Shown here: piece after piece, positions 1-52,789 of the stretch | Numbering within the stretch: the stretch's first letter is position 1 | Layout of the letters: every line of letters starts with the position of its first letter | Assembly: GCA_020536535.1 (NCBI GenBank) | Contig: JAHLWZ010000004.1 | Coordinates: 404,884 to 457,672, forward strand | DNA: 52,789 nucleotides | Direction: 5' to 3' | Origin: Pelomyxa schiedti | Lineage: Eukaryota; Protista; Evosea | Notes under the pieces: model-generated | Seen by the model: only the letters and a program-made list of their open reading frames with translations | Databases searched by the model: none | Told to the model about the DNA's origin: nothing | Made by a program: the position numbers and the translations under genes

Positions 1-157
1 GTTTGTTTGTTTGTTTGTTTGTTTGTTTGTTTGTTTGTTTGTTTGTTTGTTTGTTTGTTTGTTTGTTTGTTTGTTTGTTTGTTTGTTTGTTTGTTTGTTT
101 GTTTGTTTGTTTGTTTGTTTGTTTGTTTGTTTGTTTGTTTGTTTGTTTGTTTGTTTG
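1..157. repeat. (GTTT)n tetranucleotide microsatellite, about 39 units, truncated by the window edge
   Basis: Perfect gttt repeats from position 1 to about 157, followed by unique sequence. Confidence 0.97.
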
Positions 158-206
158 GGTAAACCATTCACATAGAATTATTGAGAAAGCTGTATCTCCT
201 TACAAC

Positions 207-1084
207 ATGGAGATTCCTGGTGGGGCCGACAACTACAATTTGCAGTACACCTATATGAAGGAAAGTGTCCCCACATGGCTGCTTTGCATTCTTGCTTTTG
301 TGTACGCAAAAAATACTTCCAGTGTGGAATCTTATGCCTTGGTAGCGTCCCGACATTGGCTGTGATATGTATTAATTTAGCTCTGTACGCCCTCCGCTGC
401 CGAAGGTCCGGATATACTGCGTTCGCACATGACACTCACAACTTCATCCTTGGAATTGTGGAGTTTTTTGCTCTGGCTATTTTATTTGCATCAATAGGGA
501 AGGTTCGAGGTCTCCTCTTGTTCCTCATTGTAATCACTTGCACAGGTTGTAGCTGGCAGATACAGGTAACTCCTCGAAACGCATCCTCCTCCAACATCTT
601 TCAGCTTTATTTATATCCCTAAGACCCAATTACTTTAACATGCCCGATGATGTGCGTGAATCACAAGGCAGGAAGAGCTTCCCTAGTGGTCACTCCACAA
701 TCGCATTTGGAGGATTCACCTTCTTGAGCCTCTATCTTGCAGGCAAACTGAAGTATGAAACCCATAGGTAGCACTCTCTTAAGTTGCAAACAGAGCTTTT
801 GTAGACACGTCGGGTCAACTCTGGAAACTCATCTTGGTTCTTCTACCTGAGATTCCAGCCCTCTTAATAGCTCTGAGGTAAAGCAATAAGCATTTGTAAT
901 CTCATAGTTACGCAGCCGGACCCGTGATTACTACCATGACTTCTCAGACATTGTTGCCGGTGCCGGTCTAGGGATCGCTATAGCCTTTGTCTGCTACAAC
1001 TCACTCTACTACCCTCTCAACCACCCCAATTGCAATGAACCAAAGAGGAGGACCCCTATAGTATCTCTCCCTCTACGGAGATAG
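207..1084 (+). CDS. Lipid phosphate phosphatase (PAP2 superfamily), multi-exon. Proposed exons 207-321, 381-502, 546-565 (20-nt micro-exon), 624-767, 916-1084.
   Basis: The three PAP2 motifs are reconstituted only after splicing. Motif 1 reads K-VVAGRY-RP (KxxxxxxRP) across two introns, motif 2 is SFPSGHS, and motif 3 is [16 protein letters not shown] (SRxxxxxHxxxD). There is a hydrophobic N-terminal exon. TAG stop at 1082-1084 and AATAAA at 1117-1122. The exact start and the first exons are uncertain. Confidence 0.62.
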
Positions 1085-1116
1085 TGCACACTATGGCCTT
1101 ATTCTACTTTACAACA

Positions 1117-1122
1117 ATAAAG
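1117..1122 (+). promoter_or_regulatory. AATAAA polyadenylation signal downstream of the PAP2 stop
   Basis: aataaa lies 33 nt after the TAG at 1082-1084. Confidence 0.5.
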
Positions 1123-1192
1123 AAGAACAGAATCCCAAATATGGAAAATTTCCCTTTTTTTTTTTTAATCCGAGGATAGGTCATTCATTTCC

Positions 1193-2226
1193 TTAAGACT
1201 TCTTTTTCCCTTTGCCTCTTCCTGCTCCTTTTCCTGTCGAGGCTTTCGCTCCCGGTTTTGCACTTGGATTGGGTGCTGTGGTCTCTGCCGACGGTGGTAC
1301 CGACGCCGATTGCTGTTGTTGCTGGTGCTGCTGATGTTGTAAATGCTTCTGGCGCAGTTTTTCAGCGGCGGCCTGGCTGCTGTGCTGTGCCGCGGGGTGG
1401 TGTGCCTGGGCTGGAGCAGCGGCGGGCTCGGCTGGGGTTACTTTGGCCACTGGGAGCTCGGTTTGCTTGGGGAAAGGGCACCGCATGGCAAAGGCATCTT
1501 CTTGATCGGCATAATAATGCTCCTCAACATCATGAACCCTTTTGAGGGAAAAAAAAAGTTAAACGAAGGGTAACATTTAACGAAAACTGGTACGCACTTG
1601 TAGCCTAGAGTGTCCTTGTATAAAGCCAAAGCAGCACGGTTGCCTCTCCTAACATGAAGGGACACATAGTGCGCTCCAAAAGAGTCTATCATGCATTGAT
1701 CTGGAAAAGCCATTGGTAAGGTGGTTTTGTGGGTAAGTCAAGATACGGGATTGTCTTAGCAATTTGGTTGCTATTCCGAGCTTTCTGTATGACCTCAAAA
1801 CTGATATGGACGTAATGTGCCCGTGTGGTTCTTCAGCTTCCTCCTCCCTAAAAACGAAATAGGTTAAACAAAACAAGTTTTAGGGCATATTGTTAAGAGG
1901 GTTTTAACTTATTAAGTGGTTATTGTCGTTTTGCTTGTTTTGTATGGTTTTAAAGCGGAACGGATCAATACATTTTTGCAAGTACGTAACCCACGATGCG
2001 ACCGTGGTCGTTTACGGCCACGAACGACAATTGCGGCCAAGACATAAGATGGTAGTAGTAATACTTCATCTGGTAGTTCTCGGGCAAACACGTCAAGTTG
2101 CAGTTCTGCATCCCGGGCAGATCGTCCACCTACGAGGTATGAGATTTATGAGCGATTCATTGCGACTGTTGTTGTTGTCGCAGATTATGATTCCCGGCGC
2201 ACCGTGGCTCGTCTAATCGACACCAT
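1193..2226 (-). CDS. NAA10: N-alpha-acetyltransferase catalytic subunit (NatA Naa10/ARD1-like). Exons 2226-2203, 2129-1972, 1857-1747, 1700-1598, 1538-1193.
   Basis: Spliced product reads MVSIRRAT|[27 protein letters not shown]...IVGYVLAKM|[30 protein letters not shown]...[26 protein letters not shown]|[19 protein letters not shown], then a Q/K-rich tail. This is collinear with Naa10 (MNIRCARPDDL...[12 protein letters not shown]...HGHITSLAV...YVSLHVRKSNRAALHLY...). Donors are gtgcgc/gtattg/gtatct/gtgcgt, all acceptors end AG, TAA stop at 1193-1195. Confidence 0.85.
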
Positions 2227-2368
2227 TTCCCGTTGATTTCGTCGGATATTTTTTTTTTTTGTTTAATTTTTCCCTTTTTTTTTTTCAAATCTGCTGAGCA
2301 CTTGCTCTCTTGCCAAGGGCTTTGTTTGTAACCTCAAAGGAGCGAAACTATGTTGGTGTCCATCATGA

Positions 2369-5300
2369 TCACGACAGTAGGAAGCACCCGGGGAGATACG
2401 AGAGGCCTGTAGGGGGAAGCTTCTCTGTGGGAGCACCCGAGACGGAGGCCAGCCACCACAGAGTGTGCTGAAGAACCGGGTGCAGAATCCCGGCAGAGTT
2501 CAGCCTGCCCACGCACTCCTGTACAACCACAAGTAGCGGCGCGGAGTCCTCCGGGCCCGCGCACTTGAGCAGCACCGGCGCCGTGAGCACGCTGTAGACT
2601 GCGCCGAACACCTCCTGCTCGAACGTGAGCCACTGCGGCCATATGCTGGTGGTGATTGTAGTCTGCAGCCACGCGGTCATGGTTGTGAGCCGCTCTATGA
2701 CCTTGGCTAGGTGCGGAGTGACGAGGGTCTTGAGCTCTTGCTTGATTGCGTTGTGCTGCTGCTGCTGTTGTTGCTGCTCTGGTGTAAATTGGGTGATGGT
2801 GAGAAGAGACTGCAGAGAAAGCTGAACGAGTAGAGCTTCCTCGGAGAAGAAGTTGTCTGGTTCTACCTCGAACAGCCGTTGTGCGTTGTTGTATGGGCTG
2901 TCGAACAGCGGTGTGTTTGATGCTGAGAGGCAGATGTTGTTCACAAGGTACGCCAGCCACTGGTGCTGCGCACTTGATGGATTTTCTGGTGAAGTGGGCG
3001 GTACGTTCAGGCACCAGTTTGTTAACGCACTGAAAAGTTTTTCAGTGGCAACTGGGGGACAAAGAGGAGTGTGCCCAAGGGAACTGGCTATAATTCTGGC
3101 CATGTGGGATCTTACTTCATAGTCATCATCTTGGAGAAGTGTTATGGCTACTTGTGCCAGTGACATTATGGTGCAAGGATCTGTTTCCAATATGAATCAC
3201 TCAAAAGCAAAAGAAATGTCATACCACTATGGTCGAAATGGCATAAAGCACTGGGTACAAAAATAGTTTCAAGTGCAGAAACTATACTACTTCTACGCGG
3301 GATGGGGCAAGCGGGTTGCGAGTCAGATTGAACCAGCTCCAAAAAGAAGGTGAGATTTTCATTTTCAGACACGCCTACACAAAAGGTAAGTACTTTTGAA
3401 TAATAAATACAAAACCTACTGTGATGACATCCTAGAAAGCCTTTTACAACGTGTCCCATCAATACGACAATAGACGGCCTTAAAGCCTGCTCCTTTAAAG
3501 CCAAAGCCTTCAAGAAAGAAAACAGATCATTTCTATTCACCACATCTGTCTTGACGATACTTCCGAGAGCATACATTACTCTTTTCAAGCATTTCAAATG
3601 TGGCTCCTTTCAATGGTGAGAAGACGCAGCAAATAAAAATCTTACATGGAAAACCATCGAATACAACAGTCGAGCAACTTCCAGGTCCTTGGGTGTACTC
3701 AAGCTGGGCCAGTAATGATGCTTACAAATGAAATTCAGACACACAGCTCGGACATCGTAGCTTGTGTGTTGTAGGAAATACAATAGCATATCAACAAGAG
3801 TTTTTCCAGATGTAGAAATGTCTATTAAGAAATATAAATTGCTTGCAAGGTAAACTGTGGAAGAAAACCTGGCCAGTCAGAAGTGATGTGCAGTGAGAAA
3901 GTGGTGGCAGCCTTTTGATGTGAACAAAGCATCACAGACGAACCAACATATTTTGAATTTGGCTGAATTGTGGCGGCAGAGTATGCTATTTCTGCTGCAA
4001 AGACCAGGAAATCATGTAGTCCACCATTCAAGGGAGAGATTTTTTTAAGGTGACAGCAAATCATGTCAGTCAACCTCAGCATTGCTGTGCTGATAGGGAA
4101 ACAATAATGTGAGTCGGAGTTTCCTCCACATCTGGCAAGCCACATTTTTGGTGTCAGTAAACCGAGAACTTGGCTCAAAAATTCCTAATTTAAAGATTAA
4201 ATCTATAGTAGTATAACAGGCGCCACTCACTTGGTTGGAAGCCTGGTCAAGGGAATGTTGCAGTAATGCATGTATTTGAAGAATTACTCCGTGAGTGCAG
4301 TTATGAGAGTGGCCAGATGCTATCTCATCGGGCAGACACTGTATCAGTTGGGTCAGCATGGAGGGTAGTGACACAGGGTTCACGAGTGGAACAATGGCGG
4401 CACTTGCAACTTCTCTCACTCTGGAAGGAAAGAAACTCAGGTTGAATAAAAAAAAGGATGAACTCCTTACTTCATGTAAGGGTGTGCTGAACACTTCAAA
4501 ACCATCTGAATGAATGGCAGTGGATCTTTGGTTGTTACTGTGGTGTCATAGGGCTGCAACTTGGATAGAAGAAGTAAGAGAGAGAACATGCTGGGCTGCA
4601 GAAGTTCTGAAGAAACACCATCCGACAACTTATGGATAAAACCAAGGAAATAGTCATATCTGACAAAACATTAGTGAGTTGGTTGGACGAGGAAAGTAAA
4701 GTACAGCAATGGATAAAGCGAGAAAATTTCATTGAAGGACACAACTCCAACGCCTCGGTTCAAGGCAGACTCAAACAGCATTGTGACTGAGTTACGAATG
4801 GCCCAGTTGGGTGACGCAAAGCATTCAAAAATGATTATAAAGATCCTGTCCAAGAATGAACTGACATCTGTGCATTTCCTTTAAAAAAAGAAAGTGGACC
4901 CTTGTTGCACACAATCAGAAACGGATTTTACACGCAGTAAGAATGTAAGCATGTTGATAGCGTGAACTTGAGCAGTCTGAACGCTTTCAGAGGTTTCACT
5001 GGGATTTGCTAGCTGCAACACTTCCGGAAAGTAACATAACTGGAGTCAAGTTTTTGTTTGTATGGAGAAAAGGTGTACATTGTTCAATAGTCATATTCAA
5101 TAGGTAATTAACAGCACCCTTTTCTGCTGCCTCAGCTTGAAGTACTCCTGCAATACAGAACGGCATCCCAGCACTACGCCTGGTTATGTGTTGCGTCTGC
5201 GGTGAACCCAGAGATGTGAGTACGTTCCTAATCCAACTTTCTGGAAGTAGACGTAGTTCTGGTGAGGTGCTGTGAAGTAACTTATCACACAAGATTTTGT

Positions 5301-8300
5301 ATCCTTCAGCCGTTTTTTCAATTGCCCCCTTGTGACGAGTTGATAAAAGAACATCTGCACAAGAAAAGAATTGTATTAGTGCTTAGAAGAATCAGTGTGT
5401 AAAGTGACAATACTGAGAAGAAGTTCGCCCAGTTGCTTCACCTGACTTACTGTGAGAAGTTCCTCAGATGTTTTACACGTTATGAGGGACACCAAAGCAC
5501 CAACGAGAAGGCTGGTCTCCTTGACACATAACCAGCAACAGACTGTAACGAGTTGACCCTCCTCACTTCTTAAATCTGGCGAGTGCTCGTGATTTTCGGT
5601 ACTTAATACATCGGGGTCATATCCCTCAGGTGCTAGATCTGCAACCACAGGCAATACTATTGCGGAAACCTTGTGTATGCATTCGCACAGATCAGACAGC
5701 AACGTCCGCAAAAGTGCACGTTCCTGGCTCGTGGAAGGAGCGTAAAAATGCGTGGTATCAACAATGTGGCGAAGAGCAGCCAGAAGGCCATGCATCGGAG
5801 CCTGACGAGCAGCAGCTATCAGGTTGCTAGAGGCAAGTGCCATTTGTGATTTCAATGCTTTAATAAGTTGGCTGGAGAAAGCTACTGCACTGATTGGAAG
5901 GGCCTGGGGGGCTGTCAAACTGGTGACAGAAATATGCCACTGTGAGTTCTCATCCACAGTAAGCTGAACGTCCCAGCTGCTCCCTTTGTTTATGTCACTT
6001 ACTAATAAGAGGAAAAAACGGCGAAAAAAAACCTGATATCAATTTGGTAAGAACAATGCAGAGGAGGCGGGCACCAGTGTCAGCCTGGAACATTCGAGGA
6101 CTGCGAATAAGGTGGACAGCCCACTGAAGCATAAGTTTAACTCCTTCAATGGATCCAAAACCGGGAAGTGGCTGAGGGAAAGATTGCAGAATACCAAAAA
6201 TCGCCAATCTGCATCTTTCCACTGGCGTACACAGAGCTCCCAATAGTAATGTGGCTTTTGCGGGTGTGTAAAGCTTTGGGTTTTGAGTAATTTTTATCTA
6301 TACAGTCAAGGTAACCTCAAAGAACTTGTTTTTGAAATCAGGTGGGAATGATTTCACAAGAATAGATAGTGACACTAAAGCAAATAGCATCCTTTCACGG
6401 CAAGCATTTGGATACAAGGTTGCAACAGAGGCATCAGCAAGCCAATTGGAAAATGCTCTGACCTGAGAATAAATTTGTTACAATATTGCCTGGGGGGAAA
6501 GAAGCAACCTGCTGCTCAACAGGAGACAGGGTATTTGTGGCTGCACGCACCCTATTTATGAATTTAGGAAGCAACCCAGCTATTTTTTGCCTCGAGTTTT
6601 GTGTTGTATGAGCAGAGCCAAGAAGCATGAAAGTGCGCATTAGTTGAAGCTGCATTCCAACAGTAATGTGAGTTTTTCGTTGATACGAAGGCTAAAACCT
6701 CAGCTACTGTCGGTGCTTCCAGTGATTTAGTGGATACTGTGATGAGCTCAAGCGCAGATAAACTGACAGCCTCCTCAGTGTGAGACAGACATTCACTTAA
6801 AAGAGAATCAAATGAGAAGGGGGTTTGAGCTTGCACTAAAGTCTACAATTGAGGAAGGGTGAACGAAATTGTGATGCAAGGTGCAGGCATACCTGTAATG
6901 AAGCAGAGTCTACCAAATCACTACTGCGTGCATATGTAAGGACAGAAATCAGGGTTTGAACAATTGCTTCATGGGGAGCTCCAGAAATGGAAATAGCGTG
7001 AACAATGTTTGGGATAGACTGGGGCATATGACGCAGAATTACAGGAAGGCTGTGTTCGGCCACGCGTGTAAAAGATTCATCCCCTTTGCCTGCTAAGCTT
7101 AAGAGTGTACTCACAAGAGGTGAAATTATTTGGCCTTCACAGAACTGTCTATCATGCATCTTTTTAAGGAGTTAAATTGCATTGAATGGTATTGTGGTAT
7201 TGATGATGAACCTTGGCCATTTTCTCCATGAAACTATCCAAAAAAAGGGAAGCTTGGAGACGGACTGTGAATACTCCCAGGGAAACAAGGGTTGTTTTTA
7301 CTATGTGAGGGCACATTTGTAGCATTTGTGTTGGCGTGATGTCACTCAACAAAGTTCTCTGCATTCCAGTTAAAAAAAAAACGGAAAAAATATGGCAAAC
7401 CAGAGGTGAGTATTTGGCTCGGTGCTCTCCAGAGAGATTCAGAATCTTCTGTACTAAGGACAGGACAAACTGGGGAACACCTTGTGCGTGAGGGAATATA
7501 GTACGATGCAGGTCCATGAGTATTGTGAAGTTCTGCTGGGACTGCTGAAGCACATTGGCAGCGGGGGTGTTCCAATGACGCCAAAGAATGTCTTTAGGGG
7601 AGTAAATTTGGAACACAATTGTGGAAGCCTGTACCAAGGGTGTCAACAAAAACAGTTTTGAAGAAAGCATCCCAGGAGACAAGAAATTTATTTCCTATTT
7701 CCTGGATAGAGATAAGCTGCTTAACTTCGAGAAAAATAGATACAGATAGGTCTGAGATTCCCGATATAACTTTCTGTAATCTGACAAGACATGCTTGTAG
7801 TGTCATAAGTGCAAAAAATGCATGAAACTGCACAGACACAGATTTACAGACACGTAGAGCAACAGGAAGAACCTAATATTATGGTGAAATATTTGTGGTA
7901 AAAAGTGTGTTACTTACGTAATCATACAGGAGAGTGCCAGATCTCCTTTCTCCTTCAAGGAGAGGAATTTGCAAAGTGAGATAATCCTCAGTCACGGGGG
8001 GAACAAGCACAACACCACGAATGATACTCATAAGTGGTAAGACACCAGCAGGTGAATGTAAAACAGTAATAGACTCAGTAGAAACAACCGGCAAACAGCT
8101 GACTCCCGCAGTGCCTGCTGATTGCTCCATCGAGGTTATTTTTACTGGTGTAAGAACCCGCTGAATCAGCATTGCCACACTTTTTGCACTTCCGCATAGG
8201 CACAATATTTGTGCAATAGCCATCCCTGATGAGGAGAGACATGATTTAGAACACCACTTTTGCAGGCATATTTGTATTAAAGCTTGCAAAAGCTCCTTAG

Positions 8301-9213
8301 GGCCTTTTTTGTCATCTAGAGATTTTGTAGTATTTGAACCATTGAAAACACTGCTAAAAAAATTGCCCACTGCAGAAGGAAGTCGCGAGCATGTCAGAAC
8401 AAATGTCTTGATAACCAAATCACACTCGTTGACAGCAATTTCAGTAACTACTTCATTAATGTGCTCAAGCTGCTGCAGTTTACTCAAATGAAGCGCCAGA
8501 GTTGTCGCAAATGCTGAAGTGATAAGCTCGACCATCGAGGGATGAGAAAGGTGGGGAATTGCCACAGTTGCATCTAGCAACTGCGAAATCAGAGTTAGCA
8601 CAGCAGAGCAGTGCTCAACGCGAGCCTCTGCGCCACTGCAAATCCCGGCCAGCTCACTCTTAAACCACGCGAACAGCCTTTCAGCCTGCCGCGAAGCCAC
8701 CTGAGTGCTCACGGCATTGAACAGGGAAGCGCACCCCGCTCTCAACTGCGTGTGCTGCTCACCCGAGTGCATCAGATACTCACAAGCAACATCGCACGCG
8801 AGCTCGGCGCTCTGACAGACCTCGAAATTGGCACTTTCGAGAGCGGCTGCGCTCGCCGCGTCTTTTCCGGCGTCGCTCAGCGCCGACGCCATCTTGCTCA
8901 GGGCCACAAACTGCGCCTTTCCATTACCGCCGGATGCGATCAACTGCGCCAGCAACGCGCCCACGTCTACTGGCCTTTTCTTGCCTTTGGTTTGCTGTTG
9001 CGACTGCGGATCTTGCGTGTCCGGTACTTGAGCGGCTGCGGCGGCGGTGTCGCAGTTAGATCTGTGGGCGAGTACGACGCGCTTGTATTCTTCGAAAGCG
9101 GACGTGAGCCTGGCGATGACGTCACGGGGCAGATCTAGTGGCAAATCGCCCTTCTTGGTGTCGCGAACCCTCTGTTGTTGTTTGTGCTGGTCGCGGTCCG
9201 CTCGGTACGCCAT
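2369..9213 (-). CDS. THADA: Very large multi-exon gene (more than 10 exons). Probable THADA/Trm732-family (DUF2428, ARM/HEAT-like) tRNA 2'-O-methylation partner protein.
   Basis: A chain of minus-strand ORFs spans about 6.8 kb: 9258-7879 (459 aa first exon, likely start MAYRADRD near 9213), 7682-7164, 7159-6836, 5957-5376, 5292-4996, 4494-4066, 3597-3166 and 3190-2369. Exon 5292-4996 carries ITRRSAGMPFCIAGVLQ, matching the conserved RRSAGLP(F) motif I recall from the THADA/Trm732 DUF2428 family. The rest is helical low-complexity sequence typical of ARM/HEAT proteins. Exon junctions were not resolved. Confidence 0.5.
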
Positions 9214-9544
9214 GGTGAAAAAAAAAAGAGTCGGTGATGGTTCACGGAAAACGGGCACCCGTTTCTTTTTTTTTGAAACGCATCACACTCAGTCAATAAT
9301 GATGGTTGCTTGTGGAATACGCTGTTGTGGTGTTTGAGGTGGTTGAGGGTGAGGCGCAGGAGCCGGGAGGGCGCCGCGCGCAACGTCAGGCATCTCGGGA
9401 ATGCGGTTTGCTTCCTCCTCCGCCTTATTCTTTTTCAGCAAGGCTTCAAAGCAGTGAAAAAGCTGAGCTTCCCTTTCTTCAATCTTCTCCTTTGGCGCCT
9501 TTGGATTGCTGGTGAGCCAGGTGAGTATTTCGTCACACGTTTGC

Positions 9545-11341
9545 TTAGTCTGGATACAAGTTAGGGAAAACTAAACAAAAGTGGATGCTCACCTGGTGCA
9601 CGTTTTCCTCAAGACGGGCCTGTGCCCTATGGCGCCTTTTTTCCGCTTCCCTTCTGAGGTGGTATGCTTCCTGTTTCATGGCCGCAATTTGCTCTCGTGT
9701 GAGTCCAATCCTCAAGTCATTCAGGGCGACCTTTCTGCTCGTATCACTCTCCGCAGTTACATCCACCATACCATATCTGTCACAATTGAAGGTCACAAGC
9801 ACCAGCTTTTCCCCATCTCTATTTGTGGGCAGCAGAGGCAGTTTAAACTCACCCAGACAGATACCCCTGCCTTGAATCACCCTGATTGTTACACTCGCAC
9901 TCCTGTTGCTGGTGTAGATATGACCCACAATCCTGAATGGAAACCCCTTGTTCTTTGGCACAATGACTTTCACTTTGGTGTCTGGTTTCTCGACACCAAG
10001 GCTGTGAGGAGTTACGTCAAGCAGCAGAATATCGTTAAGACAAGGGCTGGACTTGGCGGCGCCGGAGAGAATAGCAGCCTGCACAGCTGCACCATGTGCC
10101 GCGGCCTCCTCCCAATTACGGATATTGTTCGGCTGTAATCTGTGATCGAAAAGCTCTGAGACCAACTTCTGTATCATGGGGATCTGGGCGGATCCGCCAA
10201 CCATGATGACCTCACAAATGCTTATCTTAGAAACCGGTGGATCTTGAGATTGCAGTACTTGATCAATTAGGCCCACAGTTGATCTGAAAAACTGCTTGTT
10301 GACTTGCTCAAAAAAAGAGCGAGTAATCTTGCCCAAGTAGTTGATGCCAGCCAATAAGTCATTAATTTCCACAATGGCCTCTTCTTTCTCAGAAAGTGTT
10401 ATCTTGGCCCGCTCACAGGCAGTGCGAAGCATTCCCAGAGCTCTAGAATCACAATGCAGGTCCTTGTTGAATGTGGTCCTGAAGTCAGTTGCAAAGTGCT
10501 CCACCAAATTATGGTCGAGCTCCTCTCCACCAAGATGTGTGTTTCCAGCAGTCGCCAAGACATGAAGTACTCCTCCATTCGCAAGAAGTAGAGTGACATT
10601 CACTGTACCACCTCCAATATCGAAAACAACGATGTGGCCATCTTTTCGGTATCCCATAGCCACTGCAGTCGATTCATCTATGAGCCTAACTGGATGGAGA
10701 CCTGCGATTACCGCCGCGTCCCGAGTGGCTTTTCTCTGTACTTCGTTGAAATCCGCTGGGCACCTGTTGGGAGATATGCGGGATGAGAAGGATAAAGAGA
10801 AGCACAGGGACACAAACGTGATAACTGCCTGGTTGAACGACTTTCCCAAGTAGGATTCGGCAATATCCTTCATCTTTGCAAGGACCAGTGACAAAATTTC
10901 TTCTGGCGTGATCAACTTGATAATACCACAGTCTCTCACTTGAATAAGTGGGAGCCCAGAGTTGTCAACGATCTTGAACGGCCAGTTCCTCATGTCAGCC
11001 TGAAGGTTAGCATCCCCTGTCTTCCTCCCAATGATCCTCTTGATATCAAAAATGGTGCACTCTCGATTTCGCTCAATCTGCGCCACTGCCGCCTCCCCAA
11101 CGAGCGGCCCTCGGTCTGTGAACGCCACGCAAGTTGGAGTGGAGATGTTCCCCAGCTCGTTTGGCAGTACCTTCACCACACCACCCCTCCACACTGCGAC
11201 GCGACAATACGTAGTACCAAAGTCTATTCCAACACCGATGGGCTCCTCTGCAGCAGATGTTACCGGTAACGCCACGAACGAGGAACCTGTGGTTGTTCCC
11301 GCAGATCCCAATGCAGATGGAGGTACTGATGTCGCCGACAT
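9545..11341 (-). CDS. Hsp70-family chaperone, divergent cytosolic-type, with one 54-nt intron at 10764-10817
   Basis: Continuous 635-aa ORF with IDFGTTYCRVAV, DIGGGT, IKRIIGRK and the usual NBD/SBD collinearity (about 45% identity to Hsc70 by eye). The stretch AVIT[fvslcfslsfssrispnrc]PADFNEVQRKAT holds a gtttgt...caacag intron that happens to be in frame. There is an S/T-rich N-terminal extension; the likely start is MSATSVPPS at 11341. No C-terminal EEVD. Confidence 0.85.
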   Translation of the reverse strand: MSATSVPPSALGSAGTTTGSSFVALPVTSAAEEPIGVGIDFGTTYCRVAVWRGGVVKVLPNELGNISTPTCVAFTDRGPLVGEAAVAQIERNRECTIFDIKRIIGRKTGDANLQADMRNWPFKIVDNSGLPLIQVRDCGIIKLITPEEILSLVLAKMKDIAESYLGKSFNQAVITFVSLCFSLSFSSRISPNRCPADFNEVQRKATRDAAVIAGLHPVRLIDESTAVAMGYRKDGHIVVFDIGGGTVNVTLLLANGGVLHVLATAGNTHLGGEELDHNLVEHFATDFRTTFNKDLHCDSRALGMLRTACERAKITLSEKEEAIVEINDLLAGINYLGKITRSFFEQVNKQFFRSTVGLIDQVLQSQDPPVSKISICEVIMVGGSAQIPMIQKLVSELFDHRLQPNNIRNWEEAAAHGAAVQAAILSGAAKSSPCLNDILLLDVTPHSLGVEKPDTKVKVIVPKNKGFPFRIVGHIYTSNRSASVTIRVIQGRGICLGEFKLPLLPTNRDGEKLVLVTFNCDRYGMVDVTAESDTSRKVALNDLRIGLTREQIAAMKQEAYHLRREAEKRRHRAQARLEENVHQVSIHFCLVFPNLYPD

Positions 11342-11888
11342 GTTATTGTGCTTGTTGTTGGATCTCGCCCTGAGCGTTTGTGTTGTTATTTTTTTTGTGG
11401 TTATGAAATTATCCAGGTGATGAAGCCAAAAAAAGATCGACGCCTGTGGCACCCAGAATCATTTTGGTGGGCCATAGACGCCGTAGAAAGATGAAAGAAA
11501 AGAGGAATTGGGATTTTAGGTGCTTAGTTTTCAGACACGATTTAATTAACGTCAATACGCCACATAGATCTTGGGAAAAAGGGGTTTTCAGGAATGGACG
11601 CAGGGGATATGTCAAAGGGCTGACGTAATGACAGGTGTGACAAACGGGCTTAGATTTTCTATCCAAATATTTTTAGCTCGCCACAATTGGGTCAATTTGA
11701 AAAAAAAAACTGGAGGAAACAACAAACGGGAAACGGTTCCCGTTTTCTTGTTTTTTGGGATTTTTTTCTTTTTTGTTTGCCAGTTGAGTGTGTTTAGAAT
11801 ACTGCAAAACTGATTGTCATATGTAGTTTACATGGGCTCCACCATATTTATCGTAATGTATAGTTGTACAGTTGTCATAATCCCCCAG

Positions 11889-12670
11889 TTCAGAGAAGGA
11901 TGCAGCATCCTCCCTCTTTCTTGTTATCTTTGGAAAATCGTCTCATCGTTCGGACAACCGTCTGAAAGCTGGCCTCAATGTTGACGCTCAGTTTGGCGGA
12001 TGTCTGTTTGTACATTAAGAACATACATATGAACAAAGCTTTTCATACCTCAAGATAAGGGGATTCTCCACAGGTCTTTGCCAAGGATTTCCCTTCTTCT
12101 TCAGTAACTACTCGAGTTGTCGGATCCATGTCTATTTTGTTCCCGCAAAACACCACGGGAACTTTTGTAGCCTCCTTCAGAATGAGGATCCTCTGGTACA
12201 TTTCCTGCGCAATCTGAAATGTAAGCCGATCCACGACGCTCCACACCACAAGGAACCCTTGCCCTTGTCTAAAATATGCCTCCCTCTAAAGAAGTGTTAG
12301 TAAGACAGTACACTCCCTCAAGTAGTACAGTATAAATTTCATCACATATTTATATTTCTTCACGAAGCTCTCAGGTGTGGTTGGTTGTACATAATTCGTA
12401 ATAACTTATCAATACATGAAAGAAAGTGAAAAAAGAACCCACAATTGCGGCATAGTCGTCCTGACCAGCGGTGTCCAGAATCTCGAGCATGCACACTGTG
12501 TCGTCGACGCTGATTGGTTTCCGATAAGCAGTTTCGAGAGTGGGGTCGTAGTCCGTCACGAATACGTTCTGTACGAGGGCCAGCGTCATCGCGCTCTTGC
12601 CGACGCCACCCGCTCCCACAAGTACAACTCTGAAGCTATCCCCTGTCCCGGTTGTCTTGGTCTTTCCCAT
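11889..12670 (-). CDS. Ras-family small GTPase (Ras/Rap-like) with C-terminal CaaX. Exons 12670-12441, 12285-12058, 11993-11889.
   Basis: Product reads MGKTKTT..FRVVLVGAGGVGKSAMTLALVQNVFVTDYDPTLETAYRK...LEILDTAGQDDYAAI|REAYFRQGQGFLVVWSVVDRLTF...VVFCGNKIDMD...ESPYLE|TSAKLSVNIEASFQTVVRTMRRFSKDNKKEGGCCILL*. G1-G5 boxes are in order. Donors are gtgggt/gtatga; the first intron is about 155 nt. Confidence 0.8.
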
Positions 12671-13190
12671 TATTGTTGTGGTTGTTGTTGTTGTAGCAAT
12701 CGCTATCTTATCTTAGGTGGTTTTCGGTTCTGTTGAACGGAAGAGGGTGTTGACGGTTTTTTTTTTTTTTTGAATGTGATGTTCAAGCTGGTGATGAATA
12801 GCGAGTACTGAGGCTGGGTGTAGTACTAGGCTTTAAATTAGTTTGCTGACGGTACGCTGTTGTATGCGTTTGTTGGTTTCTGGTTTTAAGGTCTTCCGTT
12901 CCGTTAAGATAAGTCTTAATTCGTTTTCGGTAGATTTGATATTACCATTTTGATACAGATCCGCGTACCTTGCCCTTGGTCTTGAAATTCATGATGGCTT
13001 ATGAGAAAACCTAATTGGTTGGATCTTGCCGTGATTGGGGCCAAGTGCTAAACGCGTACGGTGATATTCCACAATCAACGCATCGTAATAGGTACAAAAT
13101 CTCGTGGGATGGGACTGAGAAAGTACTTTTGATTGAGGCAGCAAACTCACTTTGCGGAATGTGTTAAATTCCATCAGACTACACAGCTTT

Positions 13191-14023
13191 TCACAGAGTC
13201 ACATTGTCAAAGATGAAAGAGTAGTGCTCAGAGTGATCAGGAGGGTTGTCAATGACGAGAAGCTGGTTTGTTGAGGGGATCCACGAGGTCATAATCACTG
13301 ACCTGCCATATGAGGGGAGTGTGTTTCTGTAAGTGTCATCATACACCCCATGTGGTGTCAAACACCCCGGTAATCTCCCGACTCGTGTGTGCCTTTCCAA
13401 AGTAGAACTTCCCACACACAACAAACGCAAAGCCAGTCTGCCTCTTGACACGAGGGACAGTCCACGTCTGCAGGATTGCGAGGGAGTCAGGTTCCACCCT
13501 CGTGATGTGTATGTTGCCATTGTTGGGTGAGTGCACAACATACACCACACGCCCAGCATCAACATACCAGCACATGTCTGTGAACCCACCCCAGTCCCAT
13601 TCCGATTGCCCCGTGTGACCAGCTTCTGGTAGTGTTGCTGTTGCCACAGTTGATCCATCACTCACACGCACCTTGGTCATGGTGGCTGCATTGTATGGGC
13701 TGCAGTACACGTGGCCGTTGTGTGCTGCCTGGTATGTCCCACCAGGGTAGGGAGCTACGTCCTTGAGTGTGAATTGCCTTGGGTTGGTGTTGCTGATGAA
13801 GCTGGTCATGTTTTCAAACTCAATAAGTGGCTGATGATTGTAGGTGATGTCCCAATACACCTTCCCTGTAGAGTTGTCAATACACATCCTGACTGCCCGA
13901 CGAGGTGCGACGGATGGCACCATGCTGCCAAGTTGTTTGAGCGTCCGAGCAGCGGATGGACTGTCGATCACCTGTGGTTCTTGGGTACATTGAGTACAAG
14001 TGAGAAATTCGCCACTGGAGAAT
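13191..14023 (-). CDS. Olfactomedin (OLF)-domain protein, 3' exons. Further 5' exons probably lie upstream, possibly including the signal-peptide-like ORF at 15036-14755.
   Basis: ORFs 13971-13339 and 13661-13191 together align residue for residue with the myocilin/olfactomedin OLF domain. PEAGHTGQSEWDWGGFTDMCWYVDAGRVVYVVHS...IHITRVEPDSLAILQTWTVPRVKRQTGFAFVVCGKFYF...VFDTTWGVYDDTYRNTLPSYGRSVIMTSWIPSTNQLLVIDN matches [33 protein letters not shown]...[29 protein letters not shown]...AYDTGTG..IPFKNRYKYSSMIDYNP..KLFAWDN. An apparent 1-nt frame change sits at a GGGG run near 13340. Confidence 0.75.
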
Positions 14024-14249
14024 CCACTGGGGACCGTTGCCTGTGTTACGTTTCATTGCAGTTAGGACTTCTCTGACTGGCAGGTACGCACCAGTGGATG
14101 GCCCGGTGGTGAAGCCGGTGTGGCGTCATCCAGCGGGAGGCTCCCTGAGCATTTGGTCACACAGTCGTGGCATAAACAGTGGGACGGTAGCCTACTACTC
14201 ATCACATGATTACAGAGAGAGCGGTAAGGTGATTGAAACGAAAGTCGGT

Positions 14250-14281
<32 letters not shown>

Positions 14282-14287
14282 GGGGGG
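14250..14287. repeat. Poly-G homopolymer (31 G, one T, 6 G)
   Basis: Seen directly in the sequence. ORFs through it translate as poly-Gly/poly-Pro artefacts. Confidence 0.95.
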
Positions 14288-14754
14288 CGCCTCGGCACCT
14301 CGGTTCACTCACGCTCGACGTCGTCGTCTTTGATGGCGGTGCCACTGCTGCTGAATTGTACATTTCCGAGCCGAGACGGAAAAAAGTCTGTTGCCAAGTT
14401 GCTGCTCTCTCAAATCAATGTTTGTGTTCTTTGGCGGTACGTGGGTGGGTGGGTGGGTGCTGTCTTTTTTACACAGCACAATGACAGTTTGCATAAAGGT
14501 GCCCTCACACACCCCCCATCCCTTATCAGTTCCCAGTTCCAGTCACTCGTCAAAAGGACCCTTCCTGCGGTCTGCAATGCTCTGGGAACGAGAAGCTATG
14601 CTGCCAGGGGGAACATTGCCAGAACCATCATTCATCCTAGTGTCATGTGCAGCGAGTGACTGTAGGGTACTAGCTTCCTGTACAAAGCGAAATGTAATGA
14701 ATGTAAGTAATAGCCAAAGCAAAAAGAAAAGAAATAATAACAGGCCAAAAAAGG

Positions 14755-15036
14755 TTACTGTATCGTGCGTGCCTCTTGGCTGATTGATGCAGAGCGAACT
14801 TCCTCGTCAGTTGGCTTCTCTGGGCTGATAAACTCAGCGGCGCTTCGCTTGCCACATATAGCCTCTGACGCCAGACACGTGTCATCTATTATGGGCCTAG
14901 CGGGCTGCTGTTGGAGCTGCTCTGGCCCCGTCGTCTTCTCGTCCTTCGTTTGTTGCTCGTCCGATTTTCCACTCATCCACGCGAGGACTGCGGCGAAAAA
15001 GTAACTTGTGGGCTGGACATTTGTCAATGGCACCAA
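14755..15036 (-). CDS. Candidate 5' exon encoding a signal-peptide-like N-terminus (MVPLTNVQPTSYFFAAVLAWMSG...), possibly the first exon of the olfactomedin gene
   Basis: ORF with a hydrophobic N-terminus on the same strand about 0.7 kb upstream of the OLF exons. No homology is recognised. The link to the OLF gene is inference. Confidence 0.25.
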   Translation of the reverse strand: MVPLTNVQPTSYFFAAVLAWMSGKSDEQQTKDEKTTGPEQLQQQPARPIIDDTCLASEAICGKRSAAEFISPEKPTDEEVRSASISQEARTIQ

Positions 15037-15336
15037 GGGACTTGTGGTGTTCGTGAGTAACGTCGACTTTTTGCATCACTAAAAAAAGAGTATTCGGTTC
15101 AAGAGACTCTGGTAAGGGGTGTTTTTTAAAATTACCTGGAAATCTGTCCCCCTCTGCCGGAGTTATAACGTTCAAATAAAAATCAAGAAACAAAAGAAAA
15201 ATTAAATCCCCTGTGCGCACACGCGCAGTACAACGACAAACAGGAAAGACCCGACGAACACAACATGGCATCAGATCAGTATGCGCATTCGCAAAACAAC
15301 CAAGTGAAGTGGCGAGATGGGCGGAATGAATAGCGA

Positions 15337-16389
15337 CAATTAACGTGCGCTTACTTTGCAGCGATTATTTCTTCAAGATCCTGCTCATTGGCGATTCGGG
15401 TGTAGGCAAAAGTTGCTTGTTGATCAGATTTGCGGTAGGTCATCTATTGGGGTTTGGGGTCTTCTTCCCAGGCTCAGTCCGTTATTTATAGGATGACGCG
15501 TGGACCGACACGCATATTGCTACAATTGGTGTTGATTTTGTATGCTTTCTCCGTGCATATTTCTCTCTCAAAATGCACAGAAAATAAAAACACTGAACTG
15601 TGATGGAAAAGTAATCAAGCTCCAAATTGTATGCAGTTAAGTTTTGCAGCCACTCTTCTTAACCTGTTTTTCTTCCCCTGTGCTAGTGGGACACTGCAGG
15701 CCAAGAGAGGTAAATTACCCAACAAAAAACAAAATTCCACATCTCAATTCCTTTAGATTCCGAACCATTACTAGTGAGCATCCCTTTTTTCCCCCAATTT
15801 CTGTAAACACAATTTTGTTTTCAGGCTCTTATTACCGTGGTGCGCAAGGAATTATCTTGGTGTTTGATTGCACAGGTTTGTCTCACATATTTATGTTTCT
15901 GGGTGACAGTTATGGCAGACATGGAGACTTACACCAATGTCAAGCAATGGCTTGGTGAGATAGAACGGTACGCCTGTGAGAATGTCAATAAAGTACTGCT
16001 CCCACCTTGTTGTCTAATTACGTTAACACTTATTAGCTTCTTGTGGGTAATAAAACGGATCTTGTTGACCAGCGAGTTGTACAGACAAGTCTTGCAAAGG
16101 TTTGTTAGTACCAAACCTTTTTGGTTTGCTCTTAAATAAGGAAGGAATTTGCTGAGAGTATGGATATTCCATACATAGAGGCCTCCGCAAAAGCAAATAT
16201 TAATGTGGAGGAGACTTTCATGAAAATGGCCAGAGCAATAAAAGACAGGTCTTTACCCACTTTCAATACCAAGCCGATGTTAATATCTACTTAGACTGTC
16301 AAATTCTACAGTTGAAGCCACACCGGCACCAAAACCTTTGAAACCTGCAAAACCACTGGGTAGTGGCGGTTTCAAATGTTCTATTTGAG
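15337..16389 (+). CDS. RAB1: Rab1/Ypt1-family small GTPase with at least 7 small exons (introns 34-58 nt)
   Basis: Spliced product reads ..[24 protein letters not shown]|[16 protein letters not shown]|[16 protein letters not shown]|WDTAGQER|[21 protein letters not shown]|[31 protein letters not shown]|[19 protein letters not shown]|[35 protein letters not shown]|..[21 protein letters not shown]. Introns include a 34-nt one (gtttgtctc...gtgacag). The N-terminal exon and the exact C-terminus are unresolved. Confidence 0.85.
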
Positions 16390-16606
16390 ACAGCAAGACT
16401 CCTTTTTTGGCCCTCCCTTTGACTACCCTTCCCCCCTGCCATCCTAGACACATCACCCCTTCCCCCCCAAAAAAGCTTGTAAAAATGAAAGACTTCTATT
16501 ACATTCGATTTGAAACTCGGCATTTTTTTTTGGATCATGGATACCAGTCCAAATCAACTCCTGTGTTGCACAATGTGGTTGTTCCTTGGTATTGTTTGAT
16601 GCTTGG

Positions 16607-17504
16607 CTACAAACGTTGTGATTCAAAGTGGAATATCTGCAAGTAAGATAAAACACATACACTAGTCCAGCCTCCAAAAGCTACAAAGTCACTAAAACTT
16701 GGATTGTCGTCATAGTGAGCGTACCACAGGCCATAACCCGCTCCGCCAGTGTATGAACTAATTTAGGATAAGGGATGTAGGGAAGAGGGGAAAAAAAAAA
16801 GGTCAACCTCCCCATAATAAGGGTCCACATATTTTTGTTTGTATACACTCCAATGGTCACACCCTGACCCTTGGCCGCACCAACAAGAGAGGTGAAGAAC
16901 TGCTGGTTTTCTTGACGTTGGTTAATGCCTAGTACAATTACCACGGTAAAGTACCTGTCAGGCTTGTGCTCCAATACTGTCCGAGAACTCCATTTGGCTC
17001 CTCAACATCCAGCCATAGCATTCCATATTCAACACCATTTGAAGTAAGATTTCCAATAGCTTGTTGCATTTGTGTCCTAACATTTATCATGAGAGCCAAT
17101 CTTAAAAAAAAAAAAAAACTCACGAGGCAGTCGACGACGTGCAACTTGGGTGGTTACCACCATAGCATGGGAAGAAATATACATCAAAGTGCTTCATTCC
17201 TGCATTGCTGTTTAGTTTCTTCCAGGTGTATTTGCCATCCATCCACAAAAAACCCCAAAACGGGTGATGACTACGAACCGGCATTCCACGAAGATGTAGA
17301 CGACTCCACACACGCCGAGTCAAACGAGCCCGAGGACTTCCAGCACCTCGCGATGGCGTACGACTTGGACGACGACACCATGCACGACGCCGCGTCGGGC
17401 GTGATCGTTGTGCTGACGTCGACGCCGTTGGTGGCCCGCGCCACCCCGGACATCGCAGAAATTGCCACCACCGCCCATAATAGCACAGTGCGTAGTCCGT
17501 GCAT
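16607..17504 (-). CDS. Secreted GH25-family lysozyme (Chalaropsis-type muramidase), at least 3-4 exons
   Basis: N-terminal signal peptide [24 protein letters not shown], then GVDVS...[29 protein letters not shown]|[10 protein letters not shown]...|..[26 protein letters not shown]..|..[64 protein letters not shown]. All GH25 hallmark blocks are present (GxDVS, AYHF-like, LDxE, IYT, LWxAxY, FGGW). One about 80-nt intron (gttcgt...aatgcag) is clear. Two other junctions would need 22-26-nt introns or frameshifts, so the 3' end is uncertain (it may extend to 16453). Confidence 0.7.
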
Positions 17505-17674
17505 CGCCTTGGAGTTGACCCACTCACGTCGAAAAACTTCCCCCTTGGCAACGAACGTTCTTTGAATTTGTGATCAGGTGCCAAGAGAAATTCGTTTTTT
17601 TATTGTTTCAGAAACCGAAAAAAAACCGATAGAGGGGGCAGAGGCTGCCTCTGGGTGTATTAAACTTAGATCTT

Positions 17675-19690
17675 ATGCCATCACGAATAAAGCCGCAACA
17701 ACCGCGGCTGGTGAAGCGTATACAACATGTCGCTGGTGGTGCTTTGAGATCTCACCTTGTTGGATTGTCGCACTCATCGGTGGACGCTGTTGTAAAGTCT
17801 TACGTGGTGCCTTCGTCGCCACCGGAAGAGCAGCTGGAAAAAGTGGTTTTGGATCCACCTAAACTCGAATCCCCTGTGAGTGTGATGCCGGCTTTGATTG
17901 ATGTGGCGAATGCAACTTTGCCAGGAGCCTCTTTACCGCCTGTTGACATAGGAAGAGATGAGTTTACTTCCGACGACACACACGGAACATGGGCACATAG
18001 AGTGGCGAAGGTGACATTTTATTCTTTTTTCAAAAAGAAAACATGGGTCACTAACGTGAGAGAACTTTTTAACCTTAACAAGGTCTATGACCCCTCTTCT
18101 ATGGAAAAGCTACCCTATTTCCCAGAGGCATATTTTGTTGCCAGGCGAGACGTTCTTTCCCGGTCTTATGTGCAGAGGTCATCTATTATCGTAATTGAAC
18201 TTCATATTGGAGGTTTCTACGTAAGACAAATACATGCTCTTACCTACACTCTTAGTTGATGCCTTGAGTAAGTATTACTTTCGGGTTCTAGTTATTCGTG
18301 GTTCCAGAGAGAAAATTGATACTGGAAATGCCACCAAGGGAATAATGTACGCGAGCACACTTAGTGATGCACAAGCCATCTATGGGTCTCTTGTGCGAGA
18401 GAAGGTCGTAATTAATGATACAAATACAATCTTAAAGAAAATAGACCTCAAACATGAACAAGTATAAAAAGATCATTTTGTCATTTGCAAATATGGGAAC
18501 AAGCACAAGTACCCTTTCTCTCATTGAAGAAATTACCTTACACATGCTGCTAAGTTACACCAGTTTCTGCTTTATCAAAAGACGTTCGAGATCTTCTCCT
18601 TCATTTATACAAGGAGTGTGCTCTACAGCTTTCTAATAAACAAATCAACTTCGATAAAGTTTCTCCTCCTCAAATTGAAAAAGCCCTTGTTGTTCTATAC
18701 AAAATGCGAGAAGTATGATATCACACTGGATGCCAGTCATTTTTTTAAAACAAAAAATAAGGAGCTGAAATCCAATGATGTCATAGAGGCTACAAAAGCG
18801 TCTGCCCTTTCTTCCGAATTTTTTTCTCTTGTTCCAGTTGGGCAATCTAGGCAAAAAGTTTTTCCACTCCTTCTACTCCACTTTTACACTGTTTCTAGTT
18901 GATTAGCACAATGGAACAAGTCTTGGAGTGGCTAGATTTATTACAGTCGATGAAAGATCTTACAAATCTTGGAGAGGCCTCCTTTGATATGAGTGGAAAT
19001 TTAAATGATGTTGACATGCTGTCTGCAGCACTAATTTCCCATTTTATATGACTCTAAACAAAATGAAGATACTACTCTTTAGGTTGCGATATTGACCTGG
19101 TCAGTCCGTCGTCATCAGAATATGCAAATATTGTTGAGATTATAGGTCAACGCAGGCAGCGTAACGGAGGAGGGCCTCTTACAATAGGAAAGATCTTCAA
19201 AGCACATAGACATATGGATTTATCATCATTTACTAATGGAATATCCAATCATCAATTGTTATTCCATGGAACTGCAATAGGTCTCACTTTCACTCTCTTC
19301 TCGTCCACTCACTTAAAGCAAGGGAATTGGCTTGGTATATTGTCAAGAGGCATGCTTCTGCCCCAAGTGGTCGTTAAGCTAGGAGTTAAACGTACCAATG
19401 CTGGAAATATGGGGGCTGGCCTTTACTTCGCCGATGATCCTATGACAGCCTTGAAGTATTCCGCTACTGGTGCCATGGGTGCTATGGGTACTAAGTATGT
19501 TTGCATTCTTTCAACCTTTGTTTAACCCATTCTAAGATACCTATTGCTATCCAATGTAGCTCTTGGAACAGTTAAAGATTTGTATAAATTTGACTCGAGC
19601 CTTAGCTCACCACCCCCTGGATTTGATAGTTGTCACGGCGTAAAAAGAACAGCAACATCACCAAGTGATTTTGATGATGATGAGTAATAT
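17675..19690 (+). CDS. Gene with a C-terminal PARP catalytic domain (exons about 19214-19473 and 19557-19690, probably continuing); the N-terminal 1.5 kb is of unknown function
   Basis: LLFHGTAIG...LGILSRGMLLPQVVVKLGVKRTNAGNMGAGLYFADDPMTALKYSATG..ALGTVKDLYKFDSSLSSPPPGFDSCHGVKRTATSPSDFDDDE aligns with the PARP1 catalytic core ([49 protein letters not shown]...GEVALGNMYEL...). H and Y of the H-Y-E triad are present. The position of the catalytic Glu reads GAMGAM|ALG, with no Glu visible. The last codons are followed by gtaata, a plausible donor. Confidence 0.65.
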
Positions 19691-19939
19691 CTCCCAAAGC
19701 TTGACATCTCAAGAGCTGACCTTCCAATAGATTTATTATTTACAATACATCGCAACAACACGTGCAATACTTGATTGAAGTTGACAGCCCCGGTGTGACA
19801 ACAATCTCAAGCACTCCTCTCTTGTCCCCTCCAAAAAAGCCTAGACCAATTGGGCAACTATCAACATCTATTCCAGAAGCTCTCCCCGACCTTCCTCCAG
19901 TAACAATATCCTAGTACCTCACATACAACTCATGTCTTT

Positions 19940-22200
19940 CCATGTTTTCCCAGTCAAATGAAAAGGCTGGTCTTATGTCTAGCTCAGGGACTCCCGTACC
20001 TTTGGAGGCCGTAAGCATTCACGCAAAACTCATTGGTACCTTGGCAGCAAAATTCTCATTATTTATCTTTCCGGATAGATCTTGTGGCGGAAGTGGTGAT
20101 GTTACAAGAATTCAACAATGTTGGGGATGAACCCATAGAAGCTAAATATGTTTTCCCGCTTGACGAAAAATCTGCTGTTGTTGGCTTCGAGGCATTTATC
20201 AATCGTACTTTACAAAGAAAAGAACCCTACTAACTGTGAATAGACAAACACATTGTTGGTGTTGTTAAGGAGAAGGAACAGGCACATAAGGAGTACAAGG
20301 CAGCTATAGAACGAGGTGATGGTGCCTATCTCCTGGATGAAGCTAAGTCAAGTGTTTTTACTGTATCTGTTGGAAATCTACCTCCAAAAACCAAAGTGGT
20401 GATCAAAATTTCATGTAAGCACCTCATCTCTAAGCCGCACACGTAATTACTTGACATTGTCAGATATTACGGAACTTGCTATTGAAGGAAATGCACGTAA
20501 ATTTGTTTGTCCAATGAATCTTGTTGGTCAACAAAAGCACAGTGCCCTAGCACAAGTTTCTCAATCTACCACAAAAACTGTAAATACAGTACAACCTCAG
20601 GTGAAAATAATTCATCTATCTTCTTTTTTTAAGTACATTAGGGTACGTTCTATATGGAGATTTCCATTAATATGCCCCACGTCATTCACGCTATTGAGAG
20701 CCCCTCCCACTCCATTCGTTACAAATCAACACCAAAGAAAGCAACACTGTTCTGGCTTGATCCCAGTTTGCTTTTTTTTTTTTAAATCAAATCGAACTAA
20801 CATTCATGCAGATCCCCCCACAACCGATTTCATTCTTCTTGTCCGGCTGTGTGATGTCCGTACTCCGTTCATGTGGGTAGAACGAACACCCACAGATATA
20901 TCCGTTCCTGAAGTGGAGGAACATGTAGCTATGGTTGCATTGTACCCTTCTCTTTCCGAAAATCTTCTATCCAACTCAGAGTGTTCGTCTTACCTCCCAT
21001 CTTTTTGTGCTGATATTTTAATAAAGACACCCTTCTTATTGATCAATCTGCCAGTATGATTCCTTCTCTCTCAGTGTGCAAACAAGTGGCCCATCACCTT
21101 GGTATGAACTACTGTGCTTCCTACGAAATATATTCATAAAACAAGTCCGAGGAATTCCGCTGATGGCTTCTTTTAATATTATAACATTTGGCTCTGTGTT
21201 TGAACCACTGTTCCTTTCGCCAATTTTAAAAACTACCAGTTCTGCTGATCAAAGTGCTCTCTCACATATTTCTGTACTTCACAAAAAGTACTATTCATAG
21301 TGATAACATCATCAGAAACTCCAAGGTGACTGGGGAGCCAGTATTCTTTGGCCAGCGCTAAAATCCACACTCTTACAAATCGAAATCAGAGACAAGATGC
21401 CAAAATCCAGCACTGATTCATTGATTTCCAATCTTTTCATTATTACCGATGGTGATTTTTCTCATGATTCCCAAGTTTTCGATGTGTGTTTAAAAAACCA
21501 AACATTAACTTAACACCAACACTTCAAGCTCATCCGTGATCACTGCCAAAGGCCTGGAAATAAGACACGTATATTTTCTTTTGGGATTGGGACAGAAGTA
21601 CATAGGCACAACATTTTCACACTTGCCCGCCTTGGAGGTGGCGCTGCCGAATTTGTTGCCTCCAATAACCCACTTCGACGGCAGGTTCTAAATCTTCATT
21701 CAATAGTAAAAACGTGCTAATCTGTATCCTCAAATAGGTGTCAAGGCAACTGGAGCGGGCACAACAACCTTGCTTAAAAGATATTTCTGTAGAGTGGGGT
21801 GCACGTCATAGTGTTGCAGGTCCTGTGAAGCAAGCGCCACATAAGCTCATGTCCCTATTCAGTGGAGAACGCGTAATCATTTTTGCTTTTATTCCTCAAG
21901 ATTGCCACCAGGTATGTGCATCAGTGTCTTGCACAAAACCTGAAGGAATGAAAGGTTACCCTCCAAGCAGGCAGAAGTGATTCAGAAGAGAAATTTCAAA
22001 TAACTGTGACGTCCAACCTTGCTGAAACTGTTACGGGGCTAATGTTGCATAGACTTTGTGCTCGATCTGTGGTGAGGTATAAAACAAGCACCTCAACTAT
22101 TTTCCTCATTAAATGAAGAGACTGGGAAGATCAGTGCATCGCAGAGGACAGTGTATCAAGTGAGCTGGCAAGAGTTCAAGTGAGATCTTTTGAAGGCATA
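19940..22200 (+). CDS. VIT domain plus von Willebrand factor A domain protein. Possibly the 3' half of the same gene as the PARP domain, which would give a PARP4 (vault-PARP)-like architecture.
   Basis: VIT reads YVFPLDEKSAVVGFEAFINRTL | IVGVVKEKEQAHKEYKAAIERGDGAYLLDEAKSSVFTVSVGNLPPKTKVVIKISC. vWA reads TLLIDQSASM (MIDAS DxSxS) ... SFNIITFGSVFEPLF ... LFIITDGDFSHDS ... RIFSFGIGTEVHRHNIFTLARLGGGAAEFVASNN. Post-vWA conserved block is LKDISVEWGA...KLMSLFSGERVIIFAFIP. All are split by short introns. The 3' end is unresolved. Confidence 0.7.
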
Positions 22201-22744
22201 TCTCTTTCTAAGAAATGTGTAGAGAAAAGGGGAGATAATAGAATTGGGAATTCGGTACTCTCTTGCCACCACCTTAACCTCCTTTATCGCTGTAGAGGTA
22301 CTTCCTTTCACGTTTCCTTTTCTATTTTAAGTTCCAGTAGGAAAGAAGTGAAGAAGAGAAAAAAGGGTATCTTTTACAATACTGCACTAAATTGAAATAA
22401 AAGTATCACAGTTTAGTGAAATTAAAACCCACACCTCCGATAACTGAGCTGGCAAAGAGCGAAAAAGTTGACGAACTTCCGTTTTGTACAAATTGGAAGG
22501 AGGCAAAGAAAGAATTGTTTCAGTTAAACAGCATTCCTTTTAGGTACTCCTCGCTTCATATTAGTCAGTCATCTTCTAATTTACCTGAAAAAGTGAGAGG
22601 AAGAACTATGGAAGGGCGTACCACTCTACTGTGTATGATTTTTGGGCTCGGGCACCAGCAGAGACGCCTTTACCACCCTTAAACACAAATAATCCCTGTA
22701 ACTGCAAAATTTAACCACAAGTAGTATATTAATAGCTTTTCCCT

Positions 22745-23416
22745 ATGATAGATTGGACCCTAACATTCCCTGAGCAAGTTCCTGTGCGGCACGATCTCTT
22801 TGGCTTCATGCAGGATCAAAATGTCTCAGTAGAACTATTGTGTAAAAAGAAAAGCAGAATGCCAGGCATCCTAGCTCGCCGCAAGAGGGAAACGTTCTCC
22901 AATGCACTTTTCTGTGAAGATTCAGAGCTTAGTATAGCGCCCTGTTGTTCTAGTTCATCATCCAGGGGACTTATGTATTCCCCACTATCTCCCCCATGCA
23001 TGGAGGCGGAGGAGGATTCCTTTTGTGCAGAAGAAGAAATGTACGCACCTCCCATGCGACTCGCTTCACCAGCAGCGTCAGCCGCCGCCGCACCACCACC
23101 ACCACCACCACAAGCAGCAGCAGCACCATCTAAGGCTCTGCCACCCCCAACTACTACGCCGTCGCCTCCTTCTGCAAAACCCCAAAGCGCCAAGGCAGCA
23201 GCACCGCGGGCACAAGAGGACAAGAGGAAGGCCGATAGAAGAGCACGGTGTGAAGAAGAGGTGGAGAATGTAAAGAAGGTAATGAGGGAAAATATTGAGC
23301 ACGTGTTGGAACGAGGAGAGAGGATTGAGTGCCTTCAAGACAAGTCAGCTGATTTGGCATACGCTGGTGCAAGGTTCAAATCACTGTCCTCTCAGAGGTT
23401 ACCCCAATTTTTGTAG
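22745..23416 (+). CDS. R-SNARE (synaptobrevin/VAMP-like SNARE motif) protein apparently lacking a transmembrane anchor
   Basis: C-terminal VENVKKVMRENIEHVLERGERIECLQDKSADLAYAGARFKSLSSQ aligns with VAMP2 [45 protein letters not shown], including the zero-layer Arg. The ORF ends QRLPQFL* with a TAG at 23414-23416 and AATAAA at 23433-23438. The N-terminal 150 aa is low complexity (poly-A/P). Confidence 0.55.
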   Translation: MIDWTLTFPEQVPVRHDLFGFMQDQNVSVELLCKKKSRMPGILARRKRETFSNALFCEDSELSIAPCCSSSSSRGLMYSPLSPPCMEAEEDSFCAEEEMYAPPMRLASPAASAAAAPPPPPPQAAAAPSKALPPPTTTPSPPSAKPQSAKAAAPRAQEDKRKADRRARCEEEVENVKKVMRENIEHVLERGERIECLQDKSADLAYAGARFKSLSSQRLPQFL

Positions 23417-23432
23417 GCACGTTGTCTAACTG

Positions 23433-23438
23433 AATAAA
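23433..23438 (+). promoter_or_regulatory. AATAAA polyadenylation signal
   Basis: 17 nt after the TAG stop of the SNARE-like ORF. Confidence 0.5.
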
Positions 23439-23502
23439 GGTATTGCTGTTCGGCCCCTTCGTATGCGCCGATTTCACTGGCCTGCGATTCTTCTTATTCT
23501 AG

Positions 23503-23906
23503 GAAAAAAGCTGGCTGTTTTATAGCCACTGCTGCATTTGGTACTCCGATGGATACCAGGATAAATGTTTTGCGTTGCTTCAGGTTCGTTGCCCCAAGCA
23601 GGAGAACGAACACTCCTCACCCTTTGTAGAGACACAACTCTGCACAGCCATTGGCTAGGGCGGTCCTTCACTGCCCTTTATTATACACTTTCCCCGCCAG
23701 TTGCCACGTGGCTGACAAAGCACCCTCTAGCCTGCGCACTCACCAGGACGGCTTTCCTTGTACCAGTAGTCCTGTTACTTGAACACTGTGGATACTCCAA
23801 ATGTACGGATGTGGATCACAACAAAGCCGCCAAGCAGACACTCCTCTGGGCTTTGGCGATTTTGTTGGTGCCCTTCCTTCTCATCCTCTCCGTACTCGTT
23901 CTGTGA
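23503..23906 (+). CDS. Small membrane protein carrying a prokaryote-type CFIATAA(Y/F)G domain. Exons about 23503-23583 and 23630-23906 are resolved; a 5' exon is not resolved.
   Basis: Spliced (gttcgt...ttgtag, 46 nt) product reads ..KKAGCFIATAAFGTPMDTRINVLRCFR|DTTLHSHWLGRSFTALYYTLSPPVATWLTKHPLACALTRTAFLVPVVLLLEH...KQTLLWALAILLVPFLLILSVLVL*. The N-terminal 70 aa match, position by position, the CFIATAAYGTP...(I/V)LR.FRD..L....GR.FV..YY..SPP.A..I..HP.L.P..R..L.P.V pattern I recall from archaeal/bacterial secreted-protein C-terminal domains. It ends in a predicted TM helix. No in-frame ATG lies in the exon; an ATG at 23463 (MRRFHWPAILLIL, signal-peptide-like) is in another frame. Confidence 0.5.
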
Positions 23907-24023
23907 CAGTAATTGTATCAAAAGAAAAAAAAAATGCGAATAAGCGAAGGAAATAAGAAAAAACAGGATTTTCTATTAACCTTGCAGTTGCACATAATTA
24001 ATTAAAACCCCTGCAGATCAGAC

Positions 24024-24477
24024 ATGAGCAGCGCCGGGACAACGGGCAGCAGCAAGACACACACAACCACTAAAAAACCACAAGCACTCAAGTCGAAGAC
24101 ACGCAGAAAGAGTGGTGGGCGTGTGGCGAGCGTAAAACGGAATGCAAAGACCAGAAAGGGCGCATCGAAGAAAATGCTGTCAGGCAAGTCCAAAGCGCGG
24201 TCGAAACGAACAGCGTTGAAGAGCGCCCCGGTTCCTCTCGTGGGGAAAGCTGCACTTCAAAAGCGTTTGGATGAGGTGTGCACCACGGTCTTCTTGCCAT
24301 TCAATAAGTAAATGTAACTGTTCTATTTAAGCTCTTGGAGCCTTTCACCCGCAAAAACCGTAAAAGCCGCTCTGCTGACTGGCCGACAGCTTCCAAGGAA
24401 GTTGTAAAACTTCTGGATACCTACAAAACTCCTCAAGGTGGCAATGTCAACGAAAAAAACCAAAAATAACCCTACAA
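24024..24477 (+). CDS. Hypothetical lysine/arginine-rich (basic, probably nuclear) protein, 2 exons
   Basis: ORF 24024-24311 is followed by a gtaaat..tttaag intron and a second exon ending in TAA near 24475. No family is recognised. Confidence 0.3.
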
Positions 24478-24479
24478 CA

Positions 24480-26412
24480 AGCACTTGAAAAAACCGTTGA
24501 TATGATTATCAAGCAAATGGCCACTCAGAGTACAGTCCTTGTTGGTCTCTCTACTTTACTGCAGGAGGTCGAACTCACTCTCTCCTATTTTCCCTCACTT
24601 TTGACCTAAGGTTATGAAAAGATTCCCTCAAATCACACTGACATCTCTGATTACCCGAATGGATTCCCATTTTCCTCTCAAAGCTCCTGCAAAGGTACAC
24701 AAGCTCCCTTTGGGAGGAAAAACCCAATTTGGGTTATTTTTTCTGATTTTACTGACTTTCATAAAAGGAAGAAGGCTCTGACACCTGCATACAATATTCA
24801 AATGCATTGTCTTCCCTTCTCACTGCGTCACTTCCTGTTGTGAGTGAACCTGAAAAAGTGACTGTCTGTATGCAGTTGTTACGAAAACTCGTTCCAAGGT
24901 GGGTTTCAGGGGAGCCTTTTGGGCGAATATCAATGAACTTGATCCAGAAGGTAGCCAAAACAGTAATGCGTGTGTGTGACATGTTGCAGATACCAGAAGC
25001 AGACCTACGTACAATAATTGCGGAACTTGTTCCCTTATTAGTCGTTTCCCAACAATGGTCTATTTATAACCTCCACTTGATGTTAACTCTTGAGCCTTCC
25101 TTCAAGGTTATTGTTTATGTAATTCAATGTCTTTCGTAATAGGATATATTAGGCTGAAGTGCTCAAGTTAAATCCTAGAATTAAATTTATACAAATCAGT
25201 GCCCCAGTTGTACCAAGGCTTCTTTCTTTCTTAAAGGTTGGAAACAAAATGATGATAAATGCTTAACAAAAAACTTAGACAAAAGTTGGACTTGAAGCAA
25301 TAGGCAATCCTCACCTGTGGCAGGCAGTTGTGCGCAGTGCAACTCGGCAAAAAAATTCTCTTGATGTTTTGCACCTTCTCTGGAAAACGTTTGTTGAAGG
25401 CATTCTCTAAGAGTTTGTTCTGGACACTTATGCGAGTCACAGAAAAGCCATTCATCAATGAAAATCGTATCACTCAGGTGCGTCTGACCTTGTCAGCAGC
25501 CGTTTTTTGTTGCTGTTCTCGAGAAATCCTTATCAAATTCCTTGCTGACGGAAAAGTGAAGCTGATCTGTTCCCTTCTTGGGATGCGTGGTTTGCCCCTA
25601 AAGTATTCTTGGTCATGGGTATGCGCTCGAACATACCCCACAATCATCAACACATCAAAAAGTCCCATCAAATGAAAGCATCTCCTGATGCATGTTGCTT
25701 ATTTCTCCAAAATTTTTTGGGATTTGCCCTCAAACCAGAGGGGTATGTTGACCATATGGTTGTTAATCTAATTCAGCTATTTCTAGGGGTACTTCCCTCC
25801 CGAATGCATTATGTGTGAAGGAGCTACTTAAACAGACTCCTAATCAATTTGTTAAGGATTATGTTACTAGTTTAATGAGAACTGTTCTCAGTTCCAGGTG
25901 AGTGGCGTGAAAAGTATTTTCTTTCTCAAATAGTTTACAGAGATAAGAGCCTCACATCCTGGCTCCTTGTTCTTATTGTATCAGGAATAAAAATTCTTGT
26001 AAAAAGAGCTTGTATTGATGAAGACTCGTTATCGTCATACTTGGTTTCCTTTTTTTCCGTGGCACATATTCAGAAACCACTACGTTGTGTTCTACACTTC
26101 TCCCTCATACACTCACACTTTTTAGCCTCAATTTTGTCTCGGTTATCTGGCAAAGCTGAGTGGCTATTTTCTCATAGTGTTACCGAAACTGCCGCCTTTG
26201 GTAGTACTTTAACGGATCTAATAAGCATGCTTGTCAAGTGCAAGCCTCTTACAGAAGGTACAACCCAAATGCAAATGAGAGTGGCTCTCAATCTTCACCG
26301 TAGGGCAGGTGATGTGGAAAGCTGGCATAAACACACTTTACAACTTCATACTGAAATGCAGTTGTATGTCACTCTCCCGGTTGAAGAGGTGGTTACTCAC
26401 AACTTTTTCTAG
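24480..26412 (+). CDS. Hypothetical multi-exon gene or genes with no recognisable homology (ORFs 24807-25139, 25328-25675, 25609-25818, 26041-26412)
   Basis: A series of plus-strand ORFs separated by short GT..AG intervals. Coding status is inferred only from ORF length and context. Confidence 0.2.
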
Positions 26413-26429
26413 TGAACAAAGACATTTGG

Positions 26430-27027
26430 GCTCATGTTCACCTAAAGGAGCGAAGCAAAACCCAATTATGTGAATTGCTTTCTTCTCTCACTGGTCTGTG
26501 GACTGAGGTGGATTATTCCATTGCACTTTGGATGGTTCTAAGAAATTAACAGGCGGAAAATACCACAAATGGTGTCGTTCCAGCGCACTTAGGCTCACTT
26601 TTTCTTTTGTGCAAGTCTCTAATAGTTTATACCTTCAGTAATAGTGCCGCACTAGAACCTCTTCAGGTTGAGATTACCTCTTTACACACCTGAACCAAAA
26701 GATCCTCGACAGTCAACTCTAATAACTCATTTTCAGAAACTAATAGATTCACTAAGCCGCCTACAACCGTTGTTATGTAAAGCAGCACTTCCCAAACTTC
26801 ACACTTATAGTCCTGGTATGTAAGTAAGTTACCTCAGACCATTGTACCCAAATATTCCTAGAAGAAAACGAGAGCTTTTCTTCTTTAACAACGGCTTTCT
26901 TACATATACTGAAACTGAAAAAACCGTGGATCTTGACTCCATCTTTTAAAAGTTTTGAGTAATTGCCCCCCTTTTCTTGAAGCTTTCTGATCAGTACATC
27001 CAGATCAATTTCTCCCTTTATCCCCAC
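26430..27027 (-). CDS. Hypothetical small multi-exon gene (first exon MGIKGEIDLDVLIRKLQEKGGNYSKLLKDGVKIHG...)
   Basis: Minus-strand ORF 27027-26773 plus downstream exon candidates with gtaact/gtaatc donors. No family is recognised. Confidence 0.2.
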
Positions 27028-27053
27028 ATCTAGCGCGGTGTCCCTTATAAATT

Positions 27054-28988
27054 TTGTTACTGGCGTTGGTGGGTATATTGTTACATAGCTCCTTGTTTAC
27101 TCTACCAATAGAAACTGAGGATGCCGACCGATTAAGAAGTGATAGTGATAGTGATGACGATACAGATTTTGGAAGTGACCTGGAAGGGGAGAGTGGCAGC
27201 GAGGAAGCAGATAATGAGGAAATGAGCTTCAACGATTATCGAGCTGTTTGTTTCCCCCCTCTTATGTTTCTCTAATCGACCACAGGCTGCAGATGTAGAA
27301 TTTGATGATGACACAATGTTGGGGCTTGATAAATATTACTCTTCTGTTGTTAAAGGGGGTAAGCCAGAAGGCGAAGAGGACCAACTTGCAGTGGATGAGG
27401 GTACACCTCCCAACACTCGTTTTGTACTCACTTTTTTATTACCTTAGAATGGGAAAGACGCAGAGCCACAAAATACTTAGATTTTCTTCTTCCAGCTAAC
27501 ATGACAAACCCAATGCTCCTCCAATTGGCGTCCGATTTGGGTGACATGGCCCTACAAAGTCAGAAGATGGAAAAAAGTTCCTTGAAGATACTCCATAATA
27601 TCTCCAATTTACTCCTTGGATTCACGCAGTACGCTATTTAAATGACCACAGTCGTCATTAACTGTAGTAAAAGGTTCCCTGTTCTTGAGGACAAAGAAAT
27701 GGTGACGGCTGTCAAAGAGGCAGTTGTGGGATTAACGAAGGCATGTTTACGGGTAGCAAGAGACAACCTCTCCACTCCTGTCCTGGTCACATTTCAGTTT
27801 GCCAGCTACATTTCACGTGTGGTGATGCATTCGGTAAAAAAAGGGGGAGCTGCTGAACCGTTGCTGTCACCTGAAGAAGTGACTGATCTGGAGGAAAAGC
27901 TGGCTCAGCCTATTTTTTCCTATCTATCAAGAGAGCCCAGCAGCTTTGCCCTTTTAAAGACAGTAATCCTCGCGTCGGACATGGGGAGAACCCTCCTAGA
28001 ACTTTGCTCACGTGAACTTTTTGCTGACAAAGAAGCTGACACTCCAAGGTTTTTTTCCTTTAGTTAGTTCCACTACCTCAACCACATATTCAGCACTCAC
28101 TTTAAAACACTGGATCTCTTATGCAAATTACTGGCCACACAAACAGTTTGTATCCAACCTCATTTAATCGCCTTTTGATTTGAATTTTAGTGTACCAATG
28201 CACTTAGTTTGGTGTCTGAAGCAGGTATAATTTCTCTTTGAATGCCGACCAATAAGCTGTTTGCAGCCGCCTATGTGCTTGCTTACTGTAAACGTCTTAA
28301 ACGCAATGATGTGACACCTGTTGTGGCTACTCAAATATTTCACTTACTGAAGTGCTTTCACGCACTTCTTTCAACTTCGTTGGAAACACACTCAAGGGAA
28401 AAGGTTCAATATCCTTTACCAGTTTACCACGGCATTGCATTTTTTGTGTTGCATACCATAAAAACACTCTTCTAATTTCTATGTTAGGTCGTTGAACTCC
28501 TCCCAGAAAACTTGTTATCTGAACTACAAACTGTCAGTAAGAAAATTGCCAAACAAAAAATTGTTCAGATGTGCCGGGTTCTGACCGAGCTCATAACTGG
28601 GTACTTACCCTTACAGGTGACATTAACTTGACTATCTCCTAGAGAAAAACAGCAGAAGACTGAGAAAGTGCGTAGTAAGAAGCCAAAAGACGGGGGTAGT
28701 GGAAAGGAAGCTCCCAACAAAAAGAAACAAGCTCCCACCAAAACTACCAACTCTGCAGAACCTACAACAACAACTACAACAACAACAACAACAACAACAA
28801 CTACGAGTACCACAGCCGGATCCAAACGACCACCCCCATCACCAACAGCAAACACCACAAAGTCGTCCCCCAAAAAGGCCGACCTGACAGTTAAATCAGC
28901 CAAAAAAGCCACCAAGCCATCACCACCAAAGCCCAAACGGACAAAGACCACAACTCAAGCAAACAACAAAGTAAATAAGAAAGTTTAA
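27054..28988 (+). CDS. One or two hypothetical genes. An acidic Ser/Asp/Glu-rich N-terminal region (27054-27420) is followed by a body (27642-28640) and a Lys/Thr-rich C-terminal tail (28668-28988) with a T14 run.
   Basis: Consecutive plus-strand ORFs joined by short introns. ACA/ACT codon repeats at 28770-28810. No confident homology. Confidence 0.3.
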
Positions 28989-29115
28989 CTAGATTCCAAC
29001 CAAAAAAAAGAAACCAAGTCTTTTGGGGGAAAAAATCTGTTTTTACACTTTCTCCAGTACAGTGGGGAAAAAGAAAAAAAAGAGAACAAGGTATGCAGGA
29101 TTGGATGGGAAGGGA

Positions 29116-29952
29116 TTACAACAAGGCACATTTGCCCTTCTTCCTGCCACCACCGCCTCCTGTTGCATTCCTGGCATTGTGTACTATGTCAATTGCACTC
29201 TCAAACAACTCATTTACACCCTGCCTCAGTCTCGCACAGGCCTCGGCGTAATTCACAGCACCACAGCTCCTTCCCAACTCCGCACCTTGTTCTGTTGATA
29301 TTGTTTCTACTTTTCCTGACAACTGGTCGGCAACGGGGTTTTCACGTAAGTCAGTCTTGAGACCAACAAGTATAACCGGGATGTCTAGGTGCCAGGGTAA
29401 GGGGGAAAAAAAAGAGTATTACGGCTTGGATGTACCAGGGCAGTAATGGCGGACTTCGGGAAACCATCTATCCTAGCATAATGTGATTCTCCAGAATGTG
29501 ATGGAAAGGGGATTACCTTGACATTGTCATACGATCTTTTGCTAACAACACTAAAGCATATGAGAGCAATCTGGGTGTCGGGATATCTACCATTGAGAGT
29601 ATCAAAAAAGAAGCGCTATTAGATTTGATTTGTTGATGGAGTGGGTGACTAACGATAAAGGACGGAGTCGATCAAAGTCTTCCTGCCCTGCAGTATCCCA
29701 CAATTCAAGACATATTGGGGCCGACTGAAGTCCAGTTAAAAATACATTCCTATCACAGAGGGGATACGCACGTTTGGTTTATTCACCACTTTCACGTAGT
29801 TCTCAAAGACCTTGATCTCGGTTACTGGCTACGTAGTGAGAAAAAGCAACTACACACAGTGGGGCAATACTTCTCAGGGAACTCATCACGAGCATAGACG
29901 ATCAACAAGCAAGTCTGGGAGAAAAAAAAAGGGTGGTGTGAGGAAAAATGAC

Positions 29953-30031
<79 letters not shown>

Positions 30032-30126
30032 AAAAATGAAGGGAGTGAGAGCGTAGATCTTAGTTGGACCTTGCCGACAGCACCATCACCGACAACGACC
30101 AGTTTGATCCTCTCCTCTGTAGCCAT
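29116..30126 (-). CDS. Rho-family small GTPase (Rac/Rho-like), at least 5 exons
   Basis: Product reads MATEERIKLVVVGDGAVGK|..[68 protein letters not shown]...|DIPVILVGLKTDLRENPVADQLSGKVETISTEQGAELGR..NYAEACARLRQGVNELFESAIDIV...RKKGKCALL*, with Rho insert and CaaX. The first intron (30069 down to 29900) contains the A85 tract. Confidence 0.85.
29945..30029. repeat. Poly-A homopolymer of about 85 nt (poly-T on the Rho gene strand), lying within intron 1 of the Rho GTPase gene
   Basis: Seen directly. Poly-K/poly-F ORFs across it are artefacts. Confidence 0.95.
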
Positions 30127-30572
30127 TTTTTTTTTCTTGAAACCCTCTAAATTTTTTATCCCTTTTCCTTTGAAAAGCGAAAAGTTTTCTGGTTCGAACT
30201 GAGGGTTGATCTCAAGAGAAAAAAAATTCCCTTGTTGCCTGGTCTACAGCCTCCAATTGGTGAGAAACACAATTAGTCTCAATTTTTGCAGTGTGATTGT
30301 TTGTAGTTCTCCATTAGGTACGCCAAAGTGTGTAGGTACGTGCCTGTTGTCTGGGGTGTTTTTACAAGGGATACTGATACTGAAACTGAGTTTCAATTTG
30401 GGGCTGAAAAATCAGGAAAACCCTTGGTGGAAACACAAAGAGTGATACCCTATATCTTGTGTAATGTGTTCTAAGCTTCCGGTTAATCAATGAATATCCA
30501 CTCACAAAATTGTTACAGGAAATGCAATGTGAGCAACACTAGAACCATCAAAATAGTTCATTACTTCCATTT

Positions 30573-31895
30573 CTATTCAGTGGATTGGCACAACAATATA
30601 TACACCGATGTGCTGCAGGGGGGGAAAAAAATTACTCCAAGCACATGACAGTAGTGAAACACACCGCATGCAAATTCTTTATCATAGCTGCCAATTTCCA
30701 TGGATTTACTGCAATGACAGGCGTCTCTGCATTTGGTTGGGTAATGGGTAGAGATTAAGAGGGGAACCTCCTCCAGGGGTCATGATCTGTGTGTGTAAGA
30801 AGAGGAAGTCCGCGTGCTTTCAAAACTGCATTGACCTGGTTTCCATCCACACAGCTGGGGAATTTCAGTGTTTGAAGTTCAAAGGATGAAAAACCTTCCA
30901 GGGGTCAAACCACTGTGCCCAAGAACCTCTGGCATGCGACATGGGTGAAGAGTGAGCTGAATAACTGTTAAAATAACCAAGTAAGAGAAGTCATACTCCG
31001 TGTGTGGCAGCAATTCCAATTAGGTTATCGAGGATTCTTTCTTTTTCTATTAGGGGTGGATCAATGAGTTCTATTCCTGCTTGTGCCATCTGTTTTTTTG
31101 GTTAGTGTGATCTTATATGAAATCGTTTTTACCCTTGGTACAACTGTCTTGTAGGGGATGCAGAATGCAAATGTAATCTTTTTCAGCCCGAGTTTCCCTC
31201 CAGCTTCACATATCTAGTGTGAACTATAAGTATGATTTTAAAAATGTTGGAGAGTACCTGCGAGAAATGAGACAAGTTATCATAAACGGTATCGTCCCCA
31301 TGATTCTTATAGAAAACGATGGGATCAAACCGCAGTGATACACTGCTTGCATTTTAATTTCTCTTGGCATTCAGCGATTCACATAACCTTTCGGGTCCAA
31401 ACAATCTAACAAGTTGAGATAGCTGTTCAAGCCTCTCAGGAAAAGTGCAACGCAATCCCGGTTCCAATATGGAGGGGCTATTCAGAGTAAAGTTGAAGCA
31501 GTGAGCATCATATTGAGCAAGCAAGTTGTGAGTGACTGGATCGTTGAAGCACTGCAACCACTTGGAAAAATCCTTTGACCACCTTTGTTATACCTTGTCA
31601 ATAACAAATTGTGGGTGGGCATCAGGATATGTTATGAATACCACACGAAAGCCCGAACAAATGGGGGTCTGAGTGTCACGGTGGGAGGTGAATACCTCGA
31701 CCTGGTCACAAACCCCTCTTTGATCCTCTCCAAGACCCAGTCCATATAGAACCTGTTTTCATTAAAGGAATTAAGACACAACCAACCCGACTCAATGCAT
31801 TGTGGGATGAAAAATAGGAGCACTAACGCTGGGATGTCAGTCCTTCTTGAGCACGAGATCACTTCCCACGTCTCTTCGGGTTGTTGTGCCATCAC
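30573..31895 (-). CDS. DUF1848-family protein (bacterial/archaeal-type) interrupted by at least 4 spliceosomal introns
   Basis: Spliced product reads MAQQPEETWEVISCSRRTDIPA|FYMDWVLERIKEGFVTRSRYSPPTVTL...AQYDAHCFNFTLNSPSILEPGLRCTFPERLEQLSQLVRLFGPE|..RFDPIVF...|..SCVDGNQVNAVL..|..CRDACHCSKSMEIGSYDKEFACGVFHYCH... This matches the DUF1848 pattern as I recall it (M.IIS.SRRTDIPAFY.EWF.NRIKEGFV ... YYFQFTLT.Y..D.EP..P....R...F..L....G.E.V.WRYDPI ... C.C..S.DIG.Y..C.HGC.YC). Introns include gttagt...aaacag (75 nt) and gttatg...gcaag (42 nt). Confidence 0.65.
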
Positions 31896-32183
31896 CGATA
31901 TTAGTTATATATGAGATTGGAGATAGACTTTGATGGCATGAAATTGGGGGGAGGATCAAAGAAAAACACTGTGTCCTTCATTTCGTCGGTGGAGTTGTGC
32001 TTGAGAAAGATCAAGTAATGAATCCACAAATTTGGTGAGGAAGCCCCAAACCGTTCGTGAGATCACCGCCCTGGTTTATCTTTTCTCGGACTGAAACATT
32101 TTGGGGACTGGACCGGGTTCGCGAAAGACCAAGTTCCTCTCCCCTTCGTTTCCCTTTCTTTTCATCAAACGCCATTCGTCTGG

Positions 32184-34166
32184 ATGCCTGTAACAAAACA
32201 CCACTCCCGCAACAAGAGAAAGAAAACACCAAACCCTAAAAAACCAAACAAAACAGGCCGTCCCACCTTGCCCCACAACACAAACGCCCCAACAAACACA
32301 ACAACCAAGGACGGCACAGCCACCAGCCAAACCCATAATAAGAAGAAAAAAGTACCCACACCGGCCGTATCCCCCACACTTGGAATCTTGTGTTGCCCAA
32401 CCACGCCTTCGCTACTTTGTTGTGGAATGTTCGGCGGCAGTGCTCAGCCGTCTCCCATAATCCCGAACCGCCTGTACCTCGGCGACGAATTACACGGCTG
32501 CTCGCGGCGCACTTTGAGGCTGTGCGGAGTGACTCGCGTGTTGTCTGTTGGCGAGCGCGCGTTCGAGCTTCCCGGCGTGTTGTTGATGCACCACGCAATG
32601 AGCGATTATGGGAGGTCAAACCTCACGAGGCTGCTGCCGTCTTTTTTCAGATTCATCGACGAATCTCTGGCTAGAAACCAATGCCAAATTGATGATACAT
32701 GCACAAATACCAATCCAAATCCAAATCCAATCACAAACACCAATTCCAACAGCAACAACAATGACCCAACCCAACTTTTTCTGGGAAAGGTTGCTTCTCC
32801 ATTGAACCGTTCCCCTGTAACATCACCAATAACATCCCCTTCCCAGTCTCCTGCGCTTATGTCTGTTATGTACAACCAGCCAACTTACACACTGTCACCT
32901 CACTCTGCTTCCCCTCAGCGCTCCACATGTGCTTCTTCTTCTGGTGCTGTACTGGTACATTGTGCTGCCGGAGCAAACAGGTCTCCGGTTGTGGTTATAG
33001 CATACCTCATAGCAAGATGCGGGCTAACTTTAGCCGAGGCCGCCACCCATGTGAAGTCTCTTAGACCCCAAACTCATCCTTGTATATCTTATATGGAGCA
33101 GCTTCTTACGCTGGAATATGAATGCTTCGGCTCTAACTCCTGGAAGTTAAGCGAATTTGCAATGGCCATGCAAGGAAAACCTTCTGTGCAGACCATTCAA
33201 CTTACTGCCGTTAATGACACGGTGGTTGTATCCCAGATGCCCACTTCTCCAAAACCCTCACCAAAGGCACAACCTTCCCCAAAAGGGCAGCCTTCTCCAA
33301 AAGCGCCACCATCCCAAATGGCACCGCCCAAACTAGTGCCACCACCACTTACCACCCAATATGTAAATCTAACAAATCCAACAGTTACATCAACCCACTT
33401 GCAGGGAACACCCGTTACTCTTCCGCCATTCAATCCAATACCCTCCTCACACTCAAATCCAACACTTTTTCCACCTTCGAAACAAAACGCACTGCCCTCT
33501 GACAAGCCTGCCGAAAGACAATATACTCCATTCACAATTGCCGCGATAGCACTTGCCACCGCGCTAGGCCCAGCGGCTACCGGAACAAGGAAAGTAGTTC
33601 CGCAAAAAGAAGCACCTCCCGGTCCGAAGCTGCCGCCGATTCCTCCTAAGCACAAGGATGACATTTTGATGGTTACACCCATTCCTGCAACCCAAAGCAC
33701 AAACACCAACTCCAACTCTAACATCAGCATCAGCACCAGCACCAAAATCACAACAGACCCAATAAAGAACCTCTCCCCACTACCCCCGCAAGCACCTCTC
33801 ACAAATACAACCACCAATATGCCGACATTAATGACAAACAAAACAGCCATCACAGGAATCAATTTCTACAAGACACCCAAGGAGAAACAGACACTTCCAC
33901 CCTTGGTTAACAAAAAGCATTCGCCAAGCTCACTCCCCAACAAAACCCCACACAAGCCAGTCACATCACTCTCCCCATCATTGTCATATCCCGGTGGATC
34001 CAGCAACACTTCTGGGAACACTGGGTGTAATGCAAAGTGGGATTGGACCAGCTGTGGTGTACATTACTCCAAGCAGCCAATACCACACACAGGCCACCAA
34101 TTTAGCTTCTGCAGAGAGCTCCCCACACTGCCCAATAGTTGTGTGGGTGCAGGGCTCTCTATGTGA
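32184..34166 (+). CDS. Dual-specificity protein phosphatase (DUSP/MKP-like) with long low-complexity P/S/T/N-rich regions. The functional start is probably the ATG near 32430.
   Basis: Single 660-aa ORF. PNRLYLGDE...GVTRVLSV...VLVHCAAGANRSPVVVIAYLIARCGLTLAEAATHVKSLRP matches the DUSP fold and the HCxxGxxRS catalytic loop. It contains (CCAAAT)n and PSPK repeats. Confidence 0.8.
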   Translation: MPVTKHHSRNKRKKTPNPKKPNKTGRPTLPHNTNAPTNTTTKDGTATSQTHNKKKKVPTPAVSPTLGILCCPTTPSLLCCGMFGGSAQPSPIIPNRLYLGDELHGCSRRTLRLCGVTRVLSVGERAFELPGVLLMHHAMSDYGRSNLTRLLPSFFRFIDESLARNQCQIDDTCTNTNPNPNPITNTNSNSNNNDPTQLFLGKVASPLNRSPVTSPITSPSQSPALMSVMYNQPTYTLSPHSASPQRSTCASSSGAVLVHCAAGANRSPVVVIAYLIARCGLTLAEAATHVKSLRPQTHPCISYMEQLLTLEYECFGSNSWKLSEFAMAMQGKPSVQTIQLTAVNDTVVVSQMPTSPKPSPKAQPSPKGQPSPKAPPSQMAPPKLVPPPLTTQYVNLTNPTVTSTHLQGTPVTLPPFNPIPSSHSNPTLFPPSKQNALPSDKPAERQYTPFTIAAIALATALGPAATGTRKVVPQKEAPPGPKLPPIPPKHKDDILMVTPIPATQSTNTNSNSNISISTSTKITTDPIKNLSPLPPQAPLTNTTTNMPTLMTNKTAITGINFYKTPKEKQTLPPLVNKKHSPSSLPNKTPHKPVTSLSPSLSYPGGSSNTSGNTGCNAKWDWTSCGVHYSKQPIPHTGHQFSFCRELPTLPNSCVGAGLSM

Positions 34167-34419
34167 AAACTAGTACTTATTACATTTTTGTTAAAACATT
34201 TCTTCGTCACATTTCTTTGCCCTTTCCCGGCTCGTTCCCTGCTTTTGATGTCCTTCCTTCCCGCTTTGCAAAGACATCAATTCCCTGCGAATTTTTCAAC
34301 GAGGAAGTGATTTGCCGGAAGTCACTTCAAAAAGAAAACCACAAAACACGTTGGGGAGATCGTTGCTGTGTCACAAAAGAAAAAAAAAGAGACAAGCACG
34401 CGCGTGCGACAAGTGTTAA

Positions 34420-37283
34420 CAATGAGCACTACAACAGCATCGTCAAGTAACCGTCTGGCACTGAGACGTGTCGCAGTCATTTCCAGCCATTTGGGAGCAA
34501 GGTCGACATCAATGAACAGTCGCGGCATTGATCGTGAGATCTCCCTTGGGCGGCGGAACTGTTGTGGGATCTCGTGTTTTGTGGGAAACGAAGATTGCAC
34601 GCCCTACCTGCTTGAAGGTTGTGGCAATGGTTTCCCCTCCTTATTAACGTGTCGTTAGGCTTGAAAATATTGGAGAACAGAGGTTACGACTCGGCTGGAA
34701 TCACCACCTTCGACGCTGAAAGGGGTTGTCTCGTTACAACAAAATACGCCAGCGTGGGATCTACCAGTGACGCCTTGACTAAACTTCGTGACTCTGCTAG
34801 TGTGCGTTTGCCCTCATTCGTTTACTGGTTACTAACGATTATTTTAGTCCCACAAAGGCCACAAAGTCGGAATAGCACATGTATGGTCTAGAGCTCAATT
34901 GACAGCATTAACTTAAATCCTATTTTTGAATCTTATGAAAAAAGACCCGTTGGGCAACACACGGAGGGAAAACGGACACTAATGCACATCCGCACCTGGA
35001 TGCAAAGAATAGGTTAGCGTGTATCCTGAGATCTCTATTAACTCTTGATCAGAGTTGCAATTGTTCACAATGGTGTCATTCAAAACAGCAACGAGCTTAA
35101 GGAAGAATTGACAGCGAAGGGGATTCCTTTCCGCAGTGAAACGGACTCCGAAGTGATTGCCCAGTTGGTACTTTGTTGCATCGTTAATTTCTTCGCTTAA
35201 GCCTATCTAGATAGGACATTACATTGATGTGGGAATGACGCCAGTGGAAGCTTGTAAGAAGACTCAAACTCGCTTGCAGGGAACTTGGTAGGAGTCGATG
35301 TCAATGTAATACAAGGAATTTTAACTCAAATGAAGGGGTGTTGTGGTATTATGCAAGGACATGCCTGATAAAGTAATTGCAATGAAGAACGGAAGCCCGC
35401 TCCTCGTTGGTATGAACAATATCAATCTGTATGACTTACTAACTTTTTATTAGGAATGGGTAAGACTAAAGTGTTTGTAGCAAGTGAGCCAAGTGCTTTT
35501 GCACGACACACAAGCCAGTACATTGCTCTACAAGATATGGAAGTTGCTGTGTTGGGTCCGGACTGCCCCTTGGACTTGTCCAGAGTGCAGGTGCATGCTG
35601 AAGATAAAATTCCCCTGTCCCCTGGTATCTTTCGCCCTTGTCCAAAGGTACCTCTCACTTGTTTAAGACCCGTGGCCCCACTGGACTGTCAAAGAGATTA
35701 TGGAGCAGCCTGTTAGTTTGGCCCTTGCAGTTGCGTGACACCTCAAGAATGATATGCACACTTACCCAATCTAGTTAAACTTTGGTGGAAGAATCATCGA
35801 TGACATGCACGTCAAGTTGGGAGGCCTGGAATCCAAAAGCGTTTGTCTTCCTCAAACTGAAAATTGTTAAAGTACAGTAAAATTCCAGAGGGACCTTCTC
35901 CCCATACGCCATCTGGTTGTTGCAGCTTGTGGAACTTCATTGTTTGCAGGGGCGTTTGGAGCTTCACTCATGCGCTATCTGTCCGCTTTTGAAACTGTTC
36001 AGGTGGAATTCATTTTTCTCGACGGACAAAAAGTTTGATCTCTAACTTGGAGATAAGGTTGTTGATGCTGCAGAGACATGTATTGAAACCTTCCCAGCAA
36101 ACAATGGTGGCTTACTTGTTATTTCTCAATCTGGAGAGACGAAGGATGTGCACAGGTTGGTTCCTTGACTGATATTCTTTTTTCTCAAAGCAATGATAGG
36201 GCATTACTCCTTGGTGAAAGTCTTAACTTACCTAGATTCTCGGTGGTATTTTTAATCAAATTTCCCTTCACCCCGCTTTGACAATTAACCTCAGGTCAAC
36301 TGTGTTGGGTCCCTCATAGCTAGGACCACCAACTGTGGCGTGTACATCAATGCTGGCCGAGAATTCGGTACTAAAAACCTACGGAAATCAATAATCTAAT
36401 AATAATAAAAAAAAAGCTGTCGCATCTACAAAAGCATTTACGACACAGGTACTGCCTTTGCAATTCCACATAAATTGAGACTTCTCTGTAGGTGTGTTGT
36501 CTTGGCCTCATTGCGGTGTGGTTCGCACAACATAGAGCCGCAAAAACTACTGAACCAAAACAGCGTGAAGTGATTGAAGCTTTGCGTAGGTATGCAATGC
36601 GTGCCCCCTTCCCGGTTAATGAAAATGAATTGTAGACTTCCTACGAGTGCAGGAATGGCGTTGAGTACATGGCCGCAGGTAAGCAATTAGAACCCCAACC
36701 ACGTCGTAACTGTTCCCCTAAGATTAAAGATCTCGCAAGAAAGATTCATTCGATGAATGTCAGAAGTATGTTTGTATTGGGAAAAGGCCTGTCTGAACAT
36801 GTTGCCAAAGAAGGAGCACTGAAAGTATGGCACTTTTATTTTTTTGAAGGCTCTTTCTGAACATCGAATGGCAGATTAAAGAGATTTCGTATTACCATGC
36901 TGAAGGGTATTCAGGAGGCGCACTTAAGCACGGCCCGTTTGCCTTGATCGAACCTGGGACTCCTATTATAATGCTGATTCCAGATGATTCACAAGCTAGT
37001 TTCATGCGAATAGCAGCTGCTGAAGTCAAGGCACGAGGGGCATTCACCATTATAGTCACGGACAAGTGTGTAACCAATAAGCCTCCCTAAATACTAAACC
37101 TGATTGCCAGTTCCAAAATTGCAACTGGCCACGCCGACGAAGTAATTGTGATACCACACAATGGGCTACTCACTTCCCTCGTCTGTGTCATACCGCTCCA
37201 GCTGTTGGCCTATGAGCTCTCCGTGCTCCGTAACGTCAACCCCGACAAGCCAAGGAACCTCGCCAAGGCTGTTACTGTGGATT
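34420..37283 (+). CDS. GFPT: Glutamine:fructose-6-phosphate amidotransferase (GFAT/GlmS), about 14 exons
   Basis: Collinear blocks read [19 protein letters not shown]|[18 protein letters not shown]..|[39 protein letters not shown]|...|[24 protein letters not shown]|..|[10 protein letters not shown]|..|[37 protein letters not shown]..|[49 protein letters not shown] stop at 37281-37283. An unusual 40-aa N-terminal extension precedes the catalytic Cys. Confidence 0.9.
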
Positions 37284-37436
37284 GAGAGCCTTTCCTGTAT
37301 TCAATTCCCACGTGATGTACATACCTACACCCACGAGAAAAAAAAATCCATTTGTTCATTGAAAGTAGTTTCTTTTTGATATTTCTTTTACAGTACCCTA
37401 TACTGCACAAGTGTTGTTATTACTTTAAAAGTTGCT

Positions 37437-38729
37437 TTACTCGTAGTCATAAGGGGAAATGAGGGGGGATTCGGGTTCGGTCCTCTTGTCGGTTTTTCTC
37501 TCCAGCTCATAGTCAGTGGCTTCTTGTTCTTCTTCCATGTCACAGACATCGACTGGGATTGGTTTGAGTGCTTTCTGACGACATGCCCTGATTTGGGACA
37601 CAAGCTCGGCTTTATTGATCCAAGTGAAAACTATCTGGTAATTGTTGGCACACAAGTAACTACGGTAAGACGGTATCGTACCGCATTGAGGAATCCCTCC
37701 GCACCGGAGAGAATAGCATGTAAGAAGTAAATCGGCACAACGGTGTAGCCAGCAAATAGCTATTCCTGCGTGAGTGAAAGAAAGCCCGCATGGAATGGAG
37801 AGGTACGCAAAATCTGTTTATCGAAGCTGGTATCCAACACACAAGTGTGATAAGCGGGTATGGTGCCAGCATTGCGGCTACTCTTCGAATTGTTCCTTGC
37901 TTCTTTTCTACGGCATTGACGGATTTGTTTTCTCTTAGAAGAGCAGAAGTGGTCAAATGTCCTTTCACGTGAACAACTATCTAGAGTGGAGATAAGAAGT
38001 GATTGCAGACAAATTTCTCAACCAGGATGTACATGACAGTAGTTATGCTGAAGCATAACCAAATCAAAGGGTACAGAAACCAGACGTTGTTTGTTGTTAG
38101 AATCCAGCACCAATCACCTATGTAAATGGGTTTTTTTTTTTCAAATTACATAATGGAGGCATACCCACCTGCCCATATCCTAGGACAAGACCGGCAATCA
38201 ACGAAATAAGTGCTCCAACTAATAAAATCCCTATAACAAAGGTAGTTGCACGAAACCACTTGGGAGATTTGTGGCTCATATTTCGCACTATAACACAATA
38301 TCTGGAAAGGTTTAACTTAATGCTGGGGAAAAAAAAGGTACGCACAGTATGAAAGATATGCAAGCACTTGTCATGAAGTAAGAGGTGAGACTTAGTTCCT
38401 GAAATACGCCAGCAATCACACAGGAAGTTTTTGGCACGCTATTGCCTGGTAACGTGAACCCCAGGGCATACACAACAGCCACGTGTGCAACCAAATCAGC
38501 AACTGACAGCCACATGACCATTCGTATTCGAAAAGATTTGAACAGTCTCACTGGCAAATAACAAGGGTGCATAAGCAGGAGAAAACAAGAACCCTCCCGA
38601 CAGGAATAGGGGGCAAAGGGTACAAGATAAGATCAAAAGGAGCAAATAAGAACTGCCCACTACACTGAGTGACTCTGACACAACAGAGCACAGGGCTATT
38701 TGCCTCAACACCTCATCACTAACCACCAT
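37437..38729 (-). CDS. Rhodopsin-like (class A-type) 7TM receptor, at least 6 exons
   Basis: Exon ORFs on minus are 38729-38496 (TM1), 38572-38312 (..WLSVADLVAHVAVV.., TM2, to ..CISFI), 38363-38118 (RYCVIVRNMSHKSPKWFRATTFVIGILLVGALISLIAGLV, DRY-type motif plus TM4), about 38100-37985 (WCWILTTNNVWFLYPLIWLCFSITTVMYILV, TM5), 37968-37660 (KKQGTIRRVAAMLAPYPLITLVCWIP, TM6), 37655-37437 (TM7 plus acidic tail ending YDYE*). NPxxY is not obvious. Confidence 0.62.
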
Positions 38730-39024
38730 GGCAATTCACCTAACTGGCCGATTTCCCAGAAGAGACTTTGGTGTGGATCGACGAAGACCACCAGTTTAGG
38801 ACACTGGCTCTGTGGAACACAGGTCCTTGGAGGTGCTTATGTTGTGGTGCCAGCACCCAGCAAGCGATTCTCGGGAGAGATTCAAGTCTTATCAACTCTC
38901 TTTCAGCCTCTCTTTTTTTTTTTTCTGGCTGAGAGAGTTTCACGAGAGCGGGCGGACGTTTGCCGGTTGGGGAGTGGGCGGGGATTCGGTTACATTCGAC
39001 GATACGATCGCTTCGGTTCCTCCT

Positions 39025-39205
39025 TTGTTGTTGTTGTTGTTGTTGTTTCTTCACCACCGACTCATCACACACCCGCATCGCGGACTGACGTGACATGTCG
39101 TCATCATCCCCTTCGTCGTCGTCGTCTTCTTCTTCTGCTTCTTCGTCGTCATCGTCATCGTCGTCTACGTCGTCACCGTCACCGTCGTCGTCATCGTCGA
39201 GTGTT
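39025..39205. repeat. Trinucleotide repeats: (GTT/CAA) about 39025-39045, then (TCG/GTC/TTC)n encoding poly-Ser on the plus strand
   Basis: Seen directly. The R/H-rich ORF 38700-39281 is an out-of-frame reading of the same repeat. Confidence 0.85.
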
Positions 39206-41700
39206 GGTGCTTATGGTACGACGAACACAGCAAGTGGAGGGGGAGGGGGAGGGCCAGGGGGCAGGAGCAAGATTGAAATGAGACTGAGCGTCGAGAGCGA
39301 GGTTTTCCAGCTCAGGCAGACCTGTCAGCCTAAATTACTTTCGTATGCTTTTTGTTTTTGTTTTGTTTTTTTTTTCGGGGTTGTTATAGGACACGTTTTA
39401 GAGAGATTATATTTGTATAGAAGAGGGAATGGCTTGGTTTTAGAGTTTTGAACCCACTGACTTTTCTTTTTTTTGCCCCACAATAAAACAGGCTGTTACC
39501 GGAGGATCGAGATGCTTCTGCGAGTAAATTCCAAGCTCTCTTACAACCACTTTCTCACATACACACTGCTGATTTGTTAAGAGTTGCTTTCATTTCTGAG
39601 TTGATTTGCAGGTTTGCACATTATATCAAACCTTGCGTCTTCGGTAAAAGCCACTGCATTGATTAATTTCAAGATTCCCGTTATGTCTGGTTCCCGGTAT
39701 CTTGTTTCTGTGGCTTTTGACTCCAAATTTACAAATCTTCACAGAAAAATGAAGATAGACCTGCATCAAACTGTTGGGTCGACTATTTCCAAGATTGTAA
39801 GGAATCTTCCCATTGACGATAAAGAATTCTTTGGGCTCTTCTGGGGTCCGTGTGGGATTTGGCTAGAGCCAAATCGCACCTTGTACTCTTATTATATTAG
39901 AGAGGATGTAAGGATTCCCCACTTCTATTCGTTCAGGATTTGGTAACTTCTTAGCTAGGATTACTTAGAGCTTGCCTATAGGCCTCGTGATTTATTTTCT
40001 CTCAAGGTTTTGAATAGCCAGTGTAACGAAACTGATACAGTAATCATCAGTTATTCTTCTTTACATATTTTTTACGCTTTTTAACTGTATCTAGCTGCAA
40101 GTACAATAGTATTGGGTCTTATACTTTCACTTAACAAGAAGGATCCAAGTACAATCGGAAACTATGGAATTTATGTTCCACAACAAACAATTATGAAGGG
40201 CGGTTTTTTCTGCGATCCTTTGAAATATATCTCTGAATACGGGATAGAGACACTGGTTTTCAGTTTCCTCAATATTCTTACCATTGATATCAGTCTAGGA
40301 ATGTGTTGAACTTAGAGCCTTATCAGGGACTTTTGCCCCACCACTTTTCCAAATGAAGAATGCCGTACAGTTCAATAAAGGTGAACCAACGTTTCCTAGG
40401 TTTTTATTTATTTCATCCAGATCTTGTGGCTGCAACATCTCCAGCACTAAAAAAAATGTCAATAAATCAACCACTACAACGTTCACAATCGGATTTACAT
40501 GTGAAAGGCCCCATCAAAAAAGTAGTTCAGTTGCATTTTAATGGAACCACTAATTGTTGATAGGTGCCACCTGATCCAGACTTCGTTGTTCAGCAAAATT
40601 TGTATTGTCTTAAAAAGTAATTTATGGGGTAATTGTTTCAATAGGAGATTGGAAAAACTTGAACGCCAGCTGGAAGAAATGAAACTAGATGAATTGAAAC
40701 ACCCAGGTATTGGAGGGAAAAAGTGTGGATTTCCCTTTGGTAACAACGCCATAGTCAAAGGACCAGATGGTACTGGTTCTAGCAGTGGTAGTTCAGGGAG
40801 TGGTGGAAGCTCTACAAGCAGCACCAGTAGTGGAGGTGCAGCTACCAGCAACCCTGCCACTTCTGTTTCCAATGCCCTACTATCTCTAAGACAGCACCCT
40901 ATATCAAATATTCTTGAACCTATGCTTGGTCAAGTCCTTCTCCTCCCTCCTGCAGAAAAGGAAGATACAGCTCCCTGTACTCCATCTACAGCACCCGCAA
41001 CTTCAAACACTCCCACAGCCCCGAATCCAACAACCAATGTACTGGCCAGCACACCAACACAACCAGACACTCCTAAAATATCCATTTCATCAGCAACACA
41101 AATAGCACTCAATTGCCAGGCATCCAGCACAACAGCTCCATCTCATTCAATCCCAAGCAAGCAACTACCTCCACCACCACCAAGTACCAAAAAGCCACCA
41201 ATTCCCAATTCGGCCTCATCCTCCCTAGAACAAGAAACTCCAACTAATCCGCCACTCGTAGAACTCAGTAGCACAGCCACATCACTCTGGGAAAAGGACT
41301 TGTACGATTTACTAAATGATTGGAGCTCACTAAATTCCACTCAAAAACAAACTCCACCCGTTTCGTTGTGGTATACTGCGAAGCGTGTCTGCAATCCAGT
41401 TTTGGGTACCCTGTCATTTCTACATTGTTTTGCTTCTAGGTTCTAACCCTACTACAGTGCCACCAGCACAGCGGGCAGAAATTCTATCCCGCCTTGCGGA
41501 AACCGAAAATACACTACTTGATGAGTGCCTCAAGTCACTCAACATGCACTATTCTGTAATCAAACCTGGCAAATCACTCACAACACACATCAACCAACCA
41601 TCAACAATTCCCCCAAAAATCATGCTCCCACTCCTGGATGAAACTGCAACCAACAAACCACCCACACCACAAATGGGTTGGCTTCTATAATTGCTCCATT
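39095..41700 (+). CDS. Hypothetical gene: poly-Ser N-terminus, a FERM/ubiquitin-like N-lobe-like segment (39614-40300), then a long S/T/P-rich disordered region (40541-41700)
   Basis: SRYLVSVAFDSKFTNLHRKMKIDLHQTVGSTISKIVRNLPIDDKEFFGLFWGPCGIWLEPNRTLYSYYIREDV resembles FERM F0/F1 lobes (..EYFGLf......WLd..k.L..Y....D..). The rest is low complexity. Whether this is one gene and whether it is truly a FERM domain are uncertain. Confidence 0.35.
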
Positions 41701-42167
41701 GTACTTTTTCTTTTATTCACCAGTGATTTTTTAAATTAAATTGGTTTTACTCCCAATCTGTAAGGTTTGTGTGGGCATTGTGAAATGCACATGGCAGTTT
41801 TTAGCTTCACTGACAAAGGAGTGAGGCAGGGTTCTCCTCTCTGAAACCATCCTGTAGTTTGGCCAGCCTCTCAACCTCCTCACATCCGATTTCTTGGCCA
41901 CCAATGAAAGGTACTCAGCCTACTGTGCTTCCGACCCCCATCACACCATTCATACAAGGCATGCCAAGCAGGCCTTGCGAAGCTGGAACGTCTCGACTGG
42001 CACCGTTCGACCTTTCGTACACCCAATATTGTGCCATGGGACCACATGGAGGCGAACTTAATGTACTTCTGACTTCACACAGTGAGTGACAAATTCTTTT
42101 CAGAAGGATAAGGAGGACTGCAACCTTTCCAGGAATCATCAAGATTTCCAAATCAGGAAAAAAGAAA

Positions 42168-43542
42168 ATGACTAGTGAGGAGGCGTCATCTGCCTCTGTT
42201 TCTGTGGCCCCCGAACTCTCACCCACAACCACTGGGAGCGCCACAACTACCACAACAACCACAGCGATTATGGGTGATGGTTGTTCTGGGGAGCGCCGTC
42301 AACCACTGGGGGCAAACAGGCCGCGTTCCAACGCGTACAGCTGCACCAACTTGCTTACTTCGTTTTCCTCGGCATCCCATAATTGGGCTTCTTTGGGTGA
42401 TAGCGGGGGCGGCGCAGTTTCGGTTATGTCGGGGAAACCTGGTGGTAGCAGCAGTCTCAAATTCAGCATTGACGTGGGAACTGAAAATGAGAATAACTTC
42501 AACCTGCACTTGGCAAAACTGCTGCGTATCAAAGGGGCTGCTCTTGTCAAAGTAAGTTATGGGATCATATGGTTCTAATTGTTTTGGTTTTGTGTCTTTT
42601 AACTATTTTTTAAATACGTGCATAGGTAGGGAACAATGAAGCAGCTTTAGAAGCAATAGAGGCATCTCTTGAAAAAGACCCACAGAACCCAGATGCACTC
42701 CGCACTGCAGCAGTGGCTCACCATAACCTCCACAATTACACCAGAGCTTTGGAGTTATTCTCACAGAGCTTGGAAATTTACAGCGATCCTCTCACTCACT
42801 CCTGCATGGGGCAGACGTTGTTAACACTTGGGAGACATGCTGAGGCAAAACAAGGTTTTTCTAAGTACAATCCCTCTCCATTCTGAACTTCATTCTAGCG
42901 TTTGATCAATCTCTGGAAACCAGCCTACTGGTGAGTGCAGTATCTGGAAGAGCTATTGCCTTATCTGCCCTCAAACAATACTCCCAAGCATTGTTGGAAT
43001 TCGACCGCGCATTGGAACTTAAGCCAAAGGATCCAAATATAATAGGAGAGAAGGCAAAAACTTTGTGCCTTCTTGATCGGCAAACAGAAGCTCTTGAAGC
43101 CATAAATTTGGCTTTGGCAATATGTCCAGGAAACCAGGATTTCCTTGAGACAAAGGGTCTCATTGCCACTCATTTGCCTGGAGATATTGAAGCACTCAAT
43201 TTTCCCATACGTCCATCCTCTCCACCTCCAAAACCTCCCCCTGACATGCAAATCGACCCCACAGTCCCACTCACACCTAGTTCCAAAGTTGATTCCCAAT
43301 CTATCAGTGATGCAACTCCCACCATAGAGTTTGTGGGAATGCCAAGTGACAATGCCACCCTGAGGCCTGGGTCTCCTCCAATAGCACCTGATCCTGAAAC
43401 AAGCAGGGACGCTCATACATTGCCAGCTACATTTCACACCAAGAATCCACTGGCTATCGACTTGCCTGCTGCAGGCTTCATTGCTGTAATTCTATACTTT
43501 CTATTGAGCACTTTAACAGTTTTTACAGGTCTCAAAAACTAA
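42168..43542 (+). CDS. TPR-repeat protein with a C-terminal transmembrane tail anchor, multi-exon
   Basis: 34-residue TPR-like repeats (..ALEAIEASLEKDPQNPDAL.., ..AIALSALKQYSQALLEFDRALELKPKDPN.., ..EALEAINLALAICPGNQDFLE..) plus a terminal GFIAVILYFLLSTLTVFTGLKN*. Poly-Thr N-terminus. Confidence 0.5.
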
Positions 43543-43808
43543 ACTGTTTTTTGGATCCAAGTCTGGATTAGTTCCTCAGTGCATAACTCTGAGGGATAAA
43601 GTAACCTTCACCAATTTGAGGATGAAGGGTTCACCTCTGTGTGCCTTGAAATTTGTGATTCCCTGTGATGATAGATTTACCCTTTCGTGCACTCCAACTT
43701 CCTTGATCTTAAAACCGGTATTTCCAAATCATTGGCTTGAGAATGACTTAACTCTATTAAAAGGGACATGAGGCGGAAATTCTGCTCAAACTCAATATTA
43801 AATGTACA

Positions 43809-45384
43809 ATGAAGCTATCACTTGAGATATGCTTCCTAGTTGCTGGTATTAATACCGCTGTATTATGGTTCACTAATCACGGTGCACCTTTTCTAGAGAA
43901 CCAAAGTCAAAGAAAGGAAGTATTTCAGGTGGCAAATTGTTTAAAATTGAAGGTGAACCTGGAAGCTGAATTAAGCACTCGCATTGATTACACTGAACTG
44001 GAGTGGGGTGATTGGATTGGTGAGGGAACTTTTTCCGATGTGTGGAGAGGAGTATGGCGAGGTGCAGATGTAGCCATCAAAGTGCTTAAAAACCAACACC
44101 ATTTCCTCAATGAATTGGCTGAAGACTTTTCTCATGAAGTGGATTTAATGAGCAAACTCCGAAGGTTTCTAATTGGTTCTCAGAACTGCATTATTTAATG
44201 TTAATCAGTCCATATGTTCTGAGTTGTCTTGGGGCTGTCCTTATTCCTGGGAAGTTATGCTTAGTCACTGTGTGCCCAATTTATACTTCTATATATTCCT
44301 TACTGAAATTAGGAATTCTTGCCAATGGGCAGGTATAGTATTTGAACACTGGGATATCCCTTTTACTTCCTCAGTTTGACAGACGTGTTAAAAAAAGGTC
44401 CTCTTTCCTATTATGTAAAACTCAGGATGGCTCTGGATTGTGCCCGAGGTTTTTTTTATTATGGAATTGTTTGTCTCTTAATGGCACTTAGGGATGGTAT
44501 ACCTACACAACTCTAATGTCGTACACCTTGATCTCAAGACAGACAATGTATAACAATTACCACTTGCTGCTTTTTTCCTATCCTCAGCGTTGACAGATCT
44601 TGGTTGTTTCACTCAGCTCCAAATCTCCTGTTATATGCAAAATTGCTGGTATGCAATAGCGGTCTACAATTTCCTTACCAACTTTAGATTTTGGGGCATC
44701 ACAAACTGCTGCTAGTTTTGCGTGTCTGTTATCATGTTGCACTGGCACTCTATCATGTATGGAAAGACCTTTAATTAGAACAGTCTTATTTCTTCTCAGA
44801 CATGGCTCCAGGTTTGATTCGAACAATAATTCCGCATTATTGCTGACATAGAGGCAGAGGTAATAGCAAGAAATCATCTCAGTTCAAAGGCAGATGTGTA
44901 TAGGTTTGCAATCCCCCTCTTCGAAAAACTTTTTTCCTCATGCAAAGTAGCTTTGGCATTATACTCTGGCAAATATTCACACGAACATCACCGTTCTCAT
45001 CTATTGAATCTGCATTCGGTAATAATGTCTACATATAAGCACCCTTTTCACCCTTCTTAGCCCTGATGGAATATGTTTCTTTTGGAAAGGTAAGAGGGAA
45101 TGTTCCTTTCCTTTTCTATTTGTTGCAAACAGCAGAAAAAAAAACAGAGAATGGAGATACCAACCCAAATGCCTGAGGATTATACCACAATGGTTGTACA
45201 ATGTTGGGATCAAGACCCTGCACTTAGGCCAAGTAAGTTCTACTCTCTGGATTCCGCCATAGGTTTTTGTTTTAATGTTCTGCCTACTGGTAGCATTCAA
45301 CAATATACTGCCTGTTCTATCCACAATGACTCTGACAGAGGAAGCAGAATACCGAAGAAGGAAGGAGCAGAGGAGGTGCCATGA
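43809..45384 (+). CDS. Protein kinase, tyrosine-kinase-like (TKL) group, multi-exon
   Basis: WIGEGTFSDVWRGVWRGADVAIKVL (GxGxxG..VAIK) ... SPYVLSCLGAV ... VHLDLKTDN ... DFGASQ ... MAPG.IR ... KADVYRFAI ... P..MPEDYTTMVVQCWDQDPALRP. The kinase subdomains are in order. Confidence 0.75.
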
Positions 45385-45984
45385 ACACCATGTTGGTGAA
45401 AACCTCTACCTGTGATAGTGGTGCGAAGGATACCTGTTAACAGTGTTACTCACCACCATCTGAGTAAATTGCTCCACATCACCACTTGGTTTTCTCTTGC
45501 AATAGAAAAGACCTCCTTTCTGTTTAAAAGAATCTTCCCAGCAACCAGCAACCTTTCCTTGGTGATAAATAATTCTGTAACAGAACCGAAGTCTGCCTGT
45601 TTCGGTCTAAGCAACTTTTTCGAATTTGCGAAATGGACAACGCCACCCACGATTGCGCGAGCGCGTGCTCCTCCGAGCTGTTGAACCCACAATCAGTTTA
45701 GTGAGTTTATGTATGTCATTCAATGTTGGGTCTGTGAGTCACGAATCCCCAACGCCCACCACAGAAGAAGAAACTAACATTGGCCCATACGCAGGAACCG
45801 TCATGGACACAGAGGGGAAAACCAACTGTGGAAAGACTCACCGCCACAGTATCCGTACCATTCCTGAACACTAGCATAGTACTACAACAACGTGGTGCAC
45901 ACGACACCCTCGGTGAGCACTCTACCAACAGACCGTATCTACTACTAATAAAAATAGTATATCCCAACACACACCAAATTCTAT

Positions 45985-46672
45985 TTAAACATTCGTTCGA
46001 ATTTGCCAACAGCCAGCCACAAAAACAGGGGGTACAGTGTGGGACTCTGGGATTGTGCTCAGCAAGTACCTGGAGCACCGGGCTGGGCTCAGCCGGCCTC
46101 TAGTCCACTCAGACCACACAGTGCTAGAGCTAGGCAGCGGCACCGGGCTGGTATCCATTGCCTGTGCACTCCTTGGCGCCCGCACAGTTGTGGCCTCTGA
46201 CCTCAATGACCCCTCTCTACTCTCCCTGCTGCGCTCTAACATCCAATCCAACATAATGACAGCTTCGTCTGGTTCTGGTTCATCATCATCTTCTTCTTCT
46301 TCACCTTCACCAACATGCAATGTGATTGTGTGTGCCATTGACTGGTCCTGCCCACCACCTTGGTCAGCACTTGCTCCTGCGGACTCAGCAGCCTGTTGGC
46401 CTGAGTATCCTGATGTGGTTGTCTGCTCTGACCTTGTTTACTCTGACTCTGCCGCTGAGCCTCTGGCCCGTTGCTTGGGACTCTACTGTGGACCTGACAC
46501 TGTAGTACTATTCGCATACGAAGCTCACAAATTCGAGGCCACCAAGCTGTTCTTTTCACTGGTTCGTCAGTCCTTCGACATTGAACCTGTGCAACCTTGT
46601 GACCTGTGCCCTGGGTACTCATGTGGTGGCGTGTATGTTCGAATTCTCAAAAGAAAACCAAAAAACACATAA
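45985..46672 (+). CDS. Class I SAM-dependent protein-lysine methyltransferase, family 16 (METTL21/FAM86/Nnt1-like)
   Basis: VWDSGIVLSKYLEHRAGLSRPL...VLELGSGTGLVSIACALLGARTVVASDLND ... VIVCAIDW ... VVVCSDLVY matches the MTase-16 family signature. The 5' exon was not located; the tracked ORF starts on GTG after an acceptor AG. Confidence 0.75.
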
Positions 46673-46773
46673 AAACTGAAGCCAAGAAAACAAGTGATTC
46701 TGCCTATGGAGCAAAAAAGCTAGTTTTGGGTAGAGCGTATTTGGACGGTGTTTGTACTGTGATGGGGTTTTTT

Positions 46774-46779
46774 TTTATT
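46774..46779 (-). promoter_or_regulatory. AATAAA polyadenylation signal of RPS7 (minus strand)
   Basis: 16 nt downstream of the RPS7 TAA. Confidence 0.5.
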
Positions 46780-46794
46780 TTCTTACTTGACTCA

Positions 46795-47427
46795 TTAGGG
46801 CTCCTCAATTGGGAAGGTGAAGTGAATGCTGCGGCCAGTGAGCTTGCGGTAAACGGTGGTGAATGTCTTAATTTTCTCCTTGACGTGGTGTGGGTCTCGT
46901 GGGTCCAGGTGTCTATGTAAATGGTGAGTTGTATTGTAAAGGTTAGGTTGAGGAGTGAGAACTTACACAGTCGTGAGTTTGCTACCATCAACGCGGAAAC
47001 GGGTGCGTTTCCCGACAATCTCTGTGGGGAACACAATGTCATTGAGGATAGCCTCGTGGACTGCGGTCATTGTGTGGCAGTGGGGCCTCGGCTTTCCGTA
47101 TCCTTTCTCTCCTCGCTTGGCTTTGAAAATGATGCTCCGCTGGGCAACAATGATGACGTGTTTACCGTTGAGCTTCTTCTCCAACTCGGGAATAAGTCTT
47201 GCTTGGATCCTAATTCGCCGGAAGTCAAAAATCAGTACGGAAAGGTTTTTAAGAGTGCTAACTAACCTGTGGTATTGTCTCAAGAATCTGTAAGGGATAA
47301 AAACGACAATCGCCCTGCGCTTCTTATCCACAGCCACCATCTTGGCTGAGAGGCAGTAAAGATTCTTGATTTCCTCTCTCATATCCACAGGGCCTCCCAA
47401 CTCGAGGTCAAGGAGTGCTTGGGCGAC
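46795..47427 (-). CDS. RPS7: 40S ribosomal protein S7e, last three coding exons (47427-47267, 47209-46967, 46912-46795). The first exon or exons lie upstream around 47430-47700.
   Basis: ..VAQALLDLELGGPVDMREEIKNLYCLSAKMVAVDKKRRAIVVFIPYRFLRQYHR|IQARLIPELEKKLNGKHVIIVAQRSIIFKAKRGEKGYGKPRPHCHTMTAVHEAILNDIVFPTEIVGKRTRFRVDGSKLTTV|HLDPRDPHHVKEKIKTFTTVYRKLTGRSIHFTFPIEEP* matches eS7 along its whole length. Introns are a 57-nt in-frame gttagt..gaattag and a 54-nt gtaagt..tacatag. TAA at 46795-46797, AATAAA at 46779-46774. Confidence 0.9.
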
Positions 47428-47985
47428 CTACTCCAAGGTCACTCAGAACGGCCAAACATCTAATAATAAACGGGTGTTTGTTGTTGGAAATGGGAGCACA
47501 CCGTATGCTCCACGGGGGAAATGGGAGCGGTCTTGTCCTTCTTTATGATTTTCTTGGCTGCCGAGAACATTCTTGCGGCTCACAAAAAAAAACCTCTGTC
47601 TGCAATACACGTTAAAAACCGCACCATCGCAAAACAAAAAGGTGCCACCAACCACACAAGGCGTCGCTTTTTGGTTTTTTTTTTAAAAAAAAAAACCGAT
47701 TTCACGTAGACACGGGAACAACAACGCTTGGACAAACGACTAACGGCAACAAAACAAAAAAGTGAGGTTGATCACATGATGAGGTGACGGAGGAGCGCCT
47801 CGTGCGGTCGTGAAGTCGCGGAGCGAAATAAATGTTTTTTTAGAAAGAATAAACTAATAACAAACAAATAAAAAGCGTGATGTCACAAGAAGCAATTTCG
47901 ATGCCCCTTTCTATTTCTATCCGGCCCCAGTCTATAGAAATCTCCCAGTTTCTGTGCAGATCTGCCTCATTGTTCGCCAATCAAA

Positions 47986-48300
47986 ATGACTGCGGCGGTA
48001 GGTCGGGGAAGTGTGGTCGCATCTGACTTGTTGCAATTGTCATACGAGGAGCATACGGACAGGCCGCCAATGCAAGATTCGTACCGGTGTGCGCATTGCT
48101 GCGCAGATCTGTTTGTCGGTGCTGATTCTTGCACGGCAGCAGATCCCACTCTGTGGCTCACTTTCTCCAAGGTACAGTTGGGTTTTTTTTTCCCTTGTAG
48201 TTATGAAATTGTTTTTTGGCTTGCATACACTTCAAATTCTGATCAGCGCAGGCTATTGAGGGTGCCACTGTAAAAGCCGATTCAGAAAGTTATGGAATGG
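47986..48300 (+). CDS. Hypothetical small Cys-rich protein (MTAAVGRGSVVASDLLQLSYEEHTDRPPMQDSYRCAHCCADLFVGADSC...)
   Basis: ORF with a CxxC-containing segment. Weak resemblance to yippee/Mis18-type zinc-binding folds. Not confidently assigned. Confidence 0.2.
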
Positions 48301-48454
48301 AGCGCATTGAAGTGCTGTGCGGAAGGGTATTGTTAATTACAAAAAGCATCAATTAGATTATGCTTATTTGAATTAGTGCAGAAGTCAATTGGGCTACTTT
48401 TATGAAAACATAAGTATGCTTGCCCACACCAAACAGCAACGTTAATGTGATGAT

Positions 48455-49021
48455 GTGAAACTTGGAATTCACCTTTGTCTCAACGTGTCATTGATTCAAC
48501 TAGGTAGTGGGTCATCCTTCTACTGCATCCGACCCATAAGCCTAGACATTCCTGGCAAGCAACAACCACAACCACAACCGCAACCTCAACCACAACCGCA
48601 ACCACAACAAACACCACCACCTACCCGCGATCCCCTCTTCTCTTCCTCCACTCCACCCATACAAGCCCCCGTACTTCCCGTGGAAATTCCTCCCCACACT
48701 GCACACTTGCCACAACAACCGCAAGAGGACCACAACACACTCCCGCCAGTGGGCTGTGTCAGCAGCCCCCCTCGGCTCCCACCAGTCCGTGTACCACAGG
48801 AAACCATCACGGAGGCACCGGCACCGCAACCACCAGAGCAACCACCACATTCAATACCAGTAAGAACTCTGATAGTTGGCCCTAGACCACCACCAAGGAG
48901 CCTGCCTGAACCCGCAGCAACGCGCACATCATTTACTTCACAATTGGCAAAGTGGTTCCCTGTTGGAGTTGCCTTTGCTTCTCCCGTGATAGTCGCAGCT
49001 GTATCCAGATTTGCTTTATAA
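48455..49021 (+). CDS. Hypothetical proline-rich protein with a (QP)n repeat and a hydrophobic C-terminus
   Basis: 188-aa ORF. (CAACCA/CAACCG)n repeat 48566-48600. C-terminal FPVGVAFASPVIVAAVSRFAL*. Confidence 0.3.
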   Translation: MKLGIHLCLNVSLIQLGSGSSFYCIRPISLDIPGKQQPQPQPQPQPQPQPQQTPPPTRDPLFSSSTPPIQAPVLPVEIPPHTAHLPQQPQEDHNTLPPVGCVSSPPRLPPVRVPQETITEAPAPQPPEQPPHSIPVRTLIVGPRPPPRSLPEPAATRTSFTSQLAKWFPVGVAFASPVIVAAVSRFAL

Positions 49022-49149
49022 CTGGAATTTTTCCCTTGGATTTGTTGTAATGCTTGGATATTTTGAACCGAAAACAAAATTTTACAAGTACTCACAACTT
49101 TAGAAGCCCTACTACAAATCAACAACACCTTCCAATCATAAGGCCTATT

Positions 49150-49990
49150 ACAAAATAACAGAGAAGAAAAGAACCTATCTTTCTTCTGGTCTACGTCATC
49201 CAGGCGAACAAGGTCATCATGGCGGATCTTTTCATTGCACTGATCCAGGATTGCTTTGGCTAAGAGACGAAACAGTTCCTCAACCGAAGACATGTCGTAG
49301 ACACTTGTTTCAACAAAGTGGATATTGTGTACCTTTTCTCAGTGTTAGTGATGACGAAATAAACTAGTTTGCCTCATACCTTTGCCAGTTCACGACCTGA
49401 GTCAATGGACACCTTTCTAGAAGGAAGGTCTGTCTTGTTCCCTGCAAGTGCATATACAACATCCGGACAGTACCTATTGGCTTCACTCATCCAAGCTTTG
49501 ACGTTATAGAACGTCTAAAGAAGTGTTACAGTGACGAACAGCATGCTCACGGGAAATAACCTCCTCATCGGTGACGTCATAAACAATAATTACACCCTGT
49601 GCACCCCGATAAAAAGTACTAGTGAGTGTGCCATGCGTATCTTGGCCGACTGTGTCTGAGTAAGAATAGCTGTTTACAAAGGGTACATGCCAGTGTCAAA
49701 GATTTTCAAGAAAATCTTCTTGCCCGACTCCACAACGAGTTTGGTTTTCTCTTCTTTCCCCAGAGGAAGGCTAGCATCACCTTTTGCAGGGTCCCAAGTT
49801 CCATCAATATATCTAATCGTAATCGCAGTCAACAAAAAGGCCCAATGGCAACAAGTGGGTATATTCGTGTGAGCAGCAAATACTTGAGCATCAGGGAGGT
49901 CTTTCCGACGCCAGGATCTCCAAGAATGAGGACTTTGCCTATGCAGTCGTAACAGTACGGCTCCGGTACCGTCGCCATTGAGTCTTCTCA
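49150..49990 (-). CDS. Ras-superfamily small GTPase, Rab-like, multi-exon
   Basis: Exon 1 reads [33 protein letters not shown] (P-loop). Later exons read ..[12 protein letters not shown].., ..[17 protein letters not shown].., ..[30 protein letters not shown]... At least one junction has no canonical GT donor in the right phase. Confidence 0.65.
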
Positions 49991-50189
49991 CGTGACAAAC
50001 TACGCTTACGATTTGACAGTTACGGCTGATTGTATGTCCTCTGAGCGACCACTTGTTTTTTACGAGATCTCCTCATCATGTAACAAAAATCAAAACAACG
50101 ATCAAAGGGCAAAAAAAGAAAACAAATAAAAAGCAAATCGAACGGAACTTTGACAACAAACCCCGGACACATTTGTCATAGCAATAAAA

Positions 50190-51800
50190 TGAGCGATGGA
50201 ACAGTGAAAGGACTTCGGCAAGGGACCGTGAGCTCGGACGACCCAGATCTCCTGTTTACTGTGCAGGATGTAATAGGCAAGGGGTGCGTGAGCAACACGC
50301 CAGATGGTTACTGACTTCCCTTTATTTAATGTTAGGTCGTTTGGAGTTGTGTGTGCGTGCCGTAGCGTTGGGGGGGCCCTTGGGGCCAAGATCTACGCTG
50401 TTAAGTTCATCGCCCTTGGTTGTGATGGGACTGCAAATTCAATGTTACAAAAGGAAGTTGATGCCCTAAGAGAAATCGAGGGATGCCCTCATTGTGTGAG
50501 TGTTGCATTTTCACGGTGCTTATCTGACTTCAAAAACCCCACAAGGTTCAATACCATGGGTGTTACATGAAAGAAACAACTTTAATGGTAGGTTTACATA
50601 CCCCTTAATAAATTTTTATTCTTTGTTGTCTAGATTGTGATGGAATATTGTGATCTTGGCTCTCTTGTTGACATAATGAGCACTTGCCCTACCTTGGTTC
50701 TAACAGAGGATATAATCGCTGCAATTATTTCCAGAGTTCTGCAGGGACTGCTATTTCTGCATTCAAAACGCATTGTGCATAGAGACGTGAGCCTACACAT
50801 TATTACCTCACGATATCTCACAACATACAGGTGAAGGCACGTCAAACTGGCCTATCTTTTAATCTCATTTTCTTCATAGGCTGGAAACATTTTACTGAAT
50901 GCAGAGGGGCACCCCAAACTAGGTTTCCATGTTTTCTTTCTGGCAAAAACTAACTCCTTTTTTCAAAAGCGGATTGTATAATTCACCTTTGTATCCTATT
51001 GTTTCATTCACAATGCTTCTACAGTTGGGGTTGCTGCCAAGTTAATTGATTCGCTGGCTAGAGCCAACACCTGTGTGGGTTCACCATATTGGATGAGCCC
51101 AGAAGTGATGTAAACTACTTATTGACATTCGTTGCCTTGATTCCCTACAGAAAGAGCGTACCCTATTCCTTCAAAGCAGACATTTGGAGTCTCGGCATTA
51201 CGTGCATTGAGATGGCTGATGGTAAGCCACCCTATGCCGAAATCTCCCCGTTCAGGGTTGTTCCACTTCTACATTCTAAGCAAAACCCGAACATTCCAAA
51301 TGACCTCTGAACTAACATCCATGCTTCAGGTAATTTTCATCATCACATCGAAGCCGCCACCCCAGCTCTCTAATCCGGGGAAGTGGTCACCAGAGTTCAA
51401 CAACTTCATCGCCTCGTGCCTGGTACCAGACCCAAACGCCCGTCCCAGTTCCAAAGATTTACTCGAAGTGTGTAGAACGCCACCAAAGCATTCTTATTGC
51501 TTTCTTAACCCATACAGCATCCTTTCATTACCAAGGGAAACAACGTTCCTATGGACCGCCTCAAGGAACTTGCCACGCAATGCCTACCAGCGATCATAGC
51601 ACACAGGGAAGAGCTTGCAAGAGAGCCACCCAAACCCGATGATGTAAGTGTCAGTATGGCAATACAAGCCGCCACTCCCGGCACCCAAATACTACTCAAG
51701 TCGGAACCCACTGGCACCACGGTTATAACAGACGCCGCTGAGGAATCCGGCACCACTGTTTTTTCAAGCAGTGGAACCGCAGTCTACAGTAAGTCTTGAA
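50190..51800 (+). CDS. STE20-group Ser/Thr kinase (MST/GCK-like), at least 8 exons. Possibly continues toward the window end.
   Basis: FTVQDVIGKG|SFGVVCAC...IYAVKFI...|..IVMEYCDLGSLVDIMSTCPTLVLTEDIIAAIISRVLQGLLFLHSKRIVHRDV|..AGNILLNAEGHPKL|..FGVAAKLIDSLARANTCVGSPYWMSPEV|..SFKADIWSLGITCIEMADGKPPYAEISPFR|VIFIITSKPPPQLSNPGKWSPEFNNFIASCLVPDPNARPSSKDLLE|HPFITKGN.. matches MST1/2-type kinases. Confidence 0.8.
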
Positions 51801-52789
51801 TAGTTGAAGTTCTGACTTTTTTTTGTGGGGTTGCCTGCCCTCATTTCGATCAAACAAAAACACGAAAAAATGAAGGTGACACGTGGGGCGATGTGGGGCT
51901 TGGCGTTAGTTGCCGGCTGTTGTATGAGATGGGTTGTTATCAACCAGTGGGATGTGTCACGTAGGCCAGAAATTGCCACTCCAGTCACTGCATACCACAG
52001 AAGTAATCACTTTTTTTTTTTTGTTTTGTTAACAGGAATGAATAGTGATGGAGGGACTGTTCTTGATGCAAAGAGGGGAGTCACCGTATTTTGGCTGGGC
52101 GTTCCATCAAGCTCCGCTTCTGTTACCTGTGTTTGATTTGTTGAATAGTTGTCTACTTCCCCCATACTATTTTGTTGCCTTTCATCTAATGGTAACTTGA
52201 CAAGAATGCGATGCTTTTTGGACCAAAGCTATCTTCTCTATCCTCGATTTACTGATTACAGTAATGCTTTACAAAGTAGCTACCTGGAGCCAGAAGCACA
52301 TATTGTAAGGTTTTTCCATGGCAATTATTTGTTGTGGGGTTGCTTTGGGGGAGCATCTCTAACGATTGACAAGAACTGACAAGTCAAGTGGTGGCTTTGA
52401 GACAAGGGAGGATTTTCCAGATATCGTGGCTTTAATGTAAGCACACACTTTGCTTGCTAGCACTAACTTTTCCACTCTGAACTATAGTTACTTTTGTAGC
52501 CCTTTATCTGTTCTTGCTAGTGGTGGTCTTTCATTGGGCGTTTTTTCGAACTTTTTTGTAATCTCCTCCATCTTCATGGCAACACTTGGTATTTCTTATG
52601 GATTTATCTTCTGACCTAACTTTCAGGACTAGGCCCGTTCCCTCTTATAGCTGTAGCCTCACTTGCAGTATCCAGTTATCTAAGCTTGTATCCAGTTATT
52701 CTTCTCCCTGCTGTCCTATTATTACTGAGACCCGGCTTGGTAGGGCGTCATGTTTACTTATATTTCATTAAACTGAGCTGCAGGTCAAA

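What the first reader, a model, noticed from the sequence alone, without database searches (positions are those of the whole stretch)
19214..22200. PARP catalytic domain followed by VIT and vWA domains: vault-PARP (PARP4)-like architecture, with the catalytic glutamate apparently absent
The PARP catalytic core (HGT...GILSRGM...GAGLYFADD) is followed 250 bp downstream on the same strand by a canonical VIT domain and a vWA domain with an intact MIDAS DxSxS. That is the domain order of PARP4. The last PARP codons sit before a gtaata donor-like sequence rather than a convincing terminator, which supports a single gene. At the position of the catalytic Glu (GEVALG in PARP1) the best splice gives GAMGAM-ALG, suggesting an H-Y-(non-E) triad. 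That would be a mono-ADP-ribosyltransferase-like or inactive variant.
Basis: partly seen in the sequence, partly recalled or inferred. Interest (0 to 1): 0.55.

Follow-up and report, generated by a model that had tools for sequence, protein, structure and literature searches.

The report
Amoeba PARP4 gene, catalytic glutamate intact
This is the middle of one 31-exon gene of the anaerobic amoeba Pelomyxa schiedti, already deposited as PARP4 (the vault-type ADP-ribosyltransferase); its catalytic glutamate is present, encoded by a codon split across an intron, and the only unusual part is a membrane-anchoring tail outside the reported coordinates.

Summary
They belong to one + strand gene, 17675-23906, with 31 exons and 30 GT-AG introns (39-72 nt, median 44). 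Its translation is identical to the 1617-aa GenBank protein [quoted passage not shown]. Human PARP4 is by far the best solved-structure match (E 3e-51, against about 1e-17 for PARP1-3). Animal PARP4s align over 97% of the core.

The claim that the catalytic Glu is lost is wrong. The catalytic Glu of PARPs (PARP1 E988, PARP4 E547) lies in the "(D/N)E(F/Y)hhY" strand, not in "GEVALG". Here it is E529 in DFDDDEFIIYNT. The triad H418-Y457-E529 is complete.

Differences from animal PARP4:
- There is no BRCT domain.
- There is no detectable similarity to the animal C-terminal (vault-binding) region.
- The tail instead carries an R-SNARE motif with its zero-layer Arg, a prokaryote-type CFI-box-CTERM module, and a C-terminal hydrophobic anchor.

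Verdict: an ordinary, already annotated PARP4 core, with an undescribed tail variant. Whether Pelomyxa has major vault protein could not be tested.

The parts
17675..23906 (+). Whole gene: 31 exons, 30 GT-AG introns (39-72 nt, median 44), 1617 codons plus TGA. The product is identical to GenBank 'protein mono-ADP-ribosyltransferase PARP4 [Pelomyxa schiedti]' (P0001).
17675..18010 (+). Exon 1: N-terminal ~112 aa with no recognisable domain. The BRCT of animal PARP4 is absent. The start MPSR(I/L)KP is shared with paralogue P0002.
18083..18404 (+). WGR-like beta domain (about aa 113-205). It aligns with the WGR region of animal PARP4 (PxFPxxF...VxELH).
   Evidence: Alignment. AF2 model: four strands plus a helix, pLDDT 75-90. 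Foldseek aligns the whole model, ~490-500 columns, to PARP1/PARP2 WGR-CAT chains.
18575..18967 (+). Helical (PARP regulatory) domain
   Evidence: Pfam PARP_reg E 4e-9; alignment to the human PARP4 helical domain
19070..19785 (+). ADP-ribosyltransferase (ART) domain, aa 353-547, interrupted by introns 19281-19322, 19495-19536 and 19684-19730
   Evidence: Pfam PARP E 8e-26; human PARP4 8sx1 E 3e-51; Foldseek TM 0.82-0.84 to 8sx1/8sx2
19265..19267 (+). Triad His, H418 (= human PARP4 H438)
19424..19426 (+). Triad Tyr, Y457 (= human PARP4 Y477)
19495..19536 (+). 42-nt intron (GTATGT...CTAAG). Splicing it gives GTKYLLLSNVALG.
19682..19731 (+).
19900..19953 (+). 54-nt phase-0 intron joining the ART/linker exon to the first VIT exon
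19969..20519 (+). VIT domain
   Evidence: Pfam VIT E 2e-34, VIT_2 E 3e-12
20979..21663 (+). vWA domain: MIDAS D861-x-S863-x-S865 at 21041-21055, D968 at 21448-21450
   Evidence: Pfam VWA_3 E 2.5e-11
21738..22753 (+). Post-vWA region conserved in the paralogues, partly also in animal PARP4 (...LHRLCAR..RDWE.., RKGEII.LG.RYSLATTLTSFIAVEER, DE(L/I)PFCTNWK, NPxWxL)
23252..23395 (+). R-SNARE (synaptobrevin-type) motif, aa 1430-1477, with the zero-layer Arg R1450 at 23312-23314. It lies in the same exon (22752-23397) as PARP4-family sequence.
   Evidence: Pfam Synaptobrevin E 3e-11, 43 bits against a 26.4-bit cutoff. PDB hits are R-SNAREs only; VAMP8 E 2e-8..
23513..23795 (+). CFI-box-CTERM module (CFIATAAFG...LRCFRD...YYxxSPP), split by intron 23584-23629
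   Evidence: NCBIfam NF041770 E 2.5e-22, 78.5 bits against a 40-bit cutoff; AF2 all-alpha, pLDDT >90
23838..23903 (+). C-terminal hydrophobic segment (TLLWALAILLVPFLLILSVLVL) ending the protein; a putative tail anchor
   Evidence: Kyte-Doolittle 2.9 over aa 1592-1617; predicted helix

Best explanation
The finding is the central third of a single Pelomyxa schiedti gene that encodes a clade-5 (PARP4, 'vault-type') ADP-ribosyltransferase.

Shown by the evidence:
- The domain order is WGR-like, helical domain, ART, VIT, vWA.
- The H-Y-E triad is complete (H418, Y457, E529).
- The vWA MIDAS motif is intact.
- The C-terminal tail is specific to this lineage: an R-SNARE motif, a CFI-box-CTERM module and a terminal hydrophobic helix.

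Inferred function:
- The ART domain binds NAD+ and transfers single ADP-ribose units, as human PARP4 does. The acceptor-site residues that stop chain elongation in human PARP4 (N471, T484, E544/D545) are kept here as N451, T464 and D526/D527.
- VIT-vWA acts as a metal-dependent protein-interaction platform.
- There is no N-terminal signal peptide and the only strongly hydrophobic segments are at the extreme C-terminus. The protein is therefore most likely tail-anchored, with the enzyme facing the cytosol.
- The R-SNARE motif lies about 115 residues from the anchor, too far to drive membrane fusion. It more plausibly docks the enzyme onto Q-SNARE complexes, in the manner of tomosyn.
For: - Gene model: it stays open through 31 exons and equals the deposited protein. 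The published models were made with Augustus and refined with PASA/EVM using transcriptome data (PMC8887013).
- Family: human PARP4 E 3e-51 against about 1e-17 for PARP1/2/3. Animal PARP4s show 33% identity over 97% of the core, E 1e-155. Foldseek's best match is the PARP4 catalytic domain, TM 0.84.
- Triad: conserved in all four Pelomyxa paralogues and in the animal PARP4s aligned. Human triad residues are from PMC10711553.
- Mono-ART determinants: taken from PMC10711553 section 18 and mapped.
- Single gene: conservation crosses the ART-VIT junction, and the Met at 19979 is not conserved.
- Tail: Synaptobrevin and CFI_box_CTERM both score above their curated cutoffs. The zero-layer Arg aligns with the Arg of VAMP8's LARGEN. 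The SNARE motif and PARP4-family sequence share exon 29. An intron splits the CFI-box. An independent metagenomic ORF, P0149, joins the PARP4 post-vWA region to a coiled-coil, a CFI-box and a hydrophobic end in one ORF.
Against: - I could not inspect transcript data for this locus, and there is no enzymatic or localisation data.
- The tail-anchor topology is inferred from hydropathy only.
- In bacterial CFI-box proteins the box follows secreted-type domains and is followed by a transmembrane segment and an Arg-rich end. That implies an extracytoplasmic box, the opposite side from the one proposed here.
- The SNARE motif occurs in only one of the four paralogues.
- P0003's SNARE-like look failed testing.
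- Whether Pelomyxa has major vault protein was not tested.
Confidence: 0.85

Rival explanations
1. One reading: a PARP4-like protein that has lost the catalytic Glu (an H-Y-non-E triad), so it is a divergent mono-ART or an inactive pseudo-enzyme.
For: The position aligned with the Glu of PARP1 'GEVALG' is Asn (N486, LLSNVALG).
Against: - That Glu is not the catalytic one. PARP1 E988 lies in 'NEYIVY' (established knowledge of PARP1 numbering).
- Human PARP4's catalytic Glu is E547 (PMC10711553), and in the HMMER alignment it pairs with E529 of DFDDDEFIIY.
- The DDE(F/Y) motif is conserved in every PARP4 aligned.
- Human PARP4 itself has Asp at the 'GEVALG' position.
Confidence: 0.03
2. Two adjacent genes: a PARP-only gene ending at TAG 19912-19914 (with intron 19900-19953 retained) and a separate VIT-vWA gene starting at ATG 19979.
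For: - Read-through of the 19900 donor meets a stop after 4 codons.
- An in-frame ATG exists at 19979 (MSSSGTPVPL...).
- Gene spacing in this window is very tight: TGA at 23906, next ATG at 24026.
Against: - A canonical 54-nt phase-0 GT-AG intron joins the two ORFs.
- The residues encoded upstream of that ATG (SNEKAGL) are conserved with the paralogues and the animal PARP4s. The Met itself is V, I or Q in other sequences.
- All four Pelomyxa paralogues and all animal orthologues are fused.
- The deposited, transcriptome-refined model is fused.
Confidence: 0.04
3. The SNARE/CFI-box/transmembrane tail is an annotation artefact: a neighbouring small SNARE-like or bacterial-derived gene wrongly merged onto the PARP4 model.
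For: - The exons between 22298 and 22751 are short, and I placed their junctions by eye.
- The CFI-box is otherwise a prokaryotic module.
- Paralogue P0008 shows signs of a merged model.
Against: - Exon 29 is one 646-nt open exon. It starts with the paralogue-conserved NPxWxL segment and ends with the complete SNARE motif.
- The CFI-box is interrupted by a spliceosomal intron (23584-23629).
- P0002, P0003 and the metagenomic single ORF P0149 all carry PARP4 post-vWA sequence followed by a CFI-box and a hydrophobic end.
- The short-exon peptides are conserved among the paralogues.
Confidence: 0.05
4. A classical vault-resident PARP: it sits inside vault particles bound to major vault protein, as in mammals, and the tail is irrelevant to its localisation.
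For: - Full-length orthology of the core to animal PARP4.
- The related archamoeba Mastigamoeba balamuthi has two MVP paralogues (PMC12547018).
Against: - No significant similarity to the C-terminal part of animal PARP4 (residues 1251 to the end), best E 0.086. From my own knowledge, that part contains the MVP-binding region.
- The protein ends in a hydrophobic anchor instead.
- No MVP in this window.
- Vaults can exist without PARP4 and PARP4-like proteins without vault domains (PMC4245714).
Confidence: 0.15

Closest known systems
Human/animal PARP4 (vPARP, ARTD4; clade 5 PARPs)
   Same: - WGR-like, helical domain, ART(H-Y-E), VIT and vWA in the same order, alignable over about 1,100 residues at 33% identity.
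- The same triad, and the same acceptor-site residues that limit the human enzyme to mono-ADP-ribosylation.
- An intact DxSxS.
   Different: - No N-terminal BRCT.
- No detectable counterpart of the animal C-terminal (MVP-interacting) region.
- Instead, an R-SNARE motif, a CFI-box-CTERM and a terminal hydrophobic helix.
- Four paralogues in one amoeba, against usually one in animals.
Amoebozoan PARP4-like proteins with appended domains (Perina et al. 2014, PMC4245714)
   Same: Lineage-specific expansion of clade 5 PARPs in Amoebozoa, with extra C-terminal modules added to the PARP-VIT-vWA core.
   Different: The appended domains reported there are 14-3-3, actin or actin-binding, and ubiquitin-related. 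SNARE, CFI-box or Rab-like tails are not mentioned in the passages I read, and Pelomyxa was not yet sequenced.
Tomosyn/amisyn-type proteins (large soluble proteins with a C-terminal R-SNARE motif and no adjoining transmembrane segment)
   Same: An R-SNARE motif at the end of a large non-SNARE protein, not placed to drive fusion. This is a possible model for docking onto Q-SNARE complexes. The comparison comes from general knowledge and was not tested here.
   Different: No sequence relationship outside the motif. Here a CFI-box and a membrane anchor follow the motif, and the body of the protein is an ADP-ribosyltransferase.
Prokaryotic CFI-box-CTERM proteins (NCBIfam NF041770)
   Same: The same ~69-residue module (CFIATAAYG...LRxFRD...YYxxSPP), about 35-50% identical, at the C-terminus and followed by a hydrophobic helix.
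   Different: - Bacterial examples follow secreted-type domains (FN3, Big, RHS, esterases) and end in an Arg-rich cluster.
- Here the module is in an intron-containing eukaryotic gene, after a cytosolic enzyme, and the protein ends at the hydrophobic helix.
Intracellular VIT-vWA proteins (VWA5A/BCSC-1, Dictyostelium Vwa1; PMC10539598)
   Same: A cytoplasmic VIT-vWA cassette used for protein-protein interaction. That paper places the PARP-linked forms as an intracellular clade in Amorphea.
   Different: Those proteins have no PARP domain and no membrane tail.

Membership tests
PARP4 / clade 5 PARP | ART domain with the H-Y-E triad | tested here: met
   H418, Y457 and E529 align with human H438/Y477/E547
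PARP4 / clade 5 PARP | Closer to PARP4 than to PARP1/2/3 over the helical and ART domains | tested here: met
   E 3e-51 for PARP4 against about 2e-17 for PARP3/PARP1. Foldseek's top hits are PARP4 structures 8sx1/8sx2.
PARP4 / clade 5 PARP | A VIT domain followed by a vWA domain C-terminal to the ART, in one polypeptide | tested here: met
   Pfam VIT 2e-34 and VWA_3 2.5e-11. Junction conservation. The model is identical to the deposited protein. No transcript reads were inspected.
PARP4 / clade 5 PARP | WGR-type domain before the helical domain (described for human PARP4 in PMC10711553) | tested here: met
   Aligns with the animal PARP4 WGR region. AF2 beta domain. The full-length Foldseek alignment reaches PARP1/2 WGR-CAT chains. 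Pfam WGR itself does not hit, as expected: the W-G-R residues are not conserved in human PARP4 either.
PARP4 / clade 5 PARP | N-terminal BRCT (an animal PARP4 feature) | tested here: not met
   No Pfam hit in aa 1-232. BRCT is present in elephant PARP4. The BRCT block is absent from all four Pelomyxa paralogues. PMC4245714 describes BRCT as a feature of animal members, so it does not define the clade.
PARP4 / clade 5 PARP | C-terminal major-vault-protein interaction region / residence in vaults | tested here: inconclusive
   No significant BLASTP similarity between animal PARP4 residues 1251 to the end and the Pelomyxa proteins, but that region evolves fast. No MVP in the window. Presence of MVP in the Pelomyxa genome could not be tested with these tools.
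R-SNARE (synaptobrevin/VAMP) | SNARE motif matching the Synaptobrevin profile, with Arg at the zero layer | tested here: met
   Pfam 43.4 bits against a 26.4-bit cutoff. PDB hits are only R-SNAREs. R1450 aligns with the Arg of VAMP8's LARGEN. Identifying that Arg as the zero layer rests on my own knowledge of VAMP2 R56 / VAMP8 R37.
R-SNARE (synaptobrevin/VAMP) | Transmembrane anchor or lipid anchor immediately after the motif; a small protein (with or without a longin domain) | tested here: not met
   The motif ends at aa 1477 and the anchor spans 1592-1617, with a CFI-box in between. The protein has 1617 aa. So it contains an R-SNARE motif but is not a canonical R-SNARE.
CFI-box-CTERM (NF041770) | Match to the curated model above its cutoff, located at the C-terminus | tested here: met
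   78.5 bits against a 40-bit cutoff; 89-93 bits in paralogues P0002/P0003
CFI-box-CTERM (NF041770) | Prokaryotic context: follows secreted-type domains and is followed by a transmembrane segment plus a basic cluster. This is my reading of the examples, not a curated definition. | tested here: not met
   Bacterial examples. Here the gene is eukaryotic, contains introns, has no signal peptide, and the protein ends at the hydrophobic helix.

The most novel reading that the evidence does not exclude
Pelomyxa (and related uncultured amoebae, as in P0149) may have rewired the vault-type PARP into a family of membrane-anchored ADP-ribosyltransferases. In this reading the MVP-binding end is replaced by a bacterial-type CFI-box anchor, possibly acquired by domain-level transfer from prokaryotes. 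Named CFI-box hits here come from Thermodesulfobacteriota, Nitrospiraceae and Dehalococcoidia, and Pelomyxa hosts a Syntrophus symbiont. In this paralogue a functional R-SNARE motif would dock the enzyme onto Q-SNARE complexes, so that it ADP-ribosylates the membrane-traffic machinery. A sister paralogue ending in a Rab5-like domain points the same way.
Probability: 0.25. Interest if true: 0.6.

Novelty: new variant of a known kind. Interest (0 to 1): 0.3.

Why it matters
For the finding as written, little changes. It is a correctly recognisable, already deposited PARP4 homologue, and the supposed loss of the catalytic glutamate came from looking at the wrong motif and missing a split codon.

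The tail is worth a note for people who study PARP evolution or SNAREs. A PARP4 core fused to a bona fide R-SNARE motif, a prokaryote-type CFI-box and a terminal anchor is not described in any paper I could search. The CFI-box itself has no literature and no solved structural relative. It adds to the known tendency of Amoebozoa to hang new modules on clade 5 PARPs. It also suggests that these enzymes need not be vault components.

Tried and rejected
- My first two junction choices (18221-18272 and 18405-18462) were replaced by 18213-18255 and 18405-18444 after comparison with the paralogues and the deposited protein.
- I first assigned the SNARE zero layer to K1460. Renumbering VAMP2 and the HMMER alignment to VAMP8 put it at R1450.
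- P0003's 'IIRQQDECLDRIE' looked like a Qc-SNARE. Pfam SNARE gave E 1.2 and there were no PDB hits, so I rejected it. P0149's coiled-coil also gave no SNARE hit.
- MVP in the window: tblastn with a human MVP sequence recalled from memory gave only noise, E of 2 or worse.
- No Rfam family (vault RNA included) and no tRNA in the window.
- The look-up of encoding contigs does not hold the Pelomyxa contig.
- The full-length word-indexed search was swamped by low-complexity words and returned only 7 hits. Repeating it with the core alone worked.
- Searches for another protein combining SNARE and CFI-box: candidates with long or double matches had no Synaptobrevin hit.
- Literature: nothing on the CFI-box. 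Nothing on vault, PARP or SNARE in the Pelomyxa genome paper. No paper combines PARP4 and synaptobrevin.


Full report
**1. What is in the sequence**

The window has eukaryotic gene structure: short open segments in shifting frames, separated by GT..AG gaps of about 40-70 nt. I chained these into a + strand gene running from ATG 17675 to TGA 23906. After correcting two junctions against the paralogues, the model has 31 exons and 30 GT-AG introns of 39-72 nt, median 44.

Its translation is identical, residue for residue, to a 1617-aa GenBank protein named [quoted passage not shown] (P0001). The window is therefore from this anaerobic archamoeba. The genome paper says its gene models were made with Augustus and refined with PASA/EVM using transcriptome data, with 7.4 introns per gene and 98.4% GT-AG. 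It does not mention vault, PARP or SNARE (PMC8887013).

**2. Checking the observation**

Pfam finds these domains in the product:

| Domain | E-value |
|---|---|
| PARP_reg | 4e-9 |
| PARP | 8e-26 |
| VIT | 2e-34 |
| VWA_3 | 2.5e-11 |
| Synaptobrevin | 3e-11 |

- The MIDAS motif D861-x-S863-x-S865 lies at 21041-21055, and D968 lies in ITDGD.
- The "gtaata" is a real donor, for intron 19684-19730. It lies inside the ART domain, not at its end. The following exon (19731-19899) encodes the last ART strands and the linker. A 54-nt phase-0 intron (19900-19953) then leads into VIT.

**3. The catalytic glutamate**

- phmmer against all PDB sequences puts human PARP4 first: E 3e-51 for the helical plus ART domains, against about 2e-17 for PARP3 and PARP1.
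- The PARP4 structure paper labels the human triad H438, Y477, E547 (PMC10711553). Counting along the alignment, these pair with H418, Y457 and E529 here.
- E529 sits in DFDDDEFIIYNT, opposite human DFEDDEFVVYKT. This is the strand that holds PARP1 E988 ("NEYIVY"; PARP1 numbering from established knowledge).
- The Glu codon is GA (19682-19683) plus A (19731), so it only appears once the 47-nt intron is removed.
That Glu is not catalytic. The position is D in the vertebrate PARP4s, Q in a rotifer, and N or R in Pelomyxa.
However, it removes the (R/K)YLLL(S/C)xV strand conserved in all PARP4s. The 42-nt intron 19495-19536 keeps that strand and is the junction in the deposited model.
- The triad is conserved in all four Pelomyxa paralogues and in the animal sequences aligned.
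- The residues that the structure paper holds responsible for mono- rather than poly-ADP-ribosylation in human PARP4 are N471, T484 and E544/D545. They correspond here to N451, T464 and D526/D527. The predicted activity is therefore mono-ADP-ribosylation. This is an inference.

**4. One gene or two?**

A two-gene reading is formally possible. Retaining intron 19900-19953 gives a stop after four codons. An ATG lies at 19979. Gene spacing in this window is tight: TGA at 23906 and the next ATG at 24026.

Against the two-gene reading:
- The intron is canonical and in phase.
- The peptide encoded upstream of that ATG (SNEKAGL) is conserved with the paralogues and with animal PARP4s, while the Met itself is not conserved.
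- Four Pelomyxa paralogues (P0001, P0002, P0003, P0008) and all animal orthologues have the fused order.
- Animal PARP4s align at 33% identity over 97% of the 1,133-residue core, E about 1e-155.

I could not inspect RNA-seq data.

**5.

*N-terminus.*
- No BRCT is detectable, and the BRCT block of animal PARP4 is absent from all four paralogues.
- The segment 18083-18404 aligns with the animal PARP4 WGR region.
- An AlphaFold2 model of aa 100-552 (mean pLDDT 71.7) folds this segment as four strands plus a helix.
- Foldseek ranks PARP4 catalytic-domain structures first (TM 0.82-0.84). It then aligns the whole model, about 490-500 columns, to PARP2 and PARP1 WGR-CAT chains.
- Human PARP4 is described as BRCT-WGR-CAT, with the W-G-R residues themselves not conserved.

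*C-terminus: the SNARE motif.*
- BLASTP finds no significant similarity between animal PARP4 residues 1251 to the end and the Pelomyxa proteins.
- Instead, aa 1430-1477 match the Synaptobrevin profile above its cutoff.
- In the PDB this segment hits only R-SNAREs: VAMP8 at 2e-8, then VAMP4, Snc1, Nyv1, VAMP7, Ykt6, Sec22b and VAMP2. R1450 lies opposite the Arg of VAMP8's LARGEN, which is the zero-layer Arg by my knowledge of VAMP numbering.
- The motif lies in the same 646-nt exon as the paralogue-conserved NPxWxL segment, so it is not a merged neighbouring gene.

*C-terminus: the CFI-box and anchor.*
- About 25 residues after the SNARE motif comes a module that matches NCBIfam CFI_box_CTERM (NF041770). 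It scores 78.5 bits against a 40-bit cutoff here, and 89-93 bits in P0002 and P0003.
- The protein ends in a 22-residue hydrophobic helix (Kyte-Doolittle 2.9).
- The CFI-box is very common in prokaryote-dominated data. The word-indexed search gave more than 4,000 hits. The exhaustive HMMER search gave 14,950 representatives at E ≤ 1e-3 (a count that also includes matches to the SNARE part of the query) and 1,101 at E ≤ 1e-10.
- Named hits come from Thermodesulfobacteriota/Deltaproteobacteria, Nitrospiraceae and Dehalococcoidia. There the box follows FN3, Big, RHS or esterase domains and is followed by a transmembrane segment and an Arg-rich end.
- In this gene a spliceosomal intron (23584-23629) splits the box, which argues against contamination.
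- A metagenomic single ORF (P0149) carries PARP4 post-vWA sequence, a coiled-coil, a CFI-box and a hydrophobic end. The PARP4-CFI fusion therefore exists outside this genome's annotation.
- I found no other protein combining an R-SNARE motif with a CFI-box.
- No paper in the library mentions the CFI-box, and none combines PARP4 with synaptobrevin.

*The fourth paralogue.* P0008 ends in a Rab5-like Ras-family domain (E 5e-44). That model looks partly mis-joined.

**6. How it most likely works**

*Shown:* a PARP4-family enzyme with a complete NAD+-binding and catalytic triad, an intact vWA MIDAS, an R-SNARE motif, a CFI-box and a C-terminal hydrophobic helix.

*Inferred:*
- It has mono-ADP-ribosyltransferase activity like human PARP4.
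- VIT-vWA serves as an interaction platform (for comparison, PMC10539598).
- The protein is tail-anchored with the enzyme in the cytosol, because it has no signal peptide and only C-terminal hydrophobic segments.
- The SNARE motif lies about 115 residues from the anchor. It would dock onto Q-SNARE complexes rather than drive fusion.
- Vault association is open. Mastigamoeba balamuthi has MVP paralogues (PMC12547018). I could not search the Pelomyxa genome, and the window holds no MVP, vault RNA or other Rfam family.

**7. Comparison and novelty**

Clade 5 (PARP4) PARPs are known from Metazoa and Amoebozoa. They are expanded in Amoebozoa with appended 14-3-3, actin or ubiquitin-related domains (PMC4245714). 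The R-SNARE + CFI-box + anchor tail is, as far as I could search, an undescribed variant of that known theme.

Interest is modest at 0.3. It would rise if the tail proved to target ADP-ribosylation to the membrane-fusion machinery, or to derive from bacterial gene transfer.

Noticed in passing
protein P0008 (a Pelomyxa paralogue, not in this window): A fourth PARP4 paralogue ends in a Rab5-like Ras-family domain (E 5e-44). The match starts at profile position 22, so the P-loop is missing, and a stray P-loop-like 'VVVVGGTNVGKSS' follows it. This is either a real PARP4-Rab fusion or a mis-joined gene model.
   Followed up: partly
window 23513-23795; proteins P0027-P0283: The CFI-box-CTERM module is very abundant in prokaryote-dominated metagenomes (1,101 cluster representatives at E ≤ 1e-10). 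It has no literature and no solved structural relative. It is predicted as a compact four-helix unit ahead of a transmembrane helix. It also occurs on eukaryote-looking proteins, for example P0082, which has a signal peptide, a folate-receptor domain and a CFI-box.
   Followed up: partly
locus L001 (JGI metagenome 3300048575), 193-2058: An uninterrupted 621-aa ORF from an environmental contig encodes the PARP4 post-vWA region, a coiled-coil, a CFI-box and a hydrophobic end finishing in CCC. It is an uncultured relative with the same tail design but no SNARE motif.
   Followed up: partly
window 13339-13971 (-): An open segment with an olfactomedin-like domain (Pfam OLF, E 4e-22). That domain is mostly known from animals, so it is unexpected in an amoeba.
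   Followed up: no
window 9545-11452 (-), 5376-5957 (-), 32184-34166 (+), 42931-43542 (+), 46037-46672 (+): Neighbouring genes: Hsp70, a THADA/DUF2428-like protein, a dual-specificity phosphatase embedded in long low-complexity Pro/Thr/Asn-rich sequence (the region of strong negative GC skew), a TPR protein, and a lysine methyltransferase. None is related to vaults or PARPs.
   Followed up: partly
window 17565-17675 and 23906-24026: Very tight gene spacing. The nearest upstream open frame ends about 110 nt before the PARP4 ATG. The next downstream ATG, which starts a basic Lys/Ser/Thr-rich protein, is 120 nt after the PARP4 stop.
   Followed up: no
window 15644-16139 (+): Open segments containing Rab-type small-GTPase motifs (for example '[13 protein letters not shown]') just upstream of the PARP4 gene. 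The one piece scanned gave no Pfham-level support: no Pfam hit. The gene was not modelled.
   Followed up: no
window 18011-18082: The first intron (72 nt) is in frame, has no stop codon, and is the longest in the gene. It contains an ACTAAC branch-point-like sequence. Retaining it would insert 24 residues without breaking the ORF.
   Followed up: no

Follow-up and report, generated by a model that had tools for sequence, protein, structure and literature searches.

A PARP4-like gene of Pelomyxa schiedti ending in an R-SNARE motif, a CFI-box of prokaryotic type and a transmembrane helix

Introduction

The CFI-box is a catalogued C-terminal domain (NF041770, CFI_box_CTERM) that is unstudied yet very common, being found in thousands of proteins from many bacterial and archaeal phyla. 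No mention of it was found in the literature searched. A typical prokaryotic member consists of a signal peptide, one or more surface domains (fn3, FG-GAP, subtilase or beta-helix), a poly-Gly linker, the CFI-box, a transmembrane (TM) helix and an Arg/Lys tail. The other described systems that come close to the locus considered here are PARP4 (vault PARP), the R-SNAREs or brevins, and the bacterial VIT-vWA sortase targets. In human PARP4 the C-terminal part binds the major vault protein. It is well known that Archamoebae have received genes by transfer, and a search of the literature for PARP4 together with Archamoebae found nothing.

The genes of the amoeba Pelomyxa schiedti have been annotated with Augustus, refined by PASA/EVM with single-cell transcriptomes, and average 7.43 introns per gene (PMC8887013). 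Neither PARP nor SNARE is mentioned in the genome paper (PMC8887013). Pelomyxa is described as harbouring bacterial and archaeal endosymbionts, and the genome as obtained from amplified single cells (PMC8887013, PMC10579272). We consider here a gene of this anaerobic amoeba in which a CFI-box closes a PARP4-like protein.

Gene structure

The window analysed is the whole 52,789-nt stretch of P. schiedti DNA (GCA_020536535.1 JAHLWZ010000004.1:404884-457672), and all coordinates refer to it. A sequence-only reading of this DNA had described a small two-exon gene at 23463-23906. Exact exon mapping shows the flagged interval to be exons 30 and 31, the 3'-terminal pair of a 31-exon gene that encodes 1617 aa and maps exactly to 17675-23906. 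A search through all of 1.84 billion representative proteins returned one near-identical protein (P0014, 1617 aa, E 4e-105), which is GenBank KAH3768093.1, 'protein mono-ADP-ribosyltransferase PARP4 [Pelomyxa schiedti]'. When mapped with splicing onto the window, it matches residue for residue from 17675 to 23903 and is followed by TGA. A word-indexed homologue search had given 13 matches only, all prokaryote-like, and had missed this source protein. The features of the gene and its 3' part are as follows.

17675..23906, + strand: whole PARP4-like gene, 31 exons, 30 GT-AG introns (39-72 nt), 1617 codons plus TGA
22698-22751, + strand: intron between exons 28 and 29, 54 nt, canonical ends, typical length
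22752..23397, + strand: exon 29, 646 nt, the longest of the gene by far; Pro/Ala/Ser-rich linker, then R-SNARE motif
23234..23389, + strand: R-SNARE motif, residues 1424-1475, with the zero-layer Arg in LERGER (PF00957)
23398..23439, + strand: intron 29 as annotated, 42 nt, GT..AG
23441..23500, + strand: Cys-rich basic linker YCCSAPSYAPISLACDSSYS, 21 residues, between SNARE motif and CFI-box, before RKKAGCF
23516..23583, + strand: CFI-box-CTERM, first part, CFIATAAFGTPMDTRINVLRCF plus two bases of a split Arg codon (NF041770, tblastn placement)
23584..23629, + strand: intron 30, 46 nt, GT..AG, phase 2, within the LRxFRD motif, splitting the Arg codon
23630..23759, + strand: CFI-box-CTERM, second part, last base of the split Arg codon, then DTTLHSHWLGRSFTALYYTLSPPVATWLTKHPLACALTRTAFLV (NF041770)
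23826..23903, + strand: terminal TM helix AAKQTLLWALAILLVPFLLILSVLVL, abutting the stop codon at 23904-23906

The exons other than exon 29 measure 26-336 nt, and the introns have a median length near 44 nt (n=30). Upstream of the CFI exon, an ORF at 22745-23416 carries a GT donor at 23398 that is in phase with the CFI exon. An alternative in-frame acceptor at 23502 would give an intron 29 of 105 nt. The annotated 42-nt intron is preferred and the 105-nt form is less likely, since no other intron of the gene exceeds 72 nt and since the 21 residues retained by the annotated splice (..SYAPISLA..) align with ..SYAPTMSLA.. in a related contig (L002/P0017, described below). An earlier model of 336 aa, with its ATG at 22745 and the 105-nt intron 23398-23502, was dropped on the same grounds of intron size (39-72 nt) and conservation in L002. 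Support for the joins 22697/22752 and 23397/23440 comes from the published annotation, intron-size statistics and homologues. The exon 28/exon 29 join (22697/22752) is the weakest, because the linker there is not conserved.

The gene stands among genes for Hsp70, an olfactomedin-like protein (OLF domain), a dual-specificity phosphatase (DSPc), a lysine methyltransferase and a TPR protein; Rfam and tRNA scans of the window gave no matches. GC3 reaches 0.53 in the last 139 codons against 0.37 in the first 1250, a climb that is gradual along the gene and inside the range of the neighbouring genes. GC3 was dropped as a mark of recent transfer, since the increase is gradual and the local range is not exceeded.

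As the sequence-only reading had remarked, the first visible exon of the flagged interval has no in-frame ATG. Of the causes it had proposed for the missing start, missed 5' exons are borne out (there are 29 upstream), and an indel is not, the annotated exons explaining the frame. The upstream ATG at 23463-23465 (MRRFHWPAILLIL...), which had been likened to the start of a signal peptide, is in another frame as claimed and its ORF ends after 20 codons; it lies inside exon 30, within the Cys-rich linker, and is no signal peptide. If this were instead a small secretory or surface gene in its own right, its signal-peptide exon overlooked or its frame broken by a frameshift or indel near 23463-23503, the case could draw on this signal-peptide-like ORF MRRFHWPAILLIL, beginning at 23463, and on the usual place of the prokaryotic box at the end of secreted proteins. 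We give such a gene very little credence: the ORF is out of frame and only 20 codons long, it sits within a coding exon whose frame is conserved in L002, the annotated upstream exons remove the frame problem with no need of an indel, and the upstream domains are of cytosolic types.

The C-terminal CFI-box

On the + strand, 23503-23583 and 23630-23906 form one frame once intron 23584-23629 is removed, and the spliced reading gives RKKAGCFIATAAFGTPMDTRINVLRCFR|DTTLHSHWLGRSFTALYYTLSPPVATWLTKHPLACALTRTAFLVPVVLLLEHCGYSKCTDVDHNKAAKQTLLWALAILLVPFLLILSVLVL and then a stop. The peptide ...GCFIATAAFGTPMDTRINVLRCFR|DTTLHSHWLGRSF...VLVL, with TGA at 23904-23906, is exactly that given in the sequence-only reading, which had also correctly recognised a 'CFIATAAYG'-type domain known from prokaryotes, the 46-nt spliceosomal intron inside it and the hydrophobic tail behind it. 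NF041770 matches the tail with 79.8 bits (E 9e-23, model positions 1-66 of 69), and scores 77.3 bits on the 336-aa spliced model and 75.6 bits on the annotated protein, where the curated cutoff is 40 bits; the match is far beyond chance. In an alignment of the amoeba sequence with ten database members, the invariant columns are C,F,I,A,T,A,A,G,L,R,D,G,YY,SP,A,P. The hallmark columns CFIATAA[FY]G, LRxFRD, G, YY, SPPxA and P are invariant or nearly so in both this 11-sequence alignment and one of 24 sequences, each with the amoeba included, so the amoeba tail retains every hallmark residue. The window holds one copy of the CFI-box.

From the end of the box to the stop there are 48 residues, the last 22-26 of which make up the TM helix; the maximum 19-residue Kyte-Doolittle mean in the tail is 2.9. 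AlphaFold2, run on the 119-aa tail with the 24-sequence alignment, gave a mean pLDDT of 85.9, with values >90 throughout the CFI-box. The predicted layout is a short hydrophobic helix (IATAAF) and three longer ones (tail residues 8-13, 19-30, 36-58 and 60-80), a lower-confidence spacer and the TM helix (94-118). The last helix of the box is half or moderately hydrophobic in the eukaryotic copies. A search of the PDB for structural relatives of the box found none informative on mechanism. Cys-rich linkers also stand upstream of the CFI-box in the related sequences L001 (EMCCDRLD) and L002 (YCLSEDICYSKCE..SEC).

A bacterial or archaeal CFI-box fragment could in principle have entered the amoeba scaffold through contamination or chimeric assembly, given the prokaryotic endosymbionts and the amplified single cells described for Pelomyxa (PMC8887013, PMC10579272), and given that relatives of those symbiont groups possess CFI-box genes. 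Against this, the domain contains a 46-nt GT-AG intron of genome-typical size, the frame is continuous from the upstream eukaryotic exons, the composition agrees with that of the window, the flanking genes are eukaryotic, and the architecture recurs in other contigs (see below). We assign such an origin next to no probability and regard contamination or artefact as excluded.

Domain architecture and the R-SNARE motif

From N- to C-terminus, the protein comprises PARP_reg, the PARP catalytic domain, VIT, vWA, a conserved post-vWA region, a Pro/Ala-rich linker, the R-SNARE motif, the 21-aa Cys-rich linker, CFI-box-CTERM, a 25-aa spacer and the terminal TM helix. The profile matches, in residues of P0014, are as follows.

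250-334: PARP_reg (Pfam)
367-547: PARP catalytic, PF00644 (Pfam, 91 bits)
602-712: VIT, PF08487 (Pfam, 118.5 bits)
858-1021: VWA_3, PF13768 (Pfam, 44.3 bits)
1424-1475: Synaptobrevin, PF00957 (Pfam)
1504-1569: CFI-box-CTERM, NF041770 (NCBIfam)

No BRCT domain appeared among the Pfam matches of P0014 at E <= 0.01. The Synaptobrevin model PF00957 matched with 48.1 and 43.4 bits (gathering score 26.4), spanning model positions 3-54 or 3-60 of 89, which is the motif without the TM segment of the family. Solved-structure matches were all R-SNAREs, with VAMP8 the best (1.2e-7) and VAMP4, Snc1, Nyv1, VAMP7, Ykt6 and Sec22b also found; no solved structure for the CFI-box was found by sequence. In a BLASTP comparison with human VAMP2, identity was 38% over 45 residues. 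The LERGER stretch lines up with LARGEN in VAMP8 and with LERDQK in VAMP2, its Arg being the SNARE zero-layer residue. The short basic linker that would join a SNARE motif straight to its TM segment is absent, and the Cys-rich linker, the 66-aa CFI-box and the spacer intervene.

Among the CFI-box VIT-vWA proteins, a SNARE motif is detectable with Pfam in Pelomyxa only. It looks like a later addition in Pelomyxa, or else a motif that other lineages have lost; a later insertion is consistent with the intronless 646-nt exon amid exons of 26-336 nt.

The gene is already deposited in GenBank under the name PARP4 only, with its SNARE and CFI-box parts absent from the name. No description of these parts of KAH3768093.1 was found in the literature searched. 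We know of no earlier description of a protein in which PARP-VIT-vWA is followed by an R-SNARE motif, a CFI-box and a TM helix.

Related eukaryotic proteins

In three further eukaryotic-looking sequences, a VIT-vWA protein likewise terminates in a CFI-box and a TM helix. The first (L001) is a 3520-bp contig of JGI metagenome 3300048575, whose intronless ORF is open from base 1 as far as 2058 and colinear with Pelomyxa; the ORF encodes in order a vWA domain, the post-vWA region, a low-complexity linker (poly-Pro run, short coil), a CFI-box (83.7 bits, NF041770) and a TM helix ending in NCCC. Its post-vWA region is 46% identical to that of Pelomyxa, including LTSFIAVEERSE and YDFW. An RPC5 gene (PF04801, 213.5 bits) begins 68 nt downstream of the ORF and identifies the contig as eukaryotic. 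In the second (L002/P0017), a Logan contig from SRR23919873, the post-vWA motif reads YTSFIAVEER; a Ser-rich linker and a Cys-rich stretch lead from it to a CFI-box of 93.9 bits, and a spacer separates that box from the TM helix at the terminus. The third (L096/P0111), a Logan contig from SRR21762700, has a single ORF of 987 aa in which VIT, vWA and the sequence TSFVAIE are followed by a CFI-box scoring 89.7 bits and by a TM helix. The VIT-vWA part of this ORF is nearest to eukaryotic proteins, with 35% identity to a EukProt transcript. The latter two contigs have in common the order of post-vWA motif TSF[IV]A[VI]E, linker, CFI-box and TM helix. The CFI-box is missing from other eukaryotic VIT-vWA proteins that share the post-vWA region, namely a chytrid protein, a EukProt transcript and a JGI protein, and a metagenome scan for eukaryotic orthologues gave 13 distant vWA matches, 0 of them with a CFI-box.

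Because the same VIT-vWA, CFI-box and TM ending recurs in three other sequences, one of them intronless and beside RPC5, the fusion of PARP4-like protein and CFI-box is probably genuine and not an assembly artefact. The same relatives bear on whether the annotation has joined two genes. Exons 29-31 could form a separate brevin-like gene starting at ATG 22745 (about 357 aa) and mis-fused to the PARP4-like gene, the product of which would have a Pro-rich N-terminus, the R-SNARE motif, the CFI-box and the TM helix. From that in-frame ATG an uninterrupted ORF does run into exon 29, the succession of a Pro/Ala-rich N-terminus and an R-SNARE motif is like the short brevins, the exon itself is unusually long, and the 3' end has the higher GC3. 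However, the post-vWA region and the CFI-box/TM ending lie in one ORF in three independent relatives, without introns in L001. Unspliced read-through of the donor at 22698 runs into a stop at 22712-22714 (ORF 22631..22714), where an upstream gene would have to end 30 nt before the ATG, with no room for a terminator and promoter, and the 54-nt intron at 22698-22751 is typical in length, with ends that are canonical. A pair of genes is therefore improbable in our judgement, and exons 29-31 together with the upstream exons very probably constitute a single gene.

The CFI-box in prokaryotes

With each prokaryotic species represented by one genome, a scan gave at least 600 genome stretches that match CFIATAA[FY]G, of which at least 591 were confirmed. 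The matches listed include bacteria of the Chloroflexota (including Dehalococcoidia), Desulfobacterota, Nitrospirota, Proteobacteria and Bdellovibrionota, and archaea of the Methanophagales/ANME-1, Bathyarchaeota, Hadesarchaea and Halobacteriota; also among the matches listed are assemblies with multiple loci (two each in CAISEW01, DATKWL01 and QENH01). A profile search found 5944 CFI-box proteins at E <= 1e-6, and all the named ones are prokaryotic. The abundance of the box in prokaryotes, and the prokaryotic source of every named member, set the direction of its transfer as prokaryote to eukaryote. The claim of a prokaryote-derived module in a eukaryote thus stands, with an intron inside the domain and eukaryotic genes as its neighbours.

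The nearest identity to the Pelomyxa CFI-box is about 54%, with no clear donor. By BLAST with the domain only, which is short and highly conserved, the four eukaryote-type boxes do not group, and the argument for a single acquisition by eukaryotes is one of architecture. None of 80 genome loci holds a prokaryotic protein combining VIT-vWA with a CFI-box, and among roughly 290 proteins fetched this combination occurs in eukaryote-type proteins only.

The signature had been tied to prokaryotic secreted or surface proteins, which fits the typical members but not all of them. At least a quarter of members terminate directly after the CFI-box without a TM helix, and some look cytoplasmic, such as P0001, with a zinc-ribbon N-terminus and zero hydrophobic segments, and P0027, with a coiled coil, both of which are without a TM helix after the box and without an obvious signal peptide. 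These two suggest that the CFI-box is able to work in the cytoplasm. In 148 representative motif-bearing matches, the distance from the Cys to the C-terminus is about 64-221 residues and mostly 73-133; in Pelomyxa it is 114.

The strict C-terminal position and invariant N-terminal Cys would also suit a processed sorting signal, which on the same gene model is the main mechanistic rival to an anchor. A dedicated enzyme would recognise the box, cut the protein at the Cys or close to it and attach it to a lipid or other acceptor, in parallel with PEP-CTERM/exosortase, PGF-CTERM/archaeosortase and LPXTG/sortase. The sharing of the box by many unrelated passenger domains, its several copies per prokaryotic genome and the retention of the conserved residues, the Cys included, in the eukaryote-type copies are in keeping with such a signal. 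However, a partner enzyme is neither known nor was one found in this analysis, and a eukaryote would require the processing enzyme as well. The members without a TM helix after the box and those that look cytoplasmic also speak against it, as does the predicted folded four-helix domain, which is unlike the short tripartite sorting signals. We consider processing of this kind unlikely, and return below to the box as an anchor.

Proposed role of the tail

The most likely role of the tail is that of an anchor of prokaryotic origin which keeps a cytosolic PARP4-like enzyme on a membrane. Taken jointly, it seems likely that the locus is a 31-exon PARP4-like gene, that the CFI-box and TM helix would serve as the membrane anchor of its protein, and that a prokaryotic box was joined to a VIT-vWA ancestor. 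The shared architecture suggests that this joining would have taken place in an ancestor common to at least three other eukaryotic-looking lineages.

The sole strong TM helix lies at the extreme C-terminus with zero residues beyond it, which points to tail-anchored insertion and a cytosol-facing topology, as do the upstream PARP domain and R-SNARE motif, both of cytosolic types. About 1590 residues would then be cytosolic, and the PARP domain, SNARE motif and CFI-box would all be among them. The 'membrane or secretory module' of the sequence-only reading thus holds for the membrane, given the terminal TM helix; on the topology proposed here, and given the cytosolic-type upstream domains, the secretory part is unlikely. 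According to the predicted fold, the CFI-box would be a compact four-helix module beside the bilayer, and the cysteines near it are candidates for S-acylation. The R-SNARE motif would probably serve to dock to, or regulate, Q-SNAREs on a target membrane. Docking or regulation is likelier than fusion, since ~115 residues lie between the motif and the TM helix downstream of it, a distance too great for classical zippering into the membrane.

The role of the CFI-box may differ from its prokaryotic one. In prokaryotes the box is outside the cell and the basic tail inside; with this topology reversed, the function may not carry over. A more far-reaching possibility is that a small eukaryotic VIT-vWA/PARP4-like clade reuses the CFI-box as a cytosol-facing tail anchor, giving in Pelomyxa a SNARE-docking membrane ADP-ribosyltransferase, for example on phagosomes or endosymbiont vacuoles. 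We regard this as tentative and on balance doubtful. If true, it would mean that the box works alone on either membrane face and in both domains of life, and it would open a very large prokaryotic domain family to experiment.

The locus is of interest as a case of domain-level transfer, in which a prokaryotic domain entered a eukaryote, was shuffled into a new protein and was then invaded by an intron. A small set of eukaryotic VIT-vWA/PARP4-like proteins appears to have put a catalogued prokaryotic C-terminal domain to use again, with both its orientation and its architecture new. A eukaryotic copy under selection in the other membrane orientation would imply that the box cannot depend on a cell envelope. 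The architecture further predicts a membrane-tethered, SNARE-docking ADP-ribosyltransferase in an amoeba with intracellular prokaryotes.

Comparison with known systems

Like the CFI-box-CTERM family (NF041770), the Pelomyxa tail has the full signature, a C-terminal location and a hydrophobic helix after the box. It differs from the prokaryotic family in its eukaryotic host and in the interruption of the box by an intron. The linker is Cys-rich and basic, where that of prokaryotic members is often poly-Gly, and the protein ends at the TM helix without a basic cytoplasmic tail. The passenger is a large enzyme of cytosolic type in place of a secreted surface domain, and the CFI-box is accordingly predicted to lie on the cytosolic side.

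With the R-SNAREs or brevins (VAMP8, VAMP4, Snc1), Pelomyxa shares a 53-residue motif, the zero-layer Arg and a C-terminal anchor. Unlike them, it has neither the juxtamembrane linker and TM segment of the family nor a longin domain; the gap between motif and TM helix is about 115 residues and includes a folded domain, and the N-terminus is a 1400-aa PARP-VIT-vWA protein.

The order of PARP_reg, PARP catalytic domain, VIT and vWA is shared with PARP4, and the post-vWA region (..TSFIAVEE..) is common to Pelomyxa and to VWA5A-like, chytrid and other eukaryotic VIT-vWA proteins. In contrast to PARP4, BRCT was undetected in Pelomyxa, and the C-terminal part is replaced by the SNARE motif, the CFI-box and the TM helix. 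With this C-terminus, the PARP4-like protein of Pelomyxa is predicted to be membrane-bound.

Lastly, Pelomyxa has in common with the bacterial VIT-vWA sortase targets (TIGR03788) a VIT-vWA passenger and a C-terminal anchoring module, although the VIT-vWA part scores 190 bits against that model, far under the family cutoff of 551.65. Compared with LPXTG, PEP-CTERM and PGF-CTERM, the anchor in Pelomyxa is predicted to be a folded helical domain of 70 aa with a TM helix, and not a short cleaved signal.

Exon 29 and GC3 along the PARP4-like gene

The PARP4-like gene of Pelomyxa schiedti (17675-23906, forward strand) has one exon that stands apart from the others in length, exon 29 (22752-23397), which measures 646 nt against 26-336 nt for the remaining 30, and which encodes only a low-complexity linker and the R-SNARE motif. 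Given this length and content, the linker and R-SNARE segment may be a more recent insertion, for example a captured brevin fragment. GC3 starts at 0.46 at the 5' end of the coding sequence, drops to about 0.31 in mid-gene, and from there climbs steadily to about 0.5 across the part encoding the SNARE motif, CFI-box and TM helix; among the other ORFs of the window it ranges from 0.34 to 0.64.

Other open reading frames in the window

Further ORFs of the window include:

9545-11452, reverse strand, Hsp70 gene (PF00012, 418 bits)
13339-13971, reverse strand, olfactomedin-like ORF (PF02191, 79.5 bits)
24024-24311, forward strand, Lys/Ser/Thr-rich ORF of 95 aa, directly downstream of the PARP4-like gene

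An olfactomedin-like domain is an unusual find for an amoebozoan. The 95-aa ORF had no Pfam match. The long Hsp70 ORF carries an odd segment, ..VITFVSLCFSLSFSSRISPNRCPADFNEVQRKAT.., at the place where Hsp70 normally reads ..VITVPAYFN..; here the ORF finder seems to have translated straight through a short in-frame intron.

Relatives carrying the CFI-box

In the metagenomic eukaryotic orthologue (L001), the C-terminus (2030-2058) ends in ..VVNCCC, a Cys cluster following the TM helix that could be a lipidation site; the Pelomyxa protein differs in lacking it. The Logan contig encoding the relative P0017 (L002) has an in-frame TGA at 130-132 within the conserved post-vWA region (..VIQLATT, the stop, then YNVSSSYTSFIAVEER..), in an ORF that is otherwise open. 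This codon could come from faulty sequencing, or it could mark a pseudogene or a variant genetic code. Some long prokaryote-like proteins (P0015, P0016, P0019 and P0142) contain two CFI-box copies, and in these an apparent new signal or lipoprotein peptide comes after the internal CFI-box and its TM helix. Such proteins appear to be either neighbouring CFI-box genes read as one or true tandem fusions.

Potential alternative splicing between the SNARE motif and the CFI-box

The interval 23398-23502 holds a second, in-frame 3' splice site (..ttattctag/G at 23502), 63 nt 3' of the annotated acceptor at 23439. If used, it would remove a 21-aa Cys-rich linker and bring the SNARE motif directly against RKKAG-CFIATAAFG, a junction similar to the basic linker that lies next to the membrane in brevins.

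Follow-up and report, generated by a model that had tools for sequence, protein, structure and literature searches.

An intron-rich DUF1848 gene in the amoeba Pelomyxa schiedti and its affinity to giant-virus homologs

The anaerobic amoeba Pelomyxa schiedti carries an intact and fully host-adapted nuclear gene for a DUF1848 protein which, judged by sequence comparison, appears to be neither vertically inherited nor of bacterial type. The overall best explanation, which we consider probable, is an old transfer from a giant virus (Nucleocytoviricota), with domestication in the nucleus and duplication, and a product that would be an oxygen-sensitive Fe–S enzyme. The window (the whole stretch of DNA analyzed, 52.8 kb in length) belongs to a contig of 467 kb, and positions below are counted from its first letter.

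The coding sequence (CDS) runs from 31892 to 30548 on the minus strand, in 10 exons separated by nine introns. Once spliced, it comprises 906 nt including the stop codon (TGA at 30550–30548), and its translation is identical at every residue to a GenBank protein of 301 aa, “DUF1848 family protein [Pelomyxa schiedti]” (here P0001). In the unspliced region, the longest ORF is of 87 aa. Introns 1 to 9 measure 75, 59, 45, 44, 43, 40, 40, 41, and 52 nt, and all nine start with GT and end with AG. The first-pass annotation had proposed at least four GT–AG introns of 42–75 nt in a gene spanning 30573–31895. The location and the intron type hold, with a count raised to nine, a size range of 40–75 nt, and a CDS that extends 25 nt beyond the 30573 end of that span. 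The features are as follows.

30548–31892, minus strand: whole CDS; translation identical to P0001, PF08902 match over the full length (168.2 bits).
31828–31892, minus strand: exon 1 (65 nt), MAQQPEETWEVISCSRRTDIPA; invariant S13, R16, R17, D19, and P21.
31642–31752, minus strand: exon 2 (111 nt), FYMDWVLERIKEGFV...FVRAFVW.
31388–31582, minus strand: exon 3 (195 nt), WSKDF...DPVTHNLLAQYDAHCFNFTLNS...LEPG...GPE; 2-residue insertion and DPxTxxLLxQYDAH motif.
31258–31342, minus strand: exon 4 (85 nt), SVSLRFDPIVFYKNHGDDTVYDNLSHFSQ; invariant R128, D130, P131, and N146.
31133–31213, minus strand: exon 5 (81 nt), ICEAGGKLGLKKITFAFCIPYKTVVPR; FAFC signature of the viral clade (FSFA in Asgard archaea).
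30997–31089, minus strand: exon 6 (93 nt), MAQAGIELIDPPLIEKERILDNLIGIAATHG.
30895–30956, minus strand: exon 7 (62 nt), LTLHPCRMPEVLGHSGLTPG(S); invariant C216.
30768–30854, minus strand: exon 8 (87 nt), CVDGNQVNAVLKARGLPLLTHTDHDPWRR; invariant C232, and an insertion ahead of the KDxGQR motif in common with the viral sister subclade.
30665–30726, minus strand: exon 9 (62 nt), DACHCSKSMEIGSYDKEFAC; invariant C263, C265, and C280.
30548–30612, minus strand: exon 10 (65 nt), AHRCIYCCANPLNRNGSNELF and the stop codon; invariant C284 and C287, second part of the CX3CX2C motif.

A disrupted exon 2 (frameshift or pseudogene) was considered and rejected: the real donor site lies after FVRAFVW and yields the exact match to P0001. 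The C-terminus reads C263-H-C265-SKSMEIGSYDKEFA-C280-AHR-C284-IY-C287, in which a CxC precedes a CX3CX2C motif, the latter split by intron 9 (30664–30613). The N-terminal and central DUF1848 blocks are present as they had been read from the genomic letters; the C-terminal Cys-rich block was partly misread because of intron 9.

Membership of the family is clear, as the first reading of the locus had it. The Pfam profile PF08902 matches the protein from position 1 to 262 (of 262) with an E-value of 4e-49 and 168.2 bits (130.6 bits already with a rough preliminary gene model), for a curated gathering threshold of 30.5 bits; an NCBIfam search with the protein gave no match. In an alignment of 117 sequences including P0001, all 22 family-invariant residues are kept (S13, R16, R17, D19, P21, W60, S61, K62, T91, E99, R109, R128, D130, P131, N146, C216, C232, C263, C265, C280, C284, and C287). 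At four of the 63 columns with at least 85% conservation, P0001 deviates (G258W, Q259R, D270E, and Y288C), a count within the range of the family. The Pelomyxa protein thus shares with PF08902 members the SxSRRTDIP, WSK, and RFDP motifs, the seven cysteines, the length, and the predicted fold, but differs from them in that its gene is eukaryotic, nuclear, and rich in introns, and also in two clade-specific insertions (one in the DPxTxxLLxQYDAH region, one before KDxGQR), and in the four substitutions. A literature search on PF08902 returned no results, and the family is without any demonstrated function. At JGI, its members are sometimes labeled “DNA repair photolyase.”

The locus is truly eukaryotic, as the first-pass annotation held, and the introns are of spliceosomal type. 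On one side lies an intron-split gene for a Ras/Rho-family GTPase (Pfam Ras, 6e-46; at least six introns, with gaps of about 47–155 nt) and on the other a DSPc phosphatase gene; these intron-bearing genes are 300–420 nt away. The intron load of the DUF1848 gene is normal for P. schiedti, since the genome has a mean of 7.43 introns per gene, 98.4% of them GT–AG (PMC8887013). The exon GC content is 46%, near the local average. Two DUF1848 paralogs, 57% identical, occur in P. schiedti; the gene of the second is on a contig of 98.8 kb.

Apart from the paralog, the best database matches of P0001 carry no eukaryotic name, and no other named eukaryote occurs among about 1,600 homologs. The PF08902 family is overwhelmingly non-eukaryotic, and foreign origin followed by domestication, the frame proposed from the sequence at first, is therefore the right one. 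The donor, on the other hand, had been taken as prokaryotic and the gene as bacterial-type. Among GTDB species genomes, 19 of the 20 best loci belong to Asgard or unclassified archaea (E-values from 1e-70 to 1e-55), and bacterial loci come at 1e-46 or weaker. The sole exception among the 20, a locus labeled Desulfosporosinus (L019), sits on a giant-virus contig with an EsV-1-7 Cys motif, a Pox_G9-A16 match just under threshold, and DUF7666; Desulfosporosinus as sister of Pelomyxa was thus discarded as an artifact of misbinning. In IMG/VR, the two best matches are GVMAG contigs (42%–43% identity). Since identity to the nearest viral homologs is only 42%–44%, the true donor would be unsampled, and a metagenome scan with a second database search (subclade profile) gave no relative closer than about 42%–44% and no intron-fragmented, eukaryotic homolog.

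Subfamily HMMs rank identically for both paralogs (virA > virB > Asgard > bacteria), with 332/360 bits for the viral sister subclade, 287/306 for Asgard archaea, and 233/257 for bacteria. The phylogeny is distance-based only (neighbor joining, NJ) with long Pelomyxa branches. In it, the two paralogs (100% bootstrap) appear to group with about 60 environmental sequences: with a 10-sequence viral subclade at 62%–81% and with the whole viral clade at 76%–83%. The sister group of Pelomyxa is purely viral in 92%–96% of the replicates, and none (0/200 and 0/300) joins Pelomyxa to Asgard archaea with viral sequences excluded. The clade of viruses and Pelomyxa is apparently sister to the Asgard sequences, with bacteria farther off (90%–91% for viruses, Pelomyxa, and Asgard vs. 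bacteria). Two Asgard loci (L021 and L027) fall outside this joint clade in the NJ trees.

Shared insertions and motifs tie Pelomyxa to the viral subclade and not to the bacterial sequences. The 2-residue insertion of exon 3 and the DPxTxxLLxQYDAH motif are both held in common only with the viral sister subclade. The Asgard proteins (Promethearchaeota/Lokiarchaeia, Thor-, Hod-, and Helarchaeota MAGs) are the closest cellular homologs, with 36%–41% identity, but they lack both insertions and have FSFA in place of FAFC; a conserved neighbor of the Asgard genes is an IF-2B/MtnA-type isomerase.

About 15 of the ~60 members of the viral clade were checked for contig context, the remainder being assumed viral. 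Every inspected contig is giant-virus (Nucleocytoviricota) DNA: genes are densely packed and lack introns, ORFans abound, and genes of NCLDV type are present, such as PolB, HSP70, DnaJ, and 2C_adapt on L081 (307 kb), a capping enzyme and RecQ on L139, and VLTF3 with an NrdD-activase fusion on L141 (199 kb). One viral-clade contig carries an anaerobic (class III) ribonucleotide reductase. The genomes are very different, with GC contents from 22% to 55% and both Imitervirales-like and ORFan-rich types. The viral genes (for example, those of GVMAG-S-3300002702-22, GVMAG-M-3300014204-73, L081, L139, L141, and L019) are the closest relatives of Pelomyxa, at 42%–44% identity at most, with the same indels, motifs, and FAFC and the highest subfamily HMM scores. 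Unlike the Pelomyxa gene, they are intronless, have viral genes for replication and repair as well as ORFans around them, and in many cases carry N-terminal extensions. No isolated, named virus is found among the giant-virus homologs, except for a fragment-like match of 111 aa in Pithovirus LCDPAC01.

With the Pelomyxa paralogs nested among giant-virus homologs, the immediate source was most likely a lineage of Nucleocytoviricota and not a prokaryote. In the most parsimonious history, the gene would have passed long ago from a giant virus into the Pelomyxa lineage, the donor clade being Nucleocytoviricota carriers of DUF1848, some of them equipped for anaerobic hosts. Nine introns would then have been gained and the base composition have become host-like, and a duplication would have led to the two paralogs, 57% identical today. 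We infer the direction from virus to Pelomyxa; the eukaryote-to-virus direction keeps some probability because intron-rich eukaryotic homologs are nearly invisible in metagenome protein catalogs. Against a viral origin stand the values of 62%–81% at key NJ nodes, obtained by distance methods only and with long Pelomyxa branches, and the locus itself, which has no other viral gene beside it within the 52.8-kb window. A tblastn of all ORFs of 10 viral contigs against the window did not find a viral island (GEVE) around the gene; its matches were limited to the DUF1848 gene itself, an HSP70 of generic type, and 55 aa of phosphatase sequence, where the catalytic loop of the flanking DSPc phosphatase resembles that of one viral DSPc. 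A joint transfer of this phosphatase gene would have that loop as its only sign, and a database search with the phosphatase domain gave no matches.

An Asgard (Lokiarchaeia-type) archaeon could instead have given the gene directly to the Pelomyxa lineage, with giant viruses then taking copies from Pelomyxa-like anaerobic hosts. We regard this as unlikely. Host gene capture by viruses is frequent, intron-bearing eukaryotic homologs are missed by metagenome catalogs, and Asgard archaea, the closest cellular relatives, have a sister, possibly with its root inside their own diversity (L021 and L027), in the clade of viruses and Pelomyxa. But no bootstrap replicate places Pelomyxa with Asgard archaea apart from the viral sequences, and Pelomyxa is nested in, not basal to, a viral clade of very different genomes, so that many host-to-virus captures or a wide virus-to-virus spread would be required, with a single eukaryotic species known to carry DUF1848. 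A direct Asgard donor had been favored at first and was displaced when unnamed environmental sequences entered the tree and their contigs were inspected.

Vertical descent from an Asgard-related ancestor of eukaryotes, with the gene kept by Pelomyxa alone, apart from giant viruses that had captured it early, is very improbable. The sister relation to the Asgard clade (90%–91%) would fit, and the full intron complement and the old duplication point to long residence. The introns, however, do not place the gene in the earliest eukaryotes, because intron density is high in all P. schiedti genes (PMC8887013). Moreover, loss in essentially all other eukaryotic lineages would be required, the roughly 1,600 homologs include no further named eukaryote, and Pelomyxa falls inside, not outside, the viral sequences.

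A bacterial donor with later domestication of the gene, the reading of the first-pass annotation, has hardly any probability left. Bacteria (Desulfobacterales, Clostridia, and Calditrichota) do dominate the family numerically in GTDB species genomes, and transfer from bacteria to Archamoebae is very common, with 528 candidates in Mastigamoeba balamuthi (PMC8136499). Yet bacteria are the most distant group of homologs, with Asgard and giant-virus sequences closer, by E-value, by HMM score, and in the NJ trees, and the diagnostic indels and motifs are common to the viral and not to the bacterial sequences; the bacterial donor was rejected on these grounds.

Contaminating prokaryotic or viral DNA or a misassembly is effectively refuted, and a decaying pseudogene is very improbable: the assembly stems from single-cell data and required decontamination (PMC8887013), and four conserved sites are substituted, but the nine introns are in register and each is needed to restore the frame, eukaryotic neighbors flank the gene on both sides, on a long contig, the exon GC is near the local average, and the invariant residues are complete, with deviations inside the family range.

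The Pelomyxa gene resembles laterally acquired genes of Archamoebae (for example, the NIF Fe–S assembly system), which are likewise foreign, have host-type introns, and were duplicated after acquisition in an anaerobic amoebozoan. The reported donors of those genes are prokaryotic, in contrast to the giant-virus affinity seen here. In the literature searched, neither a giant-virus donor nor an Asgard-affiliated gene is described in Archamoebae, and no giant viruses of Archamoebae are reported.

The AlphaFold2 model of the protein (pLDDT 93.7, pTM 0.92) predicts a core formed by a partial (beta/alpha)6 TIM barrel, similar to solved structures of radical-SAM enzymes. The motif C280-AHR-C284-IY-C287 is invariant in the 117 sequences and occupies a non-canonical, C-terminal position. 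In radical-SAM enzymes (PFL-activating enzyme 3C8F/3CAN, spore photoproduct lyase 4FHC, RlmN, NifB, and HemN), the cluster motif follows strand beta-1, whereas in DUF1848 it is at the extreme C-terminus and the conserved SRRTDIPAFY loop fills the position after beta-1. Identity to these enzymes is only 10%–13%, and the SAM-binding motifs were not identified. Radical_SAM (PF04055) and related models gave no match at E ≤ 10 in any of 11 members, and a PDB sequence-profile search gave none; with hhalign, the C-terminal Cys motif aligns with the canonical cluster loop of six genuine radical-SAM proteins over 20 columns only, with a probability of 3%. Proof of radical-SAM homology at the level of sequence thus failed. 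From the model and the cysteine motifs, the product is probably an oxygen-sensitive Fe–S enzyme built on a (beta/alpha)6 barrel like that of radical-SAM proteins, consistent with the initial guess of an Fe–S or radical-type enzyme; Fe–S/SAM chemistry and expression of the gene are both presumed. The other invariant cysteines (C216, C232, C263, and C265) probably hold a second cluster. Holders of DUF1848 are overwhelmingly anaerobes.

The substrate is likely a nucleic acid (in DNA repair or modification, or a tRNA), as suggested by gene neighborhoods. Neighbors of the viral genes tend to encode nucleic-acid enzymes (PolB, RecQ, PNKP, Exo_endo_phos, and DNA ligase), and in 22 bacterial loci Dus (tRNA dihydrouridine synthase) is directly downstream. 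DUF1848 is also a partner of the UG25 RT-methylase (PMC9226505). The PADLOC model RTasDUF1848, for the accessory gene of these UG25 reverse-transcriptase/methylase systems (candidate DRT defence), matches the Pelomyxa protein (E 4e-32), which denotes family membership only: the Pelomyxa gene lies between the GTPase and the phosphatase and not next to an RT/methylase, and no reverse transcriptase was seen in its flanks. These context clues diverge among DNA repair, tRNA modification, and defense.

The protein was already in GenBank as DUF1848, and Archamoebae were already known to hold hundreds of foreign genes. That the nearest relatives are giant-virus genes is indirect evidence that giant viruses of Archamoebae exist or existed. 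A clade of viruses and an amoeba as sister to Asgard genes is uncommon and bears on how, in anoxic sediments, genes travel among archaea, viruses, and eukaryotes. The family resembles radical-SAM-type enzymes with the cluster motif shifted to the C-terminus, and its recurring neighbors (viral DNA replication and repair genes, bacterial tRNA dihydrouridine synthase, and RT-methylase in defense islands) are testable leads. More speculatively, and with a rather low likelihood, DUF1848 may mark a new axis of gene flow in anoxic sediments that connects anaerobic amoebae with Asgard archaea and with the giant viruses that infect anaerobic protists. Here a nucleic-acid enzyme of Asgard type, radical-SAM-like and with its cluster motif circularly permuted, would have settled in diverse Nucleocytoviricota and then reached Pelomyxa; the viruses would have got it either through early hosts, from the Asgard-related ancestor that gave rise to eukaryotes, or straight from Asgard cells. 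In that case, the Pelomyxa genes would provide the first trace, at the genome level, of an infection of Archamoebae by giant viruses, and Pelomyxa would offer a cellular system for studying these viruses along with the DUF1848 enzyme.

In the window, the DUF1848 gene is hidden by its own splicing. The longest unspliced ORF at 30548-31892 is 87 aa, and DUF1848-like fragments are spread over all three minus-strand frames. Joined into a crude model, these fragments score 130.6 bits against Pfam PF08902, and a database search with that model retrieves a 301-aa protein, GenBank "DUF1848 family protein [Pelomyxa schiedti]" (P0001), together with a 411-aa paralogue (P0002). An exhaustive GT/GC...AG search within the window recovers P0001 exactly, from ten exons and nine introns, all GT-AG (75, 59, 45, 44, 43, 40, 40, 41, and 52 nt; phases 2,2,2,0,0,0,2,2,1). 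The gene and its flanks are as follows.

30548-31892, minus: DUF1848 gene, exact spliced match to P0001
30550-30548, minus: its stop codon, TGA (splice model)
30126-29119, minus: Ras/Rho-family GTPase gene (Pfam Ras, 6e-46), 421 nt downstream of DUF1848 on the same strand
32184-34166, plus: dual-specificity phosphatase (DSPc) ORF, 291 nt upstream of DUF1848, opposite strand, divergent

The exact product matches PF08902, the family proposed in the first-pass annotation, at 168.2 bits over the entire profile, and the DUF1848 blocks described there are thus real. That annotation had the right locus, but its span (30573-31895) left out the final 25 nt of the coding sequence. The short GT-AG introns are present, but "at least four" was too low a count, and the C-terminal Cys block was misread: intron 9 interrupts the true one.

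The gene does sit, as had been claimed, in a eukaryotic locus, with an intron-bearing GTPase gene and a phosphatase ORF on either side. The GTPase gene has at least six introns (gaps of ~47-155 nt), the first of which (~155 nt) contains a 75-nt homopolymer at 29955-30029 (poly-A on the plus strand, poly-T on the strand of the gene). The DSPc ORF (660 aa) is intronless, which is unusual for an ORF of such length in a genome with 7.4 introns per gene, and carries long low-complexity Ser/Thr/Pro/Asn tracts. Nine introns are ordinary for P. schiedti, since the published genome averages 7.43 per gene (98.4% GT-AG; PMC8887013). Contamination is rejected on the introns, the eukaryotic flanks, the 467-kb contig, and an exon GC of 46%, like that of the surroundings. 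A pseudogene is rejected as well: P0001 keeps all 22 residues invariant among 117 homologues and departs at 4 of 63 highly conserved columns (G258W, Q259R, D270E, Y288C), within the family range, as 27% of other members deviate as much or more. The DUF1848 gene is a resident eukaryotic gene of P. schiedti.

Among ~1,600 database homologues, the two Pelomyxa paralogues are the only named eukaryotic proteins, so that the widespread eukaryotic homologues considered in the first-pass annotation are not found. With one genome per species, 19 of the 20 best prokaryotic loci belong to Asgard archaea or to unclassified archaea clustering with them (Promethearchaeota, Thor- and Hodarchaeota; Helarchaeota at rank 21), at 36-41% identity and E-values of 1e-70 to 1e-55. 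Bacterial loci (Desulfobacterales, Acetivibrio, Calditrichota, and others) begin at 1e-46, which contradicts the label "bacterial-type".

The sole exception, at rank 19, is a contig labelled as a Desulfosporosinus MAG (L019; JARLHW010000164.1, 12,269 bp), which pairs with Pelomyxa at 93% bootstrap. We reject a bacterial source, because its ORFs (including 688-1974, 1930-3021, 5908-6903, and 6873-8027) are non-bacterial: an EsV-1-7 cysteine-motif protein, DUF7666, AAA ATPases, proline-run proteins with N-terminal MG, and a poxvirus entry-fusion-like Pox_G9-A16 match just under threshold (23.6 bits vs. GA 24). L019 is a giant-virus contig misbinned in a "Desulfosporosinus sp." MAG. Contigs syntenic with it occur in several SRA runs (L222, L223).

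In a distance-based tree enlarged with all unnamed database hits, the Pelomyxa pair (100% bootstrap) falls inside a clade of ~60 environmental sequences (76-77%), with a subclade of 10 sequences, the L019 protein among them, as its closest sister (62-77%). Pelomyxa and the environmental clade are together sister to a 60-sequence Asgard clade, both being separated from bacteria at 90-91%. Three independent checks agree with this tree. First, the sister group of Pelomyxa includes verified viral contigs, and neither Asgard nor bacterial sequences, in 185 of 200 bootstraps, and a balanced data set (L-INS-i alignment, gamma-corrected distances) joins Pelomyxa to the viral subclade at 78-81% and to all viral sequences at 79-80%. 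Second, subfamily HMMs built without Pelomyxa sequences rank the viral sister subclade highest and bacteria lowest for both paralogues (PELO1 and PELO2):

Viral sister subclade: PELO1 332 bits, PELO2 360 bits
Other viral: PELO1 303 bits, PELO2 334 bits
Asgard: PELO1 287 bits, PELO2 306 bits
Bacteria: PELO1 233 bits, PELO2 257 bits

Third, derived characters are shared in the alignment: an insertion of two residues that comes with the motif DPxTxxLLxQYDAH (Pelomyxa, P0037, P0021, P0028, and loosely P0055), an insertion before KDxGQR, and FAFC in Pelomyxa and viruses vs. FSFA in Asgard. Neither the JGI metagenome collection nor a 5.8-billion-protein database holds relatives closer than ~42-44% identity, and all matches there are contiguous.

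Each contig of the clade that was examined is dense, intronless, and ORFan-rich, with Nucleocytoviricota-type content.

P0071 (L081), 307-kb contig: DUF1848 adjoins family-B DNA polymerase; also HSP70, DnaJ, RNase HII, ankyrin, RING, UCH, 2C_adapt
P0086 (L139): DUF1848 adjoins RecQ; fused mRNA-capping enzyme on the contig
L141 (Ga0078972_1000326), 199,313 bp: VLTF3 hallmark, PARP, NrdD-activase fusion
Further members on contigs examined: P0055, P0028, P0021, P0006, P0057, P0037, L087

The L141 fusion (895 aa, 8991-11675, minus strand), beside DUF1848 at 7818-8924, joins NrdD, an anaerobic ribonucleotide reductase of class III (577 bits), to its radical-SAM activase, and so implies that this giant virus is adapted to hosts living anaerobically. 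Among full-length matches in IMG/VR, the best four, with 34-43% identity (42-43% for the first two), are three giant-virus metagenome-assembled genome (GVMAG) contigs and one 117-kb viral contig. Three of these either equal or include sequences of the clade (P0009, P0012, and P0080). In L084 and L221, the viral contigs nearest to Pelomyxa (encoding P0021 and P0037), a DUF4326 gene directly follows DUF1848 (5472-7179 and 603-2119), a conserved micro-synteny of two uncharacterised genes. In L095 (GVMAG-S-1041352-47, 60.8 kb), the match at ~7011-7872 is in pieces (longest intact ORF 147 aa), which points to a frameshift, to decay of the gene, or to faulty assembly. The deep-sea sediment MAG of a named giant virus, Pithovirus LCDPAC01, encodes a 111-aa protein (BFVD A0A481YM45) that matches part of the DUF1848 model (E 6e-5; 88 columns, 31% identity) and may be a gene fragment. 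DUF1848 is widespread on phage-like elements too, because ~50 further IMG/VR viral contigs without GVMAG label (L089-L137; many 20-60 kb, a few 340-390 kb) carry it at 26-30% identity, and a 1,278-aa protein of the crAss-like uncultured phage cr272_1 (BFVD A0A7M1RU68) contains a DUF1848-like fold.

Most parsimoniously, the Pelomyxa gene would result from an old giant-virus-linked transfer, from virus to amoeba: a gene from an unsampled donor would have entered long ago, gained introns, ameliorated in composition toward the host, and duplicated into the two paralogues. The transfer may have run the other way, from amoeba to virus, given that the trees use distances, that the donor is an unsampled one, and that metagenome catalogues hardly reveal homologues from eukaryotes when these are rich in introns. 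The same points leave room for a direct Asgard donor followed by secondary capture by viruses, but none (0%) of the balanced-set bootstraps groups Pelomyxa with Asgard alone. An endogenous viral island is rejected, because the window holds no further genes resembling those of viral contigs beyond an HSP70 of generic type and a brief match to a phosphatase loop. That HSP70 gene (9593-11236, minus) is 37% identical to the one in L081, a likeness attributable to generic conservation and no sign of transfer. Viral contigs L084 and L087 have DSPc genes 3-4 kb from DUF1848; the window DSPc may have been co-transferred, but it shares only a 55-aa catalytic-loop match with the L084 protein and gave no matches in a database search.

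For function, the literature searched holds nothing published on the family, and PF08902 is unmentioned there; the sole substantive mention of DUF1848 is as a partner of UG25 RT-methyltransferases (PMC9226505), and in PADLOC the family figures among candidate defence components associated with RTs. C280-x3-C284-x2-C287, invariant among the 117 homologues, is the radical-SAM cluster signature, but C-terminal. An auxiliary cluster could be bound by the other four invariant cysteines, at positions 216, 232, 263, and 265. The sole hhalign match to genuine radical-SAM proteins (20 columns, probability 3%) pairs "IGsY..C.H.C.YCYA" of DUF1848 with the "ILSITSNCNLKCAGCYA" strand-plus-loop and hints at a permuted arrangement. 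The radical-SAM profile PF04055 gives no match at E<=10, and a PDB sequence search finds none; radical-SAM membership is thus not seen at the sequence level. The earlier "Fe-S or radical-type" guess fits the cysteine motifs.

Adjacent to DUF1848 or close by, giant viruses encode PolB, RecQ, PNK-3'-phosphatase, Exo_endo_phos nucleases, and DNA ligase. In 22 bacterial loci (among L024-L080), mostly of Desulfobacterales, a tRNA dihydrouridine synthase (Dus) gene is directly downstream on the same strand (e.g., L077 6934-7911, Pfam Dus 295 bits), and in 16 a conserved ~111-aa protein without Pfam match is directly upstream; this arrangement looks like an operon and provides a functional lead. Of the Asgard loci, 18 have an IF-2B/MtnA-type isomerase close to DUF1848 on the other strand (neighbourhood examples: L020 2795-3814; L005 8380-9495). 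MtnA-type isomerases have a role in the salvage of SAM by-products; the link may be functional or only synteny among related genomes. Asgard loci L001-L020 also keep a PhzF-like protein and a SPASM-type radical-SAM protein near DUF1848. These contexts point to nucleic acids, and nearly every holder is an anaerobe, as one would predict for an Fe-S enzyme labile to oxygen. From the cysteine signature, the contexts, and the anaerobic holders, we propose, with somewhat less than even confidence, a putative [4Fe-4S], SAM-dependent radical enzyme; that it would repair or modify a pyrimidine in DNA or tRNA is more tentative still.

Membership in PF08902 is clear and already annotated in GenBank, and Archamoebae are known to be rich in foreign genes (528 candidates in Mastigamoeba; PMC8136499), so that the Pelomyxa gene adds a further case to a known class. 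In the searchable literature, no giant virus or virus-derived gene is reported for Archamoebae. The novelty lies in the affiliation, first with a giant-virus clade and second with Asgard, and in the view of DUF1848 as a putative radical-SAM-like enzyme with its cluster motif at the C-terminus. The case is a solid but ordinary horizontal transfer with an unusual donor, and the DUF1848 family offers a testable enzymological lead.
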